Shown: positions 1 through 64,000 of the stretch, piece by piece
Layout of the letters: every line of letters starts with the position of its first letter
How positions within the stretch are numbered: position 1 is the stretch's first letter
Source of the DNA: an uncultured Gemmatimonadales bacterium
Lineage (GTDB): Bacteria > Gemmatimonadota > Gemmatimonadetes > Gemmatimonadales > GWC2-71-9
Assembly (NCBI GenBank): GCA_963730185.1
Contig: CAVSQW010000008.1
Coordinates: 192,001-256,000 of the forward strand
Direction: 5' to 3'
Length of the DNA: 64,000 bases
Notes under the pieces: generated by a model
Database searches by the model: none
What the model saw: only the letters and a program-made list of their open reading frames with translations
What the model was told of the DNA's origin: nothing
Translations under genes and position numbers: made by a program

Positions 1-174
1 GACCTCGATCGGTGGCATCTGGTGCAGGACGTGGTCGATCGGCTGCCGCAGCTGGGGGCCAAGAGCGGGTACGTGAAGCAAATGGTGCACGACAAGCTCA
101 TCGAGCACACCCGGTACATCGCCGCCCACGGCCAGGATATGCCCGAGATCCGGAACTGGAAGTGGCCCGGCTGA
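1..174 (+). CDS. xfp: Phosphoketolase family protein, C-terminal end (partial)
   Basis: Frame +1 translated by hand: [57 protein letters not shown]. This matches the typical XFP C-terminus. Confidence 0.88.
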
Positions 175-187
175 CCCGGCGCGCCCC

Positions 188-1483
188 GTGAGCTTTTTCG
201 CCCTGGTGAGCCTGCTGATCGCCCTGGCCGCCGTCTCCAGCTACATCAACGACCGGTTCATCAAGCTCCCCACGACAGTCGGCGTCATGCTGGTGTCCCT
301 GTTGGGGTCGCTCACCCTGGTGCTGGTGGGCCCCTTGGCCGGAGGATTCCGGGAACGGGCGGTGACGCTGGTCGGCAGCATCGACTTCAACCAGGTCGTG
401 CTGCACGGCATGCTGGCCTTCCTGATCTTTGCCGGCGCCATCCACGTGAAGCTCGAGGCGCTGGGGCGGGAATGGGCGGCCGTCTCCTTGCTTGCCGTGG
501 TTGGGACGCTCACCTCCACGTTCATCGTTGGTGGGGCGACCTGGGTGGTGCTCGGCTGGCTGGGCCTGGACGTCCCGTTCCTGCAGGCGCTCCTCTTTGG
601 CGCCCTGATCTCGCCCACCGACCCGATCGCGGTGCTGGCCATCATGAGATCGGTGGGCGTGGCCCGGCAGCTCGAGGTGCAGGCGGCCGGCGAGTCGCTG
701 TTCAACGATGGTCTGGGCGTCGTGGTGTTCGTGTTGATTCTGGATCTCGCCGGGCTGGGCCAAAGCGCGGGTCACGGCGGCTCGGCGGCGCTCACCCTGA
801 GCGTCGGGCGGGTGGCGGCGCTGCTCCTTACCGAGCTGGGTGGGGCCCTGCTGCTCGGGTTGGCCGCGGGGGTCCTCGCCTATCAGATGCTCCGACGGGT
901 CGACAACTATCAGGTCGAGGTGCTGCTGACGCTGGCGCTGGCCATGGGCGTCTACGCCCTCGCGGACGGGTTGGGACTGTCGGCCCCGATTGCCGTCGTG
1001 GTCGCGGGACTGCTGGTGGGCAACCGGGGCCGGCTGTTCGCCATGAGCGACAAGACCCGGGAGCACGTCGACACCTTCTGGGAGCTGGTCGACGAGATCG
1101 TCAACGTGGTCCTCTTCCTCCTGATCGGGCTGGAGTTGCTGGTGCTCCCGATCGAGGGGAGGTGGTTGGTGGCGGGGGGGCTCGCGATCCCGATCGTGGT
1201 CGGGGCGCGGTGGCTCAGCGTCGCGGGCATCATCGGCCCGCTCCGCCGGATCCGCCCCCAGTCGAAGGGAGCCATTCGGATTCTCACCTGGGGCGGGCTG
1301 CGGGGCGGCATCTCGGTGGCCATGGCGCTCTCCGTGCCGCCCAACCCGTCCCGGAGTCTGGTCCTGACCCTCACCTACGTCGTCGTGGTGTTTTCGATCC
1401 TGGTTCAGGGGGTGACCATGCGCCAGGTGATCCGGCTGAGTGGCGGGTCAGAGGCACCCTCTCAGGATCCGTCCACTGCGTGA
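188..1483 (+). CDS. nhaP: Na+/H+ antiporter, CPA1/NhaP family
   Basis: 431 aa, about 12 TM segments, motifs LISPTDPIAV, GESLFNDG and WGGLRGGIS. Confidence 0.93.
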   Translation: MSFFALVSLLIALAAVSSYINDRFIKLPTTVGVMLVSLLGSLTLVLVGPLAGGFRERAVTLVGSIDFNQVVLHGMLAFLIFAGAIHVKLEALGREWAAVSLLAVVGTLTSTFIVGGATWVVLGWLGLDVPFLQALLFGALISPTDPIAVLAIMRSVGVARQLEVQAAGESLFNDGLGVVVFVLILDLAGLGQSAGHGGSAALTLSVGRVAALLLTELGGALLLGLAAGVLAYQMLRRVDNYQVEVLLTLALAMGVYALADGLGLSAPIAVVVAGLLVGNRGRLFAMSDKTREHVDTFWELVDEIVNVVLFLLIGLELLVLPIEGRWLVAGGLAIPIVVGARWLSVAGIIGPLRRIRPQSKGAIRILTWGGLRGGISVAMALSVPPNPSRSLVLTLTYVVVVFSILVQGVTMRQVIRLSGGSEAPSQDPSTA

Positions 1484-1585
1484 TGACCCGGTCCCGCGGG
1501 CGGGCCACCGCCGAACCCGGCGCGCCCGCGGCCGGGGTGTGCCCGCCCAGCCGGGTACAAGGCTCCCTCTCGAGCCGGCTCCGGA

Positions 1586-1735
1586 TCAGCTGACCTGGCG
1601 CCGTTGGAAGAAGTGCCACACGATCGAGATGAGCGCCACCACCAGGAGGAGATGGATGAGCCCTCCCGCCACGTGAAACATGCCGAACCCGAGTACCCAA
1701 CCCACGATGAGAATGACCGCCAAAGCGAGCAACAT
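1586..1735 (-). CDS. Small membrane protein, lmo0937/DUF5670-like (49 aa; below ORF-track cutoff)
   Basis: MLLALAVILIVGWVLGFGMFHVAGGLIHLLLVVALISIVWHFFQRRQVS*. Has the GGLIHLLL signature and an AAAGGA RBS upstream. Confidence 0.85.
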   Translation of the reverse strand: MLLALAVILIVGWVLGFGMFHVAGGLIHLLLVVALISIVWHFFQRRQVS

Positions 1736-1762
1736 TGCTAGATCCTTTCGGAGGGAGTCTGA

Positions 1763-2299
1763 TCACCGCGTCGGCGGCGCGAGATTGCCGCAGGCGACGA
1801 TGGTCTCGGGATTGGCCTCCGACGCGCGGATGACGACGAAGAAGTCGCCGGTGCGGGGGGTCTGCATTTCCACCGTGGCCGTCCCGGTGGCGTGACCGTC
1901 GGACTCGACCTGGAGCGGCTGGTAGGCCTCACTCGGTCCAAAGACGCCGCGGTCCATCCCGTCCCCGCACTGGCCATAGTGCGCTTCCCAGGGATGGAGG
2001 CCGCCCGGTGACGCGTTGGCCAGGCTCAGGGCGATGTCGGTGCTGGTGCCATCCGGGCTCGGCGCCATCGATGCCGAGCCGTTCATCTGCACGACGCCCG
2101 CGAGACTCGCGGGGGAGGCCAGATTGGCGTGCCAGCGGCTGTTGAGGGTGAGGTCCTGGGTGCTGACCTCGACAGCCGGGTTATGGTGAAACGGGTTGCA
2201 TCCCGCCAACGCCAGCGTGGCGATGGTCCCGGCCACGGCCCGGCGTATAGAGGTTCCCCGCCGGGCCGGGAGACCGGGGTGTCGATCGGTGGATTGCAT
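1763..2299 (-). CDS. Lipoprotein with Cu/Zn-SOD-like (or CHRD-like) fold, metal ligands degenerate
   Basis: Lipobox LALAGC. GLHPWEAHYGQCG and IVACGNL resemble SOD GxHGFHxH..C and RIACGVI. Start taken at ATG 2299. Confidence 0.65.
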   Translation of the reverse strand: MQSTDRHPGLPARRGTSIRRAVAGTIATLALAGCNPFHHNPAVEVSTQDLTLNSRWHANLASPASLAGVVQMNGSASMAPSPDGTSTDIALSLANASPGGLHPWEAHYGQCGDGMDRGVFGPSEAYQPLQVESDGHATGTATVEMQTPRTGDFFVVIRASEANPETIVACGNLAPPTR

Positions 2300-2411
2300 G
2301 AGAGTCGTCTCTTCCGAAAAGCGCGCCAGTGCGGTTGCCGAGCCTCGACGTCCCACTGGCCGTGAGCGGCGAGCCGAACGTGAATGGTAGCCTGCCGCCC
2401 CATTCGGTTGA

Positions 2412-2451
2412 ATCGCTCGTTGGGCTGGATTGGGCTCGCTCGGAAGGACTA
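2412..2451. promoter_or_regulatory. Putative transcription-factor site, copy 1 (ATCGCTCGTTGGGCTGG ... TCGGAAGGACTA)
   Basis: 16/17-nt identity with 15930-15946, plus a shared TCGGA(A)GGACTA block. Both copies lie upstream of minus-strand genes. Confidence 0.5.
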
Positions 2452-2509
2452 CCGGACGGGTCCCCGTCCGCCGGCGGGTGCGACTACGGCGTGCCCCCCA
2501 CGACCCGCT

Positions 2510-2827
2510 TCACCCGCTGACCGGGTCGAACCTGGTCGGTCGGGTCGATCCGTTGATGAGCTCGCCGGCCTCCGCCGGCCGTAGGCGATAGCCTGGAGCT
2601 TTCACGACCAGGTGAGTCGGACGGTCCGGGGCCGGCTCGAACGCCGGATCCGTGCCGGTGAACCAGCGCACGGCCTGCTCGACGATGGGCCGGTCGGCGG
2701 TCGGGATCAGCGCTTGGATCGGCGCCTTCCAGTCCCGAGAGTCTCTGACCCGGTCGAAGGCCGAGGCCAACTGATCCATGCGATACCCGGTCGAGCCTTT
2801 GGGATCATACTCCACCGATGCCCCCAT
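2510..2827 (-). CDS. Hypothetical protein (105 aa)
   Basis: ATG start with GGAGG upstream. Globular composition (AFDRVRDSRDWKAPI...KAPGYR). Co-oriented with its neighbours. Confidence 0.6.
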   Translation of the reverse strand: MGASVEYDPKGSTGYRMDQLASAFDRVRDSRDWKAPIQALIPTADRPIVEQAVRWFTGTDPAFEPAPDRPTHLVVKAPGYRLRPAEAGELINGSTRPTRFDPVSG

Positions 2828-2971
2828 TGCCGCGCCTCCAGCTCGGACACGATTCTCGCTTCCCCCGACCTGCGAAATTAGGGGCGGCGTCGGCGGCAGC
2901 CAATCGATCGATCGAGTGAGTTTGGAGCTAGTTCCGGGAGGAGTGCCGAGAAGGCGGGCCGTCGACGGGGG

Positions 2972-3679
2972 TTAGGATTCCCTCCGCCCATGGGAAAAGG
3001 CGGCCACCTCGAGGCGACTGTGGAGCGCCAGCTTTTCGAGCACGTTGTGGACGTGACTCTTGACGGTGTGGACCGCGATATGCATCCGCTTCGCGATCTC
3101 CTTGTTGCTCAGCCCCTCGGCCAGCAGGTCGACGACCTGCCGTTCCCGAGCGGTCAGCCGGTTGGCCTCGGCTAAGGATGTCTTGAGGGCGGGGAGATTT
3201 CGAGTGATCTGGGCGAAGAGCGAATTGGTGAGCGCCTGGGGCAGGACCTCGCCGCCGGCCGCCACGATCCGGATGGTCTCGATGAAGCCTTCGAAGGATG
3301 CATCCTTCATGACGAACCCGGAGGCCCCCGCCCGGACGTAGTCGGCGACGTCTTCCTGCATGGGCATCAGCCCCATGACGATGATCCTGGCGTCGGGAAC
3401 CTCGCCGTGGATCGTCGCCGTCAGACCCAGGCTGTCATGGTTCTCGAGACCGAAATCCAGGAGCACGACGTCCGGTTTGGACTCCCGGACCTTCTCGAGC
3501 GCTTCGTCGACGTCGGCCGAGGCCGCCAGCACCGTGAAGCCCGGCTGGGTGCGGATCAAGGCCGTGATGCCTTCCCGGAGGAGCCGATTGTCGTCGATCA
3601 GAACCAGCGCAATCGGCCGGACCTGGTCGACCTGCTTCGGCTTGGCCGAAGTCCCCGGACGCTTCGCCTTCCGGGTCAT
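2972..3679 (-). CDS. NarL/LuxR-family response regulator (REC + LuxR HTH)
   Basis: LIDDN...VVLLD receiver and LTARERQVVDLLAEGLSNKEIA..TVKSHVHNVLEKL HTH. Confidence 0.93.
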   Translation of the reverse strand: MTRKAKRPGTSAKPKQVDQVRPIALVLIDDNRLLREGITALIRTQPGFTVLAASADVDEALEKVRESKPDVVLLDFGLENHDSLGLTATIHGEVPDARIIVMGLMPMQEDVADYVRAGASGFVMKDASFEGFIETIRIVAAGGEVLPQALTNSLFAQITRNLPALKTSLAEANRLTARERQVVDLLAEGLSNKEIAKRMHIAVHTVKSHVHNVLEKLALHSRLEVAAFSHGRRES

Positions 3680-3864
3680 GCCGCGATGGCCCGAACGCCG
3701 TTGGCGGCGGGGTCGATGGGAGGTGGGAGAGCCGGCGTCGAACGTCGAATCATTGGGCGCATCCTCAAGAGGGCGAGCCGGAGGCGTCCATCGCAACCAC
3801 CGCGTCTAACTCCAGGTCGGTAGGAACTGCTCGATTTTGCAATAGGTTCTTCGACGCTCTGAGC

Positions 3865-3883
3865 ATATATTCCAGGAGTATGT
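3865..3883. promoter_or_regulatory. AT-rich imperfect palindrome, possible operator upstream of the XRE gene
   Basis: ATATATTCC-A-GGAGTATGT (7/9 inverted match) in the divergent narL-like/XRE intergenic region. Confidence 0.3.
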
Positions 3884-3931
3884 ACCGCAAGGCTCGATCC
3901 TAGGGTCACGCGGTCGAGTGAAGGCCTCCCG

Positions 3932-4162
3932 ATGGTACGGCTCCGGATCCACGAGATCATGAAGGCGCGAAGGATCTCCGCCTACGCGCTGAGCCAGGCG
4001 ACGACGCTCAGCTACCCCTCCGCCTACCGCCTGTCGCGCGCCGGTGGTGCGTTTGGCCGGCTGCACGCTGAAACGCTCGACGCCCTCTGTGGCTTCTTCC
4101 GCGCGCAGCCCGGCGAGCTGCTCGAGTGGGTTCCCTCGCCCAACGGCGGACGGTCACGGTGA
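3932..4162 (+). CDS. Cro/C1-type (XRE) HTH transcriptional regulator
   Basis: 76 aa: LRIHEIMKARRISAYALS...TLDALCGFFRAQPGELLEW. Confidence 0.85.
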   Translation: MVRLRIHEIMKARRISAYALSQATTLSYPSAYRLSRAGGAFGRLHAETLDALCGFFRAQPGELLEWVPSPNGGRSR

Positions 4163-4197
4163 GCCCCTCCGAGGCGCCGGGCCCGAGGGCGAATCCA

Positions 4198-4458
4198 ATG
4201 CAGCCGCTTCATTGTGGCACCTGCGGCGGGGTCATTGGGGATTCGCCCAACGTCTCGTATCGGCTGCCCCGCTCCGGCGAGGCCGACCCGCCCCCTTCGG
4301 GGAAGCCGTGTCGCTGCGTCACCCCGATCGTCTACGGTCCACCGGCAGGCTTTGCCTCGATTCCGAGCATGCGGAGCCAGCCGCGCCCGTTGGACGGCGC
4401 TCCGCGACCCGGGTCGACCGGACCCCAGCCGACCTGGAGAGATCGGACCGGGCGCTAG
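4198..4458 (+). CDS. Small hypothetical protein with CxxC...CxC (possible zinc ribbon)
   Basis: MQPLHCGTCGG...KPCRC..PIVYGPP. Its stop codon abuts the start of the glucan synthase. Confidence 0.5.
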   Translation: MQPLHCGTCGGVIGDSPNVSYRLPRSGEADPPPSGKPCRCVTPIVYGPPAGFASIPSMRSQPRPLDGAPRPGSTGPQPTWRDRTGR

Positions 4459-7400
4459 TTGCGGTTGGGTCTGCTGTCGCGCCTGTTCACGCGGTCGTCC
4501 CACCCTCGCGAGGAAATTGCCGGCCCGATTCGCGGTGAGCTCCTGGGTGCCGAGCATCTCGGCGACCGGGCCCGGGCCCTGGCGAGCACGGAGCGCCTGG
4601 CGCCGCCCGGCGCCTCCCGGCGACGGATCCCGCTGCTCCGACGGCTCGACCAGACCCGCCGCATCCTGGACCGGGCGTACGCCCGGCTGACCGCCAGTGC
4701 CGCGCTCGGCGGTGACGTCAGCCCCGCCGGGGACTGGCTGCTCGACAACTTCCACGTCATCGAAGATCACATCCGCGAGGTGCGCGCCAGCCTTCCGCCG
4801 GGCTACTACCGGGAGTTGCCGGAGCTGAGCCGGGGGCCGCTGGCGGGGTATCCCCGCGTCTACGAGCTGGCGATTACCCTGATCTCCCACACCGAGGGAC
4901 GAATCGACCTCGAGAACGTGACCCGGTTCGTGGGCGAGTTCCAGCGGGTCGCGCCGTTATCGATGGGTGAGCTTTGGGCGGTGCCCGCGATGTTGCGCCT
5001 CGGCTTGATCGAGAGCGTTCGGCGGATGGCGCTCAGGGTGGTGGGGCGGTTGGACGAAGCGGGACTCGCCCAGCTCTGGGCGGCCCGCTTTCGGACCGGC
5101 CGGGCGGCCGACGGGGGTTCTCCCGGGCCGGTCGTCGCCGCGTTCGGCCGGGACCACCCGCCCCTCACCCCGACCTTCGTGAGCCGGCTGCTCCAGCTGC
5201 TCCATGCCGACTCGGGCGACGTGCCCGGCCTCGACTGGCTCGAACAGTGGTTGGCTCTGGAGGGGCTCACCGCCGAGAGCGCGGCGGCCCAGGCGATTCA
5301 GCGCCTGGCGCTCACCCAGCAGATGATGACCAACAGCATCACCAGTCTCCGGGCGGTGGCCCGCATGGACTGGCGCACCTTCGTGGAGGGCCAAAGCCGG
5401 ACCGAGGCCGCCCTCCGGACCGACCCGTCCGGATCCTATGCCCGGATGACGTTTGCGACCCGGGACTGGTATCGACACGTCGTCGAGCGGATCGCCAAGC
5501 GAAGCGGATCGGCCGAGGACGCCGTCGCCCGGGCCGCGGTCGATCTCGCCCGGGCCGCCTTCGCCGCCGCCCCCGATAGCCGTCGGGCCCACGTCGGCTA
5601 CTACCTGGTAGACGAGGGTCTGGCGACGCTGGAAGCCTCGGTCGGGTATCGGTCGACGCCGGGCGAGGCCATTGCCCGGTTGGTCCGCCGTCATCCGAAC
5701 GGGTTGTTCGTGGGCGGCGTGGTGGCCGGGACCGGGCTGGCCGTCGTCGCCCTGTTCGGCCTGGCGGGCGTCGGTGCCCGTCCAGCGGCCCTGCTGGTCG
5801 TCGTCTTCGCGCTCCTCCCGGCCAACGACATTGCGGTCCGGGTGATGAACCAGCTGATCACGGCGATCCTGCCGCCCCGGATGCTGCCGAAGCTCGACCT
5901 GCATGAAGCCGGGGTGCCACCGGAGCTTCGGACCGCCGTCGTCATTCCCACCCTGCTCCCCGACCTCGATGCGGTCCAGGAGGCATTGGAAACGCTCGAA
6001 GTCCGCTTCCTCGCCAACCACGAAGCGCACCTCCACTTCGCGCTCCTGAGCGATTTCACCGACTCGGCGACCGAGACCCGGGCCGACGACGCGGCGATCG
6101 TGGCCGCGGCCCGGGACGGCGTAAGGCCCTGAACGCCCGCTACGCGCCCGAGACCGACGACGCCTTCTACCTGTTCCATCGCCCCCGGCGGTGGAACCCC
6201 AGGGAGGGGGTGTGGATGGGCTGGGAGCGGAAGCGAGGAAAGCTGGCGGAGTTCAACCGCTTCGTCCGCGGGGCCGCCCAGGAGGCATTCTCGGTCGTGG
6301 TCGGCAACGTCGCGGCCCTTCGCGGCCTCCGGTACGTCATCACCCTCGACGCCGACACGGTGCTGCCGCCCGATGCCGCCCCCGACCTGATCGGCGCGAT
6401 CGCCCATCCGCTCAACCGGGCCGAATTCGATCCGGCCCGGGGTCGGGTGGTCCGCGGCTACGGCATTCTGCAGCCCCGGGTCGGGGTCTCGCTGCCGAGC
6501 GCCTCGCGGTCGCGGTTTGCCGCGATCTTTTCGGGACGCCCGGGGGTGGATCCCTACACGACCGCCGTGTCGGACGTGTACCAGGATCTGTACGGCGAGG
6601 GGAGCTTCACCGGCAAAGGGATCTACGACCTCGACGCGTTCGAGGAGGCGACCCACGGTCGCTTCCCGGAGAATCGGCTCCTCTCCCACGATCTGATCGA
6701 AGGCAACTACGCCCGCACCGGACTGGTCACCGACGTCAACCTCTACGACGACTATCCGACCAGCTATGGCACCTATACCAGCCGAAGGCATCGCTGGATC
6801 CGGGGCGATTGGCAGCTCCTCCAGTGGCTGACGCCGACCGTACCGGGGCCGGACGGTCCGGAGCCGAATCGGCTGTCGGTGCTCTCTCGCTGGAAGATCC
6901 TGGACAATCTTCGCCGGAGCACGGTCGAGCTGGCCCAGCTCGCCCTGTTGGTCGCGGGCTGGACACTGCTCCCCGGCTCCCCGCTCCGGTGGACCCTCCT
7001 TGGCCTCGGCGCCATCGCCGCCCCGTGGGTCGTGGCTCAGCTGATCGCGGCGGTCCGGGTGCCGCTCCGCCAGTCGTGGCGAGCCTACCTCGGAGCGGTC
7101 GGGCTCGACGCGGTTCGGAGCGCGGCCCAGCTGGGGCTGGGCGTCGTCTTCCTCCCCCATCAGGCCTGGGTCTCGGCCGACGCGATCATCCGCACGCTCT
7201 GGCGGCTGGCCGTTTCCCGACGACACCTCCTGGAGTGGCAGAGCGCCTCGACGGCAGAGCGGGTTACGGCCTCCCGTCCCCGGGTCGGCTGGCGCTCCCT
7301 GGGACCGTCGCTGGCGATGGTGGCCGGCGTCGGCGCGCTGGTCGCGGTCCGGGGGGCCCGGTCCGCCGACCCCAAGCTCATGTGGGCGTTGGCGGCCTGC

Positions 7401-10400
7401 GCCGGCCCTCTGCTCGTGGCCTGGCTGTCGTCGCCCTTCGTGGCTGCCGCGCTCAGCGCGCCGGCGGTCCGGCCTGACCGCCGCCTGCCCGCGGCCGGCC
7501 GCCGCCAGATCCTCCGGTACGGGCTCCTTCATTGGCGCTTCTTCGAGCGGTTCGTCGGTCCGGAGACCAACTGGCTCGCACCCGACAACTTTCAGGAAGA
7601 CCCCGCGCCGGTCACGGCCATGCGGACCTCGCCCACCAACATCGGCCTGCAGCTGTTGGCGACGGTCAGTGCGCACGACCTCGGCTTCCTGACCCTGGAG
7701 GGCCTGATCGTCCGGCTGGAGCGGATCTTCGGTTCGCTCGAGCGGATGGCGCGGTTCCGAGGCCACTTCTACAACTGGTACGATCTCGCCGATCTCTCGG
7801 TGCTCCAGCCGGCGTACGTGTCGACGGTGGACAGCGGGAATCTCGCCGGTCACTTGATTGCCCTGCGGCAGGCCTGTCTGACCATACCGGACCAGCCGGC
7901 CGGACCGGGTCGAACGGTCCGGGCAGTGGCCGCCGGGCTCGGCCTCGCCGACACCCGTCTCGACGCACTCGCCCCGTCGGCGTCGACCCGGCCGGTGGCG
8001 GTCCGCCGTGCGCTGGCCGCGGCGGGCGCCGAGCTGGGCCGGGCGCGCCGGGCCTTGCGGTCGGCCGGGGATGACGCGGAGGCCCGGGCGCTGCTGGCCG
8101 GCCTGGAGGCCCCGCTCAGAGCGGTGCTGGCGCTGATCGGCGACGCCCGCCTCTCGGTCGAGGAAGCGGAGCCGGCCCGAGAATGGATCGCCTGGAGCCT
8201 CGAGATCGTGGCGGAGGCGGTGCACTCGGGAGAAGCCCCCCCGAGCTCGCTGCGGGACCGGTCAGCGGGGTCGGAGGCCGCGCGGAATCTGGTCGCCCGC
8301 CTCGAGGCGATCGCCCGCCGCGCCTACCGGTACGCGATGGAGATGGAATTTGGATTCCTGCTCGATCCGGAACGCAAGCTCCTCGCGATCGGCTACCAAC
8401 TGGCCAGCCACTCGCTCGACCCGTCGTCCTACGATCTGCTCGCGTCCGAGGCCCGGCTGGCGAGCTTCGTCGCGATCGCGAAGAACGACGTGCCGGTCGA
8501 CCACTGGTTCCGGCTCGGCCGGACGCTCACCTATGCGGCGGGCGGCCCGGCGATGGTGTCGTGGAGCGGAAGCATGTTCGAGTACCTGATGCCCGCGCTG
8601 GTGATGCAGTCCTTCCCGTTTACGCTGCTGGATCAGACCCATCGGGGGGCGGTCCGCCGCCAGATCGCCTACGGCGCGGCCAGGGGCGTGCCGTGGGGCA
8701 TGAGCGAGAGCGCCTACAACGTGCGCGATCGGCACGGCACCTACCAGTACCGGGCCTTCGGTGTTCCCGATCTCGCGCTCAAGCGAGGCCTCGACCGCGA
8801 CCTGGTGGTCGCTCCATACGCTTCGGCGCTGGCGGCGCTGGTCGACCCGGAAAAGGCCCTCCGTAACCTGACCGCGATCGAGCGGCTCTCCACCCTGGGG
8901 CCGTTCGGGTTTCACGACGCCCTCGACTACACCCGCCCCGAACCGGAGTCGGATCGTGCCGTGGTGCGTAACTACATGGCGCATCACATCGGGATGAGCC
9001 TGGTGGCATTCACCAACGTGCTGACCGCGCAGGTCTGGCAACGCCGGTTTCACGCGGATCCCTTGGTCCGGTCGGTGGAGCTCCTTCTCCACGAGCGAAT
9101 TCCCCGGCGGTTGATCCTCCGCCCGGCCCGGGCATCGACGATCGGGGAGGGCCGCGCCGAGATGCCCTTCGACGGCCCCGCGGTGCGGGAGCTGGAGACG
9201 CCCGATTGTGCCGAGCCCCAGGTGGCCCTCCTCGGGCGCCCGCCGTTCACCCTGATGGTGAGTCATTGCGGAGGTGGGTACAGTCGGTACCAGCACCTTG
9301 CCATCGCGCGATGGCGCTCCGACGGAACCCGGGATGACACCGGGCAGTTCTGCTACGTCAAGGATCTGAGCCGGGGCCGGGTCTGGTCGGCGAGCCATCA
9401 GCCGGTCTGCGCGCCCGCCGACTGGTACCGGGCCACCCTGGCGGCCGACCGGGTGACCTTTCATCGCGCCGACGGTGATATCGAAACCCGGACCGAGATC
9501 GCCGTGGTGCCCGACGAGTCGGCCGAGGTGCGGCGGGTGACTCTCACGAACAACGGGACCCGGGCCCGCCAGCTCGAGCTGACCAGCTACGGTGAGATCG
9601 TGCTCGCGCCGCCGGACACGGACCGGGCCCACCCGGCCTTCAGCAACTTGTTCGTCGAGACCGAGTGGCACGCCTGGTGTACGGCGATCACCGCGATCCG
9701 GCGACCCCGGTCGCCGGACGATCCCGTGGTCTGGTGCGTTCACGTCGTCGATACCGGGAAGGGCAGGGTCGGGCCGGTCTCGTTCGAGACGGACCGGGGT
9801 CGGTTTCAGGGGCGGGGCCGGACGGCCCGCGATCCCGTAGCCTTGGAGGTCGACGGCGACCTGGCCGGCGCGACCGGCGCCGTATTGGACCCGATCTTCG
9901 CCCTCCGAACCCGGGTCGGCCTCGGTCCGGGCCAATCGGCGGCCGTGACCTATACTACGCTGATCGCCACCAGCCGCGAGCGGGCCTTCGAGCTGGCCGG
10001 CCGGTACCACGATCCCCACGCGGCGCAGCGGGCGCTCGACCTGGCGGCGACGTCGAGTCAGGTGGAGCTCCGCGAGTTGGGCCTCACCCCGGCCGACGCG
10101 ACGGTGTTCCAGGAGCTGGCCGGCCCGCTCATCTTCGGCAACCCGATGGCGCGGGCGCCCGAAGCCGAGCTCCGGCTGAACCGAGGCTCGCAACCCCAGC
10201 TCTGGGCCCACGGGATCTCGGGCGACTGGCCGATCGTGCTCGCCACCATCAGCGATAGTCAAGGCCTCCCGACCCTTCGCCAGGTCCTCGCCGCCCACCG
10301 GTACTGGCGTCGTCGCGGCATGGTGGTCGACCTGGTCGTGCTCAACGCGCACCCCACGACCTACCAGGCCGAGCTCGAGGCCGAGATCACCGCCACGGTC

Positions 10401-13163
10401 AACGCCCTGGACCAAGCCGATCCCTCGGAGCAGGCCGGCGGCGTGTTCGTGCGCCGCCGCGAGCTGTTCACCCCGGCCGATCTGCTGATGCTCCGGGCCA
10501 CCGCCCGGCTGCTGGTTCCCTGCGACGGCCGGCCGCTGAGGCGGGTCGCCCAGTCGCTCCAGGGACCCAGCGGCGAGCCGATCGACGACGGCGCGGGGCT
10601 CCTGACCCGGCTCCGTCGCTCCGAGCGGAGCAGCGCTCCCGGCCTCGACCCGGCCCGGCGGCTCGGCCTCGGCGGGTTGGCCACCCCGGGGGACCCCTTC
10701 GGCCCGACCTCCGTCGCCGACGCCCCGCTGTCCGGCGAAGTCCCCGCGCCGCCCCTCGACAACGGGTTCGGTGGGCTGACGCCGCAGGGCGATTACGAGA
10801 TCCAGGTCGCGGGCGACCGGGTGCCCCCGGCACCGTGGGTGAACGTGATCGCGAATCCGGCCGGCGGCTTCGTCGTCAGCGAGCGCGGGGCGGGGTTCAC
10901 CTGGGCCAGAAACAGCTACTTCTTCCGGCTCACGCCCTGGCACAACGACCCGGTCGGCGATCCGCCCACCGAGGTGATCTACCTCCGCGACGAGGCGAGC
11001 GGCGAGCTCTGGTGCCCCACCCCCGCCCCGGTCCGCACCACCGAGCCGTACACCGTCCGGCACGCCCCGGGCAAGTCCAGCTTCCGGCACGACCACGCCG
11101 GGATCGTCACCGATCTCCGGCTGGGCCTGGTGGCGGATCAGGCGATCAAGTGCGCGGTGCTCGGAATCACCAACGGGACGGCCGTCCCCCGGCGGCTCTC
11201 GATGACGGCGTACGTGGAATGGACGCTGGGGATCAGCCGGGAGCACACCCGGCATCAGGTCGTCACCGCCTTCGAACCGGACGCCGGAGCGATCTTCGCC
11301 CGGAACTCGTTCGACCCCCTGTACGCCGACTGGACGGCATTTCACGCCATCAGCGAACCGGTTACGAGTCACACCGGCGACCGGCGTGAGTTCCTGGGGC
11401 GGAACGGCGCCTTGAGTCTTCCGGCGGCGTTGGCCGGACTGCCGGCATCCGACCGGACCTTGAGTGGGACGACCGGGGCGGGGCTCGATCCGTGCGCCGC
11501 GCTCCAATGCGAGATCGAGCTCGCTCCGGGCGAGCGCCGCGACATCGTCGTGTTGCTCGGCGCGATGCCCGGGCTGTCCGAGGCCAGACGAGCGGTGGCC
11601 GACTGGATCGACCCGGGTCGCGCCGCCGGAGCGATCGCCGCCGGCTCGGATGCCTGGGATGCCCGGCTGTCCCGGATCGCCGTGCGCACGCCGGAGCCCT
11701 TGTTCGACGCGATGCTGAATCGCTGGACGCTGTACCAGGCCCTGGGGTGCCGGATGTGGGCCCGCTCGGCGCTGTACCAGAGCAGCGGCGCCTACGGCTT
11801 TCGCGATCAGCTCCAAGACGCCCTGGCCCTGGTGTATGCCGAGCCCGGACTGGCGCGAGCGCAGATCGTTCGATCGGCGGCTCGCCAGTTTCTCGAGGGC
11901 GACGTCCAGCACTGGTGGCATCCGGAGACCGGACGAGGGGTCCGGACCCGATTCTCGGACGACCTGGCCTGGCTCCCCTACGTGGTCGACCACTATGTCC
12001 GGGTTACCGGCGATCGGTCGGTACTCGACGAGTCCGTTCCCTTCCTCCGGATGCGGGAGCTGGGGGCGGATCAGCACGAGATCTACGACCTTCCCGAGGT
12101 CACGGCGGAGCCAGCCACGGTGCACGAGCACTGTCTCCGGGCCCTCCGGCGAGCCTCGACGGCCGGAGCCCATGGGCTCCCGCTGATCGGGGGCGGCGAC
12201 TGGAACGACGGCATGAACCGGGTCGGGATCGAGGGGCGGGGAGAGAGCGTGTGGCTGGCCTGGTTCCTGATCGCGACGCTCCGGGGGTACGCGGAGCAGG
12301 CCGACGCCCGGTCCGATACCGCCGCCGCCGAGGGCTGTCGAGCCCGGGCCGACCGGTACCTCGCCGCGGTCGAGGCCCATGGCTGGGACGGCGCCTGGTA
12401 TCGCCGGGCCTACTTCGACGACGGCACGCCTTTGGGCTCCCGCGAGAGCGACGAATGCCGGATCGACTCCATCGCCCAGAGCTGGAGCGTAATCTCCGGC
12501 GCCGGCGAGCCGAGTCGGCAGGCCCAGGCGATGCGCTCGCTCGAGGAACACCTGGTTCGGCCCGACGCCAGGCTGATTCAGCTGCTCGACCCGCCGTTCG
12601 ACCGAACGCCGCGCGATCCGGGGTACATCAAGGGCTATCTCCCCGGGGTCCGGGAGAACGGCGCCCAGTACACCCACGCCGCGCTCTGGGTGGTGCTGGC
12701 GACGGCGCTACGGGGAGACGGGGATCGCGCCTTCGAGCTCTTTCAGATGCTCAATCCGCTGACCCACACCCGCACGCCCGAGGAGGTCGCGACCTACCGG
12801 GTCGAGCCCTACGTGGTCGCCGCCGACGTCTATACCGCACCCGGCCAGCTGGGCCGGGGCGGGTGGACCTGGTATACCGGGTCGGCGAGCTGGATGTACC
12901 GGGTTGGGTTGGAGAACCTGCTCGGGTTCACCAAGCGAGGTGATACGCTCTGGTTCGCGCCCGCGGTTCCCGAGCACTGGTCCGAATTCTCCGTGCTCTA
13001 CCGGCATGGCCGGAGCACCTACGCCATCGTGGTTCGTGACCCGGCCCGGGTCGCGCCGGGGACGGCCACGGTCGTCGTCGACGGGCGGCGGCTGGACGGA
13101 TCGTCGATTCCGCTGGTCGACGATGGCGCGCGGCACGAGGTCCTGGTCGTGGGGATCGGGTGA
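4459..13163 (+). CDS. ndvB: Cyclic beta-1,2-glucan synthase (GT84 + cyclising domain + GH94 phosphorylase), about 2900 aa, split by a -1 frameshift at ~6122
   Basis: WLLDNF, GYPRVY, MGWERKRGK, ITLDADT, SHDLIEG, RWIRGDWQ, RTSPTNIG, SWSGSMFEYLMP, QSSGAYGFRDQLQD, GDWNDGMN, ENGAQYTHAA. The two ORFs join as ...DGV/KALNARYAP..YLFHRPRRWN. Confidence 0.92.
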
Positions 13164-13216
13164 CGATGATGGGCCCGGCGAGTCCAGCGTGATCTCCGCC
13201 GGCTGCCGTGACCGGG

Positions 13217-14302
13217 CTAGTCCCCGAGGAGCACCGCCAACGGGCGCAGATGGTCGACATGATCGGCGATGACCTTGAGCATCACGGTCATCGGGACGGC
13301 CAGGATGACGCCCGCCACACCCCAGACCCACCCCCAAAAGAGCAGGCAAACGAAGAGCGCCACCGTGTTGAGCGGGAGCTTCCGACCCAACACCGCCGGG
13401 GTCACCAGGTTCCCGGCCACCAGATGAATCAGCAGGAACCCGCCCACCACGACCAGCGGCCGCTCGATCCCATCGAAGGTCACGAGCGTCGCGGCTCCGA
13501 CCAGCAAGGCCGAGACCAGCGCCCCCACGTAGGGGACAAAGTTCAACCCGCCGGCGAGTGTTCCCCACAACCCGGCGTTGGGAACCGCTGCGACTCGAAG
13601 GAGCACCCAGGTGGCACCGCCCACCCCGATGCTGATCAGCGTCGTGAAGGCAAGATACCGGGAGGTCTGGCGCTCGATCTCCTTCAGGGCGTGTTCCATC
13701 CGGGTCTGGTGTCGGATCTCCGCCGGCAGGCTGACGAGCCGACGCCGCAATCGCTGACCGGTCGCGAGGAGGAAATAGGTCAGGAAGGCCACGCCGAGCG
13801 TCGCCCCGACCGCGGAGATGGTGCTGATGCTGACCCGTTGCACGAGGCCGGGCGTTTGCATCTCGACCCGCTGGGTGCCGCCGTCACGGGCCCCACTCGC
13901 CGCTTGCTCGACCTTGAGCGCCGACTCTTGAATCGCGTGGAGGGGGCGGATCACCTGCCGTACCTTCGCTTCGATTTGCGCCAGGAGGGCAGGGCTCCGC
14001 CGAACCCAGCCGCCGGCCGGCCCCGCCAAGAACGCGGTCCCAACGGCCAGCAGGGTGATGGTTCCGAACACCAACAGTCCGGCCCCGATCGACTCCGGGA
14101 TCCGGTGTTCCCGGAGCCACCGAACCAGGGGGGCGAGGAGCAGACTCAGGAGGATCGAGACGGCGATCGGTACCAGGAGCGCGCTCGCCAGGCGGAGGGC
14201 GGCCACCACGAGGATGGTAAAGACGGCAATCAGCAGCCCCTGCCCACGGTGGCCGCCGAGGGTCGAGCCGGCTGTCGGGCGGGGCGTCGGATCGCTCTTC
14301 AT
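13217..14302 (-). CDS. AI-2E family (PerM/YhhT-like) membrane transporter
   Basis: Multiple TM segments; LNFVPYVG and WGWVWGVAGVILAVP motifs. Confidence 0.88.
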   Translation of the reverse strand: MKSDPTPRPTAGSTLGGHRGQGLLIAVFTILVVAALRLASALLVPIAVSILLSLLLAPLVRWLREHRIPESIGAGLLVFGTITLLAVGTAFLAGPAGGWVRRSPALLAQIEAKVRQVIRPLHAIQESALKVEQAASGARDGGTQRVEMQTPGLVQRVSISTISAVGATLGVAFLTYFLLATGQRLRRRLVSLPAEIRHQTRMEHALKEIERQTSRYLAFTTLISIGVGGATWVLLRVAAVPNAGLWGTLAGGLNFVPYVGALVSALLVGAATLVTFDGIERPLVVVGGFLLIHLVAGNLVTPAVLGRKLPLNTVALFVCLLFWGWVWGVAGVILAVPMTVMLKVIADHVDHLRPLAVLLGD

Positions 14303-14325
14303 GGTGCCAACCCGGGTGGGCCGGA

Positions 14326-14532
14326 CTACTCCTCGGCGCCGGGACCCTCGAACTCGCGGACCTCCCGCTCGATTGCCTCCCGGGCGCGACCATAGCGCTG
14401 CTGAAGAAGGCCCACCAGCTGGTCGCGCTGTCCCGCGATGACGGTCAGGTCGTCGTCGGTGAGCCTGCCCCACTGCTCGGCCGCTCGGCCGCGGATCTGT
14501 TTCCAGTCGCCTTTGAGCTGGTTCGCGTTCAT
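14326..14532 (-). CDS. csbD: CsbD/YjbJ family general stress protein
   Basis: MNANQLKGDWKQIRGRAAEQWGRLTDDDL..IAGQRDQLVGLLQQRYG. Confidence 0.92.
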   Translation of the reverse strand: MNANQLKGDWKQIRGRAAEQWGRLTDDDLTVIAGQRDQLVGLLQQRYGRAREAIEREVREFEGPGAEE

Positions 14533-14647
14533 CACGTTCCACCCTTATGGTGATCGGCCACCGGTTACCCGCAACGGTACCGGGAATGATCAGGGCCGGC
14601 TGCCGAACCGGTTGGTGCGCCTGAGTCGGTCAAACGAGGTGCGGTGG

Positions 14648-15844
14648 TCAGCGGGCCTGGCGGCGACGCGCCGCTGGTTCGAGCACCCGGCGCCCTTCGT
14701 CCCGTGGGTAGGTGCCGACCAAGGGCTTGTCGGCGGGGATGCCGAGGTGCCGGCCGAGGCGACGAAGCGCCCGGGCGATGCCGGCGCCGAAGGAGGAGGG
14801 GACGGCTCCGCCGGTCGGGTCGAATGAGGGCTGGGCCGTCTCTGGTTCCAGGCGATCGACGTACACACGATTGCCGCCCCCGGCCTTGGCCGCATAGCAC
14901 GCCCGATCGGAGGCCTGCAGCACGGCGGCCATCGTCCCGCGGTTGGCCGTCACCGGGATGATGCCGATGCTGGCGGTGACCGCAAACTGCCGCCCGGCCC
15001 ATCCCAAGCGGTGCCGCTCGACCGCGGCTCGAATCCGGTTGGCAATCCGGTCCGCTTCGCCCAGGGCACAATGCTCCAACAGGAGGCCGAACTCGTCGCC
15101 GCCGAGCCGGGCCAGCGTGTCCCGCTGCCGGAGGTGGCCCGCGAGAATGGGGCCGAGGCTCCGCAGCAGGGCATCGCCGGCATCGTGGCCCCCGGCATCG
15201 TTGACTTCCTTGAAGCGGTCGAGGTCCAGGTAGAGGAGGGCGTGGTGTGAGGACATGCCGGCCGGGGTCATCACCAACCGGGTCAGCCGCCGCTCGAACT
15301 CCCGCCGGTTGATGAGCCCCGTCAGGCTATCGTGCGTTGCGTCGAACGCCAACTGGCGACCCACCAGCCGATTCGCACTCTCGTCCCGGATGACGAGCAC
15401 CACGCCGATGATCGCCCCGGACTCGTCCCGAATCGGTGCGGTCGAGTCGCCGATCGAGATTTCTTGGCCATCCCGGCGGCACAGCACCACGCCGTCCTCC
15501 AGGTCCATGGCCCGCCCGCTCTCGACGCATCGCACCGCGACGTTGGCGATTCGCCGACGCGTGGTTTCGGAGACCAGCGGCAGGACGATTTCGAGGGCCC
15601 TCCCCATGGCCTCGCCGGTCGTCCAGCCGGTCAGCTGTTCGCCGGCGGCGTTCATATACGTGATGCGACCGGCGGCATCCGTCGTGACCACCGCATCGCC
15701 GATCGACGCCAACGTCGCCCGGACCTGCGCCAGGGCCCAGTCGGCGATCGGCGCCCCGGCCAGGCCGGGGACCGCGACCCGGATGCCCCGCGTGGCCGGT
15801 GCGGACGGCCTCGGCTTGTGCGGCGGGTTGGGTGTCAGGCGCAT
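14648..15844 (-). CDS. PAS-domain diguanylate cyclase
   Basis: PAS/PAC (SIGDAVVTTD..MNAAGEQLTGW), then HDSLTGLINRREF, LDLDRFKEVND and an intact RLGGDEF. Confidence 0.9.
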   Translation of the reverse strand: MRLTPNPPHKPRPSAPATRGIRVAVPGLAGAPIADWALAQVRATLASIGDAVVTTDAAGRITYMNAAGEQLTGWTTGEAMGRALEIVLPLVSETTRRRIANVAVRCVESGRAMDLEDGVVLCRRDGQEISIGDSTAPIRDESGAIIGVVLVIRDESANRLVGRQLAFDATHDSLTGLINRREFERRLTRLVMTPAGMSSHHALLYLDLDRFKEVNDAGGHDAGDALLRSLGPILAGHLRQRDTLARLGGDEFGLLLEHCALGEADRIANRIRAAVERHRLGWAGRQFAVTASIGIIPVTANRGTMAAVLQASDRACYAAKAGGGNRVYVDRLEPETAQPSFDPTGGAVPSSFGAGIARALRRLGRHLGIPADKPLVGTYPRDEGRRVLEPAARRRQAR

Positions 15845-15929
15845 TGCACTCGTCGTTCAGGGCCAGGGCGGCGCGGGTCAATCAGAGTCTTCCACCTGTT
15901 GATCATAGTCCGGCCGAGTCAAGGATCAC

Positions 15930-15957
15930 ATCGCTCGTTGGGATGGTCGGAGGACTA
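15930..15957. promoter_or_regulatory. Putative transcription-factor site, copy 2 (ATCGCTCGTTGGGATGGTCGGAGGACTA)
   Basis: Near-identical to 2412-2451. An inverted TAGTCC also occurs at 15906-15911. Confidence 0.5.
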
Positions 15958-16088
15958 GATCGAGCGGTCGGGGTGGCGGGGAAGGCCTGGTCAAAGGGGC
16001 CGGCCTAAGGCAGAAGCGGTGTTAGGCATCTCGAGGTTGGCTGCGGTGCAGTTGACGGCGCCACGGGGTCCGCGTGAAACTTGGGGAC

Positions 16089-17126
16089 ATGCCCCATCTC
16101 TCCATCCAGCGTCCTCGTCGGCCGGAGGCCAGGGGGCCACAATCCGTTCGGAGCGGGAGCTCAATCGGGCCGGGCGGAACGCCGGCCAGGCGGTCGAGGG
16201 AGTGTCCCCGCGCCGGTGGCTCCAAGATCGCGGCGTCTCGAGGCCGGGTCGGGGTCGGGCTCCTGCTCGCCCTGGTGGCGATGGCCTCCGGGTATGGTCG
16301 GGTTGGCCGCCTCGAGCTGGCCCGGCCCCCGACGGGCCTCGTCAACGAGTGCGCGACGCCGCACCCCGGCTGGATCTGGTGCGACGATTTCGACCAGGAC
16401 CGCATGGCCAGCTACTTCGAGGTAGACCGGGCCCGGGGTAGCTTCGGACGAGTGAGCGGGGTCGGCAACAACGGCTCCTGGGGAATGCGGGCCCGGTTCG
16501 CCGCCGGACAGGTGTCGGCGGGCTCGCTCAAACTGGCGTTCGGCCGGACGCCGGGCCCCTATTTCCGCGCCGTCGATGGGGGCGTGGCGGACTACCGCGA
16601 GCTCTACTGGCGACTGTATCTCCGCAATGCGCCGGGCTGGACCGGAGGTGGGGGGAACAAGCTCTCGCGAATGACTGTCTTCGCGACCTCGGGCTGGTCC
16701 CAGGCCATGATCGCCCCCGTCTGGTCGGGCGGCCCCGGCTCGCGCTCGTTGATGCTCGATCCGGTCTCGGGCACCGACCCCGAGGGGAGAGTCCGGACGA
16801 CCAAGTACAACGACCTCCCCAACCTTCGTTGGCTCGGCCAGCGGGTGAGCAGGACGCCGATCTTCGACCCGGCGCACGTGGGCCAGTGGCGGTGCATCGA
16901 GGCGCACGTTCGCCTGAACGACGCCGGCCGTGCCAACGGGGTCTTCGAGCTCTGGATCGACGGTCGCCCCGAGGCGAGCCGAGCGGGGCTCAACTGGCTC
17001 GGCACCTATTCGGCCTACGGCCTCAACGCCCTGTTCCTGGAGAACTACTGGAACGCGGGGTCGCCGGTGGCGCAGGAGCGCTACTTCGACAATCTCGTCG
17101 TGAGCACCGAGCCGATCGGCTGCTGA
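16089..17126 (+). CDS. Exported beta-sandwich protein, polysaccharide-lyase-like/LamG-like fold
   Basis: Hydrophobic segment, then WCDDFD, GGNKL, GQWRCIEAHVRLN..NGVFELWIDG and YFDNLVVS. Start codon uncertain. Confidence 0.55.
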   Translation: MPHLSIQRPRRPEARGPQSVRSGSSIGPGGTPARRSRECPRAGGSKIAASRGRVGVGLLLALVAMASGYGRVGRLELARPPTGLVNECATPHPGWIWCDDFDQDRMASYFEVDRARGSFGRVSGVGNNGSWGMRARFAAGQVSAGSLKLAFGRTPGPYFRAVDGGVADYRELYWRLYLRNAPGWTGGGGNKLSRMTVFATSGWSQAMIAPVWSGGPGSRSLMLDPVSGTDPEGRVRTTKYNDLPNLRWLGQRVSRTPIFDPAHVGQWRCIEAHVRLNDAGRANGVFELWIDGRPEASRAGLNWLGTYSAYGLNALFLENYWNAGSPVAQERYFDNLVVSTEPIGC

Positions 17127-17163
17127 TCCGCCCACTCCAGCTGGCTGAGCTCCGACGGTCGGG

Positions 17164-17192
17164 TTGTCTGGGGGTCGACATGCCCCTATCCT
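17164..17192 (+). promoter_or_regulatory. sigma70-type promoter for the DEAD-box helicase (TTGTCT-17-TATCCT)
   Basis: Consensus-like hexamers at 17-nt spacing, about 150 nt upstream of the GTG start. Confidence 0.5.
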
Positions 17193-17342
17193 TCAGTCCA
17201 GTCGGGGGCTGGGCTTTCGACCCGGTACCGTCCCCGCGCACGCGGCGGTCTCTGAGAACTCCCTTCATCAATAGACGTGCGCAGCAACCTGCTCGGTCCT
17301 CCGGCATCTCGCCGGTGGCTCGCGCTCGACGACAGGACATTC

Positions 17343-18722
17343 GTGCCCTTCAGTACCCTCAAGCTCGATTCCACCCTCCTCCAGGGCATTCGCGACCTCG
17401 GGTTCGCCCGACCGACCCCCATTCAGACCGAGGCGATTCCGCCCGGCCTCGAGGGGCGGGACCTCATCGCCTGTGCGATGACCGGGAGCGGCAAGACCGC
17501 CGCCTTCCTGCTTCCCATCATGCAGCAGCTCCTGACCCGGCCCGCCCGGGCGACTCGGGCGCTGGTGCTCACCCCGACCCGGGAGCTGGCGGCCCAGATC
17601 CTCGAGGACTTCCGCGACCTGGCCAAGCACACCAGGCTCACCGCCGCCGCCGTGTTCGGCGGGGTGGGGATGCGCCCCCAGGAAGACGCCTTTCGCCGGA
17701 GGGTCGACGTGCTGATCGCGACCCCGGGCCGGCTCCTCGATCATCTCCAGTCGGACTATGCCAACCTGGACTCGATCGAGCACTTCGTCCTCGACGAAGC
17801 CGACCGGATGCTCGACATGGGCTTCCTGCCGGACGTGAAGCGGATCATCCGCCGGTTGCCGGCCAAGCGGCAGACGCTCCTCTTCAGCGCCACCATGCCC
17901 GAGCCGATCGTCGCCCTGACCCGGGATCTGCTCCACGCACCGGTCCGGATCCAGCTCCAGCGAACGGTTGGGCCGGCGGTCGGCATCACCCAGGCGATTT
18001 ACCCGGTGCCGCAGGAGCTCAAGGCGAGTCTCTTGATCCGGCTGCTCGAGCGGGGAGACCTGAAGGAAGCTCTGGTCTTCACCCGGACCAAGCACCGGGC
18101 CGACCGGCTGACCAAGACACTGGTCAAGGCCGGGGTGGTGGCCGAGCGGATCCACGGCAACCGGTCGCAGGGACAGCGAACCGCGGCGCTCGAGGGTTTC
18201 AAGGCCGGCCGGTTCCGGGTGCTGGTGGCAACCGACATCGCCGCCCGGGGCATCGACGTGGAAGCGCTGAGCCACGTGGTCAACTTCGACGTGCCCCACG
18301 TGCCGGAGGACTATGTGCACCGGGTGGGTCGGACGGCGCGGGCGGAGGCTACCGGTGAGGCGTTCACCCTGGTGGCGCCGGACGAGGAGCCGTTGCTTCG
18401 GGACATCGAAAGGGCGGTCGCGCGGCGCTTGCCCCGGGTGACCGTGCCCGACTTCGATTACCAAGCCAGGCCGGATGCCAAACTGGAGGTTCCGATTGCG
18501 GAGCGGATCGCCGCGATCCGAGCCCGGAAGGCCGAGGAGCGGGCCCGGGCCAAGGTCAACGCGGAGCGGAGAGCGGCGGCGCAGCGGCCGACCGCGTCGC
18601 CTGGGCGTCGCGGCCCCGAGGCGGGCCGCCGCGGGACCGGTGCTGGTCGAGGAGGTCCTGAATCGGCCGGCTCGCCGAGCCGGCCCCGTCGGGGCGAGGG
18701 GCGGGGTCGACGACCCCGCTAG
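17343..18722 (+). CDS. rhlE: DEAD-box ATP-dependent RNA helicase (RhlE-like)
   Basis: Q motif PTPIQ, AMTGSGKT, PTRELA, TPGRL, DEAD, SAT, ARGID, HRVGRTAR and an R/G-rich tail. Confidence 0.95.
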   Translation: MPFSTLKLDSTLLQGIRDLGFARPTPIQTEAIPPGLEGRDLIACAMTGSGKTAAFLLPIMQQLLTRPARATRALVLTPTRELAAQILEDFRDLAKHTRLTAAAVFGGVGMRPQEDAFRRRVDVLIATPGRLLDHLQSDYANLDSIEHFVLDEADRMLDMGFLPDVKRIIRRLPAKRQTLLFSATMPEPIVALTRDLLHAPVRIQLQRTVGPAVGITQAIYPVPQELKASLLIRLLERGDLKEALVFTRTKHRADRLTKTLVKAGVVAERIHGNRSQGQRTAALEGFKAGRFRVLVATDIAARGIDVEALSHVVNFDVPHVPEDYVHRVGRTARAEATGEAFTLVAPDEEPLLRDIERAVARRLPRVTVPDFDYQARPDAKLEVPIAERIAAIRARKAEERARAKVNAERRAAAQRPTASPGRRGPEAGRRGTGAGRGGPESAGSPSRPRRGEGRGRRPR

Positions 18723-18728
18723 CCCGAC

Positions 18729-18926
18729 CTAACGGTCGCGGTTCCGAGCCCGGCGCCGCTTGCGCCGCTGGGCCGCCGCGATCTTGAGCTTCTTGGCGAG
18801 ACTGGGCTTGAGGTAGTGTCGCTTGGCGCGCACTTCCTTGAGGATCCCGGATCGCTGGACCTTGCGCCGAAAGGCCTTGATGGCGTACTCGATGCGATCG
18901 GTTTCGGAGAGAGTGACTTCGATCAT
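18729..18926 (-). CDS. rpsU: 30S ribosomal protein bS21
   Basis: IEYAIKAFRRKVQRSGILKEVRAKRHYLKPS plus a basic tail. Confidence 0.92.
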   Translation of the reverse strand: MIEVTLSETDRIEYAIKAFRRKVQRSGILKEVRAKRHYLKPSLAKKLKIAAAQRRKRRRARNRDR

Positions 18927-18961
18927 CGGGTCTCCTAATGGCCCGGCTCACGCCGGTAGTT

Positions 18962-19006
18962 GAAAAGGGACGAGGCCGGCTCGCCCCGCGGGCGGGCCGG
19001 CCTCGT
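18962..19006 (-). terminator. Intrinsic terminator between csp and rpsU
   Basis: Minus strand: ACGAGGCCGGCCCGCC-CGCGG-GGCGAGCCGGCCTCGT followed by CCCTTTT. Confidence 0.7.
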
Positions 19007-19027
19007 TCGAAGTCCTGAGCGCGAGGC

Positions 19028-19240
19028 TCAGCCGTCCAGACGAACCACGTTCTCCGCCGCCGGGCCCTTCTGACCCTGCACGATGTCGAACTCGACCCGC
19101 TGGCCCTCGGCCAGGGACTTGAAGCCCTGAGCCTGAATCGCCGAGTGATGGACGAAACAATCCTTCTGGCCGTTCTCCGGGGTGATGAATCCGAAGCCCT
19201 TCGCGTCGTTGAACCACTTCACGGTACCGGTCGTACGCAT
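19028..19240 (-). CDS. csp: Cold-shock protein (CspA family)
   Basis: [22 protein letters not shown] and [19 protein letters not shown]. Confidence 0.97.
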
Positions 19241-19497
19241 ACTGTCCTGCTCCTTGTTGTTCTGGTAATCGGGAGTTCGGGCGTATGCCGTACGTGCCGA
19301 CTACGTGTTCGTGACCAGAGGGGTCACGGGTCCTTGTTTCCGCGCCCGACCGGCAATCGCCGGGTCGGTCCGCTGCGAGGGCGAAAACGAAAAGGGGCCG
19401 GCGTTTGGCCAGCCCTGACTTCGGTATTCGCTGGAAACCTTGCGCCCGGATGGACGCCTCGCACACTGAAGCTAATGGTCGTCCCCGATTCGCACAA
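19241..19497 (-). promoter_or_regulatory. csp promoter (TTGTGC-17-TAGCTT) and about 220-nt structured 5' leader with an internal terminator-like hairpin
   Basis: -35 at 19492-19497, -10 at 19469-19474. Hairpin GGGCTGGC-CAAAC-GCCGGCCC plus CTTTTCGTTTT at 19384-19415. Further stems follow downstream. Confidence 0.55.
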
Positions 19498-19500
19498 TAG

Positions 19501-19550
19501 GGGAGGGGAGCGGCGGGGGGATGGGGTGGGGTGGGGTGGGGCGGGACGGG
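19501..19550 (+). repeat. G-run tract containing (GGGGT)n, potential G-quadruplex
   Basis: GGGAGGGGAGCGGCGGGGGGATGGGGTGGGGTGGGGTGGGGCGGGACGGG. Confidence 0.55.
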
Positions 19551-19678
19551 CGGACGGAGCCACTTCTCCCCTGCTCTCCGCCCCTTCCCAGGCACGGTCC
19601 GGCCCGGGTCCGCTTGCCCTTGCCTCCCCGCCGCCTTTTGTTTAAGCCGACGAATTCTCACCCACTTGGAGGGCCGAA

Positions 19679-21052
19679 ATGCGCTTTTCCCTCGCCGGCC
19701 TGGCGATCCTTGGCTTTGCGACCACCGCCTGGGCCCAGGACCCCGGCCAGTCGGTCCGGCCGTTCGACCAGAAGCACGGCGGCAGTGAACACCTGCACAT
19801 GATTGCTCACGTCGTCACCCATCCCGGCGCGTGGAAGGCATCCGACATAGAGATGGAGCAGGACCCCGGGCGGCCCTATGTGTACGTCTCGGGCTTCGTC
19901 AACTTCGACGCCCAGATCTACGACGTGAAGGACCCGGCTCACCCCAAGAAGATCTACGACTGGACCATCGAGAACCCGGAGCTCCACCGCGGGATCGGGG
20001 CGATGGACGGCAAGTACTTCAAGATCGGGAACAAGTACTACTACGCCCAGTCGTACCAGTTCATGCAGGGGAGCCCCGACGAGAATCTGGGCGCCGTGAT
20101 CTTCGACGTCACCGGCTTGCCCGATCCGAGCAAAGTCAAAGTGGTGGCCCGGATCAACTACCCCGCCGCCCCGGGCGGGTTCCACAACACCTTCGCCTAC
20201 AAGCACTCGGATGGCCGGGTGCTCTATTTCGCCACCGCCAACGAGCCCAACGCTCTGGTCTTCGATCTCGCCAAAGTGGTGAGCGGCGCGCCCGAGAGCG
20301 AGTCGCTGATCGGCAAGGTCCCGAACCCGACCCCGTTCCGGCAGACGGGGACCGGCGGCTACCACGACTTCTACGTCGCCTACGATCCGGGCACCCACCA
20401 GGACAAATTCTATGGCGCCGGCCTGGGCGGCTATTCGACCTGGGACGTCACCAACCCGGAGAGCCCCAAGCAGCTCTTCACCATCACCGGTCTGGGCCTC
20501 GACATCGCCCACACCTTCACGCCCTCGCCCGACGGCCACTACGCCGTGACCGAGACGGAGTATCAGTACACCCCGCTCCGGGTCTGGGACCTCTCGCGGG
20601 CCCAGAAGGGTGAGGTCCACAACCTCGACGTGCCGATCGCGGGTTGGGCGGCCGACTGGCGCGACCTCTCGCACAACCACGAGGTCCGCTGGCCCTACGT
20701 GTTCGTCTCGGCCTACGAGGACGGCATGCAGGTGTTCGACCTCAAGGATCCGACCAATCCCAAGACCGACGGCTACTACTTCACCTGCGAGTGCACCCAC
20801 ATGCACGGCTTCGGCGGCGGGCCGAACGCCGGGTATGAGAGCACCATCAGCGTGGAGCAGGGGGCCTTCGGCGTCGACGTCCGCAATTCCGATGGGCTGA
20901 TCGTTCTGTCGGACATGCGGAGCGGGCTCTGGCTCTTCAAGCTCGACGGCTTCAACGGGTGGAACGGTCACGACGTCGGGATGCCCAACATCTCCAGCGT
21001 CCAGGACTACGATCACGGGCCGGAGGGCGCGCCGCACCGCACCGGTCCATGA
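19679..21052 (+). CDS. Secreted LVIVD-repeat beta-propeller protein
   Basis: Signal peptide (AWA|Q). Repeats IYDVKDPAHPK, IFDVTGLPDPS, TWDVTNPESPK and VFDLKDPTNPK. Confidence 0.78.
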   Translation: MRFSLAGLAILGFATTAWAQDPGQSVRPFDQKHGGSEHLHMIAHVVTHPGAWKASDIEMEQDPGRPYVYVSGFVNFDAQIYDVKDPAHPKKIYDWTIENPELHRGIGAMDGKYFKIGNKYYYAQSYQFMQGSPDENLGAVIFDVTGLPDPSKVKVVARINYPAAPGGFHNTFAYKHSDGRVLYFATANEPNALVFDLAKVVSGAPESESLIGKVPNPTPFRQTGTGGYHDFYVAYDPGTHQDKFYGAGLGGYSTWDVTNPESPKQLFTITGLGLDIAHTFTPSPDGHYAVTETEYQYTPLRVWDLSRAQKGEVHNLDVPIAGWAADWRDLSHNHEVRWPYVFVSAYEDGMQVFDLKDPTNPKTDGYYFTCECTHMHGFGGGPNAGYESTISVEQGAFGVDVRNSDGLIVLSDMRSGLWLFKLDGFNGWNGHDVGMPNISSVQDYDHGPEGAPHRTGP

Positions 21053-21510
21053 ACCCGGCGGCCCTTGCCCTCCTTCTCCTCACGATGGGGAACGGGCCGT
21101 TCGACATCATGATGTTCGCCACCTCCACGGCTCCGGCGGTGGAGGGGGCGGCCCGTCTGGTGTACGCCCCGTCACCATTCGGGATCGCGGTAACGGCCGA
21201 CGGCCGGGCCAGCTACGAGGCCCAGATCACCGTCTCCCACCTGCCGCCGCCCGACAGTCTCGGCGCCTTCACCAGTTACGTGGCCTGGGAAACGACCACC
21301 GATCTGAGCGAATGGCACCGGCTGGGCACCGTTCAAAACGGTCGGAACACGGTCGGCCGGCTCGAGCTCAACAAGTTCCTCCTGGTCGTCACCGCCGAGC
21401 CCGATTCCCTGGCGGCCACCCGGGCGGGACCAACGGTGCTACACGGCAACTCACCCAGCGGATGGCTCCAGTCGTTCATCACCCATCCGCTCTTCCGGGG
21501 GGTCAACTGA
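21049..21510 (+). CDS. Exported hypothetical protein, translationally coupled to both neighbours
   Basis: ATGA and TGATG overlaps, hydrophobic N-terminus, beta-rich body. Confidence 0.7.
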   Translation: MNPAALALLLLTMGNGPFDIMMFATSTAPAVEGAARLVYAPSPFGIAVTADGRASYEAQITVSHLPPPDSLGAFTSYVAWETTTDLSEWHRLGTVQNGRNTVGRLELNKFLLVVTAEPDSLAATRAGPTVLHGNSPSGWLQSFITHPLFRGVN

Positions 21511-23212
21511 TGCGGCGCCTTGGCTCGGTCGCCGCCGGGCTGGCGTTCTCCCTGGCCGGGCTCGCGCCCGCGTCGGCGCAGGACCCGCCCCACCAGCACC
21601 AGATGGGCGGCGACACCACCATGGCCATGCCCATTCCGATGCCCAAAGGCATGAAGATGATGCCCGGGCTGGTGGGTCTCACCCCGCCGGTCACGCCGTT
21701 CCTCCCGGGTGGCGGGGTCGACCCGATGACCCTGCCCGCGGTCAAGCCGTCCGAGGTGGCCAAGCTCGCCGACGGCGACACCCTGAACCTGACCGCGATG
21801 CTGGTCCGTCGGACGGTGCGGGGCAAGCCGTTCGCGATGTACGGCTTCAACGGGCAGGTGCCCGGCCCCCTGATCCGGGTGCCCCAGAACGCCACCATCA
21901 CCATCCGCTTCCACAACGCGATCGACCTGCCCACCACGGTCCACTGGCACGGTGTCCGGCTCGACAACCGGTTCGACGGCGTGCCCGGCACCACCCAGGA
22001 TCCGGTCCCCCCCGGCGGCGACTTCGTTTACCGGGTGCACTTTCCCGACGCGGGGATCTACTGGTACCACCCCCACGTCCGGGAGGACATCGAGCAGCCG
22101 ATGGGGCTGTTCGGGAACATGCTGGTCGACTCGCCCGATCCCGGCTACTACTCGCCGGTGAACGAGGAACAGGCGCTGATCCTCGACGACCTGCTGGTCC
22201 ACGGCGACAGCTTGATCCCGTTCGGCAAGGAGGCGACCGACTTCGCCCTGATGGGGCGGCTCGGCAACTGCAGCTGGTCAACGGCGAGCCGAACTACTCG
22301 TTGCACGTCAAGCGGGGCGCGGTGGTGCGGTTCTACTTCACCAACGTGGCCAACTCGCGGACCTACAACGTCTCGTTCAGCGGTGCGCCCATCAAGGTGG
22401 TCGCGTCGGACGTGAGCAAGTTCGAGCGGGAGGAGATGGTGCCCAGCGTGGTCCTCGCCCCCGCCGAGCGGAACGTGGTCGAGGTCCGGTTCGACCGGCC
22501 CGGCCGCTATGCCTTGGTCAATGCCGTCCAGGCCATCAACCACTACAAGGGCGAGTTCGAGCCCGAGGTCGACACCCTGGGTGTCGTCACCGTGGACCCG
22601 GCGCCGGCCGCGCCGGACTATGCCGGCCAGTTCGCCACCCTCCGGACCAACGACGCGGTCACCCGCGACATCGACCACTACCGGCCCTTCTTCGGCAAGG
22701 CCCCTGACAAGACCTTCACCCTCACCGTCCGTCCGTCGGGACTGCCGCTCGCGACGGTCCAGTTCATGACCATCGACACGGCGTACTATGCCCCGGTCGA
22801 ATGGGTCGACGGCATGCCGGCGATGAACTGGCTCTCCACGGCCAAGCAGGTCACCTGGATCATCCGGGACGACGCGACGGGCAAGGAGAACATGGACATC
22901 GACTGGCACGTGAAGCAGGGGTCGGTCGTCAAGCTCCGGATCGTGAACGACCCCAAGTCGTTTCACCCGATGCAGCATCCGATCCACCTGCACGGCCAGC
23001 GGATGCTGGTGGTGTCGCGCGACGGCGTGCCGACCCGTAACCTGGTCTGGAAGGACACGGTGATCGTGCCGGTCGGCTCGACGGTCGACCTGCTGATCGA
23101 CGCCTCCAACCCAGGCGCCTGGATGCTGCATTGCCACATCGCGGAGCACCTGGGGTCCGGGATGATGACGGTGATGCACGTCGACGCCGCGAGCGGAGGC
23201 AGGCGACCGTAG
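21510..23212 (+). CDS. Multicopper oxidase (three-domain laccase/CueO-like), -1 frameshift at ~22269
   Basis: All four Cu motifs present: HWHG, WYHPH, HPIHLHG and HCHIAEHLGSGM. Signal peptide and His/Met-rich N-terminus. Confidence 0.9.
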
Positions 23213-23319
23213 CCGGCGGGTCTCTCGACAGGGGTCCTCCGCCCTACTAGAGTTAGGGACAGATTCCGATCCGTCGGCCTTGGCCGGCCCGAAGTTGCTC
23301 GAGAAAAGGACGAGTCGGC

Positions 23320-25894
23320 GTGTTGGCGCGACGAGTTGCCTTTCTCCTCGTTGCGGTCACCCTCGTGACCGGGCTTGCCGTTGGGCTTCTTACCAGGGCC
23401 CGACTGGTGCAGTTGACTATTCCCCTCGAACTGGGCCGGATGCAGGCGCACGCCGCCGACCTGGCCTCCAAACTCCAAGCCTACGAGTCCGGGGCCCGCG
23501 AGACCGTCGTCGCGCTGGCCGCGGCCCCGGGCACCGTCGATGCCGTCTCGGCCGGCCTCGGTCCGCCCCACTCCGGCGGCGCTGAGGCAGAGGGACCGCC
23601 TGGCCCGGACTTTCGGCGGCCAGCTGCGGGCCCGACCTTGGCTCCTCCAGCTCCGGTTGCTCGGGACCAATGGCCTCGAGCTGGTTCGAGTGGACCGTTC
23701 GACCGATGGGGGCTCTCGGATGACGCCCGCCGGCGATCTCCAGGACAAGAGTCAGCGTCCGTACGTGGCCCAGGGCCTGGCGCTCGGAGCCGGCCAGGCC
23801 GGGCTCTCCCTCCTCGAGCCGAACCAAGAGCGGGGCCGGATCGAGCGTCCGGTCATTCCGGTGTTTCGCGCGGTGTCGCCCGTGGTGGCCGGGGGGCGAA
23901 CGATCGGGCTGATCGTCGCGAACGTCGACGCCCGCTGGGTGCTCGGGAGCCTCCGGTCGTCGCTCTATCCCACCAGTCGGGTCTACATCGTGATGGGAAC
24001 CGGCGACTTCGCCGTCAACCCGGACGATCCGGCCGGCGTTTTCTCCCGGGCCCTCCTGCCACCGGGATCCGCCGCTCCGGCGCCCGCCTGGACCGAGCGG
24101 CTCGGGATCGACCCGAGCGCGGTCGCCGCCGGCCGATCGGCGACCATGCTGGTGAAGGGTCGCCAAGGGGCTCGCGGCGTCGCCCTGGTGCCCACCGACC
24201 TGGCACCGGAGGTTCGGATCGTCGAAACCGCGCCGCGCGACGAGCTGGTGGCCGGAATGGCCGATGCTTACCGGGCGAGCCTCGGGATTCCGGCCCTGGC
24301 CGCGGCCGGGGTGTTGGCCGTTGGCCTCATGATGACCCGGCGACTGGCTCGTCAGGTCGACCAGACGGCGCGGGCCAACGTCGAGCTCGCCACCCAGCGG
24401 GCCAACGAGCGGCGGTACGTCGCGGTCATCGAGTCGTCGGCCGACGCCGTCCTGACCCTGGATCCGGCCGGCCGCATCTCCTCCTTCAATCGGGCGGCGG
24501 AGGAGCTCTACGGCTATCCCTCCGCCGCCGTCCTCGGGCGACCCGTCGACATCCTGGTCCCGCCGGAGCGCCGGGCCGAGCTGGCCGGGCTCCGGCGGCG
24601 AGCGGAAGCGGGCGAGCGGCTCACCGTCGAGAGTCAGCGGCGCCACCGCTCGGGGCGGCTGGTGGACGTGTCCCTCAGCCTGTCCCCCATCCTCGATGCC
24701 GCCGGCCGGCCGGTCGGGATCGCGAAGATTGCCCGCGACATCACCGCCCGGAACGAAGCGGAGGAACGATTCCGGCTGGTGGTCGAGCAGTCGCCGTCAG
24801 GCGTCTGCGTCGTGGACCGGGCTGGGCGGATCGAGCTGGTGAACCGCCAGATGGAGACGATGTTCGGCTATGCTCGCGCCGAGCTGCTGGGAATGGGGGT
24901 CGAGGCGTTGCTCCCGAATCGAGTGCGCGAGCAGCACGCTTCCCTGCGAGACGGTTACTGTGCGGCCCCCACGAGCCGGCCTATGGGCCAGGGACGCGAT
25001 CTCTTCGGCCGGCGGAAGGACGGCTCCGAGCTGGTGGCGGAGATCGGGCTCAGCCCCATTCGGATTCGGGGCGAGCTCAGCACGCTCTGCCTCATCGTCG
25101 ACGTCACCGAAAGGAAGGAGGCGGCCGATCGGCTGGCGGCGTATGCCGACCAGCTCGAACGGAGCAACGCGGACCTGCAGCGATTTGCCCATGTCATCTC
25201 GCACGATCTGAGAGCTCCCCTCCGCGGGATTGCGACGGTGGCGGAGTGGTTGGAGCGGGACTTCGGCCCGGTCGTGGATGCGGACGCCCGCGAGAACCTC
25301 CAGCTGATGCGGGACCGGATCGACCGCCTCGGGCGGTTGATCGTCGGGATCCTCGAGTACAGTCGGGTGGGAAGCGTCGTGGCCGACCGCAGCCTGGTCC
25401 GGGTGGAGGCCGTGGTGGCCGATGTGTTGGCGTCGATCGAGGTGTCGGCGGGCGTCTCGGTCGAGATCGGGGGGCCCCTCCCGGATGTGGTGTATAACGA
25501 GATCCAGCTCCGACAGGTCTTCCAAAATCTCGTGGTCAACGCCCTGACCCACGGCGGTCCGGCGCTCCGCCGGGTGATGATTTCCGGCGATCGGAAGCCG
25601 GATGCGGTTCGCTTCGCCGTTCGGGACGACGGGCAAGGCATTCCGGAGCGACACTTTGAACGGATCTTTGGCTTGTTCCAAACCCTGCGGCCCCAGGGGC
25701 CGGGCGGTAGCACCGGGGCCGGGCTCGCCATCGTCAAGCGGATCGTGGAAGACAACGGAGGAGCCATCGTGGTCGAGTCCCGGGAGGGCGAAGGCGCGAC
25801 CTTCACATTTTCGGTGCCGGGCCAGCCGATGCCGGGCCAGCTCCCCGTCCGGTCGGAATCGCCCGACGAGAAGGACCTGCCCCATGCGACGTGA
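23320..25894 (+). CDS. Membrane sensor histidine kinase (periplasmic sensor, 2 PAS, HisKA, HATPase), +1 frameshift at ~23565
   Basis: N-terminal TM in the first frame. Second frame carries a TM, two PAS domains, SHDLRAPL, QNLVVNA, DDGQGI and TGAGLAIVKRIV. Confidence 0.85.
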
Positions 25895-26324
25895 TGTCCC
25901 CCTCCTGGTGATCGAGGACGACGCCATTGATGTCAAGAACTACATCCGGGCCTTTGCGGCGCTTCGGGTCTCCAATCCCATCCATTACGTGACCGACGGG
26001 GAGGATGCCCTGGCCCTGCTTCGCCGGGAGCCCCCCTTCACGGACGCGAGCCGGTTCCCGAGACCGAGCCTCATGCTCCTCGACCTCAACATGCCGAGGC
26101 TGAGCGGGCTCTCCTTCCTGGCGGCGTGCAAGGCCGATCCGAGCTTGCGGTCGATCCCGGCCGTGGTGATGACCACCTCCGACCAAGTGAGCGACCAACG
26201 GCAGTGTTACGAGCTCGGGGCAGCCGGCTTTCTGGTCAAGCCGATGGCCTTCGACGCCTTCGTCGAATGTCTTCGGCGCTTCGACCAATACTGGACGCTC
26301 TGCGAGGTCCCGACTTATGAATGA
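25884..26324 (+). CDS. Single-domain response regulator (Rcp1-like)
   Basis: LLVIEDD, LLDLNMPRLSG, VMTTS and LVKP. Confidence 0.9.
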   Translation: MRRDVPLLVIEDDAIDVKNYIRAFAALRVSNPIHYVTDGEDALALLRREPPFTDASRFPRPSLMLLDLNMPRLSGLSFLAACKADPSLRSIPAVVMTTSDQVSDQRQCYELGAAGFLVKPMAFDAFVECLRRFDQYWTLCEVPTYE

Positions 26325-29300
26325 GCGAGTCCCGCCGTTTCTGGTCTGTCTCGGGGCCTCGGGCGGTGGCCTCGAGGCCCTGGAGCAGTTCTTCGCCCGC
26401 ATGGCACCCGATACCAGTGCCGCCTTCGTGGTGATTGCCCATGCCGCCGCCGAGCTCGAGAGCTCGTTGGGCGAGGTCCTGACCCGGTCCACGGCCATGC
26501 CGGTCCGCCTGGCCGATGAGGAGACGGTGCCCGAAGGCAACACCATTTTTCTCGTCCGCTCGGGAACGGACCTGGTGTATCGCGACGGAGCCCTCCGCGT
26601 CGCGGACCCAGGATCGCCGCGGTGTTCCCCAGCAGCCCTTCGACCGCTTCCTGCACTCGCTGGCTACCGTCGACGCGCCACGGGCGGTCGCGGTGATTCT
26701 GTCGGGCAACGGGAGCGATGGGGCGCGCGGGCTCCGGGCGCTGAAGGAGGCGGGCGGGACCGTGATGGCCCAGGCGCCCGAGACCGCCCGGTATGACGGG
26801 ATGCCGCGCTCGGCGCTCGAGACCGGTCTGGTCGACAGCGCTGGTGCCCCGGAGGTGCTGGCCGAACGGGTGATGCAGGTGCTCCTGAACGACGCGGCGA
26901 TCGCGCGGGCGACCCGGGATCCGGATGAGGGCGTGATGGCGGTGCTCGACGCGTTGCGAACCCGCCACGCGGTGGATCTGAGCTACCTGCGGACCTCGAT
27001 GCTCGGACGACGGACGCAACGGAGGATGATGTTGCTCGGGATCACCGCGATGGCGGACTACGTCGACCGGCTGGTCGCCGATCCGGCCGAGGCCCGGCTA
27101 TTGATCCAGGACACGATGATGAGAGTGAGCGGGTTTTTCCGTGACCCGGACGCCTTTGCGGCGCTCCAGGCGAGCATCGGTCCGAGCCTCCTCCGGTCGC
27201 GCGCCGACGACCAGTTCCGGGTCTGGGTCCCGGCGTGTGCCTCGGGCGAGGAGGCCTACTCGATCGCGATCCTGGTTCTGGAAGCGCTCGAGGTCAACCA
27301 GCTCCGACGGGAGGTCAAGATCCTGGCGACCGACATCGATCTGGACTCGTTGGCGTTCGCCGGTCGTGGGGTCTATCCAGGCACCGCCGCGGTGGACCTC
27401 GGGCCGAGCCGGATGGCCCGTTTCTTCGACCCGACGCCCGCGGGCATCGCGGCGCGGAAGGAGCTGCGGGACCGGATCGTGTTCGCGCGCCACAACCTGG
27501 TGATGGATCCGCCGTACACTCGGATCGATCTGGTGAGCTGCCGGAACCTGCTGATCTACCTCAATCCGGAGGCGCAGCGACAGGTGTTGGGGGCGCTGCA
27601 CTTCGCTCTCCGAAGCAGCGGGCTCCTGTTCCTCGGCTCGGCGGAGAGCCTCGGGGACATGCAGTCGGAGTTCCACGTCCTCGATCCCGCGGCCAAGCTC
27701 TATCGAAAGCGCGGCGACGGGGCCGTGCCGATGGCTCGGCGGTGGAGCGCGGGGCAGCATGGTCCCGGTACGACCGGACCGATCGGAGCCAGGCGGGCCG
27801 ACATCACCGACGAGAATCACCGGGCCATCATCGAGGCGCTCGCCACGAGTGACGAGCGATCGATTGCGCTGCTGAGTACCGAAGGGAGCCTGATCGACAT
27901 CATCGCCGATCCGCTGGCCTTGTTTCGATTGCCGACCGGACGCCCGAGCGCGGACGTCCTCCGGCTGCTGGTCCCCCGGGCGATGGCCGCCGTCACGGCG
28001 GGTCTCCAACGGCTCCGGCGGGGCGAGCCAGAGGGTCGCTTCGACCTGCCGCCCGCGCTTGACGACGACCGCCCTTTGGTGCTCCGGCTCCAACGGCTGG
28101 CGGCCGTGGGATCGACCGGGGAACGGGTGCTGTTGGTGGCCCAACCGGCCCGACGCCCGTCTTCCGGCGCGGCCGCCGATCCGGCTGGCGGGGAGGCCGA
28201 CTCGGTCACCGACCCAGGGACGCTCGCGGCCGAGCTGATGCAGACCCGTGAGAGTCTCCGATGCTCGATCGAGGAGCTCCAGAGTGCCAACGAAGAGCAG
28301 CAGAGCACGAACGAGGAGCTGGTCGCCTCGAACGAAGAGCTCCAGCGCACGAACGACGAGCTCCAATCGGTCAATGAAGAGCTCTTTACCGTCAACGTCG
28401 AGTATCGGAAGAAACACGAGGAGCTCACCGTCCTGGCCGCCGACCTCGAGAACCTCCTGAATAGCATCACCGTCGGGGTGCTGTTCCTCGATGCCAGCCT
28501 CAAGATCCGCAAGTTCACTGCCCGCATGGCGCCGATCGTCGAGCTCCGGGATCTGGACGTGGGCCGCTCGATCGAGCATTTCACGTCGAGCCTCGGTCCC
28601 GACTTCGTCGCCGACGTGAGCCGGGTGCTGGAGACCGGTGAGGTCGTGGAGCGGGAGCGCCGGAGCCTCGATGGGGCCTGGTTGCTGCTCCGGATCCGGC
28701 CCTATCGGACGGAGTTGGATCAGCAACAGGGCGTGGTGGCCACCTTTTTCGACGTCACCCCCCTCAAGAACGCGCACGAAGTCGTCCACGCGGGGAGCGA
28801 TCAGCTCTCGGCCATCAAGCAGGAGCTGGCCCAGCGGCGCGAGGAGGTCGAGGAGATGTTCTCGATCGTGGCCCACGATCTCAAACGCCCGGTGGTGGCG
28901 CTCGACGGCCTGCTTTGGCTCATGGCCGACAAGGACGAGGCCGGCGAGGAGCCCGGCGACCTCCTGGCCCGGGCGCAGCGGGAATGCCATCGCATGCGCC
29001 AGATGCTGCTCGATCTCGAGGGCATTGCCGGCATTCTTCGCCGGGAGATCGCCGTCGAGGACGTCTCGCTCCAGTCGTGGTTGGACGAGCTGGTTGGCCC
29101 CTATCGCGCGGACGCCGAGTCCTTGGGCATCCGAATCAACTGTACCTCCGACATCGGCCACTACGTCTTGGCCACGGGCTTCCTGGCCGAGATCGTCGGC
29201 AACCTGATCGAGAACGCGGTGAAGTACGGTTCTTCGAACCAGAACCCGCGGATCGACGTCTCCTGCCGGGTGAACGAGGGTACCCTCGAGCTCGCGGTCT

Positions 29301-29985
29301 CCGACAACGGGCCCGGCATCGCCGGGGACGACCACCGCCGCGTGTTCGAGCCCTTTCGCCGGCTGGATCCATCCGCCGCCGAGGGCTCCGGAGTCGGGCT
29401 GATGGCCGTGAAGCGACTGGTGCAGCGGTTGGGAGGTACCATCGACTTGGTGTCGGCCCGGGGTCAGGGCGCCAAGTTCACCGCCCGGGTCCCGCTGTCG
29501 CCGGCGCTGGGGCTGAGGGGCAAGGGGCGGAACGGCCCAAGGTGCTGCTGGTGGAGGACGACGACCTCGACGCCAAAGTGGTCGAACGGTTCCTGGGAAC
29601 AGGTATGTCGGTTACCCGAGCCCCGACCATGGCCCAGGCCGAGGTCGAGCTCCGGCGCGGGAAACTGGATCTGGTCCTGCTGGATCTGTCGCTCCCCGAC
29701 GGGCACGGCCTTCAGCTAATTGCCAAGGTCCGGGATCTCTTGGGGCCGTCGGTGCCGATCGTGGTCATCTCGGGGCATGGTGAGGGGGTCGACCGGCGAG
29801 ACACCTATGGGCTCATCGGAGGCTTCGTTTCGAAATCCGAGCTGGATGCCGATACTCTCCTTCGTGAAGTCAACTTCGCCCGCGAGAACCTCCCGCACGC
29901 GGGGCGCCCGACGGTGACCGTCAACATGGGGAACACCAACGATGAGCGGCGCGGCCCGATTGCGGATCCTCCACGCGGACGATGA
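26317..29985 (+). CDS. CheB-CheR-coiled coil-PAS-histidine kinase-receiver fusion; frameshifts at ~26610 and ~29515
   Basis: CheB: GASGGG, H, LSGNGSDG. CheR: FFRD, WVPACASGEEAYS, ATDID, SCRNLLIY. Then EELQSxNEE heptads, AHDLKRP, NAVKY, DNGPGI, and a C-terminal REC (VLLVEDD..LLDLSLPD) in the shifted frame. Confidence 0.85.
28271..28396 (+). repeat. Six degenerate 21-bp tandem units encoding EELQSxN heptads
   Basis: GAGGAGCTCCAGAGTGCCAAC, GAAGAGCAGCAGAGCACGAAC, and so on to GAAGAGCTCTTTACCGTCAAC. Confidence 0.8.
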
Positions 29986-30400
29986 CGACTCGTTTCAGCT
30001 GCTGGTCCGGCGGGCGCTGACCATTCAAGGCCTGACGGACCGGTGCTCGGTCCAATTCGTCAGCGACGGCAAGGACGTGGTGGATTACGTGGCCGGCGTC
30101 GGCGCCTACCAAAATCGGTCGTCATTTCCGCTCCCCCACCTGATCGTCCTCGACCAGCGGATGCAAGCCATGGATGGGATCGACGCCTTGAAACAGATCC
30201 GGTTGGATCGGGAAGGTCGGCGAATTCCCGTCCTGATCTTCAGTACCGCGGCGAGCGACGCCTTGTTGGACGCGTGCTACGCCAACGGAGCCGCTCTGTG
30301 CGTCGAGAAGCCGATGGAGTTCGGTCGGCTCGGACCGATGTTCGAGCACATCGTCAACTTCGCGACCGAGGTGCTCCGGCTACCGGACGCGAGACCCTAG
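29942..30400 (+). CDS. Single-domain response regulator
   Basis: ILHADDD, IVLDQRMQAMDG, IFST and EKP. Confidence 0.85.
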   Translation: MSGAARLRILHADDDDSFQLLVRRALTIQGLTDRCSVQFVSDGKDVVDYVAGVGAYQNRSSFPLPHLIVLDQRMQAMDGIDALKQIRLDREGRRIPVLIFSTAASDALLDACYANGAALCVEKPMEFGRLGPMFEHIVNFATEVLRLPDARP

Positions 30401-30545
30401 ACTGGTTCCGCGGCCCGGGTTTCCAGCGGGTCGATTTCAGGTCTCCCAGCCGCTGCCGATACTTGCACATATCGCCGGCACTGGGGGCCTCCCTCCAGAG
30501 CGTCCCCTCGACCTCAGTCAGCCGGCCCGTCGGAGGAGACCGACG

Positions 30546-31280
30546 ATGGCGGAAGCGCTGCTGGAGGCCCAGGAGGAGGAGATCCAGGCCCTGCTTCATG
30601 TCGTGACCCACGACCTGAGGGAGCCCCTCCGGGCGATCGTGGGGTTCTCGCAGATCATCGAATCGCAATACCAGGACCGCCTCGACCCGGCCGGGCGCGA
30701 CTATTTGGCCCGGGTGTCCCGGGCGGCCGTGCGGATGGACCATCTCATCCGAGACCTCGGAACCCTGAGTCGAGCCCGTCGGCTGGTGCCGCCCGCCCGT
30801 CTGGTCCGGCTCTCGGACCTGGTTGGCGCCGCCCTGGTCCGCCTGGGAGACCAGGTCCGAGCCCGCGGGGCCACGGTCCGGGTGCTCGACGGCCTCGGTG
30901 AGGCCGCGGTCGATCCGCCCTGGGGGGTCGAGGCGATCTGCCAGCTTCTGTTGAACGGTCTCACTTTCAGCGGTCCCGACCGCCCGCCCGAGCTCGAGAT
31001 TGGGCCCTGGTCCGAGCCCGACGCGGTGGGGCTGGCCGTCGGAGACCGGGGGCCCGGCGTGCCGACTGGCCAGGCAGAGCGGATCTTTCGCCTCTTCCAG
31101 CGGGCCGTGGGGCGGGAGGTGGCCGGGACGGGGGCTGGGTTGGCGATCGTTCGGCAGGTGGCCCAGCGGCACGGAGGGCGAGCGTGGGTCCGCCCTCGGG
31201 CGGAGGGGGGAGCGGAGTTCGTGTTGACCTTTCGACGACTTGCCTCGCCATTCACGACCAACGGAGACGGACCGGGCTGA
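30546..31280 (+). CDS. Sensor-less histidine kinase (HisKA + HATPase only)
   Basis: THDLREPL at residue ~21, LLNG, DRGPGV and GTGAGLAIV; GGAGGAG RBS. Confidence 0.85.
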   Translation: MAEALLEAQEEEIQALLHVVTHDLREPLRAIVGFSQIIESQYQDRLDPAGRDYLARVSRAAVRMDHLIRDLGTLSRARRLVPPARLVRLSDLVGAALVRLGDQVRARGATVRVLDGLGEAAVDPPWGVEAICQLLLNGLTFSGPDRPPELEIGPWSEPDAVGLAVGDRGPGVPTGQAERIFRLFQRAVGREVAGTGAGLAIVRQVAQRHGGRAWVRPRAEGGAEFVLTFRRLASPFTTNGDGPG

Positions 31281-31282
31281 CC

Positions 31283-32185
31283 ATGGATAACGGAAACGTG
31301 ATGCTACCGACGGTCCTGCTGGTGGAGGATAGTCCCGACGACGCCTTCCTGCTGCGACTGGCGCTCGAGCAGATTCCCGGCGGGGGTGCCTTCCGGGTTC
31401 GGCACGTCGAAACTCTCGACGCGGCGTTCGCCGTGTTGTGGTCCAAGCAGGTGGACGTGGTCCTGCTTGACCTGGCCCTTCCCGACAGCTTCGGGCTGGG
31501 GACGCTCGAGCTGCTTCTTGGTGAAGCGCCGCACACTCCGGTGGTGGTGCTGACCGGCCTGGCCGACGACGAAGCGGCGGTGCAGGCCGTGGCCATGGGG
31601 GCGCAGGACTACATCGTGAAGGGCGTCGAGTCCGCCTCGATCGCGCGGACGCTCCACCAGGCGATCGTCCGGCACCGGCACGAGACGACCGGCGCCGCCG
31701 GCGAGCTTGCCATGGCCTACCGGACCACGCACGACCCGCTCACCGGCCTGCCCAATCGATTCCTGTTCGTCGATCGTCTCCATCAGAGCGTGGCTCGGGC
31801 TCGGCGCTACCGCGAGCCGGTCGGCCTGCTGACCCTCCGCCTCTGCTCGGCTCCCTGGAACGGGGAGGGGAGGGAGTCGGAAACGAGGGAGGCCGTGCTC
31901 AGAGAGACGGCCCGGCGCCTTCAGGCCAGGACCCGGCGAAGCGACACCGTGGCTCGAATCGAGGACCAGATGTTCGCGGTCCTCCTGGAGCGCGCCCACT
32001 CCCGCCGCGCCGTGGGGGGACACCTGCAGGCGTTGCTCCAGGCCCTCGAGCTGCCGGTGTCCTGTGAGGGGAGCCGGGTCAGCGTGCGGACCAAGCCGGG
32101 ACTCGCCTTTTGCCCCGAAGACGGTGGTGACGGCGATGCCCTCCTTCACGCGGCCCTGAGCGACGCCATGCTGGCCCATGGGTAG
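31283..32185 (+). CDS. REC + degenerate GGDEF protein
   Basis: REC (LLVEDS..LLDLALPD) and HDPLTGLPNR. The A-site reads IEDQM instead of GGDEF; RRSD I-site retained. Confidence 0.85.
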   Translation: MDNGNVMLPTVLLVEDSPDDAFLLRLALEQIPGGGAFRVRHVETLDAAFAVLWSKQVDVVLLDLALPDSFGLGTLELLLGEAPHTPVVVLTGLADDEAAVQAVAMGAQDYIVKGVESASIARTLHQAIVRHRHETTGAAGELAMAYRTTHDPLTGLPNRFLFVDRLHQSVARARRYREPVGLLTLRLCSAPWNGEGRESETREAVLRETARRLQARTRRSDTVARIEDQMFAVLLERAHSRRAVGGHLQALLQALELPVSCEGSRVSVRTKPGLAFCPEDGGDGDALLHAALSDAMLAHG

Positions 32186-33140
32186 CGTCGCCGTCGCCGA
32201 GCCGCTTCAGGTGCTGTTGGTGGAGGACAACTCGGACGACGCCCTCCTGTTCAGCGGCACCTTCGGAGGGCAAGGGCCGGGGGCCTTCGCGGTCACCCAC
32301 GTCCCCTCCCTGCAGGAGGCGGTCCGCGCGATTGGGGAGCGTCCGCCGGACATCATCCTGTTGGACCTTGGGCTTCCGGACTCCGACGGCCTCGATACCC
32401 TGGCTCGGATGCTCGAGGTGACCCATTCGATCCCGATCGCGATCATGACCGGTCGAGACGACGACGACGCGGCGCTAATGGCGGTGCGGGCCGGGGCCCA
32501 GGACTATTTGGTGAAGGGCTACGCCGACAGCCGGACCGTGAGTCGGGTTCTCCGCTATGCGATCGAACGGCATCGGTTGGTGAACGAGCTCGAGGAGGCC
32601 CGACGCCGCGAAGCCTTCCGGGCCACCCACGATGCCCTGACCGGTCTCGCCAACCGGAGCCTCTTCTTCGACCGCCTCGGACACGCGCTGGCGCGAGTCG
32701 GCCGGTATGCCGAATCGTTCGCGGTCGCATTCTTGGATGTCAACGACTTCAAGACGATCAACGATCGTCACGGGCACGACGGAGGTGACCGGGTGCTCCG
32801 GGTGTTGGCCGAACGCCTTCGCCGGACCACTCGAGCGTCGGACACCGTGGCCCGGGTCGGCGGCGACGAGTTCGCGATCGTGATCGAGCGGGTCCAGCGG
32901 GCCGACGCGGACCAGCTGGTGGCCGCGATGATGGAGCGGATTCAGGAGCCGATCGTGGTAGAGACGACGACGCTGTCGCCGACCTTGAGCTACGGCGTGG
33001 CGCACCATCCGGAGGACGGCCAAGATGCCCGGGAGCTGCTCAAGGCCGCGGACGACGCGATGTATCGGATGAAACGGCGGGTCGGCTCCCGAGTCGGGGG
33101 CGCGACCTCGCCGCCGAGCGAACGCCCTAGCTGTAATTGA
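32178..33140 (+). CDS. REC-GGDEF diguanylate cyclase
   Basis: REC, HDALTGLANR, LDVNDFKTIND, RASD I-site and intact GGDEF. The last codons and the stop lie inside the IS end. Confidence 0.92.
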   Translation: MGSVAVAEPLQVLLVEDNSDDALLFSGTFGGQGPGAFAVTHVPSLQEAVRAIGERPPDIILLDLGLPDSDGLDTLARMLEVTHSIPIAIMTGRDDDDAALMAVRAGAQDYLVKGYADSRTVSRVLRYAIERHRLVNELEEARRREAFRATHDALTGLANRSLFFDRLGHALARVGRYAESFAVAFLDVNDFKTINDRHGHDGGDRVLRVLAERLRRTTRASDTVARVGGDEFAIVIERVQRADADQLVAAMMERIQEPIVVETTTLSPTLSYGVAHHPEDGQDARELLKAADDAMYRMKRRVGSRVGGATSPPSERPSCN

Positions 33141-34166
33141 TGAGGAGGTTGTTCACTGAGCCGTAGCGCTGCAAGATGGGGTTTGTCGAGAACACTCAAC
33201 CGGCAAACGCCAGAGGACTCAGTGAACCAGCACAAGTTAGCACGGTTAACACCGGTAGGGCGGCAGGGGATGGTGCGGCGGTTGGAGGGGGGCGAGGGGG
33301 TGGCCCGGGTGGCCCGGCAGCTGGGCCTGAGCACGACCACGGTCCGGCGGTGGTGGCGGCGGTATCAGCAGGAGGGGGTCGCGGGCCTGGCGGATCGCTC
33401 GAGCCGACCCCACCGGTCCCCGCGGGCGACGCCCCGGTGGCGGCGGCGCCAGATTGCCCGGCGCCGGGCAGCACGGCGCAGTTCGCTGGAGATCGCGGCC
33501 GAGCTCCGGGTCCCGCTCTCCACGGTGGTGCAAGTCCAGCGGCGGCTCGGGTGGCGGCGGCTCTCGCCCCTAACGCCGAAGCCCCCGGTCTATCGCTATG
33601 AGCGCCGGGTCCCGGGCGCGCTGGTCCACCTGGACATCAAGAAGCTGGGGCGGATCGGCCGGATTGGGCACCGGATTCATGGCGATCGTCGGACGCGGGT
33701 GCGGGGCATCGGCTGGGAGTACTTGCATGTCGCGATCGACGATGCGACCCGGGTGGCCTACGCCGCCTTGCTGCCCGATGAAACGGCGACGAGCACGGCC
33801 GCCTTCCTGCAGACCGCCGTGGCGTGGTTTGCGGCGCAAGGGATCCGGTGGCGCGCCCTGATGACCGATAACGGCGGGGGCTACCGCAGCCACCGGTTTC
33901 AGGCCCTGCGGCGGCAGCTCAAGATCCGCCACCTCTGGACCCGGCCGTACACGCCGCGCACCAACGGCAAGGCGGAACGCTTCATCCGGACCTGCCTGGC
34001 CCGCTGGGCCTACGCGGCGGCCTACCGGACCTCGTTGGTGCGGGCCCGACACCTGCCCGAGTGGCTGCGATATTACAATCAGGAGCGCCCGCATACGGCG
34101 CTGGGCTTCCAAACCCCGATGCAGCGACTGGCGGCGAAATCGTGAACAACGTCCCCATCAACAACA
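33132..34166 (+). mobile_element. Complete IS481-family insertion sequence (1035 bp)
   Basis: 25-bp TIRs TGTAATTGATGAGGAGGTTGTTCAC and TGTTGTTGATGGGGACGTTGTTCAC (rc; 4 mismatches). 6-bp TSD CCTAGC at 33126-33131 and 34167-34172. Confidence 0.96.
33222..34145 (+). CDS. IS481-family DDE transposase
   Basis: HKLARLTPVGR, LADRSSRP, HLDIKKLG, AIDDATR, MTDNG, RTNGKAERF and YNQERPH. Confidence 0.96.
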   Translation: MNQHKLARLTPVGRQGMVRRLEGGEGVARVARQLGLSTTTVRRWWRRYQQEGVAGLADRSSRPHRSPRATPRWRRRQIARRRAARRSSLEIAAELRVPLSTVVQVQRRLGWRRLSPLTPKPPVYRYERRVPGALVHLDIKKLGRIGRIGHRIHGDRRTRVRGIGWEYLHVAIDDATRVAYAALLPDETATSTAAFLQTAVAWFAAQGIRWRALMTDNGGGYRSHRFQALRRQLKIRHLWTRPYTPRTNGKAERFIRTCLARWAYAAAYRTSLVRARHLPEWLRYYNQERPHTALGFQTPMQRLAAKS

Positions 34167-34167
34167 C

Positions 34168-35352
34168 CTAGCGCCCCGTCGTCAGCGCCGCCAGCACCCG
34201 GTCCACCGCCACCTGCCGGCTCAAGCCGGGGCGACCGGGCAGGATGTTCCAGGCGTTGACCACGATCACCAGGTCGTACTCCGGAATCGCCACCGGCAGC
34301 TGGCCGCCGAACCCCGAGCCGGCCCAGGCCAGCTTGGTGGTGTCGGCGCTGTAGGGCGGAAGCCACCACTTGAGGCCGTAGCGAATCGAGGTCTGACCCA
34401 CCGCGACCGCCGGCCTCACCGACTCCTTGACCCACCCCGGGCTCACGATCTCCCGCCCCGTCCACCGCCCGTTCTGCAGGAACATCTGCCAGATCTTGGC
34501 CAGATCGCGCGGGGCCAGGTAGAGCCCGCCCTCGGTGTCGATCAGCCCGGTGGGCGACCGCTTCCAGAACCACTCGCGAATGTCCAACGGTTCGAACAGG
34601 TGGCGGGCGGCGTACTCCTCGATGTCCTGCCCCGTCGCCTGGTGGAAGATGTAGGCCAGCAGACCCGACACCCCGCTGGAGTAGTTGAACCGGGTCCCCG
34701 GCTCCTCCGCCATCGGCCGATCGATGGTGAACGTGACCCAGTCCGGACTCGCCTCGAGCTGCACCGCCGTGTTCGCGGGGTCGGTGTAGGGGAGGCTCTC
34801 GTCCCAGTCGAGCCCGGCCGTCATGGTCAGGAGGTGGCGGATCGTCATCCGCCGCTTCCGGGCGTCGATGTTCTGGACCTTGGTGGTGTCGAAGAACCGG
34901 AGGACCGGGGTGTCGATGCTGGGGAAGTCGCCCCGGGTCACCGCCACCCCGATGACCACGGATGTCACGGTCTTGGTGACCGACTGGAGCGAGTGGATCC
35001 GGCCGGCGTTCCGGTAGTAGGGATGCCACCAGGGGGCGTAGTAGTTGTAGGGGCTGGTGAAGTCGTGCGAGTTGAGCGGCGACGCCACCTTGGCCTCGGC
35101 CCCGTAGATCGTGGCATAGTCGTGGTCGTAGCGCCGCTCCCAGGCCAGCTTCCCGTGCCGGATCACCAGGAGCCGATCGACGTTGCCGTACTTGCCGGCG
35201 GCGATGTCGGCGTCGAACCCGGCCAAGGTGGCGGAGTCGAGGCCGACCGCCGCGGGCCGAGCCGTGGGCCACTGCCAGGGGCTGTACTGGGCGGAGGCCG
35301 GGGTGGCGATGGTCGCGACCAGCGAGACGGCGGCGAGGAGACGAAGGCGCAT
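34168..35352 (-). CDS. Secreted serine hydrolase, beta-lactamase/class C-like family
   Basis: Signal peptide, SxxK (SVTK), LLTMTAG, YSS and GFGGQ. Confidence 0.88.
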   Translation of the reverse strand: MRLRLLAAVSLVATIATPASAQYSPWQWPTARPAAVGLDSATLAGFDADIAAGKYGNVDRLLVIRHGKLAWERRYDHDYATIYGAEAKVASPLNSHDFTSPYNYYAPWWHPYYRNAGRIHSLQSVTKTVTSVVIGVAVTRGDFPSIDTPVLRFFDTTKVQNIDARKRRMTIRHLLTMTAGLDWDESLPYTDPANTAVQLEASPDWVTFTIDRPMAEEPGTRFNYSSGVSGLLAYIFHQATGQDIEEYAARHLFEPLDIREWFWKRSPTGLIDTEGGLYLAPRDLAKIWQMFLQNGRWTGREIVSPGWVKESVRPAVAVGQTSIRYGLKWWLPPYSADTTKLAWAGSGFGGQLPVAIPEYDLVIVVNAWNILPGRPGLSRQVAVDRVLAALTTGR

Positions 35353-35497
35353 GGGTCGGTCCGGGGTTGAGGCGAGGTGCTCATTGTACCCGGCCGGCCG
35401 GGGCGGCGCGAGTAGACCGGGGAGCGATCAACGACCCGGCCCCTTCCGCCGCCCTTCGTCGGGGGCTAGCGGGCGGTCGTTCTGCGTTGCCCCCGGA

Positions 35498-36322
35498 TCA
35501 GCGGACGAGACGGGCCCGTTCGAGTGTCCGCTCGATGGCGTCGACGATCAGCGCCGGGTCGCTGCCCGGCACGTCGTGGCGGGAGTGGGTGGCCACCACC
35601 AGCTCGCCGGGCGAGGCCCGCTCCGCCAGCGTCTGGTGGCTGGCCCGCCAGTCGCGGTCGGCCTCGTCCGAGCCCCACCAGGGAATGCCGGCGGTGATCA
35701 CCACCACCGGCACTCCGATCTTCGCCTCCGCCGCCGAGCCCCGCTCGGCCAACTCGGCGATGGTGTGGGTGATCCGGTAGGTCACCGTGTCCTGCGCGGT
35801 GGTCGGGTTGGTGATGTCGGGCACGGTGTGCCGGAGCCAGGGGAGACCGATGGCGTGGATGAAGCCGGCATTCATCGGGTCGACCAGGACCAGGCCGGCG
35901 ACCCGGGCCGGCTGCCGCGCCGCGTGCACCAGCGACAGGAGCCCGCCGTACGAGTGGCCGACCAGGACGATCCGCCGAAGGCCCAGCTGATCGAGCCCCC
36001 GATCCAGCTGGTCGAGCTCGGCCTCGGGGGTCAGGTCGATCGGACCGACCTCGCTCGAGCCCATCCCGGCCCGGTCGTAGGCCACCACAGTGGCGCCGGT
36101 GCGGGCGGCGGTCCGGGCCGGTACCTCCTGCCAGGCGTCGAGCGACGCTCCGCCGCCGGCCTGGAAGACCACCGCGACGGGACCCTCGCCCCGCCAGATC
36201 CGAAAGTGGAGCCGCAGGTGGCCGACGTCGATCAACGTGTCGACCGGCGTCGGGAGCGCGGCGGTCGCCGGCGGGATCGGGGCGCCGAAGACCAGCGCCA
36301 TCGAGCCAAGCAGGCTGAGCAT
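35498..36322 (-). CDS. Exported alpha/beta hydrolase
   Basis: YDRAGMG, GHSYGG nucleophile elbow and a C-terminal His (SRHDV). Confidence 0.85.
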   Translation of the reverse strand: MLSLLGSMALVFGAPIPPATAALPTPVDTLIDVGHLRLHFRIWRGEGPVAVVFQAGGGASLDAWQEVPARTAARTGATVVAYDRAGMGSSEVGPIDLTPEAELDQLDRGLDQLGLRRIVLVGHSYGGLLSLVHAARQPARVAGLVLVDPMNAGFIHAIGLPWLRHTVPDITNPTTAQDTVTYRITHTIAELAERGSAAEAKIGVPVVVITAGIPWWGSDEADRDWRASHQTLAERASPGELVVATHSRHDVPGSDPALIVDAIERTLERARLVR

Positions 36323-36435
36323 CAGGATCTCGAGGTCGGGTGACGCGGGCCCATACGTCCGGCCGCCCGTCACGGTTTCGTGATCCCGTCGGCCGCTTCC
36401 GGCCACCCCGCCGCCGGCCGGGATACATTCCTGGC

Positions 36436-37752
36436 ATGGTCACTCGACGCGGCTTCTTCGGCTCCGCCGGCCTGGCCGGCCTCGCGCTCGCCGATCCGAG
36501 GATGGGCGGGCTTCCTCTCCCTGGCAGCCAGGATCCCCTGCCGCCCCTCCACCGACCGACCGGTCCGCCCGAGACGCTCGCCCGCGACGAGGCCTACTGG
36601 CGCCGGGTCGCGGCCTACTACCGGGTCCCGGGCGACTACACCAACCTCGAGGCCGGCTACTTCGGGATGATGGCGGCGCCCGTGCTGGCCGCGTACCACC
36701 GCCACATCGACCGGGTCAATCGGGAGAGCTCGTTTTACGCCCGCCGTCGGTGGGGCGCCGACTTCCAGGCCGCCCGCGATCGGGTGGCCCGGTTCCTGGG
36801 CGCCCAGCCCCAGGAGGTTGCCCTGACCCGGGGGGCCACCGAGGCCCTGCAGCGCCTCATCATGCAGTATCGCGGGGTCGGCCGGGGCGACGTGGTGATG
36901 TACGCCGATCTGGACTACATGGCGATGCAGTACGCGATGAACGCCCTGGCCGAGCAACGGGGGGCGACGGTGGCCCGGCTCACGATTCCCGAGCCGGCCA
37001 GCCGGGCCGCCGTGCTGGCGGCGTACGCCGAGGCCCTGGACCGGCATCCCGGGGTCAGGCTGCTGCTCCTCACTCATCTCAACAACAAGACCGGGCTCAT
37101 CGTGCCGGTCAAGGAGATCGCGGCCCTGGCCCGGGGCCGAGGCGCCGACGTGGTGGTCGACGCGGCCCACTCGTTCGGCCAGTGCGACTTGACCCTGGCC
37201 GACCTGGGCGCGGACTTCGTGGGTCTGAATCTCCACAAGTGGTTGGGGGCGCCGGTCGGGGCCGGCGCGATGTACATCAAGGCCGAGCGGCTCGGCGACA
37301 TCGCCCGGATGCTCGACGACGAGAGCGAGCCGGCCGACAGCATCCAGAGCCGGATTCATACCGGAACCGCCAATTTCGCCACCTTTCTCACCGTGCCGGC
37401 CGCCCTCGACTTCCACGACGCGGTGGGCCCGGCGCTCAAGGCGGCCCGGGTCCGCTACCTCCGCGACCGATGGGTGGATGCCGTCCGCGACCTGCCCGGC
37501 GTCGACGTCCTGACCCCGGACGACCGCGACCTGGTGGCCGCCATCACGTCGTTCCGCCTGCACGGCCGGGGCGGGAAGGCCGAGAACCAGGCGATCGTCG
37601 AGGCCCTGTTCGAGCGCCATCGCCTGTTCACGGTGTGGCGGACCGGGGTCGACGGAGGGGATTGCGTTCGGGTCACGCCGACGCTCTACAACACGCCCGC
37701 CGACGCCGACCGGCTGGCGGGGGCGTTGGGCGAGCTGGCTCGGGAGTCTTGA
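36436..37752 (+). CDS. Class V PLP aminotransferase (isopenicillin-N epimerase/cysteine desulfurase-like) with Tat signal
   Basis: VTRRGFF Tat motif, GATEAL, VDAAHS and NLHKWL (PLP lysine). Confidence 0.87.
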   Translation: MVTRRGFFGSAGLAGLALADPRMGGLPLPGSQDPLPPLHRPTGPPETLARDEAYWRRVAAYYRVPGDYTNLEAGYFGMMAAPVLAAYHRHIDRVNRESSFYARRRWGADFQAARDRVARFLGAQPQEVALTRGATEALQRLIMQYRGVGRGDVVMYADLDYMAMQYAMNALAEQRGATVARLTIPEPASRAAVLAAYAEALDRHPGVRLLLLTHLNNKTGLIVPVKEIAALARGRGADVVVDAAHSFGQCDLTLADLGADFVGLNLHKWLGAPVGAGAMYIKAERLGDIARMLDDESEPADSIQSRIHTGTANFATFLTVPAALDFHDAVGPALKAARVRYLRDRWVDAVRDLPGVDVLTPDDRDLVAAITSFRLHGRGGKAENQAIVEALFERHRLFTVWRTGVDGGDCVRVTPTLYNTPADADRLAGALGELARES

Positions 37753-37817
37753 GGTGAGGCGAGTCACCGTGGGGCTGACGCTGGCGGCGACGCCGACCCG
37801 TTGGAGACGGGCCGCCG

Positions 37818-38618
37818 TTACGTGATCGCCAGACTCCCGAGAAAGTCGAGGATGGCGTGGTTCACGGCCTCGGGCCGTTCCAAGGCGGCGAGATGCCCCG
37901 CGCCGGCGATCTCCTGGAATCGTGACCCGGGCAGGCGCTCGTGGATCCGCCGGGAGACAGCCGGTGGGAGCGCTCGGTCTTCCGCCCCGGCCAGGATCAG
38001 CGTCGGGGCGGTGATCTCGCCCAGCTGCCCGAGCACCGAGTCACGTCCGAGGAGCGCCTCGAGTCCCCGGAGCATGGAGGGGACGTCCTGCGCCGCCATC
38101 CGGTCCCGCCACTCGCGCACCAGGGCGGCCTGCTCCCGGTGCGTGGTGGCACCGAACATCAACCGGACGATCGACGGGAGGAAAGGCCGCATTCCGATCG
38201 ACCGCACCCCGAGCGCCATGGCCCGGTACCGTAGCCGATGCCAGCCGGTCTCCTCCCCCGCGTCGCTGTCGAGCAGCACCAGACCCGCCACCCGATCGGG
38301 ATGCCGTAGGGCGGCCCGAAGCGCGACCATCCCGCCGATCGAGAGCCCAATCCAGACCGCCCGTGCCACTTGAAGGTGGTCGAGGATCGCGAGCGCGTCG
38401 CCGACGGCGTCGTAGAGCGTGAAGGGCGTCGTGGTGGGGGCCGAGGCGCCATGGCCACGGAGGTCCGGAGTGACGATTCGGTAGCGCCGCTCGAGGCTCG
38501 CCACCTGAGCGCGCCACATCGCCCCCGAGCAGAGAAAGCTGTGCCCCAGGAGCAGCGCGGGGCCCGCGCCGCTCACCTCGTAATGAAGCCGCTGGCCCTG
38601 ATGGAGGAGAACCGGCAC
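37818..38618 (-). CDS. Alpha/beta hydrolase (enol-lactonase-like)
   Basis: PDLRGHG, GLSIGG, GAEDRAL and AGHL; GTG start inferred. Confidence 0.85.
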   Translation of the reverse strand: MPVLLHQGQRLHYEVSGAGPALLLGHSFLCSGAMWRAQVASLERRYRIVTPDLRGHGASAPTTTPFTLYDAVGDALAILDHLQVARAVWIGLSIGGMVALRAALRHPDRVAGLVLLDSDAGEETGWHRLRYRAMALGVRSIGMRPFLPSIVRLMFGATTHREQAALVREWRDRMAAQDVPSMLRGLEALLGRDSVLGQLGEITAPTLILAGAEDRALPPAVSRRIHERLPGSRFQEIAGAGHLAALERPEAVNHAILDFLGSLAIT

Positions 38619-38784
38619 AGGGCCGAATGTAGCGAGCCGCCCGGCCCCAGGTGTATCGCAGGGCTGGCGGTCGGGACTTCCTGTGGGGCCCGGACCAGTC
38701 CAGACTTCGAGACGGGCAGGGCTTTTCCCGCACCCCGGCCGGGTGAGGCCCTGCCCGTTCGTCCCTCCTTCGGAGACCGCGCTC

Positions 38785-39689
38785 ATGTCCATCCGTCCCG
38801 TCAAACGTCTCATCAAGGCCAAGCCGACTCTCGAGGGTGCCGGCGTGCATCTCCGCCGCGCCTTCGGGTTCGGCGACACCTCCGAGACCGATCCCTTCTC
38901 TGCTGCTCGACGATTTCCGCAACGATGTCCCTGACGACTATCTCGCCGGATTTCCCTGGCATCCTCATCGCGGCATCGAGACCATCACCTACGTGCTGGC
39001 CGGGACCGTCGAGCACGGCGACAGCATGGGCAACCGCGGTACCATCGGCGCCGGCGACGATCCAGTGGATGACCGCGGGGCGGGGCATCATCCACCAGGA
39101 GATGCCCAAGGGTGATCCGGCCGGCCGGATGCACGGCTTCCAGCTCTGGGCCAACCTGCCCTCGTCGCTCAAGATGACGGACCCGCGCTACCAGGAGGTG
39201 AAGGCCGCCGACATCCCCGAGGTCACCGACGACGACGGCACCCGGGTCAGGGTCGTCTGCGGTGAGTTCTGGGGGAAGCGGGGACCGGTCGATGGCATCG
39301 CGGCGGATCCGATCTACCTCGACGTGTCGGTGCCGCCCGGCCAGCGGAAGTCTCTCCCGGTCGAGACCACCCGTCACGCGTTCGCCTACGTGTTCGCCGG
39401 TGAGGGGAAGTTCTCCAACGCTTCGGGGCCGCTCGCCGTGCCGACCGAGAGCGTAGGATGGCTGGACACGGCGCCGCCCGACACCGCGGACGACCGGTCG
39501 CTGGTCCTGTTCGATCGGGGCGACGAGGTCGTGGTGCAGGCTGGCGAAGAGGGGATCCGGTTCCTGCTGGTGTCCGGCCGGCCCCTGGTCGAGCCCGTGG
39601 CCTGGTACGGTCCGATCGTGATGAACACCCAGGCTGAGTTGCGCCAGGCCTTCGAGGAGCTCCAAGAGGGCACCTTCCTCAAGGGCTGA
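38785..39689 (+). CDS. Pirin family protein; two +1 frameshifts (~38898, ~39059)
   Basis: EGAGV..DPF/LLLDDF..WHPHRGIETITY..HGDSMGN..GD/IQWMTAGRGIIHQEMP..QLWANLP..YGPIVMNT, read across three frames. Confidence 0.9.
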
Positions 39690-39703
39690 GTGTTGTTCCA
39701 GGT

Positions 39704-39733
39704 TGAAACCATTTGGACACGCCGTGCGTCCAA
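39704..39733 (+). promoter_or_regulatory. ECF-sigma-type promoter (TGAAAC-17-CGTC) upstream of the PBP gene
   Basis: TGAAAC at 39704-39709 and CGTCCAA at 39727-39733; matches the generic ECF AAC/CGT consensus. Confidence 0.55.
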
Positions 39734-39759
39734 TGAGATATCGACGCCCGGAGTTCCTC

Positions 39760-41946
39760 ATGACGCTTAAGGCCGTCGCGACCCGGTCCCGCCAGGCGCT
39801 TGCCGCCGTCCGGACCCGACTCACGCTTGGTCGCATCGTCCGGTTCGCCTTCCTTGCGGGGCTGCTCGGCTTCGTCCTGGTGGCTCTCGAGGCCGCGGTG
39901 CGAGCCCGTCTCGGCGAACCCGAAAGTCGAATTCCCACCGCGATTTACACTCGCCCGTCCGCCTGGGGCGACGGCGACGAGACAACCCCGATCGCCATCG
40001 GCACCACCGGCCAGCCGGTGGCCGAGGAGCGGGTGCCGGTGGACCTGTCCAAGGTGCCCGACCGGCTGGTCCAGGCGGTGGTCGCGGTGGAGGACCAGCG
40101 GTTCTATGACCACCATGGGCTCGATCTCAAGCGGATCGGTGGCGCCCTGGTCGCCAACATCCGGGCCGGTGGGATCGCGCAGGGCGGGAGCACCATCACC
40201 CAGCAGCTGGCCAAGAACCTCTTCCTGAGCGCGGCCCGGACGCCCGTCCGGAAGATCCGCGAGGCGGCGATGGCGCTGGTGCTCGAGGCGCGGTACGACA
40301 AGTCGGCGATCCTCGAGGCCTATCTGAACGAGGTGTACCTGGGCCAGGATGGCGCGCGGGCGATCCACGGGGTCGGGGCCGCCTCGCGCTACTACTTCGG
40401 CAAGAGCGTGAGCCGGATCTCGTTGCCGGAGGCGGCGACGTTGGCCGGGATGATCCAAGCGCCCAATCGATACAACCCGACTCGGAACGAGCGTTGGGCC
40501 CGCCAGCGCCGCAATCTGGTTCTCGGCCTGATGGCCGATCAGGATCGGATCAGCCGGCGTACCGCGGAGCAGGCCGAGCGAGCCCGAATGGCGACCCGGG
40601 CCCATTCGGCGCCGGGTTTGGATGCCCGCTACTTCCGCGACCTGGTGCTGGCCCGGCTGCCCGGCCGCCTGCCTCGTCGCGGCGCGGCCGTGTACACCAC
40701 CCTCGACGCCGGGTTGCAGCGCGCCGCCGAGCGGGCCATGAGCCAGGTGCTGCCCCGGCTCCGGACCCGCGGAGCCCAGGGCGCCCTGGTCGCGATCGAT
40801 CCCCGGACCGGCGACATCCTGGCCCTGGTGGGCGGCCGGGACTACGGCGAGTCGCAATTCGACCGGGCCACCGACGCGCGCCGCCAGCCGGGCAGCGCGT
40901 TCAAGCCGATCGTGGCGCTCGCCGCGCTCCACCGTGACGGCGACGATGCTCCGGCGTTCACCCTGGCCTCGCGGGTGGAGGACGAGCCCCTGAGCGTCGC
41001 CTCCGGTGGCAAGCAGTGGCAACCGACCAACTACGATCGCTCCTATCGGGGCGAGGTCACCGTCCGGCAGGCCATCGAGCAATCGTTGAATGTGCCGTTC
41101 GCCCGGATCGGCCTCGCGGTCGGCCCGGACCGGATCGTGAAGACCGCCCGCCGGCTCGGGATGACCAGCGACCTGCACCCGGTGCCGAGCCTGGCGCTCG
41201 GGAGCTCGGAAGTGAGCCTGCTCGAGCTGGTTCGGGCCTACGGCGTGTTCGCGACCGAGGGCCGGCTGGCCGCGACTCGGCTGGTGCTCGGACACTCGTC
41301 GTTAGGCAGCGGGTCCGGCCTCCCACCCAACGGCGGTCCCCCCGAGCTGACCCAGGTGGCGTCGCCGGCGGAGACCTACCTGGTCACGTCGGCGCTCGAA
41401 GGGGTGGTGGCGCGGGGCACCGGTCGGGCCTTGAGTGCGGCCGGCCGCTTCGGGGGCGTGGCCGGCAAGACCGGAACCTCCAACGACTGGCGCGACGCCT
41501 GGTTCGTGGCCTACACCCCCTCGCTGGTGGTCGGGGTCTGGGTGGGCTTCGACGACGGCCGGAGCCTCGGGCTCACCGGCGCCGACGCGGCGCTGCCGGT
41601 CGTGGAGCGGTTTCTGGAGGGGGTCGACCCGGCCGATCGCTGGGAATCGTTCCCGGTGCCGGACGGGATCGAGGTGGCCCAGGTGGGCGGCGGCGACGAC
41701 GGCTGGTCGTTTGACTGCGGCACCCGCGAGGTGTTCCTCGAGGGCACGGCGCCCCGGAGCGAGTGCGGCGAGTTCGATTCCTCGGACTGGGAGCAGCGGG
41801 TCAGCCAATGGCAGGATCGGGTGCAGAGTCGGGCCAGCCGGTTGGTGGCGCGGCTCCTGGAGCGACTCCGCGATCGGGACGACCACGGCCACGCGGGTCG
41901 CAACCGACCGGACGACGGGCGAATTCGGGTCAGGTTCCGACCCTAG
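39760..41946 (+). CDS. Class A penicillin-binding protein (transglycosylase + transpeptidase, PBP1b-like)
   Basis: TM, EDQRFYDHHG, GGSTITQQL, RKIRE, YLNEVY, SAFK, SLN and KTG. Confidence 0.93.
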   Translation: MTLKAVATRSRQALAAVRTRLTLGRIVRFAFLAGLLGFVLVALEAAVRARLGEPESRIPTAIYTRPSAWGDGDETTPIAIGTTGQPVAEERVPVDLSKVPDRLVQAVVAVEDQRFYDHHGLDLKRIGGALVANIRAGGIAQGGSTITQQLAKNLFLSAARTPVRKIREAAMALVLEARYDKSAILEAYLNEVYLGQDGARAIHGVGAASRYYFGKSVSRISLPEAATLAGMIQAPNRYNPTRNERWARQRRNLVLGLMADQDRISRRTAEQAERARMATRAHSAPGLDARYFRDLVLARLPGRLPRRGAAVYTTLDAGLQRAAERAMSQVLPRLRTRGAQGALVAIDPRTGDILALVGGRDYGESQFDRATDARRQPGSAFKPIVALAALHRDGDDAPAFTLASRVEDEPLSVASGGKQWQPTNYDRSYRGEVTVRQAIEQSLNVPFARIGLAVGPDRIVKTARRLGMTSDLHPVPSLALGSSEVSLLELVRAYGVFATEGRLAATRLVLGHSSLGSGSGLPPNGGPPELTQVASPAETYLVTSALEGVVARGTGRALSAAGRFGGVAGKTGTSNDWRDAWFVAYTPSLVVGVWVGFDDGRSLGLTGADAALPVVERFLEGVDPADRWESFPVPDGIEVAQVGGGDDGWSFDCGTREVFLEGTAPRSECGEFDSSDWEQRVSQWQDRVQSRASRLVARLLERLRDRDDHGHAGRNRPDDGRIRVRFRP

Positions 41947-42115
41947 CCCGTCCGCGGTGTCCGGCGGTGGTAACACCGGGGTGGCGTAGAGTGGGTTAGG
42001 ATTGATGCGCTCGCCGGAGGCGGTCTCGGCTCGAGACCGGTTTGCCCCTGCCCCGGGGCCCCGGCTACGATTCGGTCGTCTCTCTGGCGTGATTTCAGTC
42101 CCCGACGACCGATCG

Positions 42116-42166
42116 TCGAGCACCTTGGGGAATGTGCCGGGTCAGGGCCGTCTCCAAGGTGCTCGA
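42116..42166. promoter_or_regulatory. 13-bp perfect inverted repeat enclosing a GGAA-16-CGTC ECF-like motif
   Basis: TCGAGCACCTTGG (42116-42128) and CCAAGGTGCTCGA (42154-42166). GGAA at 42129, CGTC at 42149. Confidence 0.55.
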
Positions 42167-42196
42167 GTCGCACCCGTCGCCTCATCGCGGAGCAGC

Positions 42197-43129
42197 ATGT
42201 CGGCCCCACGCCTCGACCCGGAAACCCTGGCCTCGTACCTGGACGGTCGGCTGACGCCGGCCGAACGGGAGCGGGTGCTCGAGATTCTGGCCGAGTCGCC
42301 GGCGGACTACGAGGCGATGCTGGCCACCGCCGAGGTGATGCGCCAGGTGGGCCGGGATCTGGTGGTCTCGTTGCCGGAACCCAGAAGCCGTTTCAACCGC
42401 CGCTGGCTGCTGGTGGCGAGCGCGACGGTCCTGGTCACGATCATCGCGTCGATGGTGTCGCGGCGAGTCTACCGGGCCGATGCCGGGCCGCCCCGGCTGC
42501 TGGCCGCCGCGCTGGACCTGGCCCCCGGGATGGGGCCCGGCAGCCTGGCCCGTCGCCTGGGTCCCGACTGGGTTGAGCCGGCCTGGCCCGTCACCCGGGG
42601 CGGCTCGCCCACGCTGCCGGACCGGGCGACGAGCTTTCGGGTCGGAGCCCGCCTGGTGGACCTCGAGGTCGCCATCCATGCCGAGGACCCGGCCCCGCTG
42701 GGCCGGTTGGACGAGGACTTGGCCCGCCTCGCGGGGCAGGTGAGCGGTGGCGGCGCGGTCGCGTTTCGGTTCGGCGCGCTGCGGAACGCCCAGCGCGACC
42801 CGGCCGACCCCGAGCGGATCCGGGCTGCGGCGGCGGCGCGGAGCCTCGTCGGGGCCTCACCCTGGTTCGACGTTGGCGCCTGGGTCGAAGCGGCCCGCCT
42901 CGCCCTGCTGGTGGACCGGGTGGAGTTCTTCGCCCCGGCGGGCCCGGCCGCGGGCCTCCTTCCGGGGGTGATCTCCGGTCTGGCGGGGGCTCCGGCCGAG
43001 CCGGCCAAGGCCGCGTCGGCGGCTGCCCTGCGCGCGATCGAGACGCTGAGCCACCGGACCGATCCCTCACCCACCGCCGCCGAGTACCGTGTCCTGGTCG
43101 ACACCGTCCAGGCCGAGGGAGCCCGTTAG
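42197..43129 (+). CDS. Anti-sigma-like bitopic membrane protein (zf-HC2-like N-terminus without Zn ligands)
   Basis: LDPETLASYLDGRLTPAERERVLEILAESPADY, then TM WLLVASATVLVTIIASMV, then a ~220-aa outer domain. Confidence 0.7.
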   Translation: MSAPRLDPETLASYLDGRLTPAERERVLEILAESPADYEAMLATAEVMRQVGRDLVVSLPEPRSRFNRRWLLVASATVLVTIIASMVSRRVYRADAGPPRLLAAALDLAPGMGPGSLARRLGPDWVEPAWPVTRGGSPTLPDRATSFRVGARLVDLEVAIHAEDPAPLGRLDEDLARLAGQVSGGGAVAFRFGALRNAQRDPADPERIRAAAAARSLVGASPWFDVGAWVEAARLALLVDRVEFFAPAGPAAGLLPGVISGLAGAPAEPAKAASAAALRAIETLSHRTDPSPTAAEYRVLVDTVQAEGAR

Positions 43130-46085
43130 GCGGCTCGTCCTCGCTCTGGCGCTCCTCGGCGCCCTCGCCTGCCGCCCGGAGACGCCCCCGTCGTTCCGGG
43201 CCCGGGTCGGCGCGGCGTTGGGTGATCGTCAGCCGGCGGGCCTGCGGCTGCCCCTGAGCGCCCCGCACCCGCCCCAGCTCGATCGCCTGACCATCCTCGG
43301 CGCCGAGCTGCACGCCACGCTCGAACGGCATCCCAGTCTCGATGCGGTGCATGCCGCCGCGGTTCTCGACCTGGCCCTGACGCCGGCCCAGGCGGGAGTC
43401 GTGGACCGGGCCGCCAGCCGTCTCGGCGAGGTCGTGGCCCGCCGGCCCGACGATGTGGCGGCTCTGGTGGACCTCGCCGCCGCCCGGGCGCTGCAGGGGA
43501 CGCTCCACCGATCGGCCCGGTATCGATTCGAGGCTCTCGAGGCGGTCGAGCGGGCGGCGGCGCTCGACAGCGCCAACCCCGTCGTGCTCTACGATCGGGC
43601 CCTGCTCCTCGATCGCGCCGGCCTGAACGGGCTCGCGGCCTCGACCTGGCGCCGGTATCTCGACGCCAGGCCCGCCCCGGCCGGCGCGGCGACGGCCCGC
43701 GATCGGCTGGCGGCCCTGGTCGAGCCGGGCCGGGGAGTGAGCGTGCGGGAGCGGGTGGTGGATTCGCTGCTGCCCGCGTGGGCGGAGGCCGTCCGCCGCG
43801 GCCGCGAGGATCGAGCCGATCGGCTGTTCCTCGAGGCCGACTCGTTGGCCGAGGAGGCGAGTCTCCGGGGCGATTCGACCGGGTATCACGCGGTCGCCGC
43901 GGTGGCCGGCGCGGGCGATCGGACCCGAGTGGCCGAGGGCTTGGCCGCCTACGCCGACGGCTGGGCCCGCTATCATGCCGGCCGTTTCGAGCAGGCCGTC
44001 GGGCCCTTGGCCCGGGCTGACCGGCTCTTGGCGCCGACGCCCGAACTGGCCGTCTGGCCCCGCCTGCTGCTGGCGGCGGTGGCCCTCTATCGGCGCCGGT
44101 ATCCGGAGGCGCTCGACACCTACACCGCGATCGCCGAGGCGGCCGCCGTCCGGAGCGATCGGAGCCTCCGGGCTCGGGCGGCGGTCGGAGCCGCCCTGGT
44201 CGAGGCCCGGACCGGGCGGATGGATCGGTCCGCCGATTGGTACGCCGTCGCGGCGACGGCCCTGGTCGGGCTCGACGAGCCGGCGTCGCTGGGGAGCGTC
44301 CAGTCCCAGCAGGCGGAGATCGACTGGTATCGGGGCCTCGACGATCGGGCCCTGGCCGCCGCCGAACGGGCCATCGTCCGGCTGGGGGCAGGCCCGGCGG
44401 GCGACCTCCGGGAGAACGCGTTGGCCTCGTTAGGCAGCATGCTGGCCGACCTTCGGATGCCCAGGGCGGCGTTGGCGGTGCTGGCCGAGGGGACCTGGGT
44501 GGCCGATCAGACGGGTCGGGCCAAAGACCCGCCGGAGATGGCGGCCCGCACCGCCGAGGCGGCCGAGGCGCTCGGCCTTCGGGAGCTGGCCCGAGCCCGG
44601 ATCGCCGCCGGCCGGGGGATGGTCGCCGGCCTGTCGGACAGCCTGATGCGATCGCGGATCGCGGCCGACCTGGACCGGGCCGAAGCCGGCCTCCTGGCGG
44701 AGGACGACCCGGCCGGCGCGGCGGCTCGGTTGGACCGGGTGGTGCGGTATTTCGAGGCGGGGTACGAAGTCGCCCTCCCTCCGGTCCTGGTCCGCCGGGC
44801 GGCGGCCCGGCTCGCCGCCGGCGACTCGGCCGGCGCCCGGGCCGATCTCGACCGGGCCGCCCGGTTGGTGGAAGCCCGCGCCGCCGACACGGGCGATCGG
44901 GCCGACCAGGCGGCGCAGCTCGAAGCGCGGGCCGACCTCTTCCACGCCCTCGTGGCGCTCGAGGTGGACCGGGGCGACACCTTGGCGGCCTTCCGAGAGG
45001 TCGATCGCTCCCACCCGGACGTGGGCCGGCCCGGCTCCCGCGACCCCTCGCCGCTCTCGCTGCCGTCCCGGCTCGCGCCCGACCTCGCCGTGGTCGAGTA
45101 CGCGGTGCTCGAGGATCGGACCGTCGCGTGGGTGGTCCGGCGCTCCGGCATCCGGATGGTCGTGACCCCGGTGGATCGGGCGGCCGAGCGGGCGCTGGTC
45201 GACCGGGTCGAGAACCTGGCCCGGCATCCCGGAGACGATCTCGCCGACGATCCCGCGGCGGCGCTCGTGGATCTGCTCATCACCCCGATCGAGCCGGCGT
45301 TGGCCGGCGTCCGGGAGCTGGTGATCGTCCCGGACGGGCTGCTCCGGCGGGTGCCCTTCGCCGCCCTGAGGCGGCGGTCGACGGGCCGCTTTCTGGTGGA
45401 GGATCTCGTCCTTCGGTTCGCGTCCCGGGCGGCCGACGTGGGCAACTCGAGACCCGCCTCGTGGGCGTCGCTCCGGCGCCGCCCCGTCCTGGTGGCCGGG
45501 CCGCGGTTCGACCGAGAGGTCTTTCCGGATCTCGACCCACTGGAGCACGTCGTCGAGGAGGTCGGAGGCATCGCGAGCATCTACCCGGCCGCCCGAACCC
45601 TGGCGCCCCGCCAAGCGACCCGGGCCGGCGTTCTGGCGGCGCTTCTCCACGCCAGCGTCTTCCACTTCGCCGGCCACGTGCGATCCCTCGATGTCTCGAC
45701 CGACGCGACCCATCTGGTGCTCGCCGAAGCGGCCGGCGGACTCCGAGCGAACGCCCTCTTCGGACGGGAAATCGCCCGGCTCGACCTCCGGGGGCTGGAC
45801 CTGGTGGTGCTCTCCGGGTGCGGGACGGTGGCGCGCGACCGGTCGGTGGGAGGGCTCAGCAGCGTGGCGCAGGCCTTTCTGGCGGCCGGCGCGGGCGGGG
45901 TGGTGAGCAGCCTCTGGGAGGTCGACGACCGCGAGACCGCCGAGCTGATGATCGACTTCCATCGGGCGCTGGCCGGGGGCGCGCCGCCGCCGCTGGCGCT
46001 GCAGCGGGCCCAGCGACTGGCGATTCGCCGCTCGGACGGCCGGGTGGCGGCGGCGTGGGCCGCGTTTCGATTCGAGGGTCGCTGA
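43089..46085 (+). CDS. TPR-like + CHAT (caspase-like, clan CD) protease with lipoprotein-type signal
   Basis: RRLVLALALLGALAC N-terminus and a long helical repeat region. CHAT motifs LVIVPDGLLRRVPFAAL, FHFAGH, VVLSGC, VVSSLWEVDD and WAAF. Confidence 0.88.
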   Translation: MSWSTPSRPREPVRRLVLALALLGALACRPETPPSFRARVGAALGDRQPAGLRLPLSAPHPPQLDRLTILGAELHATLERHPSLDAVHAAAVLDLALTPAQAGVVDRAASRLGEVVARRPDDVAALVDLAAARALQGTLHRSARYRFEALEAVERAAALDSANPVVLYDRALLLDRAGLNGLAASTWRRYLDARPAPAGAATARDRLAALVEPGRGVSVRERVVDSLLPAWAEAVRRGREDRADRLFLEADSLAEEASLRGDSTGYHAVAAVAGAGDRTRVAEGLAAYADGWARYHAGRFEQAVGPLARADRLLAPTPELAVWPRLLLAAVALYRRRYPEALDTYTAIAEAAAVRSDRSLRARAAVGAALVEARTGRMDRSADWYAVAATALVGLDEPASLGSVQSQQAEIDWYRGLDDRALAAAERAIVRLGAGPAGDLRENALASLGSMLADLRMPRAALAVLAEGTWVADQTGRAKDPPEMAARTAEAAEALGLRELARARIAAGRGMVAGLSDSLMRSRIAADLDRAEAGLLAEDDPAGAAARLDRVVRYFEAGYEVALPPVLVRRAAARLAAGDSAGARADLDRAARLVEARAADTGDRADQAAQLEARADLFHALVALEVDRGDTLAAFREVDRSHPDVGRPGSRDPSPLSLPSRLAPDLAVVEYAVLEDRTVAWVVRRSGIRMVVTPVDRAAERALVDRVENLARHPGDDLADDPAAALVDLLITPIEPALAGVRELVIVPDGLLRRVPFAALRRRSTGRFLVEDLVLRFASRAADVGNSRPASWASLRRRPVLVAGPRFDREVFPDLDPLEHVVEEVGGIASIYPAARTLAPRQATRAGVLAALLHASVFHFAGHVRSLDVSTDATHLVLAEAAGGLRANALFGREIARLDLRGLDLVVLSGCGTVARDRSVGGLSSVAQAFLAAGAGGVVSSLWEVDDRETAELMIDFHRALAGGAPPPLALQRAQRLAIRRSDGRVAAAWAAFRFEGR

Positions 46086-46093
46086 TCCCTTCG

Positions 46094-46126
46094 GGAAACG
46101 GAAATCGGCCCGTCGGGCCGTCCAAT
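46094..46126 (+). promoter_or_regulatory. ECF-like motif (GGAAACGGAAAT...GGGCCGTCCAAT) upstream of the post-CHAT gene
   Basis: GGAA at 46100 and CGTC at 46119 (15 nt apart). Shares GGGCCGTC with the 42145-42152 site. Confidence 0.45.
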
Positions 46127-46169
46127 TCCGGAGGACGTCGTCTCGATCCGCTCTCTCCAGCCCCGCGAG

Positions 46170-46907
46170 ATGCCCATGCCCACCAACGCCGCGCTCACCA
46201 TTCGAGGAGTGATCCTCTTCGATCTCACCGACATCACCCGGATCAAGTTGGTCTTTCCCGAGACCGTCGGGCCCTGGGTCGACTGCCATCACCAGTCGCG
46301 ACACGAGCCGATCCTCACCGTCTGGCACGACGGGACCAAGGGCGCTCAGGTCAAGATCCGGGGGATGGACCTGGTGGCCGCGACCGAACCAGGCCTCGTC
46401 GTGCCCCGTCTGTCGGGGCTCCCCGATTTTCGCCTGCTGAGCCCGCCCGGGGCGGCCCTCGACTCCGGCCTGGTCGCGTCGACCGGCCGGGTTGCGGCGA
46501 CCGTGACCTTGCCTGGCGGCAGTCTCGAGGCGACGAGTCTCTCGCCCGAGATCTGGACCTTCGGAGGAACCAGTCTGGGTCAGCTGGCGAGCGAGGTGAT
46601 CTGGACCGCGCCCAGCGCCGGGCCCGTCCCGCTCCTGGACTCGGCGGGGAAGAACGTCGTGACGCTTCCCCCGGGCGACCTCGTCGTGCTCGGGCACTTC
46701 GATCACCCGGACGACGCCAACAGTCCCAATCCGGTGCCCCATCCCTGCGCGCCGGTCGACGGCCAGGTCGCGGACGTAGATTTCGACTGGCTCAACGATC
46801 TCCTCGTCGGGAGGCCGAGCGGCCGACCGGTGCCGACCACGTCGCTTGGCGTCGCGATGCCGCGAAATCCCTTCACCTCGACCTGCTACGGCGGAACCTG
46901 GCCGTAG
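46170..46907 (+). CDS. Hypothetical protein (245 aa, beta-rich, C-terminal TCYGGTWP tail)
   Basis: Clean ORF with GC3-rich codons and non-shadow composition, directly after CHAT. No family recognised. Confidence 0.75.
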   Translation: MPMPTNAALTIRGVILFDLTDITRIKLVFPETVGPWVDCHHQSRHEPILTVWHDGTKGAQVKIRGMDLVAATEPGLVVPRLSGLPDFRLLSPPGAALDSGLVASTGRVAATVTLPGGSLEATSLSPEIWTFGGTSLGQLASEVIWTAPSAGPVPLLDSAGKNVVTLPPGDLVVLGHFDHPDDANSPNPVPHPCAPVDGQVADVDFDWLNDLLVGRPSGRPVPTTSLGVAMPRNPFTSTCYGGTWP

Positions 46908-46915
46908 GGAGGAGC

Positions 46916-47140
46916 ATGATCGACCTCATCGGGATCGTCGCCGTCGTGGGCGTGGTGGTCTGGCTCTTCGGGCGCCGGCGCCCGCCGGCCCGGTCGGCCC
47001 CGGAAGACGACCTCACCACTCCGGTCGACCGGGACGAGCTCGAGGACGCGGAGCGCGAGCTGGCCGACGACCCCGACCCCCGGTCTCTCCACGACGGCTG
47101 GGCCGACGACGAGGACGACTGGGGACCGGGCGCGGCCTGA
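46916..47140 (+). CDS. Small single-pass membrane protein with acidic tail (74 aa)
   Basis: GGAGGAG RBS; MIDLIGIVAVVGVVVWLFGRRR..DRDELEDAERELADD..DDEDDWGPGAA*. Confidence 0.7.
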   Translation: MIDLIGIVAVVGVVVWLFGRRRPPARSAPEDDLTTPVDRDELEDAERELADDPDPRSLHDGWADDEDDWGPGAA

Positions 47141-47250
47141 AGCGTCGCCACGACGCAGTCCCGTGGCCCCGTCTGGCCAACGTCGGTCCCGATCTCGACT
47201 CGCTCCCAGCCCGGGGTCGGCCCGGCTCCCTCCCGATTTGCCCCCCCGAC

Positions 47251-48628
47251 TCACCGATCCACCGGCAACCCGCTCGGCACCCGGCGCGGCACTACCCGGT
47301 CGAGATACCGGGCCCGCGGATCGGTCAGGGCCGACATGAAGGTCGTCAGCTGGTCCACCGTCTCCGGGGGCAGCACCACGCCGTCGATGATCGTGTCGCG
47401 GGTGACGAGGATCGCCGCGGCGGTCGGCTGGAGCGTGTTCTGGAGCAGCGGCTCCAGCCGGCTCGGGTCGAAGTCCTCGAGCTTGAGGTCGGACTCGCTG
47501 TAGTGATCGATGAAGTCGTGCAGCTGGGCGAAGGCACCGTCGTGACCGTAGGGGCCGGTCAGCTCCACGTTTCGGAGCGGGGTGGTCCGGAACAGGTAGC
47601 GGTCGCTGGTTCGTCCGGTGACCCGCATTCGACCGAAGTCGTCGCGGCCGTTGCTGCCGTCGCCCTCTCCCGGACCGAACTGGGCCAGCGCCACGTTGTG
47701 GAACTGGTTGTCGGTGAACGCCGGGCCGTTGTGGCAGATCGAGCACTTGATCGAGAGGAAGGTCTGGGCGCCGGCCAGCTGATCGTTGGTGAGGGCGCGA
47801 TCGTCCCCGGCCAGGAAGCGATCCCAGGGCGTGTCGGTGAACGTGAACTCGTCGATCAAGAAGCCGGCGATGGCGTTCGACGCGTGGGCGAAGGTCATCT
47901 TCCGGAACGGCGTGCCGGGGTAGGCGGCTTCGAAGAGTCGCCGGTAGGTCGGTGACCCGTCCCAGGCGATCCATCAGTCGTTGCCAGACCGCCTGGGGAT
48001 CGCTGTCGGGTACGGCCGCGAGCTCGTTGCCGCCGTCGCCCCGCATCTCCGACCGCGACAGCACCGGAAAGAGGCCCAGGGCTGAGGCGGGGCCGTATTG
48101 GAGCACTCGCTCCATGGCGGGCGTGATCGCGTTGCCGATCGGGGTCTGGAGGTGTCCGTGCGGGTCCTGCTCGACCCGGCCATCCCAGAAGAGCGACTGC
48201 AGGGCCGTGAGGTTGAAGAGCGACGGGGCATTTCGGGGGATGAAGGCTCCGGCCGGATGAGTTCGGGAGGGACCGAGGCCCAGGCCGCCCTGGCCGATCG
48301 CGAGGCTCCGGGCGTCACCCAGAGCGTAGGCCGGCAGGTGACACGTCATGCACGAGATGTCCCGGTTGCCGCTCAGGATCTTGTCGAAGGCCAGCGCCTG
48401 CCCGAGCTGCACCAGGCTGCGCCGGACGCGGGGTGTCCGGGGCATGGGTCCAATGCCCCGCTGTACGGCCAACTGCCGCACGACGGCGACCAGCGGATCG
48501 GCCGCCGGGCGAGAGGCCCGATTGAAATCCGGGGTGGGACCGAGCGGCTGCTGGTCCTGGCTGCCGCAGGCGGCGAACACCACGAGACAGGCCGTGGAAA
48601 CTACCCGGCCACGCTGACGCATCGACAT
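47251..48628 (-). CDS. Di-haem cytochrome c peroxidase/MauG-family lipoprotein; frameshift at ~47953
   Basis: Lipobox FAAC, LSGNRDISCMTCH, RNAPSLFN, FWDGR, CSICH and PLRNVELTGPYGHDG. Confidence 0.87.
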
Positions 48629-48752
48629 GGGAGCTACCTCCGGGGGTGCGGTCTGGTCTAAGAGGTAAAGCGGATTCGCGGGGCCAGGCCCGACAGACGG
48701 CTGGCGGTGGGGACGGAAGTCCGGCTGCCGGGTTGCCGGGCCGATCGCGGAC

Positions 48753-48932
48753 CGGGGCACCCTGGTCGACGGCCTCCTGACCGCGCCGGATCCGCTGGCG
48801 CTCCGCGACCAGCTTGAGCGAGGGATTCGGCCTATCGACGCTCGAGTGTTGCCCTCGCGCTACATCGAGGTGAACCTCGCGGCCTTTCGGCTCACGGCCG
48901 TCGCCGCCCGGCGCGACTTCAGTCACGGCTAG
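48753..48932 (+). pseudogene. Possible remnant of a YcbB-type L,D-transpeptidase
   Basis: Open frame with no start codon at its 5' end: ..LVDGLLTAPDPLALRDQLE..LPSRYIEVNLAAFRL..*. Resembles the YcbB RYILVNIPAFRL strand. Confidence 0.35.
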
Positions 48933-49182
48933 CATCCGGGGGGGATAGGGCGGGGCTGACCCGCCTCGCTCTGCGGTTCTCCGGACCTCTATGGGTACGA
49001 CCGGGCGCTGGACGAAGGCCGCCGCGAGCCCTTCTCCCCGCGGGGTGGTTGACCTCTACCCGGGCCGTTGGCGCCCTGTCCCTGCGGTCCCTCCGCTCCC
49101 TCGCCCGTCCCCAGAAATTGTATTACTTTATCGTCTGTATACGAATATGCACACAAACGTGGACTCAAATCGACCAAGGGAA

Positions 49183-49590
49183 ATGACCGGCATCAAGGTT
49201 CCCCCTCGCCGCGGCTCCCGCCACGGCTCCGCCAAGCTCGACGAAGAGTTCGTCGCGCACGTGCGCCGCTCGGCGCATGAGATGGGGTACTACCCGGTCG
49301 CGCGGATCGCGCGGGCGAACGGGGTGACCTATCGCGCACTCAAGGACGCGCTGATCGGCAAGACCTACACCCACGTCGACCGGGTGGCGTCTCCCTTCCT
49401 GGGTCCGACCCGCAAGCCCTCGTCGGGCTGCGTTGTCCGGATCGACTCCGCTTCGACCCACGGGTGGCAGGCCCGGTTCCGGGGTCGTTCGAAGTTCTTC
49501 TCCGACGGCGTCCACGGCGACCAAGCCCTGCTCCAAGCCAAGACGTGGCTGGCCCGCCAGGCCGCCAACGCGCAGCTCCGTCCAGCCTAG
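49183..49590 (+). CDS. Small DNA-binding protein: HNH-associated-type HTH fused to an AP2-like domain
   Basis: RGSRHGSAKLDEEFV..IARANGVT..GKTYTHV followed by VVRIDSASTHGWQARF..KFFSDGVHG..AL.QAK.W. Alternative start at 49147. Confidence 0.62.
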   Translation: MTGIKVPPRRGSRHGSAKLDEEFVAHVRRSAHEMGYYPVARIARANGVTYRALKDALIGKTYTHVDRVASPFLGPTRKPSSGCVVRIDSASTHGWQARFRGRSKFFSDGVHGDQALLQAKTWLARQAANAQLRPA

Positions 49591-51953
49591 TCCGCGGCGC
49601 CCGTCGGATCGGGCATGATGGTGCCGATGGCCGGGGGCAGGGCGACGTTCGCCGCATCGCCGTGGCCGTTCGGTCGCCGCAGATCGGCCAGCGCGCCCCG
49701 CACCCGGTCCGATAGCCGGCGCTCCTCCCGGAGCAGCTCGATCAGGGTTTCGATCCGCCGGGACTCGAGCGGGAGGGCCGCCGCCTTGTCGAAGAGGTGG
49801 TCGACCTCGGCCTTCTGCGCCACCAACGTCTCCAACGCCGCCCGCAGGTCGCCGAGCAAGGCATCGGCGTAGGCCAGCCGCTCTTCGGCCGCCGCCAGCT
49901 GGCGTTGCCGGGCGTCGAGCGTGCCCCCCAGCGTGTCGGCTTCCTGCACCCGAGCCAGGAGTCGATCGAGCTCGGCCCGGGCCTGGGCGAGCTCCGGCTC
50001 GGCCTGAGTCAAGGCTCGCACGTTGACGAGCACCTGTTCCGAGAGTCCGTGAAGTCCTCGAATCTCCGCTTCCAGGCTGGCGATCCCGGCCCGCCGGGCG
50101 ACCGCGCTCTCCATGGCGCGGGCCAGCTGCTGTTCCAGGCCCCGCCATTCCACCAGACGGGCTTCGAAGCCGGTGATCCGGTCCTGGATGGTTCCCAGGC
50201 CGGCGATCTTGAGATCGAGCTCCCGAGTGCGCCCGTCGAGGGTGCCGACCCGCTCGTCCGCCCGGGCCAGCTGATCCTGGACCTCGCGGGTTCGCTGCGC
50301 CAGCGTCTCGGCCACGTCGGACGCCTCGGCCCGGAGGGTGGTGGCCCGGTCCAGGTGCTCGGCGGCCTGCCGGAGCGCCTCTTCCCGGCCGGCCACGTCG
50401 CGACCGAGCCGCTCGATCCGATCGGCGAGCGCTTCGAGGCCGCCGGTCCGTCGTTCCACGGCGCTCGTCGCGCCGTCGGCGGCCTTGACCCGTTGTTCGA
50501 GCGCTCGGGCGTCGGCAGCGAGGGTGTCGAGCTCGGCCTCCATCCGCGCCACCGTCTCGAGGCGGGGCAGCAGCTCGTCGACCCGCGTTTCCACGGTCGC
50601 CAGGTCGTCCCGGGTCCGGTCGAGCGAGGCGCGACCGTCCTGGATCTCGTCCAACGCCTGGCGGATGGCGTCTCGCCCGCCGGCGACGGCGGCGAGATCG
50701 CGCACGGCGTCGTCGAGGGTCGGCCGGGCTGCGTCGATCTGGGCCATCTGCTGGCTCAACCCGTCGAGGGTGGCCTGGAGGCGGTTGGCGTCGTCCCAGC
50801 CGGCCTTGGCACGGCTTGCCAGCTCGGAGACTTGGGCCAGGTCGGCCGCCACCTTCGAGACCTGGGCCGCAACGGCCTCGGCCTCCGCCGCCGAGGGCGC
50901 GAGGGTCTCCAGCCGCTCGGCGGTCTCGGCCAGGCGGGCGTCGGTGTCGCTCACGGCGCTGCGAAGGGCGGCCGTCCGGTCGGTCACCTGTTCGACACTC
51001 CGCCGCTCACTTGCCAGCAGCTCGGCTTGACGGCTCAGTTGGGCGTCGATCTCGTGCAGTCGGCGGCCCGCGTCCGACTGTCCCTTCTCGATGGTCTCGA
51101 GGCGGGTCCGGCTGGCGTCGGCCCGGGCGGCCTGGTCGACCTGCCGGGTGCCGGCCGCGTCGACCGCGGCGCCGAGCTCCGCGACCTGGCGGGCCAGCGC
51201 GGTTTGCCGCTCGATGCCGGCCTCCGCCTGCGCCATCATCGTGGTCAGCCGGTCGAGCGTCACGACGGCCCGATCGATCCCGTCCCGCTGCTGTTCGAGC
51301 ACCGCGACCTTCTGGCCCAGCTGGTCGGCCGCGGCGCGCGCGGCGCCGAGCTGTCGCTTCGTTTGCGCGATGGCCTCGGCGGTGGGGCCGAGGTCCATGG
51401 AGAGTTGCTCCAGGCCGGAGAGCCGGTTGTCGAGCTCGGCCACCCGGCGGGTGGCCCGGGTCCAGTCGGCGTGGAACGACTCGAGCTGCGCGGTCGCCGC
51501 CTGGTGCTGTCCGACGGTGGTTTCGTGCTGGGTCCGGAGCGTTGCGAGGTCGGCTTGGTGGCGCTCCAGCTGCTCGGTCAGGGTCAGGGCCTCGCCCTGC
51601 AGGGCGCGGAAGGGGCTCTCCAGTGCCAGAAACCCGTCGAGGTCGGTCTTGAGGGCCAGGGCCCGGTCGAGCGACTCGGTCAGGGTGGCGACCTGCTCGG
51701 CGAGTCGATCAGTGGCGGCGCGGGATTCGTCGAGCCGGCCGGCCAGCTCGGTCACCACCTCGAGCCTGGTCTCGGCCGCGGAGAGGCGGGCCGCCATGGC
51801 GTCGAGCTGCTCGAGCTGTTGGATCGATCGGTCGGCGTGCTGGACGAGGAGCTCGAGGTTGCCGCGGCGGGACTCGAGCTTGGCCGACATCTCGTCGAGG
51901 CGGGCGAGGTCGCGCGCGGGATCGCGGCGAAGGTTCTTGAGGAAAGACGCCAT
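49587..51953 (-). CDS. Long coiled-coil protein (788 aa)
   Basis: Continuous A/L/E/R/Q heptads; no Walker motif or TM segment seen. Confidence 0.8.
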   Translation of the reverse strand: MASFLKNLRRDPARDLARLDEMSAKLESRRGNLELLVQHADRSIQQLEQLDAMAARLSAAETRLEVVTELAGRLDESRAATDRLAEQVATLTESLDRALALKTDLDGFLALESPFRALQGEALTLTEQLERHQADLATLRTQHETTVGQHQAATAQLESFHADWTRATRRVAELDNRLSGLEQLSMDLGPTAEAIAQTKRQLGAARAAADQLGQKVAVLEQQRDGIDRAVVTLDRLTTMMAQAEAGIERQTALARQVAELGAAVDAAGTRQVDQAARADASRTRLETIEKGQSDAGRRLHEIDAQLSRQAELLASERRSVEQVTDRTAALRSAVSDTDARLAETAERLETLAPSAAEAEAVAAQVSKVAADLAQVSELASRAKAGWDDANRLQATLDGLSQQMAQIDAARPTLDDAVRDLAAVAGGRDAIRQALDEIQDGRASLDRTRDDLATVETRVDELLPRLETVARMEAELDTLAADARALEQRVKAADGATSAVERRTGGLEALADRIERLGRDVAGREEALRQAAEHLDRATTLRAEASDVAETLAQRTREVQDQLARADERVGTLDGRTRELDLKIAGLGTIQDRITGFEARLVEWRGLEQQLARAMESAVARRAGIASLEAEIRGLHGLSEQVLVNVRALTQAEPELAQARAELDRLLARVQEADTLGGTLDARQRQLAAAEERLAYADALLGDLRAALETLVAQKAEVDHLFDKAAALPLESRRIETLIELLREERRLSDRVRGALADLRRPNGHGDAANVALPPAIGTIMPDPTGAAD

Positions 51954-52206
51954 CGATGCTGTCCCCCGCGCAAGAGTCGGCAGTGTCCGGAAAGACGGCT
52001 GGCACGCGCCGCGAATCGCGAGGTGAAATGCAAGGTTGAGGCCGGTGGGCGCGGCCGGATCGGTCGGGGGGACAACCGGCGGCGGCGCACTGCGATAGAT
52101 TGGGGGGCCGAACCACGGCCGACCACCCGGGTGGTGGGGGCCGGGACAGGCATTTCGCGGTCCGGTTTGGTATCGTCAACGCATGAATGTCGAGATTTCG
52201 AGGGCC

Positions 52207-52884
52207 ATGCCACGTTCTTCGATCGGTCTGGGAGTGGCGCTGCTGGTGGCGGCGTCCGGGTGCAAGTCGAGCTCCACCACGAATCCCACGACGGATCCGC
52301 CGAACGTCGTCGAGGTCGTCTCCGGCGACGGTCAGTCCGTCGTGGTGCATGAGCCGGCCGCCGAACCGTTGGTGGTGAGGGTGACCGATGGCACCGGCGG
52401 GCCGGTGGCCGGCGTGACGGTCGGCTTCGTGCCCGGCATCGGCGGGAGCTTCTCCACCCCGGTGGCGACCGATGCCGACGGGCGGACGACCTCGACCTTC
52501 ACCGCGTCGTCCCGGGCTGGGGTCGATACCATCCGGGCCTCCGCCCCGACGTCGACGACGAAGGCCGTGTTCGTGTTCACGATCCTGCCAGGTCCGGCCG
52601 CTGGGCTCCGGAAGCTGGCCGGCGACGGACAGGTCGCGCCGCCCGGCACGACCCTGAGCTATCCGTTCGTGGTGGACGTGAAGGATGCCGACGCGAACAA
52701 CTTGCAGGACGTGGCGGTGACCTGGACCACCGCGGCGGGAACGCTGAGCGCCACCGCCACGCCGACCGACTCGACCGGCCAGGCGCAGACGGTGCTCACC
52801 CTTCCGGCCACGGCCGGGACCTTCAAGATCACGGCCCACGTCGACGGGCTGGCCGACGTGACGTTCACGGCCTTCGCCCGGTAG
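52207..52884 (+). CDS. Lipoprotein with two bacterial Ig-like (Big_1/invasin-type) domains
   Basis: Lipobox AASGC; two repeats of SGDGQ/AGDGQ..VxVxD..VAGVTV..TDxxG. Confidence 0.8.
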   Translation: MPRSSIGLGVALLVAASGCKSSSTTNPTTDPPNVVEVVSGDGQSVVVHEPAAEPLVVRVTDGTGGPVAGVTVGFVPGIGGSFSTPVATDADGRTTSTFTASSRAGVDTIRASAPTSTTKAVFVFTILPGPAAGLRKLAGDGQVAPPGTTLSYPFVVDVKDADANNLQDVAVTWTTAAGTLSATATPTDSTGQAQTVLTLPATAGTFKITAHVDGLADVTFTAFAR

Positions 52885-52887
52885 CGT

Positions 52888-53727
52888 CTACTCCGGAAAC
52901 ACCTGCTGGAACAGCTTGAGCATCGCCGCCCAGGACTGCTGGTCCGCCTGGGCGTCGTACCCGAGCTGCGACATGCCGACGCTGTCGGCGTGCGGGTTGG
53001 TGAAGCTGTGCTTGACGCCGGGGTAGGTGATGACCTGCACGTCGGCGCCCGCGGCCTCCATCTCCTTCCGGAAGCTCTCCACCTGCTCGGCCGGCACGAA
53101 CGGATCGGCCCCACCGGTCTGCACCAGAATCCGCGCCTTGACCGCCCCTGAGTCGACCGGGCCGAGGCCGGCCAGGGCTCCGTGAAACGTGGCGACGGCC
53201 GCGAGGTCGGCGCCGGCCCGGGCCATCCCGAGCACCACGGCGCCGCCGAAGCAGTAGCCGATGGCGGCGACCCTGGTCGAATCCACGTGCGGGTCCCGCT
53301 TGAGCTGATCGAGCGCGGCGTTGAACCGGGCGGCCACCACGGCCGGGTCCTTGGTCGCTTCCTGCGCGAAAGCCTGGGCGCTGTCCGGGTGAACCGTGAC
53401 CTTGCCGTCGCCGTACATGTCGAGGGCGAACCCGACGTAGCCGGCCTCGGCCAGCCGGCGGGCCTGGTGTCGGGCGTGGTCGTTCAATCCCCACCACTCG
53501 TGAACGACCAACACCCCGGGGCGCTTGCCCGGAGCGTTCGCGTCCCAGGCCACGAAGCCGTGCAGTCGGGTGTTGCCGACTTGGTAGTCGAGCTCCCGGG
53601 TCTGCACGTCGGGCGCGGCCACGGCGGCGGCCGACGCCTCCCCGGTCTTGGCCCCCTCCGTCTTGCAGGACGCCAGGGTGGTCGCGGTCAGGGCGAGAGT
53701 GAGCAACGTCGAACCGGGACGGGGCAT
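52888..53727 (-). CDS. Dienelactone hydrolase family lipoprotein
   Basis: VHEWWGLN, GYCFGG, DPFVP and HSFTNP; lipobox LASC. Confidence 0.9.
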   Translation of the reverse strand: MPRPGSTLLTLALTATTLASCKTEGAKTGEASAAAVAAPDVQTRELDYQVGNTRLHGFVAWDANAPGKRPGVLVVHEWWGLNDHARHQARRLAEAGYVGFALDMYGDGKVTVHPDSAQAFAQEATKDPAVVAARFNAALDQLKRDPHVDSTRVAAIGYCFGGAVVLGMARAGADLAAVATFHGALAGLGPVDSGAVKARILVQTGGADPFVPAEQVESFRKEMEAAGADVQVITYPGVKHSFTNPHADSVGMSQLGYDAQADQQSWAAMLKLFQQVFPE

Positions 53728-53882
53728 GGCGGCGCTCCAGGAAAGGGTCGTCGTCGGGGTTGATCGGCGGGGGGCACGGCGCCGGGGCGTCGAACCGGTC
53801 CACCGGATGAATTGGTCGATCCCTGAAAATAGCGCGGATGGTGAGGATGCCAGAGCGGGCGCGGGCCGTCGCGGGGCCGGGG

Positions 53883-54575
53883 TCAGTCGCCGGGCGCGAC
53901 CATCGGCTCGGTTTCGGAGGGTCTCGGCCGGCGGTGGCCGGGCTTGGGGTCGAGGGGGCTGTAGACCGCGATTCCCAGGGCCGCCCAGCCGGTTCCCGCC
54001 AGCAGCGCTCCGATCACGTCGCTCGGATAGTGCACGGCCAGGTACACTCGCGAGATCGCGATGGCTAGCGCCAGCGCGAGGCCGGCGCCCGTGGCCAGAG
54101 CCGCGACCCAGCGCGGGCCCGGCCGGGCCAGGAGCAGCGCCCCGAGTCCGAACACCAGGGGCGCCAACATCGCGTGGCCGGAGGGATAGGAGTAGCCCCC
54201 GGCGCTGTCGAGATGAGGCAGGACCGCCGGCCGCGGACGTCCGAAGGCCTGTTTGAGGAGCAGGTTGAGCGCCCAGCCGGAGAGTACGGTCACCAGGTAG
54301 CAGCGCGACGCGATCCGGTCGCCGCGGCGGCGGAGCAGCCAGGCGACCAGCAGCCCGCTCGGGATCGCGATGGCCCCCGCCCCGATCGCGCTCAGGACTC
54401 CCATCCAGCCCGTGAGCGTGTCCGTTCGGAGCCCGGCTACGCGCTCGAGGATTCGCTCGTCCCAGGCCGTGAGCGCCCCGCCCAGGGCCAGGCGCCCCAA
54501 CCCGCCCACCACGAAGAAGGAGAGCAGAACGCCGGCGAGGAGCCAGGCGCGCACGCGGGGATCACGGGTGAGCAT
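53883..54575 (-). CDS. PAP2-family membrane phosphatase
   Basis: KQAFGRPRP, YPSGH and SRVYLAVHYPSDV. Confidence 0.9.
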   Translation of the reverse strand: MLTRDPRVRAWLLAGVLLSFFVVGGLGRLALGGALTAWDERILERVAGLRTDTLTGWMGVLSAIGAGAIAIPSGLLVAWLLRRRGDRIASRCYLVTVLSGWALNLLLKQAFGRPRPAVLPHLDSAGGYSYPSGHAMLAPLVFGLGALLLARPGPRWVAALATGAGLALALAIAISRVYLAVHYPSDVIGALLAGTGWAALGIAVYSPLDPKPGHRRPRPSETEPMVAPGD

Positions 54576-54741
54576 GGACGCAATGTCGCCCCCAAGGCGA
54601 CCGCATCGCCACGGTCGGGACCGGCCGCGCCGAGGAGAGCCGTCGTCGGCCGGCCCGGCCGGCTGAAACCAGGCGGGCGGGCTCGGCGTCGGGACAAGAA
54701 GAGATGTTACCGAATGCAACGCCAGCCGACGGGAGGATGGA

Positions 54742-55221
54742 GTGAACGGACTTACTTTGATGGTGTTGTCCGGGCTGATGGTGGGCGGGGGCCCGGCCAG
54801 CAGCCCGACGATCGATCTCAACCGGGCCACGGTCGACGAACTGTTGGCCTTTCCCGGGATCGGACGCCTCTACGCACACAAGATCGTGGAGGCTCGGCCG
54901 TTCGTGGCCCGAAGCGAGCTGGTCTCGCGCGACGTGATCCCGGTCTCCGTCTACCTGGCCATCAAGAGCCGCCTCTACGTGACCCGGCCGGCGGCGGCGG
55001 GAGCGGAGGCGGGGCCGGTGGTGCCGTTGCCGCCGGGCACGCTGGATCTCAACCGGGCGTCGCGGGATCGGTTGCTGGCGGTGCCGGGGATCGGGATGCG
55101 GTACGCCGATCGGATCATCGCCGGCCGACCGTATCGGACCGAGCTCGAGCTGGTGGCCCGGCGGATCGTGCCGCTGACCGCCTTCGAGAAGATCCAGGGC
55201 TTCCTCGTGGCTCGCCGTTAG
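54742..55221 (+). CDS. ComEA-like protein with two helix-hairpin-helix domains
   Basis: IDLNRATVDELLAFPGIG and LDLNRASRDRLLAVPGIG..IIAGRPY. Confidence 0.85.
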   Translation: MNGLTLMVLSGLMVGGGPASSPTIDLNRATVDELLAFPGIGRLYAHKIVEARPFVARSELVSRDVIPVSVYLAIKSRLYVTRPAAAGAEAGPVVPLPPGTLDLNRASRDRLLAVPGIGMRYADRIIAGRPYRTELELVARRIVPLTAFEKIQGFLVARR

Positions 55222-55336
55222 GCAGACGGGGTGCGGGCCGGTCCGTCGGGGGCCGGCCCAGCCGGGCCCAGGGGTCGCGCTCGCCCCGAGGGCCCGGGCG
55301 GTGCTAGGTTCCAGCCTTCTCGAGCGAATTCGACGA

Positions 55337-56593
55337 GTGATCAACGGAATTCTGGAGCTCACGGACCGCGGTGTCGGTCACCTCCGCCGGCGGGAAGCCG
55401 GCTACGCGCCCGAGGCGGGCGACCTCCGGGTCGACGACCGCGTCATCCGCGCGCTCGGTCTCCGGTCCGGCGACGAGATCGTCGGCGAGCTCGGGGACGG
55501 CAGTGCCGTTCCCGAGCCGGGGCCGGCGGCCGAGGCGGACGGCGAGCGAGGGCAGGGCCGAAGCCGGCGCGGCCGGGGGCGGAACCGCCGTCGGCGGGGC
55601 GGTGATCGGAGCGGCGGTCGCGGCGAGGGCTCGCGGGGCGGCGGCGGACCGGCGCTGGTGCGGGTCGTCTCGATCAACGGCCGCAAGCCGGAGGAGCTGG
55701 GCGAGCGCCGCCAGTGGGACCGGCTCGGGGCCGTGCACCCGAACGAGCAGCTCCGCCTCGAGTGCCCCCTGATCCGTCGGGGCCAGCCGGACTACACCAC
55801 CCGGGTCATCGATCTGCTCTGTCCGCTCGGCAAGGGGCAGCGAGCTCTGGTGGTGGCTCCCGCCAAGGCGGGCAAGACGATGGTTCTCCAAGCGATCGCC
55901 GAGGGCATCCTCACCAACAATCCCACCGCGACCGTATTCATCCTGCTGGTCGACGAGCGGCCGGAGGAGGTCTTCGAGATGGAGGCCGCCGGCTTCGGGG
56001 AGGTGGTGGCTTCGAGCTTCGATCACCCGCCCGCCCGTCACGTGGCCTGTGCCGAGCTGCTGCTCGAGCGGGCCCGGCGCCGGGTCGAGCTGGGCGAGGA
56101 CGTGGTCTTGATCGTCGACTCGATCACCCGCCTGGCTCGGGCCTACAACGCGGTCGTGAAGGGCACCGGCCGCACCCTCTCGGGCGGGCTCGACGCCCAG
56201 TCCCTCGAGCGCCCCAAGCGCTTTCTCGGCAGCGCCCGAAAGGTCGATGCCGGGCAGGGAGGCGGCTCGCTCACCATCATCGCCACGGCGCTGATCGATA
56301 CTGGCAGCCGGATGGATCAGCTGATCTTCGAGGAGTTCAAGGGCACCGGCAACAGCGAGCTGGTGCTGAGCCGCGATCTGGCCGATCGCCGGGTGTTCCC
56401 GGCCATCGACATCGTCGCGAGCGGCACCCGCCGCGAGGAGCTGTTGCTCTCGGAGGAGGCCCTTGGCGTGGCTCGGCAGATCCGGCAGCGGATCGGCAGG
56501 CAGACCCCGCTGGCGGCGATGAACGACCTGCTCGTCGATCTCAAGCGGAGCCGCTCCAACGCCGAGCTGATTGCGCAGCTGGCCGGCCGCTGA
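55337..56593 (+). CDS. rho: Transcription termination factor Rho, atypical short form
   Basis: PLGKGQRALVVAPAKAGKT, LVDERPEEV, DSITRLARAYN, TLSGG, FEEFKGTGNSE and SGTRREE. Confidence 0.92.
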   Translation: MINGILELTDRGVGHLRRREAGYAPEAGDLRVDDRVIRALGLRSGDEIVGELGDGSAVPEPGPAAEADGERGQGRSRRGRGRNRRRRGGDRSGGRGEGSRGGGGPALVRVVSINGRKPEELGERRQWDRLGAVHPNEQLRLECPLIRRGQPDYTTRVIDLLCPLGKGQRALVVAPAKAGKTMVLQAIAEGILTNNPTATVFILLVDERPEEVFEMEAAGFGEVVASSFDHPPARHVACAELLLERARRRVELGEDVVLIVDSITRLARAYNAVVKGTGRTLSGGLDAQSLERPKRFLGSARKVDAGQGGGSLTIIATALIDTGSRMDQLIFEEFKGTGNSELVLSRDLADRRVFPAIDIVASGTRREELLLSEEALGVARQIRQRIGRQTPLAAMNDLLVDLKRSRSNAELIAQLAGR

Positions 56594-56726
56594 GCCGGGG
56601 CGGTCGCCTTCCGGCGGGTTCGGGCGTATACTCTCAGCCGGGGCGCATCTCTGGCGGTCGCGATGGTGGCGACTCACGGGACGGGTGCGCTGCTTCACCG
56701 GATTCAGAACTCAGCCTCAGAGCGCC

Positions 56727-57518
56727 ATGTCTCCTCTCTCGCGCGGCCTGGGCCCGGGTCAGCACGACTCTCACCGGCTCTTTCTGGCCGCTCTTCCCGC
56801 CATTCGGCGAATCATCGGCGTCCTGGCTCGTCGTTACGACCTCGAGCCCGCCGACGCGGAAGACTTCGCCTCCTGGAGCGTCGTCCGGCTGCTCGACGAC
56901 GACTGCGCCATCCTCCGGCGGTTTCACGGTCGGAGCGCGCTCGCCACCTACCTGATGGCGGTGATCTGCAACCTGTTCCGGGATTATCGGAACGCGCAGT
57001 GGGGCCGCTGGCGCCCGTCGGCGGCGGCCCGCCGCCTCGGACCGTTAGGCATCGAGCTGGACCGGCTGATCAATCGCGACGGGATCGGCGAGGAGCAGGC
57101 TGCCCGGCTCCTGGCAGAAGCCCGGCGCGGACCCGAGGCCGAGCTCCGGCGGTTGGCTCGCTCGCTGCCCCGCCGGGTCCGCCGTCGCGAGGTCGGACCG
57201 GGGGCGCTCCCGCTCGCGGTGGCGGCGGAGACGGCCGACGACCGGATCGATCGCGAAGAGGCCGAGCGGGCCCGGGCCCGGGCGCTGGAGGCGATGCGGA
57301 CCGTGATCGGCGCGCTGCCGCTCGAGGAGCGCCGGATTCTCCAGATGCGATACTGGGAAGGCCGTTCGATCGCCGACGTGGCCCGGGCGCTCCACTTGGA
57401 GCAGAAGCCGCTCTACCGGCGGCTCGAGTCGATTCAACGGCGCCTCCACCAGGCCCTGCTCGCCCTGGGCGTCGACCGGAGCTGCGCCGCCCTGGCGCTG
57501 GAGCTCGATCGGGCCTGA
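56727..57518 (+). CDS. Atypical sigma70/ECF-like sigma factor
   Basis: Region 2: DAEDF..RFHGRSALATYL..NLFRDY. Region 4: LPLEERRILQMRYWEGRSIADVARAL. Extended linker WGRWRPSAAARRLG. Confidence 0.85.
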   Translation: MSPLSRGLGPGQHDSHRLFLAALPAIRRIIGVLARRYDLEPADAEDFASWSVVRLLDDDCAILRRFHGRSALATYLMAVICNLFRDYRNAQWGRWRPSAAARRLGPLGIELDRLINRDGIGEEQAARLLAEARRGPEAELRRLARSLPRRVRRREVGPGALPLAVAAETADDRIDREEAERARARALEAMRTVIGALPLEERRILQMRYWEGRSIADVARALHLEQKPLYRRLESIQRRLHQALLALGVDRSCAALALELDRA

Positions 57519-57654
57519 CGCCTGAGGCCGCGGGCGCGGCCGCCGTCGCTTCGGGAACGGCCACCCCTCGACCTCGAATCCCTCCACCTCGAATTCCGCC
57601 ACCAGCGGCCGACCCGCTCTATGCCGGCGGGCGGCCGTTCGTTAGGCGATCTCG

Positions 57655-58380
57655 TCAGGGAAGAGGGCGGATCCTGATGTTTCGGTACGCCACCCGATCG
57701 CCGTGGTCCTGGAGGCCGATCACCCCCTCGGCGGCCTGGCCGTACTCCGGCCACTCGTGGAACTTGGACCGGGCGACCCGGGCGGTCCAATCGGGGCTCT
57801 TGAGCTGGTACGACACCATCAGCCGGCCGTTGAGCCAGTGCTCCACCTGGTCGCCCCGGACCTCGATCCAGACCGTGTTCCACTGGCCGGCCGGATGGAC
57901 CACGCCCCGGGGGGCGGGGTAGAGACCGTAGTCGGATCCGGCCGAGGTGAGCGGCGACTTGCCGTCGGGGTGGCGGGCGTCGTCGAGCACCTGCATCTCC
58001 GGCGCGCTGAAATAGAGGGCCCGGGCCTCGGGGTCGGCTGCCTCGACGCCCCGATACATGATCCCGCTGTTCCCGCCCGGCGCGATCTTCCAGTCGAGCC
58101 GGAGCTCGAAGTTCCGGAAGGTCCGGTCGGTGACGATGTCGCCGCCCGGCGCCTCCCGGGTCAGGGCCCCGTCGACGATCTTCCAGCCGGCCGGCATCGG
58201 CTTGTGTCCGTAACCGTGCCAGCCGGCCGTGGACCGGCCGTCGAAGAGCAGCTGCCAGCCGGCCGCTTTCTCGGCCGGCGTGAGGGCATTCTGGGCGCTC
58301 TGCGCGAGGAGAGCGGGGGCGGCGGCGAACAGGATCGCGACGGCGATCCCGGAGGTGCGTGGCATGATCAGACGCTCCAT
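57655..58380 (-). CDS. DUF1080 (3-keto-glycoside hydrolase/hydratase-like) secreted protein
   Basis: WQLLFDG, GGNSG, EMQVLD, GQWN and IGLQDHG..YRNIRIR. Confidence 0.9.
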
Positions 58381-59858
58381 CCCGCGCGGTAGTCGCGGGT
58401 CAGATATCGGTTGGCTTCGGGAACATTGGTGATCCGCATGGCGGGCCCGTCGTAGAGCAGCTTGACGCCCTGGCCGGCGCGGAGTGCCACGATGCCGAGC
58501 AGCATCACCTCGGTGAGCCGCGCGGCGTACGAGAAGGGCGAGGTCGGGGCCCCCTGGCTCCGGCAGGCGTTGGCCCAGTTCAGCTCGTGCGAGGTAGCGA
58601 TCCGCGGCATGGTCTTGGGCACCGCGCGGGTGGCGTCCATCAAGCGCTCCGGATACACGCGGGGGTTGGCCCCGTACGTCTCGTGGATCAGCACCCCGTC
58701 GTCGCCGACGAAGAGGACCCCCCCCTCGCGGCTCATCGCGACCCCGTCGGGCAACGCCGCCGGCCTCTGAGGCATCAAACCTCCATCGTACCAGGTCAGG
58801 CTGACCGGTGGAGCGGAGCCTCGGGCGGGAAACTCGTAGTGCGCCGTCATGGCGAGCGGGTAGGAAACCGGATCATGCTCGGTGCCGCCCCACGGCGTGG
58901 AGGTCGCCTCGACGCTGACCGGGAGGCCCAGGTCCAAAGCCCAGAACGGGTGGTCGACCAAGTGGGCGCCCATGTCGCCCAGGGCGCTCACGCCGAAGTC
59001 CAGCCACCCGCGCCACCGGAAGGGGTGGTAGATCGGGTGGTAGGCGATGTCCGTCGGTACCGGCCCGAGGTAGAGCGGCCAATTGAGCGTCGACGGGATC
59101 GGGAAGTCCCCGGCGAGCGCGCCGCCGACGATGGCGTTCATGGCCCATTGGCCCCACCAGTCCAGCTTGTCGATGCCGGGGAAGTCGGCGGGCGCGGGCG
59201 CGGGGCGGGGAATGCCCTGGGGCCAGATCGGCCGGTTGGTCCAGACGTGAACCTCCCGCACCGGGCCGATCACGCCGGCGGCGATCCACTCGTTGATGAG
59301 CCGGGCATCGTCGCTCGAGTGCCCTTGGTTGCCCATCTGGGTCACCACGCCGGTTCGCTGCGCGGTGTCGGCCAGGACCCGAGCCTCGTGGACCGAATGG
59401 GTCAAGGGCTTCTGGCAGTAGACGTGCTTGCCGGCCTCCATCGCCGCCTTGGCGATCACGGCATGGAGGTGGTCCGGGGTGGCGATCAGGACGGCGTCGA
59501 GATCTCGCTGCCGGGCGAACAGCTCCCGGAAATCGGCGTAGCGGGTGGCCCGCCGGTAGGCGTCGCCGAGCGCCGCGGCGTTGGGGCCGGGCTTGCCGTT
59601 GGCGGGCTTGAGTTGGGAGGCCAGCGAGCGGTCGACGTAGCCGAAGTCGACGTCACAGAGGGCCACGATGTTCTCGCTCAGCAGCTGCTCGGCGTTGTGC
59701 ATCCCCATCCCGCCGGCACCGATGATCGCCACGTTGAGGCGGTCGCTCGGGGCGCGGTAGCCGCGGCCGAGGACGTGGCGGGGGACGATCAGGGCACCGG
59801 CGGCGAGACGGGAGACGTCGGACACGAATTCACGGCGGCTACGCGGTCGGGCGGCCAT
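58368..59858 (-). CDS. Tat-exported Gfo/Idh/MocA oxidoreductase
   Basis: SRREFV Tat motif, IGAGGMG, ATPDHLH, CQKP, QMGNQG and GDMGAH. Confidence 0.9.
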
Positions 59859-59887
59859 GGTTAAGATCCGGGCAAAAGGAGAGATGG

Positions 59888-61090
59888 ATGAATATATCGC
59901 GTTCGGCGGTCGTGCCTTTGATCGCGGCCGCGCTCGCCGGGCCGGTCCGGGGCCAGGCACCCGCCCCCCGGACCAGGGTGGTCATTCTGGGGGTGTCGCA
60001 CTCGGCCCAGCTGGTGGCAGAGTCGTACCAGCCGGCCGTGTTCCGGGCCTTCTTCGACCGGCTCCGCCCGGACGGCGTGACGGTGGAGCGCCCGCCCGAG
60101 CAATTCGCCCGCGGCGACCAGTACGAGTTCACCTATGAAATCCAATCGATCGTGCTGCCCTATGCCCGGGCGCATCACCTCCCGGTCTTTCCGGTGGACT
60201 GGATGCCGCCCCTCGACGATCAGCTCCTGGGTTGGGGGATCGATCTCGACCGCCCGCCGGTGACCCGGCCGCGGTCGGGCTTCCAGGGGTTTCTGGTCTT
60301 TTCCGATAGCGGCACCCGCCATCTCGACCTCTTCTTCGCCGACGGCGAGGCGGATCGGGCTCGGAACCGGGCCTGGTACCAGCAAGCGGCGCCGCCGGCG
60401 CCGCGCGACCTGGCCCGCCGGCTGTTCCTCTATCGGACCTTCATGCAGGCCCGGCGGATCCAGCACGCCGCCCGCCGCCTGGGCGGGGGAACCCTGCTGG
60501 TGGTGATCGGGTCGATGCACAAGGACGAGCTGGAGCGGATCCTCGCGGCCGACTCGACCCTTGCGATCGTCCAGCCCTCCAGCATCGGCGCTCCGGATTC
60601 GGCGGCGGTGGGTGCCCGGACGACCGCCGCCGATCGCCTCGCGATCGCCACCTTCAACCTGCTCGGGCTTCAGAGCACGGATGGCGGCTTCGATCGCGCC
60701 TGGCTCGCCCGGGTGATGGCGTCGATCGAGGCCGGCCCGTCCACGCCCGAGACCCGGCTCCTCGAGACCCGCTGGGAGCGACTGGAAAACCGGATCTCCC
60801 CGATCGAGGCGGCGCTTCGATACGCGGCGATCGGCCGGGAGGCTCCCGAGCGCCTTCGCTTCACGTGGGACGGCGTGAAGGACCGGAACCGGATCGACTC
60901 CTACGTCGATCCCTTCGGCAATCTGGACGTCGCCCGGCGGGCTTGGCTCGAGGCGGCTCGGGAGTATCTGGCGGCCGGTCGCTCGGCCGACGCGGCCAGC
61001 TGCCGCCGCCGAGTCGAGGAAGGCCTGCCGGCCGGCCAGCTTGCCCAACTCGAGGCCTACTGGCGGGAGTACCTGACGCCCGGCCGCTGA
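59888..61090 (+). CDS. Secreted hypothetical protein, possible TraB/EreA/ChaN-like fold
   Basis: Signal peptide; [27 protein letters not shown] pattern. Confidence 0.55.
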
Positions 61091-61171
61091 GCCGGGACCC
61101 GAGGCGCGTAGCCGTCGGGCTCGCGACCGGCTAGGTTGGTGGACTCCCGACCCGGCCCAACGCCTCGATCA

Positions 61172-62413
61172 ATGGCATCCAAGCGCGAACCCGCCCTTGG
61201 CTTCATCCTGGTGACGTTGCTGATCGACGTCATCGGCCTGGGCATCATCATCCCCGTCATGCCCAAGCTCATCACCCATCTGACCGGTGGAACGATGAGC
61301 GACGCCGCGCGATGGGGCGGGTGGATGACGTTCTCCTACGCGGCGATGCAGTTCGCCTGCGCCCCGATCGTTGGCGGGCTGAGCGACCGGTTCGGGCGGC
61401 GCCCGATCGTGCTCGCGTCGCTCTTCGGGTTCGGGCTCGACTACGTATTCATGGCGGTTGCCCCGACGATCTGGTGGCTCTTCCTGAGCCGGGTGATCGC
61501 CGGGGTCATGGGTGCCAGCTTCACCACCGGGGCGGCCTACATCGCCGACGTCTCGCCACCGGAGCGGCGGGCCCAGAACTTCGGCCTGATCGGCGCGGCG
61601 TTCGGAGTGGGCTTCATTCTTGGCCCGCTGATCGGCGGCGTGCTCGGGGCGTACGGGGCCCGGGTGCCCTTCATCGCGGCGGCGGTGCTGACCCTGGTCA
61701 ACTGGCTCTACGGCTACTTCGTGCTGCCCGAGTCGCTCAAGCCCGAGCACCGGCGTCCGTTCGAGTGGCGCCGCGCCAATCCGATCGGGGCCTTGGGGAC
61801 GATCCGGCGGCATCCGGTCATCCTCGGGATGGTCTGGTCGCTCGTCCTCCTCCAGATCGCGGCGCATGCCGTCCAGAGCAACTGGTCGTACTACACCATG
61901 GAGAAGTTCCTGTGGGACGAGCGGATGGTTGGCGTTTCGCTGGCGGTGATCGGGCTCGTCGCCGGGGTGGTGCAGGGCGGGCTGGTGCGCGCTATCATTC
62001 CCTGGCTGGGCCAGGCGCGGACGGTCTACGTGGGGCTGGGTCTCTACAGCCTGGGGCAGCTCCTCTTTGCCGTCGCCACCAAGACCTGGATGGTGTTCGC
62101 GATCACGATCGTCTACTGCCTGGGCGGGATCGCGGGTCCGGCGCTCCAGGGGATCATCTCCACCCAGGTGCCACCCAACGAGCAGGGGGAGCTGCAAGGG
62201 GCGCTGACCAGTCTGATCAGTCTCACGTCCATCGTCGGACCGCCGCTCATGACCAACACCTTCGCCTGGTTCACCGGACCGCGGGCGCCAATCTATTTCC
62301 CCGGCGCCGCGCTTCTCCTCGGTGGGATTCTCACCTCGATCAGCGCGTTCATGGCGCGGAGCAGCCTGAAGCGGACCGTGCCCCCCGCGCTGGCGCCGGT
62401 CGGGCCCGCATGA
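61172..62413 (+). CDS. MFS efflux pump, TetA/DHA1-like
   Basis: [14 protein letters not shown], motif [12 protein letters not shown], and motif [11 protein letters not shown]. Confidence 0.92.
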
Positions 62414-63819
62414 GCCGGCGCCCGTTCGACGCGCTCGCGGCCAGCCTCGCCCTGGTCAGCGCCGGGGCCGGACCGGTCGCGGCCCAGAGCCCGGCCGCTC
62501 GGGTCGATGCGATCGCCGCCCCGTACGCGGGCGCGCGCCCTGGTTTCGGCGTGTTGGTGGTGCGGCGCGACTCGGTGCTGCTCGAGCGGGGCTACGGGCT
62601 GGCCAACGTCCAGCGGTCCGAGCCCATCACGCCCCACACCCGCTTCCTGCTCGGCTCGGTCTCGAAGCAGTTCACCGCCATGGCGGTCATGATCCTGGCC
62701 GATCGCTCCGAGCTCGGCTACGACGACCCCATCGCCAAGTACCTGCCCGAGTTCACCGGCCGGGCCGGCCGGATCACCGTGCGGCAGCTGCTCCATCACC
62801 AGGGCGGCCTGCCCGAATACGAGCAGCTGTTCGTGGACCGGGGGCTTGTGGACCGGGATTGGCCCCGGTCGGTCACCACTCCGCCGAGCCGGTTCGAGCC
62901 CACCGCCCGCGACGCGCTGGCATTGCTGGCCGACACCGATTCCCTGGAGTTCGCGCCCGGCACCCGGTTCGCGTACAGCAACTCGGGCTACATGGTGCTC
63001 GCCCAGATCGTCGAGCGGGTCTCGGGTCAACGGTTCGCCGAGTTTCTCCACGACAACGTCTTCGAGCCGCTCGGGATGCGGGAGACGGTGCTCTACGACG
63101 AACGCCGCCCCTCGATTCCGAACCGGGCGTCGAGCTACACCCACGCCGACGGCACCTTCCGGGAGATCGACTACACGCCGTTCAACGCCATCTACGGCGA
63201 AGACAACGTCGTCACTCCGCTCCACGATCTGGTCCAGTGGATCCGGACGCTCGATCATCCGACCCTGGTCCGGCCGGCCACGCAGGCGCTGGCCTTCACC
63301 CCCGGCACCCTGGCCGACGGCGACTCCACCAGCTACGGCTTCGGGTGGTTCGTGGGCGCCGCGCTCGGGGAGCGGCTGATTCTCCACGGCGGCTCGTGGG
63401 TTGGCTTTCGAACGGCCATCGTCCGGTTTCCGGCGGAGACGCTCACCGTCGTGGTGCTCGCCAACGCGGGCGAGACCGATTCCGAGATCCTCGCCGTCCG
63501 AATCGGCCAGGCGTGGCTGGGCGACCGGGCCCCGCTGCCGGTCGCGCGGGCGGTGAGCTCGGCCGTGCTCCGGCGGGCGGAAGGCCGTTACGAGATCCGG
63601 CCCGGGCTGGTCGCGACCCTCGCGGTGTCGGGCGGCCGGCTGGTGTTGGATGCGCCCCGGCTCGGCACCGAGCCCCTCGGCTTCGATTCGGACTCCACCG
63701 CGTTCTTCGCGGGAGACGGCCTGGTGCGGGTGCTCTTCCATGGCGGCCCGGGGCCCTGGCGGGACCTCGAGATCGTTCGCCCGAGCGGCCGGTTCGCCGC
63801 CCGGCGCGTGGACCGGTAG
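62410..63819 (+). CDS. Secreted serine hydrolase, beta-lactamase family
   Basis: ATGA overlap with the MFS gene; SVSK, YSN and HGG motifs. Confidence 0.9.
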
Positions 63820-63952
63820 CCCGTTCCGGCCTCTCCGGAGCGGCTTCGAGCCGGGCCTTGGTGAACGCCCGCCGGCGCCTTGCCGCCGCGGCCCCCGGAC
63901 CCGATCTTCCCGCTGGCATTCCGCACCCAACTCCGCCGTTGGAGCTACCCAT

Positions 63953-64000
63953 ATGTCGAGACCGCTCGCCTCGGTGCTGCTGGCGACCGCCGCGCTGGCC
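63953..64000 (+). CDS. Start of an exported protein (partial)
   Basis: GGAG upstream; MSRPLASVLLATAALA is signal-peptide-like. Confidence 0.45.
   Translation, partial: MSRPLASVLLATAALA

Follow-up and report, generated by a model that had tools for sequence, protein, structure and literature searches.

Does a caspase-like protease of the cell envelope, encoded in the genome of an uncultured Gemmatimonadales bacterium, act on an anti-sigma protein to set a sigma factor free, and is such a system new? The question is raised by a group of genes in the stretch of DNA analysed here (the window, 64,000 nucleotides), for which the original prediction proposed an undescribed, CRISPR-independent circuit: an anti-sigma-like membrane protein (a), a TPR-CHAT lipoprotein (b), a partner protein (c) and a small acidic membrane protein (d), serving an ECF-like sigma factor. 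The four genes are real and co-oriented, and the GC content at third codon positions (GC3) supports all four. Their coordinates, and those of the sigma gene, are listed in Table 1.

Table 1. Positions in the window of the genes discussed and of selected features of their products.
Feature	Position	Strand	Description
Gene (a)	42197..43129	+	310-aa single-pass anti-sigma-like protein; GC3 frame
(a) transmembrane helix W70-S88	42404-42460	+	Single hydrophobic helix
(a) conserved W125/W130/R134-G135 segment	42569-42601	+	From family alignment
Gene (b)	43089..46085	+	998-aa TPR-CHAT protein; GC3 frame
(b) leader Cys28	43170-43172	+	Leader end, LLGALAC
(b) catalytic His863	45675-45677	+	CHAT dyad
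(b) catalytic Cys911	45819-45821	+	CHAT dyad
Gene (c)	46170..46907	+	245-aa all-beta protein (model); unnamed family adjoining TPR-CHAT genes
Gene (d)	46916-47140	+	74 aa; GC3 frame
Module sigma gene	56727..57518	+	263-aa divergent ECF-type sigma; directly after Rho paralogue

The flagged genes and their products

The product of gene (a) is made up of an amino-terminal helical domain without zinc ligands, the transmembrane helix and an outer domain of about 220 amino acids. Its description as a bitopic protein with an anti-sigma-type amino-terminus is borne out by the segment LASYLDGRL...ER and by the one transmembrane helix, the match to the zf-HC2 model being weak (E 0.017, under the Pfam cut-off). 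No anti-sigma family cut-off is reached by (a), and within its family the zf-HC2 model is reached by two of 41 members, with a best E of 7.1e-5. The first 60 residues contain neither cysteine nor histidine, and the H-x3-C-x2-C (ZAS) motif is absent. When the sequence and the profile of (a) were compared with the PDB, nothing matched, and thus no solved anti-sigma protein.

Gene (b) overlaps gene (a) by 41 nucleotides in a different frame, and the GTG at 43089 is the sole in-frame start codon ahead of its leader. Helical repeats (residues ~61-640) are followed by the CHAT region (residues ~655-998), which is recognised by the Pfam CHAT model (PF12770) over residues 721-993, with an E of 1.7e-48 and a score of 166 bits (cut-off 24). 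A helical-repeat protein of about 1000 amino acids, overlapping (a) and with its CHAT dyad at 45675 and 45819, had been predicted, and both positions are exact. The His/Cys dyad is invariant in all of the homologues of (b) that were aligned (37/37), and likewise in a further alignment, which, at the level of sequence, argues for retained catalysis. The leader, RRLVLALALLGALAC, closes with the lipobox-like end and Cys28 as proposed, and export leaders are conserved on the CHAT homologues: a strict lipobox regular expression matches 20 of the 37, two of these apparently falsely, while most of the remaining ones have, by eye, lipobox variants or a hydrophobic anchor. Compared by sequence with the PDB, (b) matched nothing; its AlphaFold model has a pLDDT of 86.6 and a pTM of 0.83. 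A second CHAT gene is present elsewhere in the same genome.

The product of gene (c) has the expected length, and Pfam and NCBIfam are both blank for it, in keeping with its original listing as an unknown 245-residue protein. It has no signal peptide; some (c)-like proteins have twin-arginine leaders. Residues G13, H45, P222 and C239 are invariant. Of 41 family members compared with Pfam, none matched except for one stray hit. A hidden Markov model built without the window's group recovers (c) over its full length (E 1.8e-14, then 4.5e-19), and it is this iterated model that settles the homology, as an hhalign comparison of (c) with eight (c)-like proteins reaches a probability of only 52%. 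The structural model of (c) has a pLDDT of 82 and a pTM of 0.84. Foldseek finds no PDB entry at E<=1e-3 for it, and VIA-align, in its wide and second-look searches, no match with a Z of at least 2. A complete lack of matches is odd for a beta-sandwich and may be a miss of the tools, so we make no firm claim of a new fold. The best score in the ESM Atlas, 0.80, is to unnamed clusters and is uninformative.

Gene (d) does encode a small acidic membrane protein: a hydrophobic helix is present, and the tail contains 19 acidic and four basic residues. It is found without (a) and (c) in 14 of 21 genomes of the same genus and is, judged by gene content, a backbone gene outside the module. The predicted cluster of four therefore keeps (a), (b) and (c) and loses (d).

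The sigma gene and the conserved module

The ECF-like sigma factor that had been postulated has a gene in the window, but this gene lies outside the flagged span, about 10 kb from the flagged genes and 13.6 kb from (a), and there is none beside (a). The encoded protein has a long linker between its sigma2 and sigma4 regions and shows both WGRWRPSAAARRLG and LEQKPLYRRLE, which are motifs of its family. It is recognised by TIGR02937 over residues 18-244 (55.9 bits, cut-off 42.9); Pfam region 4_2 passes (27.7, cut-off 25.7), while region 2 alone stays under its cut-off (14.6, cut-off 24). In a genome of the same genus (G001), a sigma gene, a homologue of (a) and a TPR lipoprotein gene are consecutive, and the window's sigma is the only homologue of that sigma in its own genome (43% identity, E 1.7e-46).

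With a profile of this sigma, 80 related loci were retrieved from other species. An (a)-like gene is located directly 3' of the sigma gene in 69 of the 74 loci that have at least 1.2 kb of flanking sequence. Among the 51 loci with at least 5 kb of flank, 38 contain a TPR-CHAT gene (CHAT E<=1e-30), and the other 13 contain sigma and (a) without a nearby CHAT gene. Of 34 loci, 32 have a (c)-like gene adjoining the CHAT gene, 30 times at its 3' end and twice on its 5' side, and the intergenic gap measures 64 nucleotides or less in 27 of 31 such pairs. This near-obligate position suggests a physical partnership, and (c) is, by conserved gene order, a genuine partner of the CHAT gene.

The survey of homologues thus links (a), CHAT, (c) and the sigma gene across 80 loci, and the same synteny supports the predicted CRISPR-independent association of an anti-sigma-like protein, an envelope-anchored TPR-CHAT protein with its dyad and an ECF-type sigma. 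On these sequence comparisons, (a), (b), (c) and the sigma gene represent, in this genome, a four-gene module that is conserved in soil Gemmatimonadota and Acidobacteriota. A literature search found no paper on split TPR-CHAT/anti-sigma modules. What is new is a distinct module subtype, the (c)-like family and, in this genome, a sigma gene detached from the remaining module.

ECF-like motifs had also been read in front of (a) and (c), but neither a learned promoter model nor a consensus scan confirms them. The model was learned from the upstream regions of the 80 related sigma genes, which share the motif TTGATG-N16-GTACGTT, with a sigma-70-like rather than an ECF-like look. By this model, neither the window's sigma gene nor (a), (b) or (c) has a significant site upstream; the best site before (a) scores 8.6, compared to 9.8 for the 95th percentile of shuffled sequences. 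A first consensus scan had returned one unrelated site only, and a scan for promoters and terminators no promoter.

Comparison with DdvA/DdvS and other systems

A fused relative with the same proposed logic was described in 2024, so the system is not undescribed in the sense of the original prediction. This relative is DdvA/DdvS of Myxococcus xanthus (PDB entries 8ROT and 8RW5), in which a transmembrane anti-sigma protein carries a periplasmic TPR-CHAT module and works with an ECF sigma (PMC11506125). In the available text of that report, the proposed order is autoproteolysis by the CHAT domain, then cleavage by RseP and with it the release of DdvS, the CHAT proteolysis itself being a proposal and not a demonstration, and DdvA-like proteins are reported only from Myxococcota and a single species of Comamonas (PMC11506125).

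When the model of (b) is compared with the PDB using Foldseek, the top hits are 8rw5 (E 2.6e-17) and 8rot_A (E 7.2e-17), with TM scores of 0.56/0.63 and 983-990 aligned columns. In the same search, separase and Csx29 follow only at about 1e-12 and with TM scores of about 0.3 (7e-12 and about 0.3-0.4 for Csx29). As (b) matches DdvA far better than it does separase or Csx29, we regard the system as a split variant of DdvA/DdvS and not as a wholly undescribed kind. The scaffold-TPR-CHAT architecture of the periplasmic module of DdvA is matched by the model of (b). The two systems also have in common a sigma of ECF type, an anti-sigma-type protein that crosses the membrane once, a CHAT domain outside the cytoplasm with a His/Cys dyad and the same proposed logic, a CHAT-dependent site-1 step and then intramembrane proteolysis.

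The differences are considerable. Two polypeptides are present here instead of one, with (a) stopping at 43129 and (b) having a lipoprotein-type leader of its own. The zinc site of the CHCC zinc-binding three-helix anti-sigma domain is missing from (a), which on the other hand has its outer domain as an extra. The module sigma differs from DdvS in its long linker, and (c) is an additional conserved gene. No CBASS or CRISPR genes were found among the neighbours scanned here, similarity to DdvA is not detectable by sequence (phmmer), and the present module belongs to Gemmatimonadota and Acidobacteriota. Sigma adjacency of the DdvA type is seen in most of the related loci (the 69 of 74 above), whereas the window has the two genes 13.6 kb apart.

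Taken as a whole, the system is likely a split, zinc-less variant of DdvA/DdvS that, by analogy, would work as a two-protein version of the same switch. To our knowledge, no sigma switch containing a TPR-CHAT module has been characterised other than DdvA/DdvS. A layout that puts protease and anti-sigma on different polypeptides opens the CHAT cleavage step of DdvA-type switches to a direct test. This split version is widely distributed among abundant phyla of soil and would extend TPR-CHAT control of sigma factors well past the Myxococcota.

A second split layout occurs in the same genus (genome G007, locus L061), with a sigma gene, a short membrane anti-sigma and a separate TPR-CHAT lipoprotein. 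This locus was considered as a candidate for a fused anti-sigma-TPR-CHAT protein and rejected, as its open reading frames are two separate genes in different frames. It shares the split-DdvA gene layout and interpretation with the window type. However, its sigma is of the canonical ECF kind and passes the region 2 model, its anti-sigma is of the zinc type and 187 amino acids long (HLAECDAC), and its CHAT gene is followed by a lipoprotein gene, whereas the window type combines a zinc-less (a) of 310 amino acids and the signal-less (c)-like family with a sigma that has a long linker. The CHAT domains of the two types are about 33% identical.

In the type III-E CRISPR craspase, the TPR-CHAT protease Csx29 cleaves Csx30, releasing the sigma factor RpoE (PMC10028731). 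A TPR-CHAT protease tied to sigma control, and proteolysis of the binding partner of the sigma, would be common to both systems, but Csx29 resides in the cytoplasm, is activated by RNA and is bound to Cas7-11, while (b) is exported and has no CRISPR genes nearby. A conserved neighbourhood of ECF sigma and CHAT protease is also known from the ECF54 contexts, where CHAT, subtilase and carboxypeptidase genes are found near the ECF sigma and proteolytic control has been proposed (PMC8999054). In the portion of that paper at hand, ECF54 is described without an anti-sigma, whereas the sigma genes related to the one in the window are nearly always followed by an anti-sigma-like gene (69/74).

Proposed mechanism and alternatives

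In the reading of the whole four-gene module that we favour, and to which we would give an even chance of being correct, the membrane protein (a) would bind the module sigma and keep it inactive. On a signal, the exported caspase-like (b) would clip or dislodge the outer domain of (a) in trans, and an M50-family site-2 protease in the membrane would then complete the release of the sigma. Proteases of the M50 family are encoded in the genome; as the family is ubiquitous, this is weak support. The product of (c) may bind (b) as a regulator, a co-sensor or a substrate. Since (c) has no signal peptide and (b) is exported, a direct complex of the two would need an unexplained export route or binding before export.

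Caspase-fold proteases checked by a dedicated partner are found in separase-securin and in staphopain-staphostatin, where the cysteine protease is secreted and its inhibitor co-encoded, and could serve as a model for (b) and (c), by analogy only. A further proposal, which we put forward as tentative and consider somewhat doubtful, is that the caspase-like lipoprotein acts as the trans site-1 protease of a zinc-less anti-sigma and is governed by (c), whose family, of apparently new fold and with an invariant histidine and cysteine, would serve exported TPR-CHAT proteases as their dedicated partner across soil phyla. With 4,076 clusters at 50% identity, found at E<=1e-3, the (c)-like family is a large one; it is unnamed, has neither a Pfam model nor a detectable structural relative and is nearly always beside a CHAT gene. 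Knowing whether its members are inhibitors, co-sensors or substrates would bring a new component into bacterial caspase-like signalling.

The size of this family also fits an arrangement in which CHAT and (c) are self-contained, (b) being an exported cysteine protease and (c) its dedicated inhibitor or chaperone, or its substrate or cargo. The CHAT-(c) pair would then be controlled by the sigma/(a) pair as its output, or only be often found beside it, and (b) would not be the activator of the sigma, while sigma and (a) would respond to a different signal in the envelope. The adjacency of CHAT and (c) is indeed tighter than the linkage of sigma and CHAT (32/34 and 38/51, respectively). In one genome (G422), no CHAT gene lies within 7 kb of the sigma/(a) pair, yet at other places in the same genome all three (c)-like hits are immediately 3' of a CHAT gene. 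CHAT open reading frames are convergent to sigma-(a) for 17 of 48 hits, which means that the CHAT-(c) pair is transcribed separately in many loci, and in the window the (a)-(b)-(c) block is apart from the sigma gene. We nevertheless consider this arrangement rather unlikely, because DdvA, the closest structural match of (b), fuses an anti-sigma domain to TPR-CHAT, and because the (c)-like family in Gemmatimonadota is nearly confined to genomes with the (a) family: it is found in 14 of 401 genomes, 13 of which have full-length (a)-family matches. In addition, an unsystematic look upstream of CHAT genes identified no promoter of the sigma type.

It is improbable that (b) does not cut (a) at all, but binds and shields its outer domain from other proteases with the TPR-CHAT body until a ligand frees it, the dyad being used on another substrate or for self-processing. 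The model for DdvA does have the periplasmic module sterically shielding RseP, with an 'incomplete' active site, in the available text of the report (PMC11506125); however, the invariance of His863 and Cys911 in the homologues of this subtype (37/37) stands against such a role for (b).

Returning to the favoured scheme of cleavage in trans, the distance of the sigma gene from (a), together with the lack of a family-type promoter, suggests that the module may be uncoupled or decaying in this genome. That the (a)-(b)-(c) block and the sigma gene are a relic, split by rearrangement and no longer cooperating, or an artefact of misassembly of the metagenome-assembled genome, is very unlikely, even if the sigma gene follows the Rho paralogue in this genome only (0/21 same-genus relatives), (a) is present in one and (c) in none of these 21 genomes, a neighbouring gene is frameshifted and genome completeness is 81.8%, given that none of the four reading frames is broken and their GC3 is of the coding type, that catalytic and family-invariant residues are retained, that a sister lineage has (a), 81% identical, and (c), 79% identical, both on one 157-kb contig, and that sigma/anti-sigma pairs acting in trans can be encoded apart, so adjacency is not required. 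Synteny around (d) and around Rho in the same-genus genomes is too poorly conserved to reconstruct a rearrangement, and the only repeats flanking the (a)-(b)-(c) block or the sigma gene are chance GC-rich matches. No RNA sequencing run is listed for the sequence, and two soil DNA sequencing runs contain small shares of it.

Gene arrangement, the anti-sigma-like protein and the putative CHAT lipoprotein

The G+C content of the window is 70–77%, and real reading frames were picked by the GC content of the third codon position. The stretch from 39.7 to 47.2 kb holds five genes in a row on the same strand: a class A penicillin-binding protein gene and the genes of an anti-sigma-like membrane protein (a), a putative TPR-CHAT lipoprotein (b), a partner protein (c) and a small acidic membrane protein (d). 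The four co-oriented genes of the original prediction, (a) to (d), are real by third-position GC, and what it observed holds, except that its promoter motifs are not confirmed and (d) is not a member. Genes (a) and (b) overlap by 41 nt, 84 nt separate (b) from (c), and in the window no sigma gene flanks (a). The split of the MauG/MbnH-like peroxidase gene is a frameshift or sequencing error.

Features of the window, with positions in its own coordinates
Feature	Position	Strand	Description
Open reading frame	5907-13163		2418 aa
Signalling-dense region	23417-33140		PAS histidine kinase, response regulator, receiver-GGDEF protein, 1078-aa CheB-CheR-PAS-histidine kinase fusion
IS481-family transposase	33144-34145	+	rve, LZ_Tnp_IS481; 8 kb upstream of the module
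Class A penicillin-binding protein	39703-41946	as (a)-(d)	Transgly, Transpeptidase
(a)	42197-43129	+	310 aa
(b)	43089-46085	+	Pfam CHAT
(c)	46170-46907	+	245 aa
(d)	46916-47140	+	74 aa
MauG/MbnH-like di-haem cytochrome c peroxidase	47251-48760	-	broken across two frames near 47973
Peroxidase, N-terminal part	47974-48760	-	
Peroxidase, C-terminal part	47251-47973	-	
Coiled-coil gene	49587-52175		downstream of (d)
Rho-like ATPase	55301-56593	+	Gly/Arg-rich insert
Sigma gene	56727-57518		

As predicted, (a) is a bitopic protein with an amino-terminus of the anti-sigma type, LASYLDGRLTPAERERV, and a single hydrophobic helix (W70–S88); its match to zf-HC2 (E 0.017) is below the cut-off. The outer domain of about 220 residues contains a conserved segment, W125-x4-W130-x3-R134-G135, of which R134 is invariant in 41 sequences. 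Speculatively, the stretch from W125 to R134/G135 could be a recognition or cleavage site.

Protein (b) starts at GTG 43089, the only in-frame start codon before its leader, RRLVLALALLGALAC. The CHAT domain is matched by Pfam with an E-value of 1.7e-48, and the dyad, His863 and Cys911, is located exactly where it had been predicted (about 45675 and 45819); all 37 homologues have both catalytic residues. A strict lipobox pattern is present in 20 of the 37, two of these being doubtful, and by eye the others, including (b) of the window, mostly have lipobox variants or an amino-terminal hydrophobic anchor, with four left unjudged. The AlphaFold model of (b) (pLDDT 86.6, pTM 0.83) consists of helical repeats (residues 61–640) followed by the CHAT domain (residues 655–998). 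Its top matches in the PDB are cryo-EM structures of DdvA, an anti-sigma factor of Myxococcus xanthus: entry 8rw5 (E 2.6e-17, TM 0.56/0.63 over 983 columns, at a sequence identity of 18%) and 8rot_A (E 7.2e-17, 990 columns). Separase and Csx29 also match, with E-values of about 1e-12 and TM-scores of about 0.3–0.4. The genome of the window contains a second CHAT-domain gene (G000:C7:646180-647034, a 557-aa open frame, 201 bits).

The partner family and the small acidic protein

No Pfam or NCBIfam model matches (c) or (d). In related loci, a protein of about 270 residues without a Pfam match recurs directly 3' of the CHAT gene. A profile seeded solely from these post-CHAT proteins, leaving out the group of the window, recovers (c) over its full length, with E-values against a small ORF set of 1.8e-14 in the first and 4.5e-19 in the second iteration. 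Adjacency was scored on 34 complete CHAT genes with room past the 3' end, and by a strict distance rule 28 of them have a (c)-like gene there. Two more (L067 and L085) have one as well, missed by the rule solely through overlapping stop-to-stop ORFs; in L076 and L100 it is on the 5' side, and beside the CHAT genes of L095 and L113 there is none. The gap between the two genes is at most 64 nt in 27 of 31 pairs. By profile recovery and CHAT adjacency, the predicted 245-residue partner is a conserved member of the module.

The confident model of (c) (pLDDT 82, pTM 0.84) is all-beta, and neither Foldseek nor VIA-align detects a structural neighbour, which is not proof of a new fold. Among 1.84 billion cluster representatives, the profile finds 4,076 at E ≤ 1e-3, 2,143 at E ≤ 1e-10 and 395 at E ≤ 1e-30; the named clusters sampled are called solely "hypothetical protein". 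All 41 aligned members share the residues G13, H45, P222 and C239. The domain begins at the amino-terminus in nearly all members, and (c) of the window, like most, has no leader; (b) is predicted to be exported. Eight of the 150 best representatives have amino-terminal extensions, five or six of them with twin-arginine leaders, so at least some members are exported folded. Tat signal peptides occur in a minority of (c)-like proteins (P0030, P0040, P0045, P0051, P0155 and P0106), one of them with a lipobox. In a sister lineage, the gene call of a relative 79% identical to (c) (P0002, on a 157-kb contig) runs into the (d) frame and gives a 320-aa product, implying that this lineage has an indel or frameshift close to where (c) ends.

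Protein (d), preceded by a strong Shine-Dalgarno sequence, has one trans-membrane helix and a tail with 19 acidic and 4 basic residues. Homologues (46–70% identity) are present in 14 of 21 genomes of the same genus, all 14 without (a) and (c), and in one of the genomes (G015) (d) adjoins a homologue of the coiled-coil gene found downstream in the window. Hence (d) belongs to the genomic backbone, and its proposed membership of the cluster is not borne out.

The detached sigma gene and conservation of the module

On a 3.2-kb contig of another genome of the genus (G001), a sigma gene (257 aa) is followed by a homologue of (a) (39% identity) and then by the gene of a TPR lipoprotein (leader LISLLALAC). 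The only homologue of this sigma factor in the genome of the window is the sigma gene listed in the table (43% identity, E 1.7e-46), which scores 55.9 bits with the ECF superfamily model TIGR02937 (cut-off 42.9) and contains the family motifs WGRWRPSAAARRLG and LEQKPLYRRLE. It lies directly 3' of a Rho paralogue, and in none of the 21 same-genus genomes searched does a sigma gene follow the corresponding Rho; in this genome, therefore, the sigma gene stands apart from the other module genes. Each genome of the genus has a pair of Rho paralogues, one sharing about 75% and the other about 53% identity with the Rho-like ATPase of the window.

When one genome for each GTDB species was scanned with the sigma profile, 156 relatives emerged; the 80 best loci, retained for analysis, belong to Gemmatimonadaceae, Longimicrobiaceae, other Gemmatimonadota and Acidobacteriota (Vicinamibacterales and Thermoanaerobaculia). 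When purpose-built profiles were run over their six-frame ORFs, an (a)-like gene was found directly 3' of the sigma gene in 69 of 74 loci with at least 1.2 kb downstream, and a CHAT gene (E ≤ 1e-30) in 38 of 51 with at least 5 kb. The other 13 have no CHAT gene within about 7 kb, and Pfam scans of nine of these show unrelated neighbours. The 48 CHAT ORF hits are co-oriented downstream (24), convergent (17) or upstream (7). In some loci a pro-kumamolisin/subtilase gene (L049 2076-3809, L051 1985-3631) or a Peptidase_C14 caspase gene (L052 10883-11749) lies beside the module.

The main rival explanation is that CHAT and (c) form an independent protease-partner unit, merely regulated by or neighbouring the sigma pair. 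In G422, CHAT is absent near the sigma/(a) pair, and each of the three (c)-like hits comes immediately after a CHAT gene at some other place in the genome. Of the module genes, CHAT and (c) are thus the most tightly linked, and a scattered layout like that of the window is not confined to this genome. Co-occurrence with (a) is as follows: of 401 sampled genomes of the phylum, 14 contain the (c)-like family; 13 of these have full-length (a)-family matches, and in the remaining one (G137) an (a)-type amino-terminus is found at a distance of 1.1 kb from the (c)-like gene.

About 55–110 nt before the start codons of the family sigma genes (L065–L144) lies a conserved motif of sigma-70-like type, TTGATG-N16-GTACGTT; in 48 of the 80 regions its score exceeds the 99th percentile of shuffles. 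This suggests that transcription is constitutive and that control is post-translational. The sigma gene of the window lacks the motif upstream, and before (a) it is not significant, so the ECF-like motifs predicted before (a) and (c) are not confirmed.

Comparison with DdvA and proposed mechanism

In the accessible sections of PMC11506125, DdvA is described as a fused anti-sigma factor, in which a zinc anti-sigma domain is joined through a trans-membrane helix and a linker to a scaffold-TPR-CHAT module. The sigma factor DdvS is proposed to be released by RseP cleavage that follows autoproteolysis by CHAT. Given the structural matches, (b) alone corresponds to the whole periplasmic module of DdvA, while the anti-sigma head and trans-membrane helix are supplied by (a), whose extra outer domain has no counterpart in DdvA. 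The same sections report DdvA-like proteins solely from Myxococcota and one Comamonas species and do not mention split forms. According to a review (PMC8999054), CHAT genes occur in the neighbourhood of ECF54 sigma factors, which are said to have no anti-sigma factor. Our literature search found nothing on such modules in Gemmatimonadota.

By analogy with DdvA, (a) would sequester the sigma factor and (b) would cleave or release (a) in trans, after which an M50 protease, several of which are encoded in the genome, may complete the release; (c) would bind (b). The prediction of an undescribed proteolytic signalling system was right in kind, but the kind was described in 2024 and the system is a variant of it. 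Its value lies in the split subtype, in a large (c)-like family that has no name, and in a ready experimental test of CHAT-dependent anti-sigma cleavage. A genome of the same genus (G007, L061 7149-12248) encodes a canonical ECF sigma factor, a 187-aa zinc-type (ZAS) anti-sigma factor, a TPR-CHAT lipoprotein and a 287-aa lipoprotein-like protein. Compared with this zinc-type split module, that of the window has a zinc-less (a), a long-linker sigma factor and the (c)-like partner, and is a second subtype beside it.
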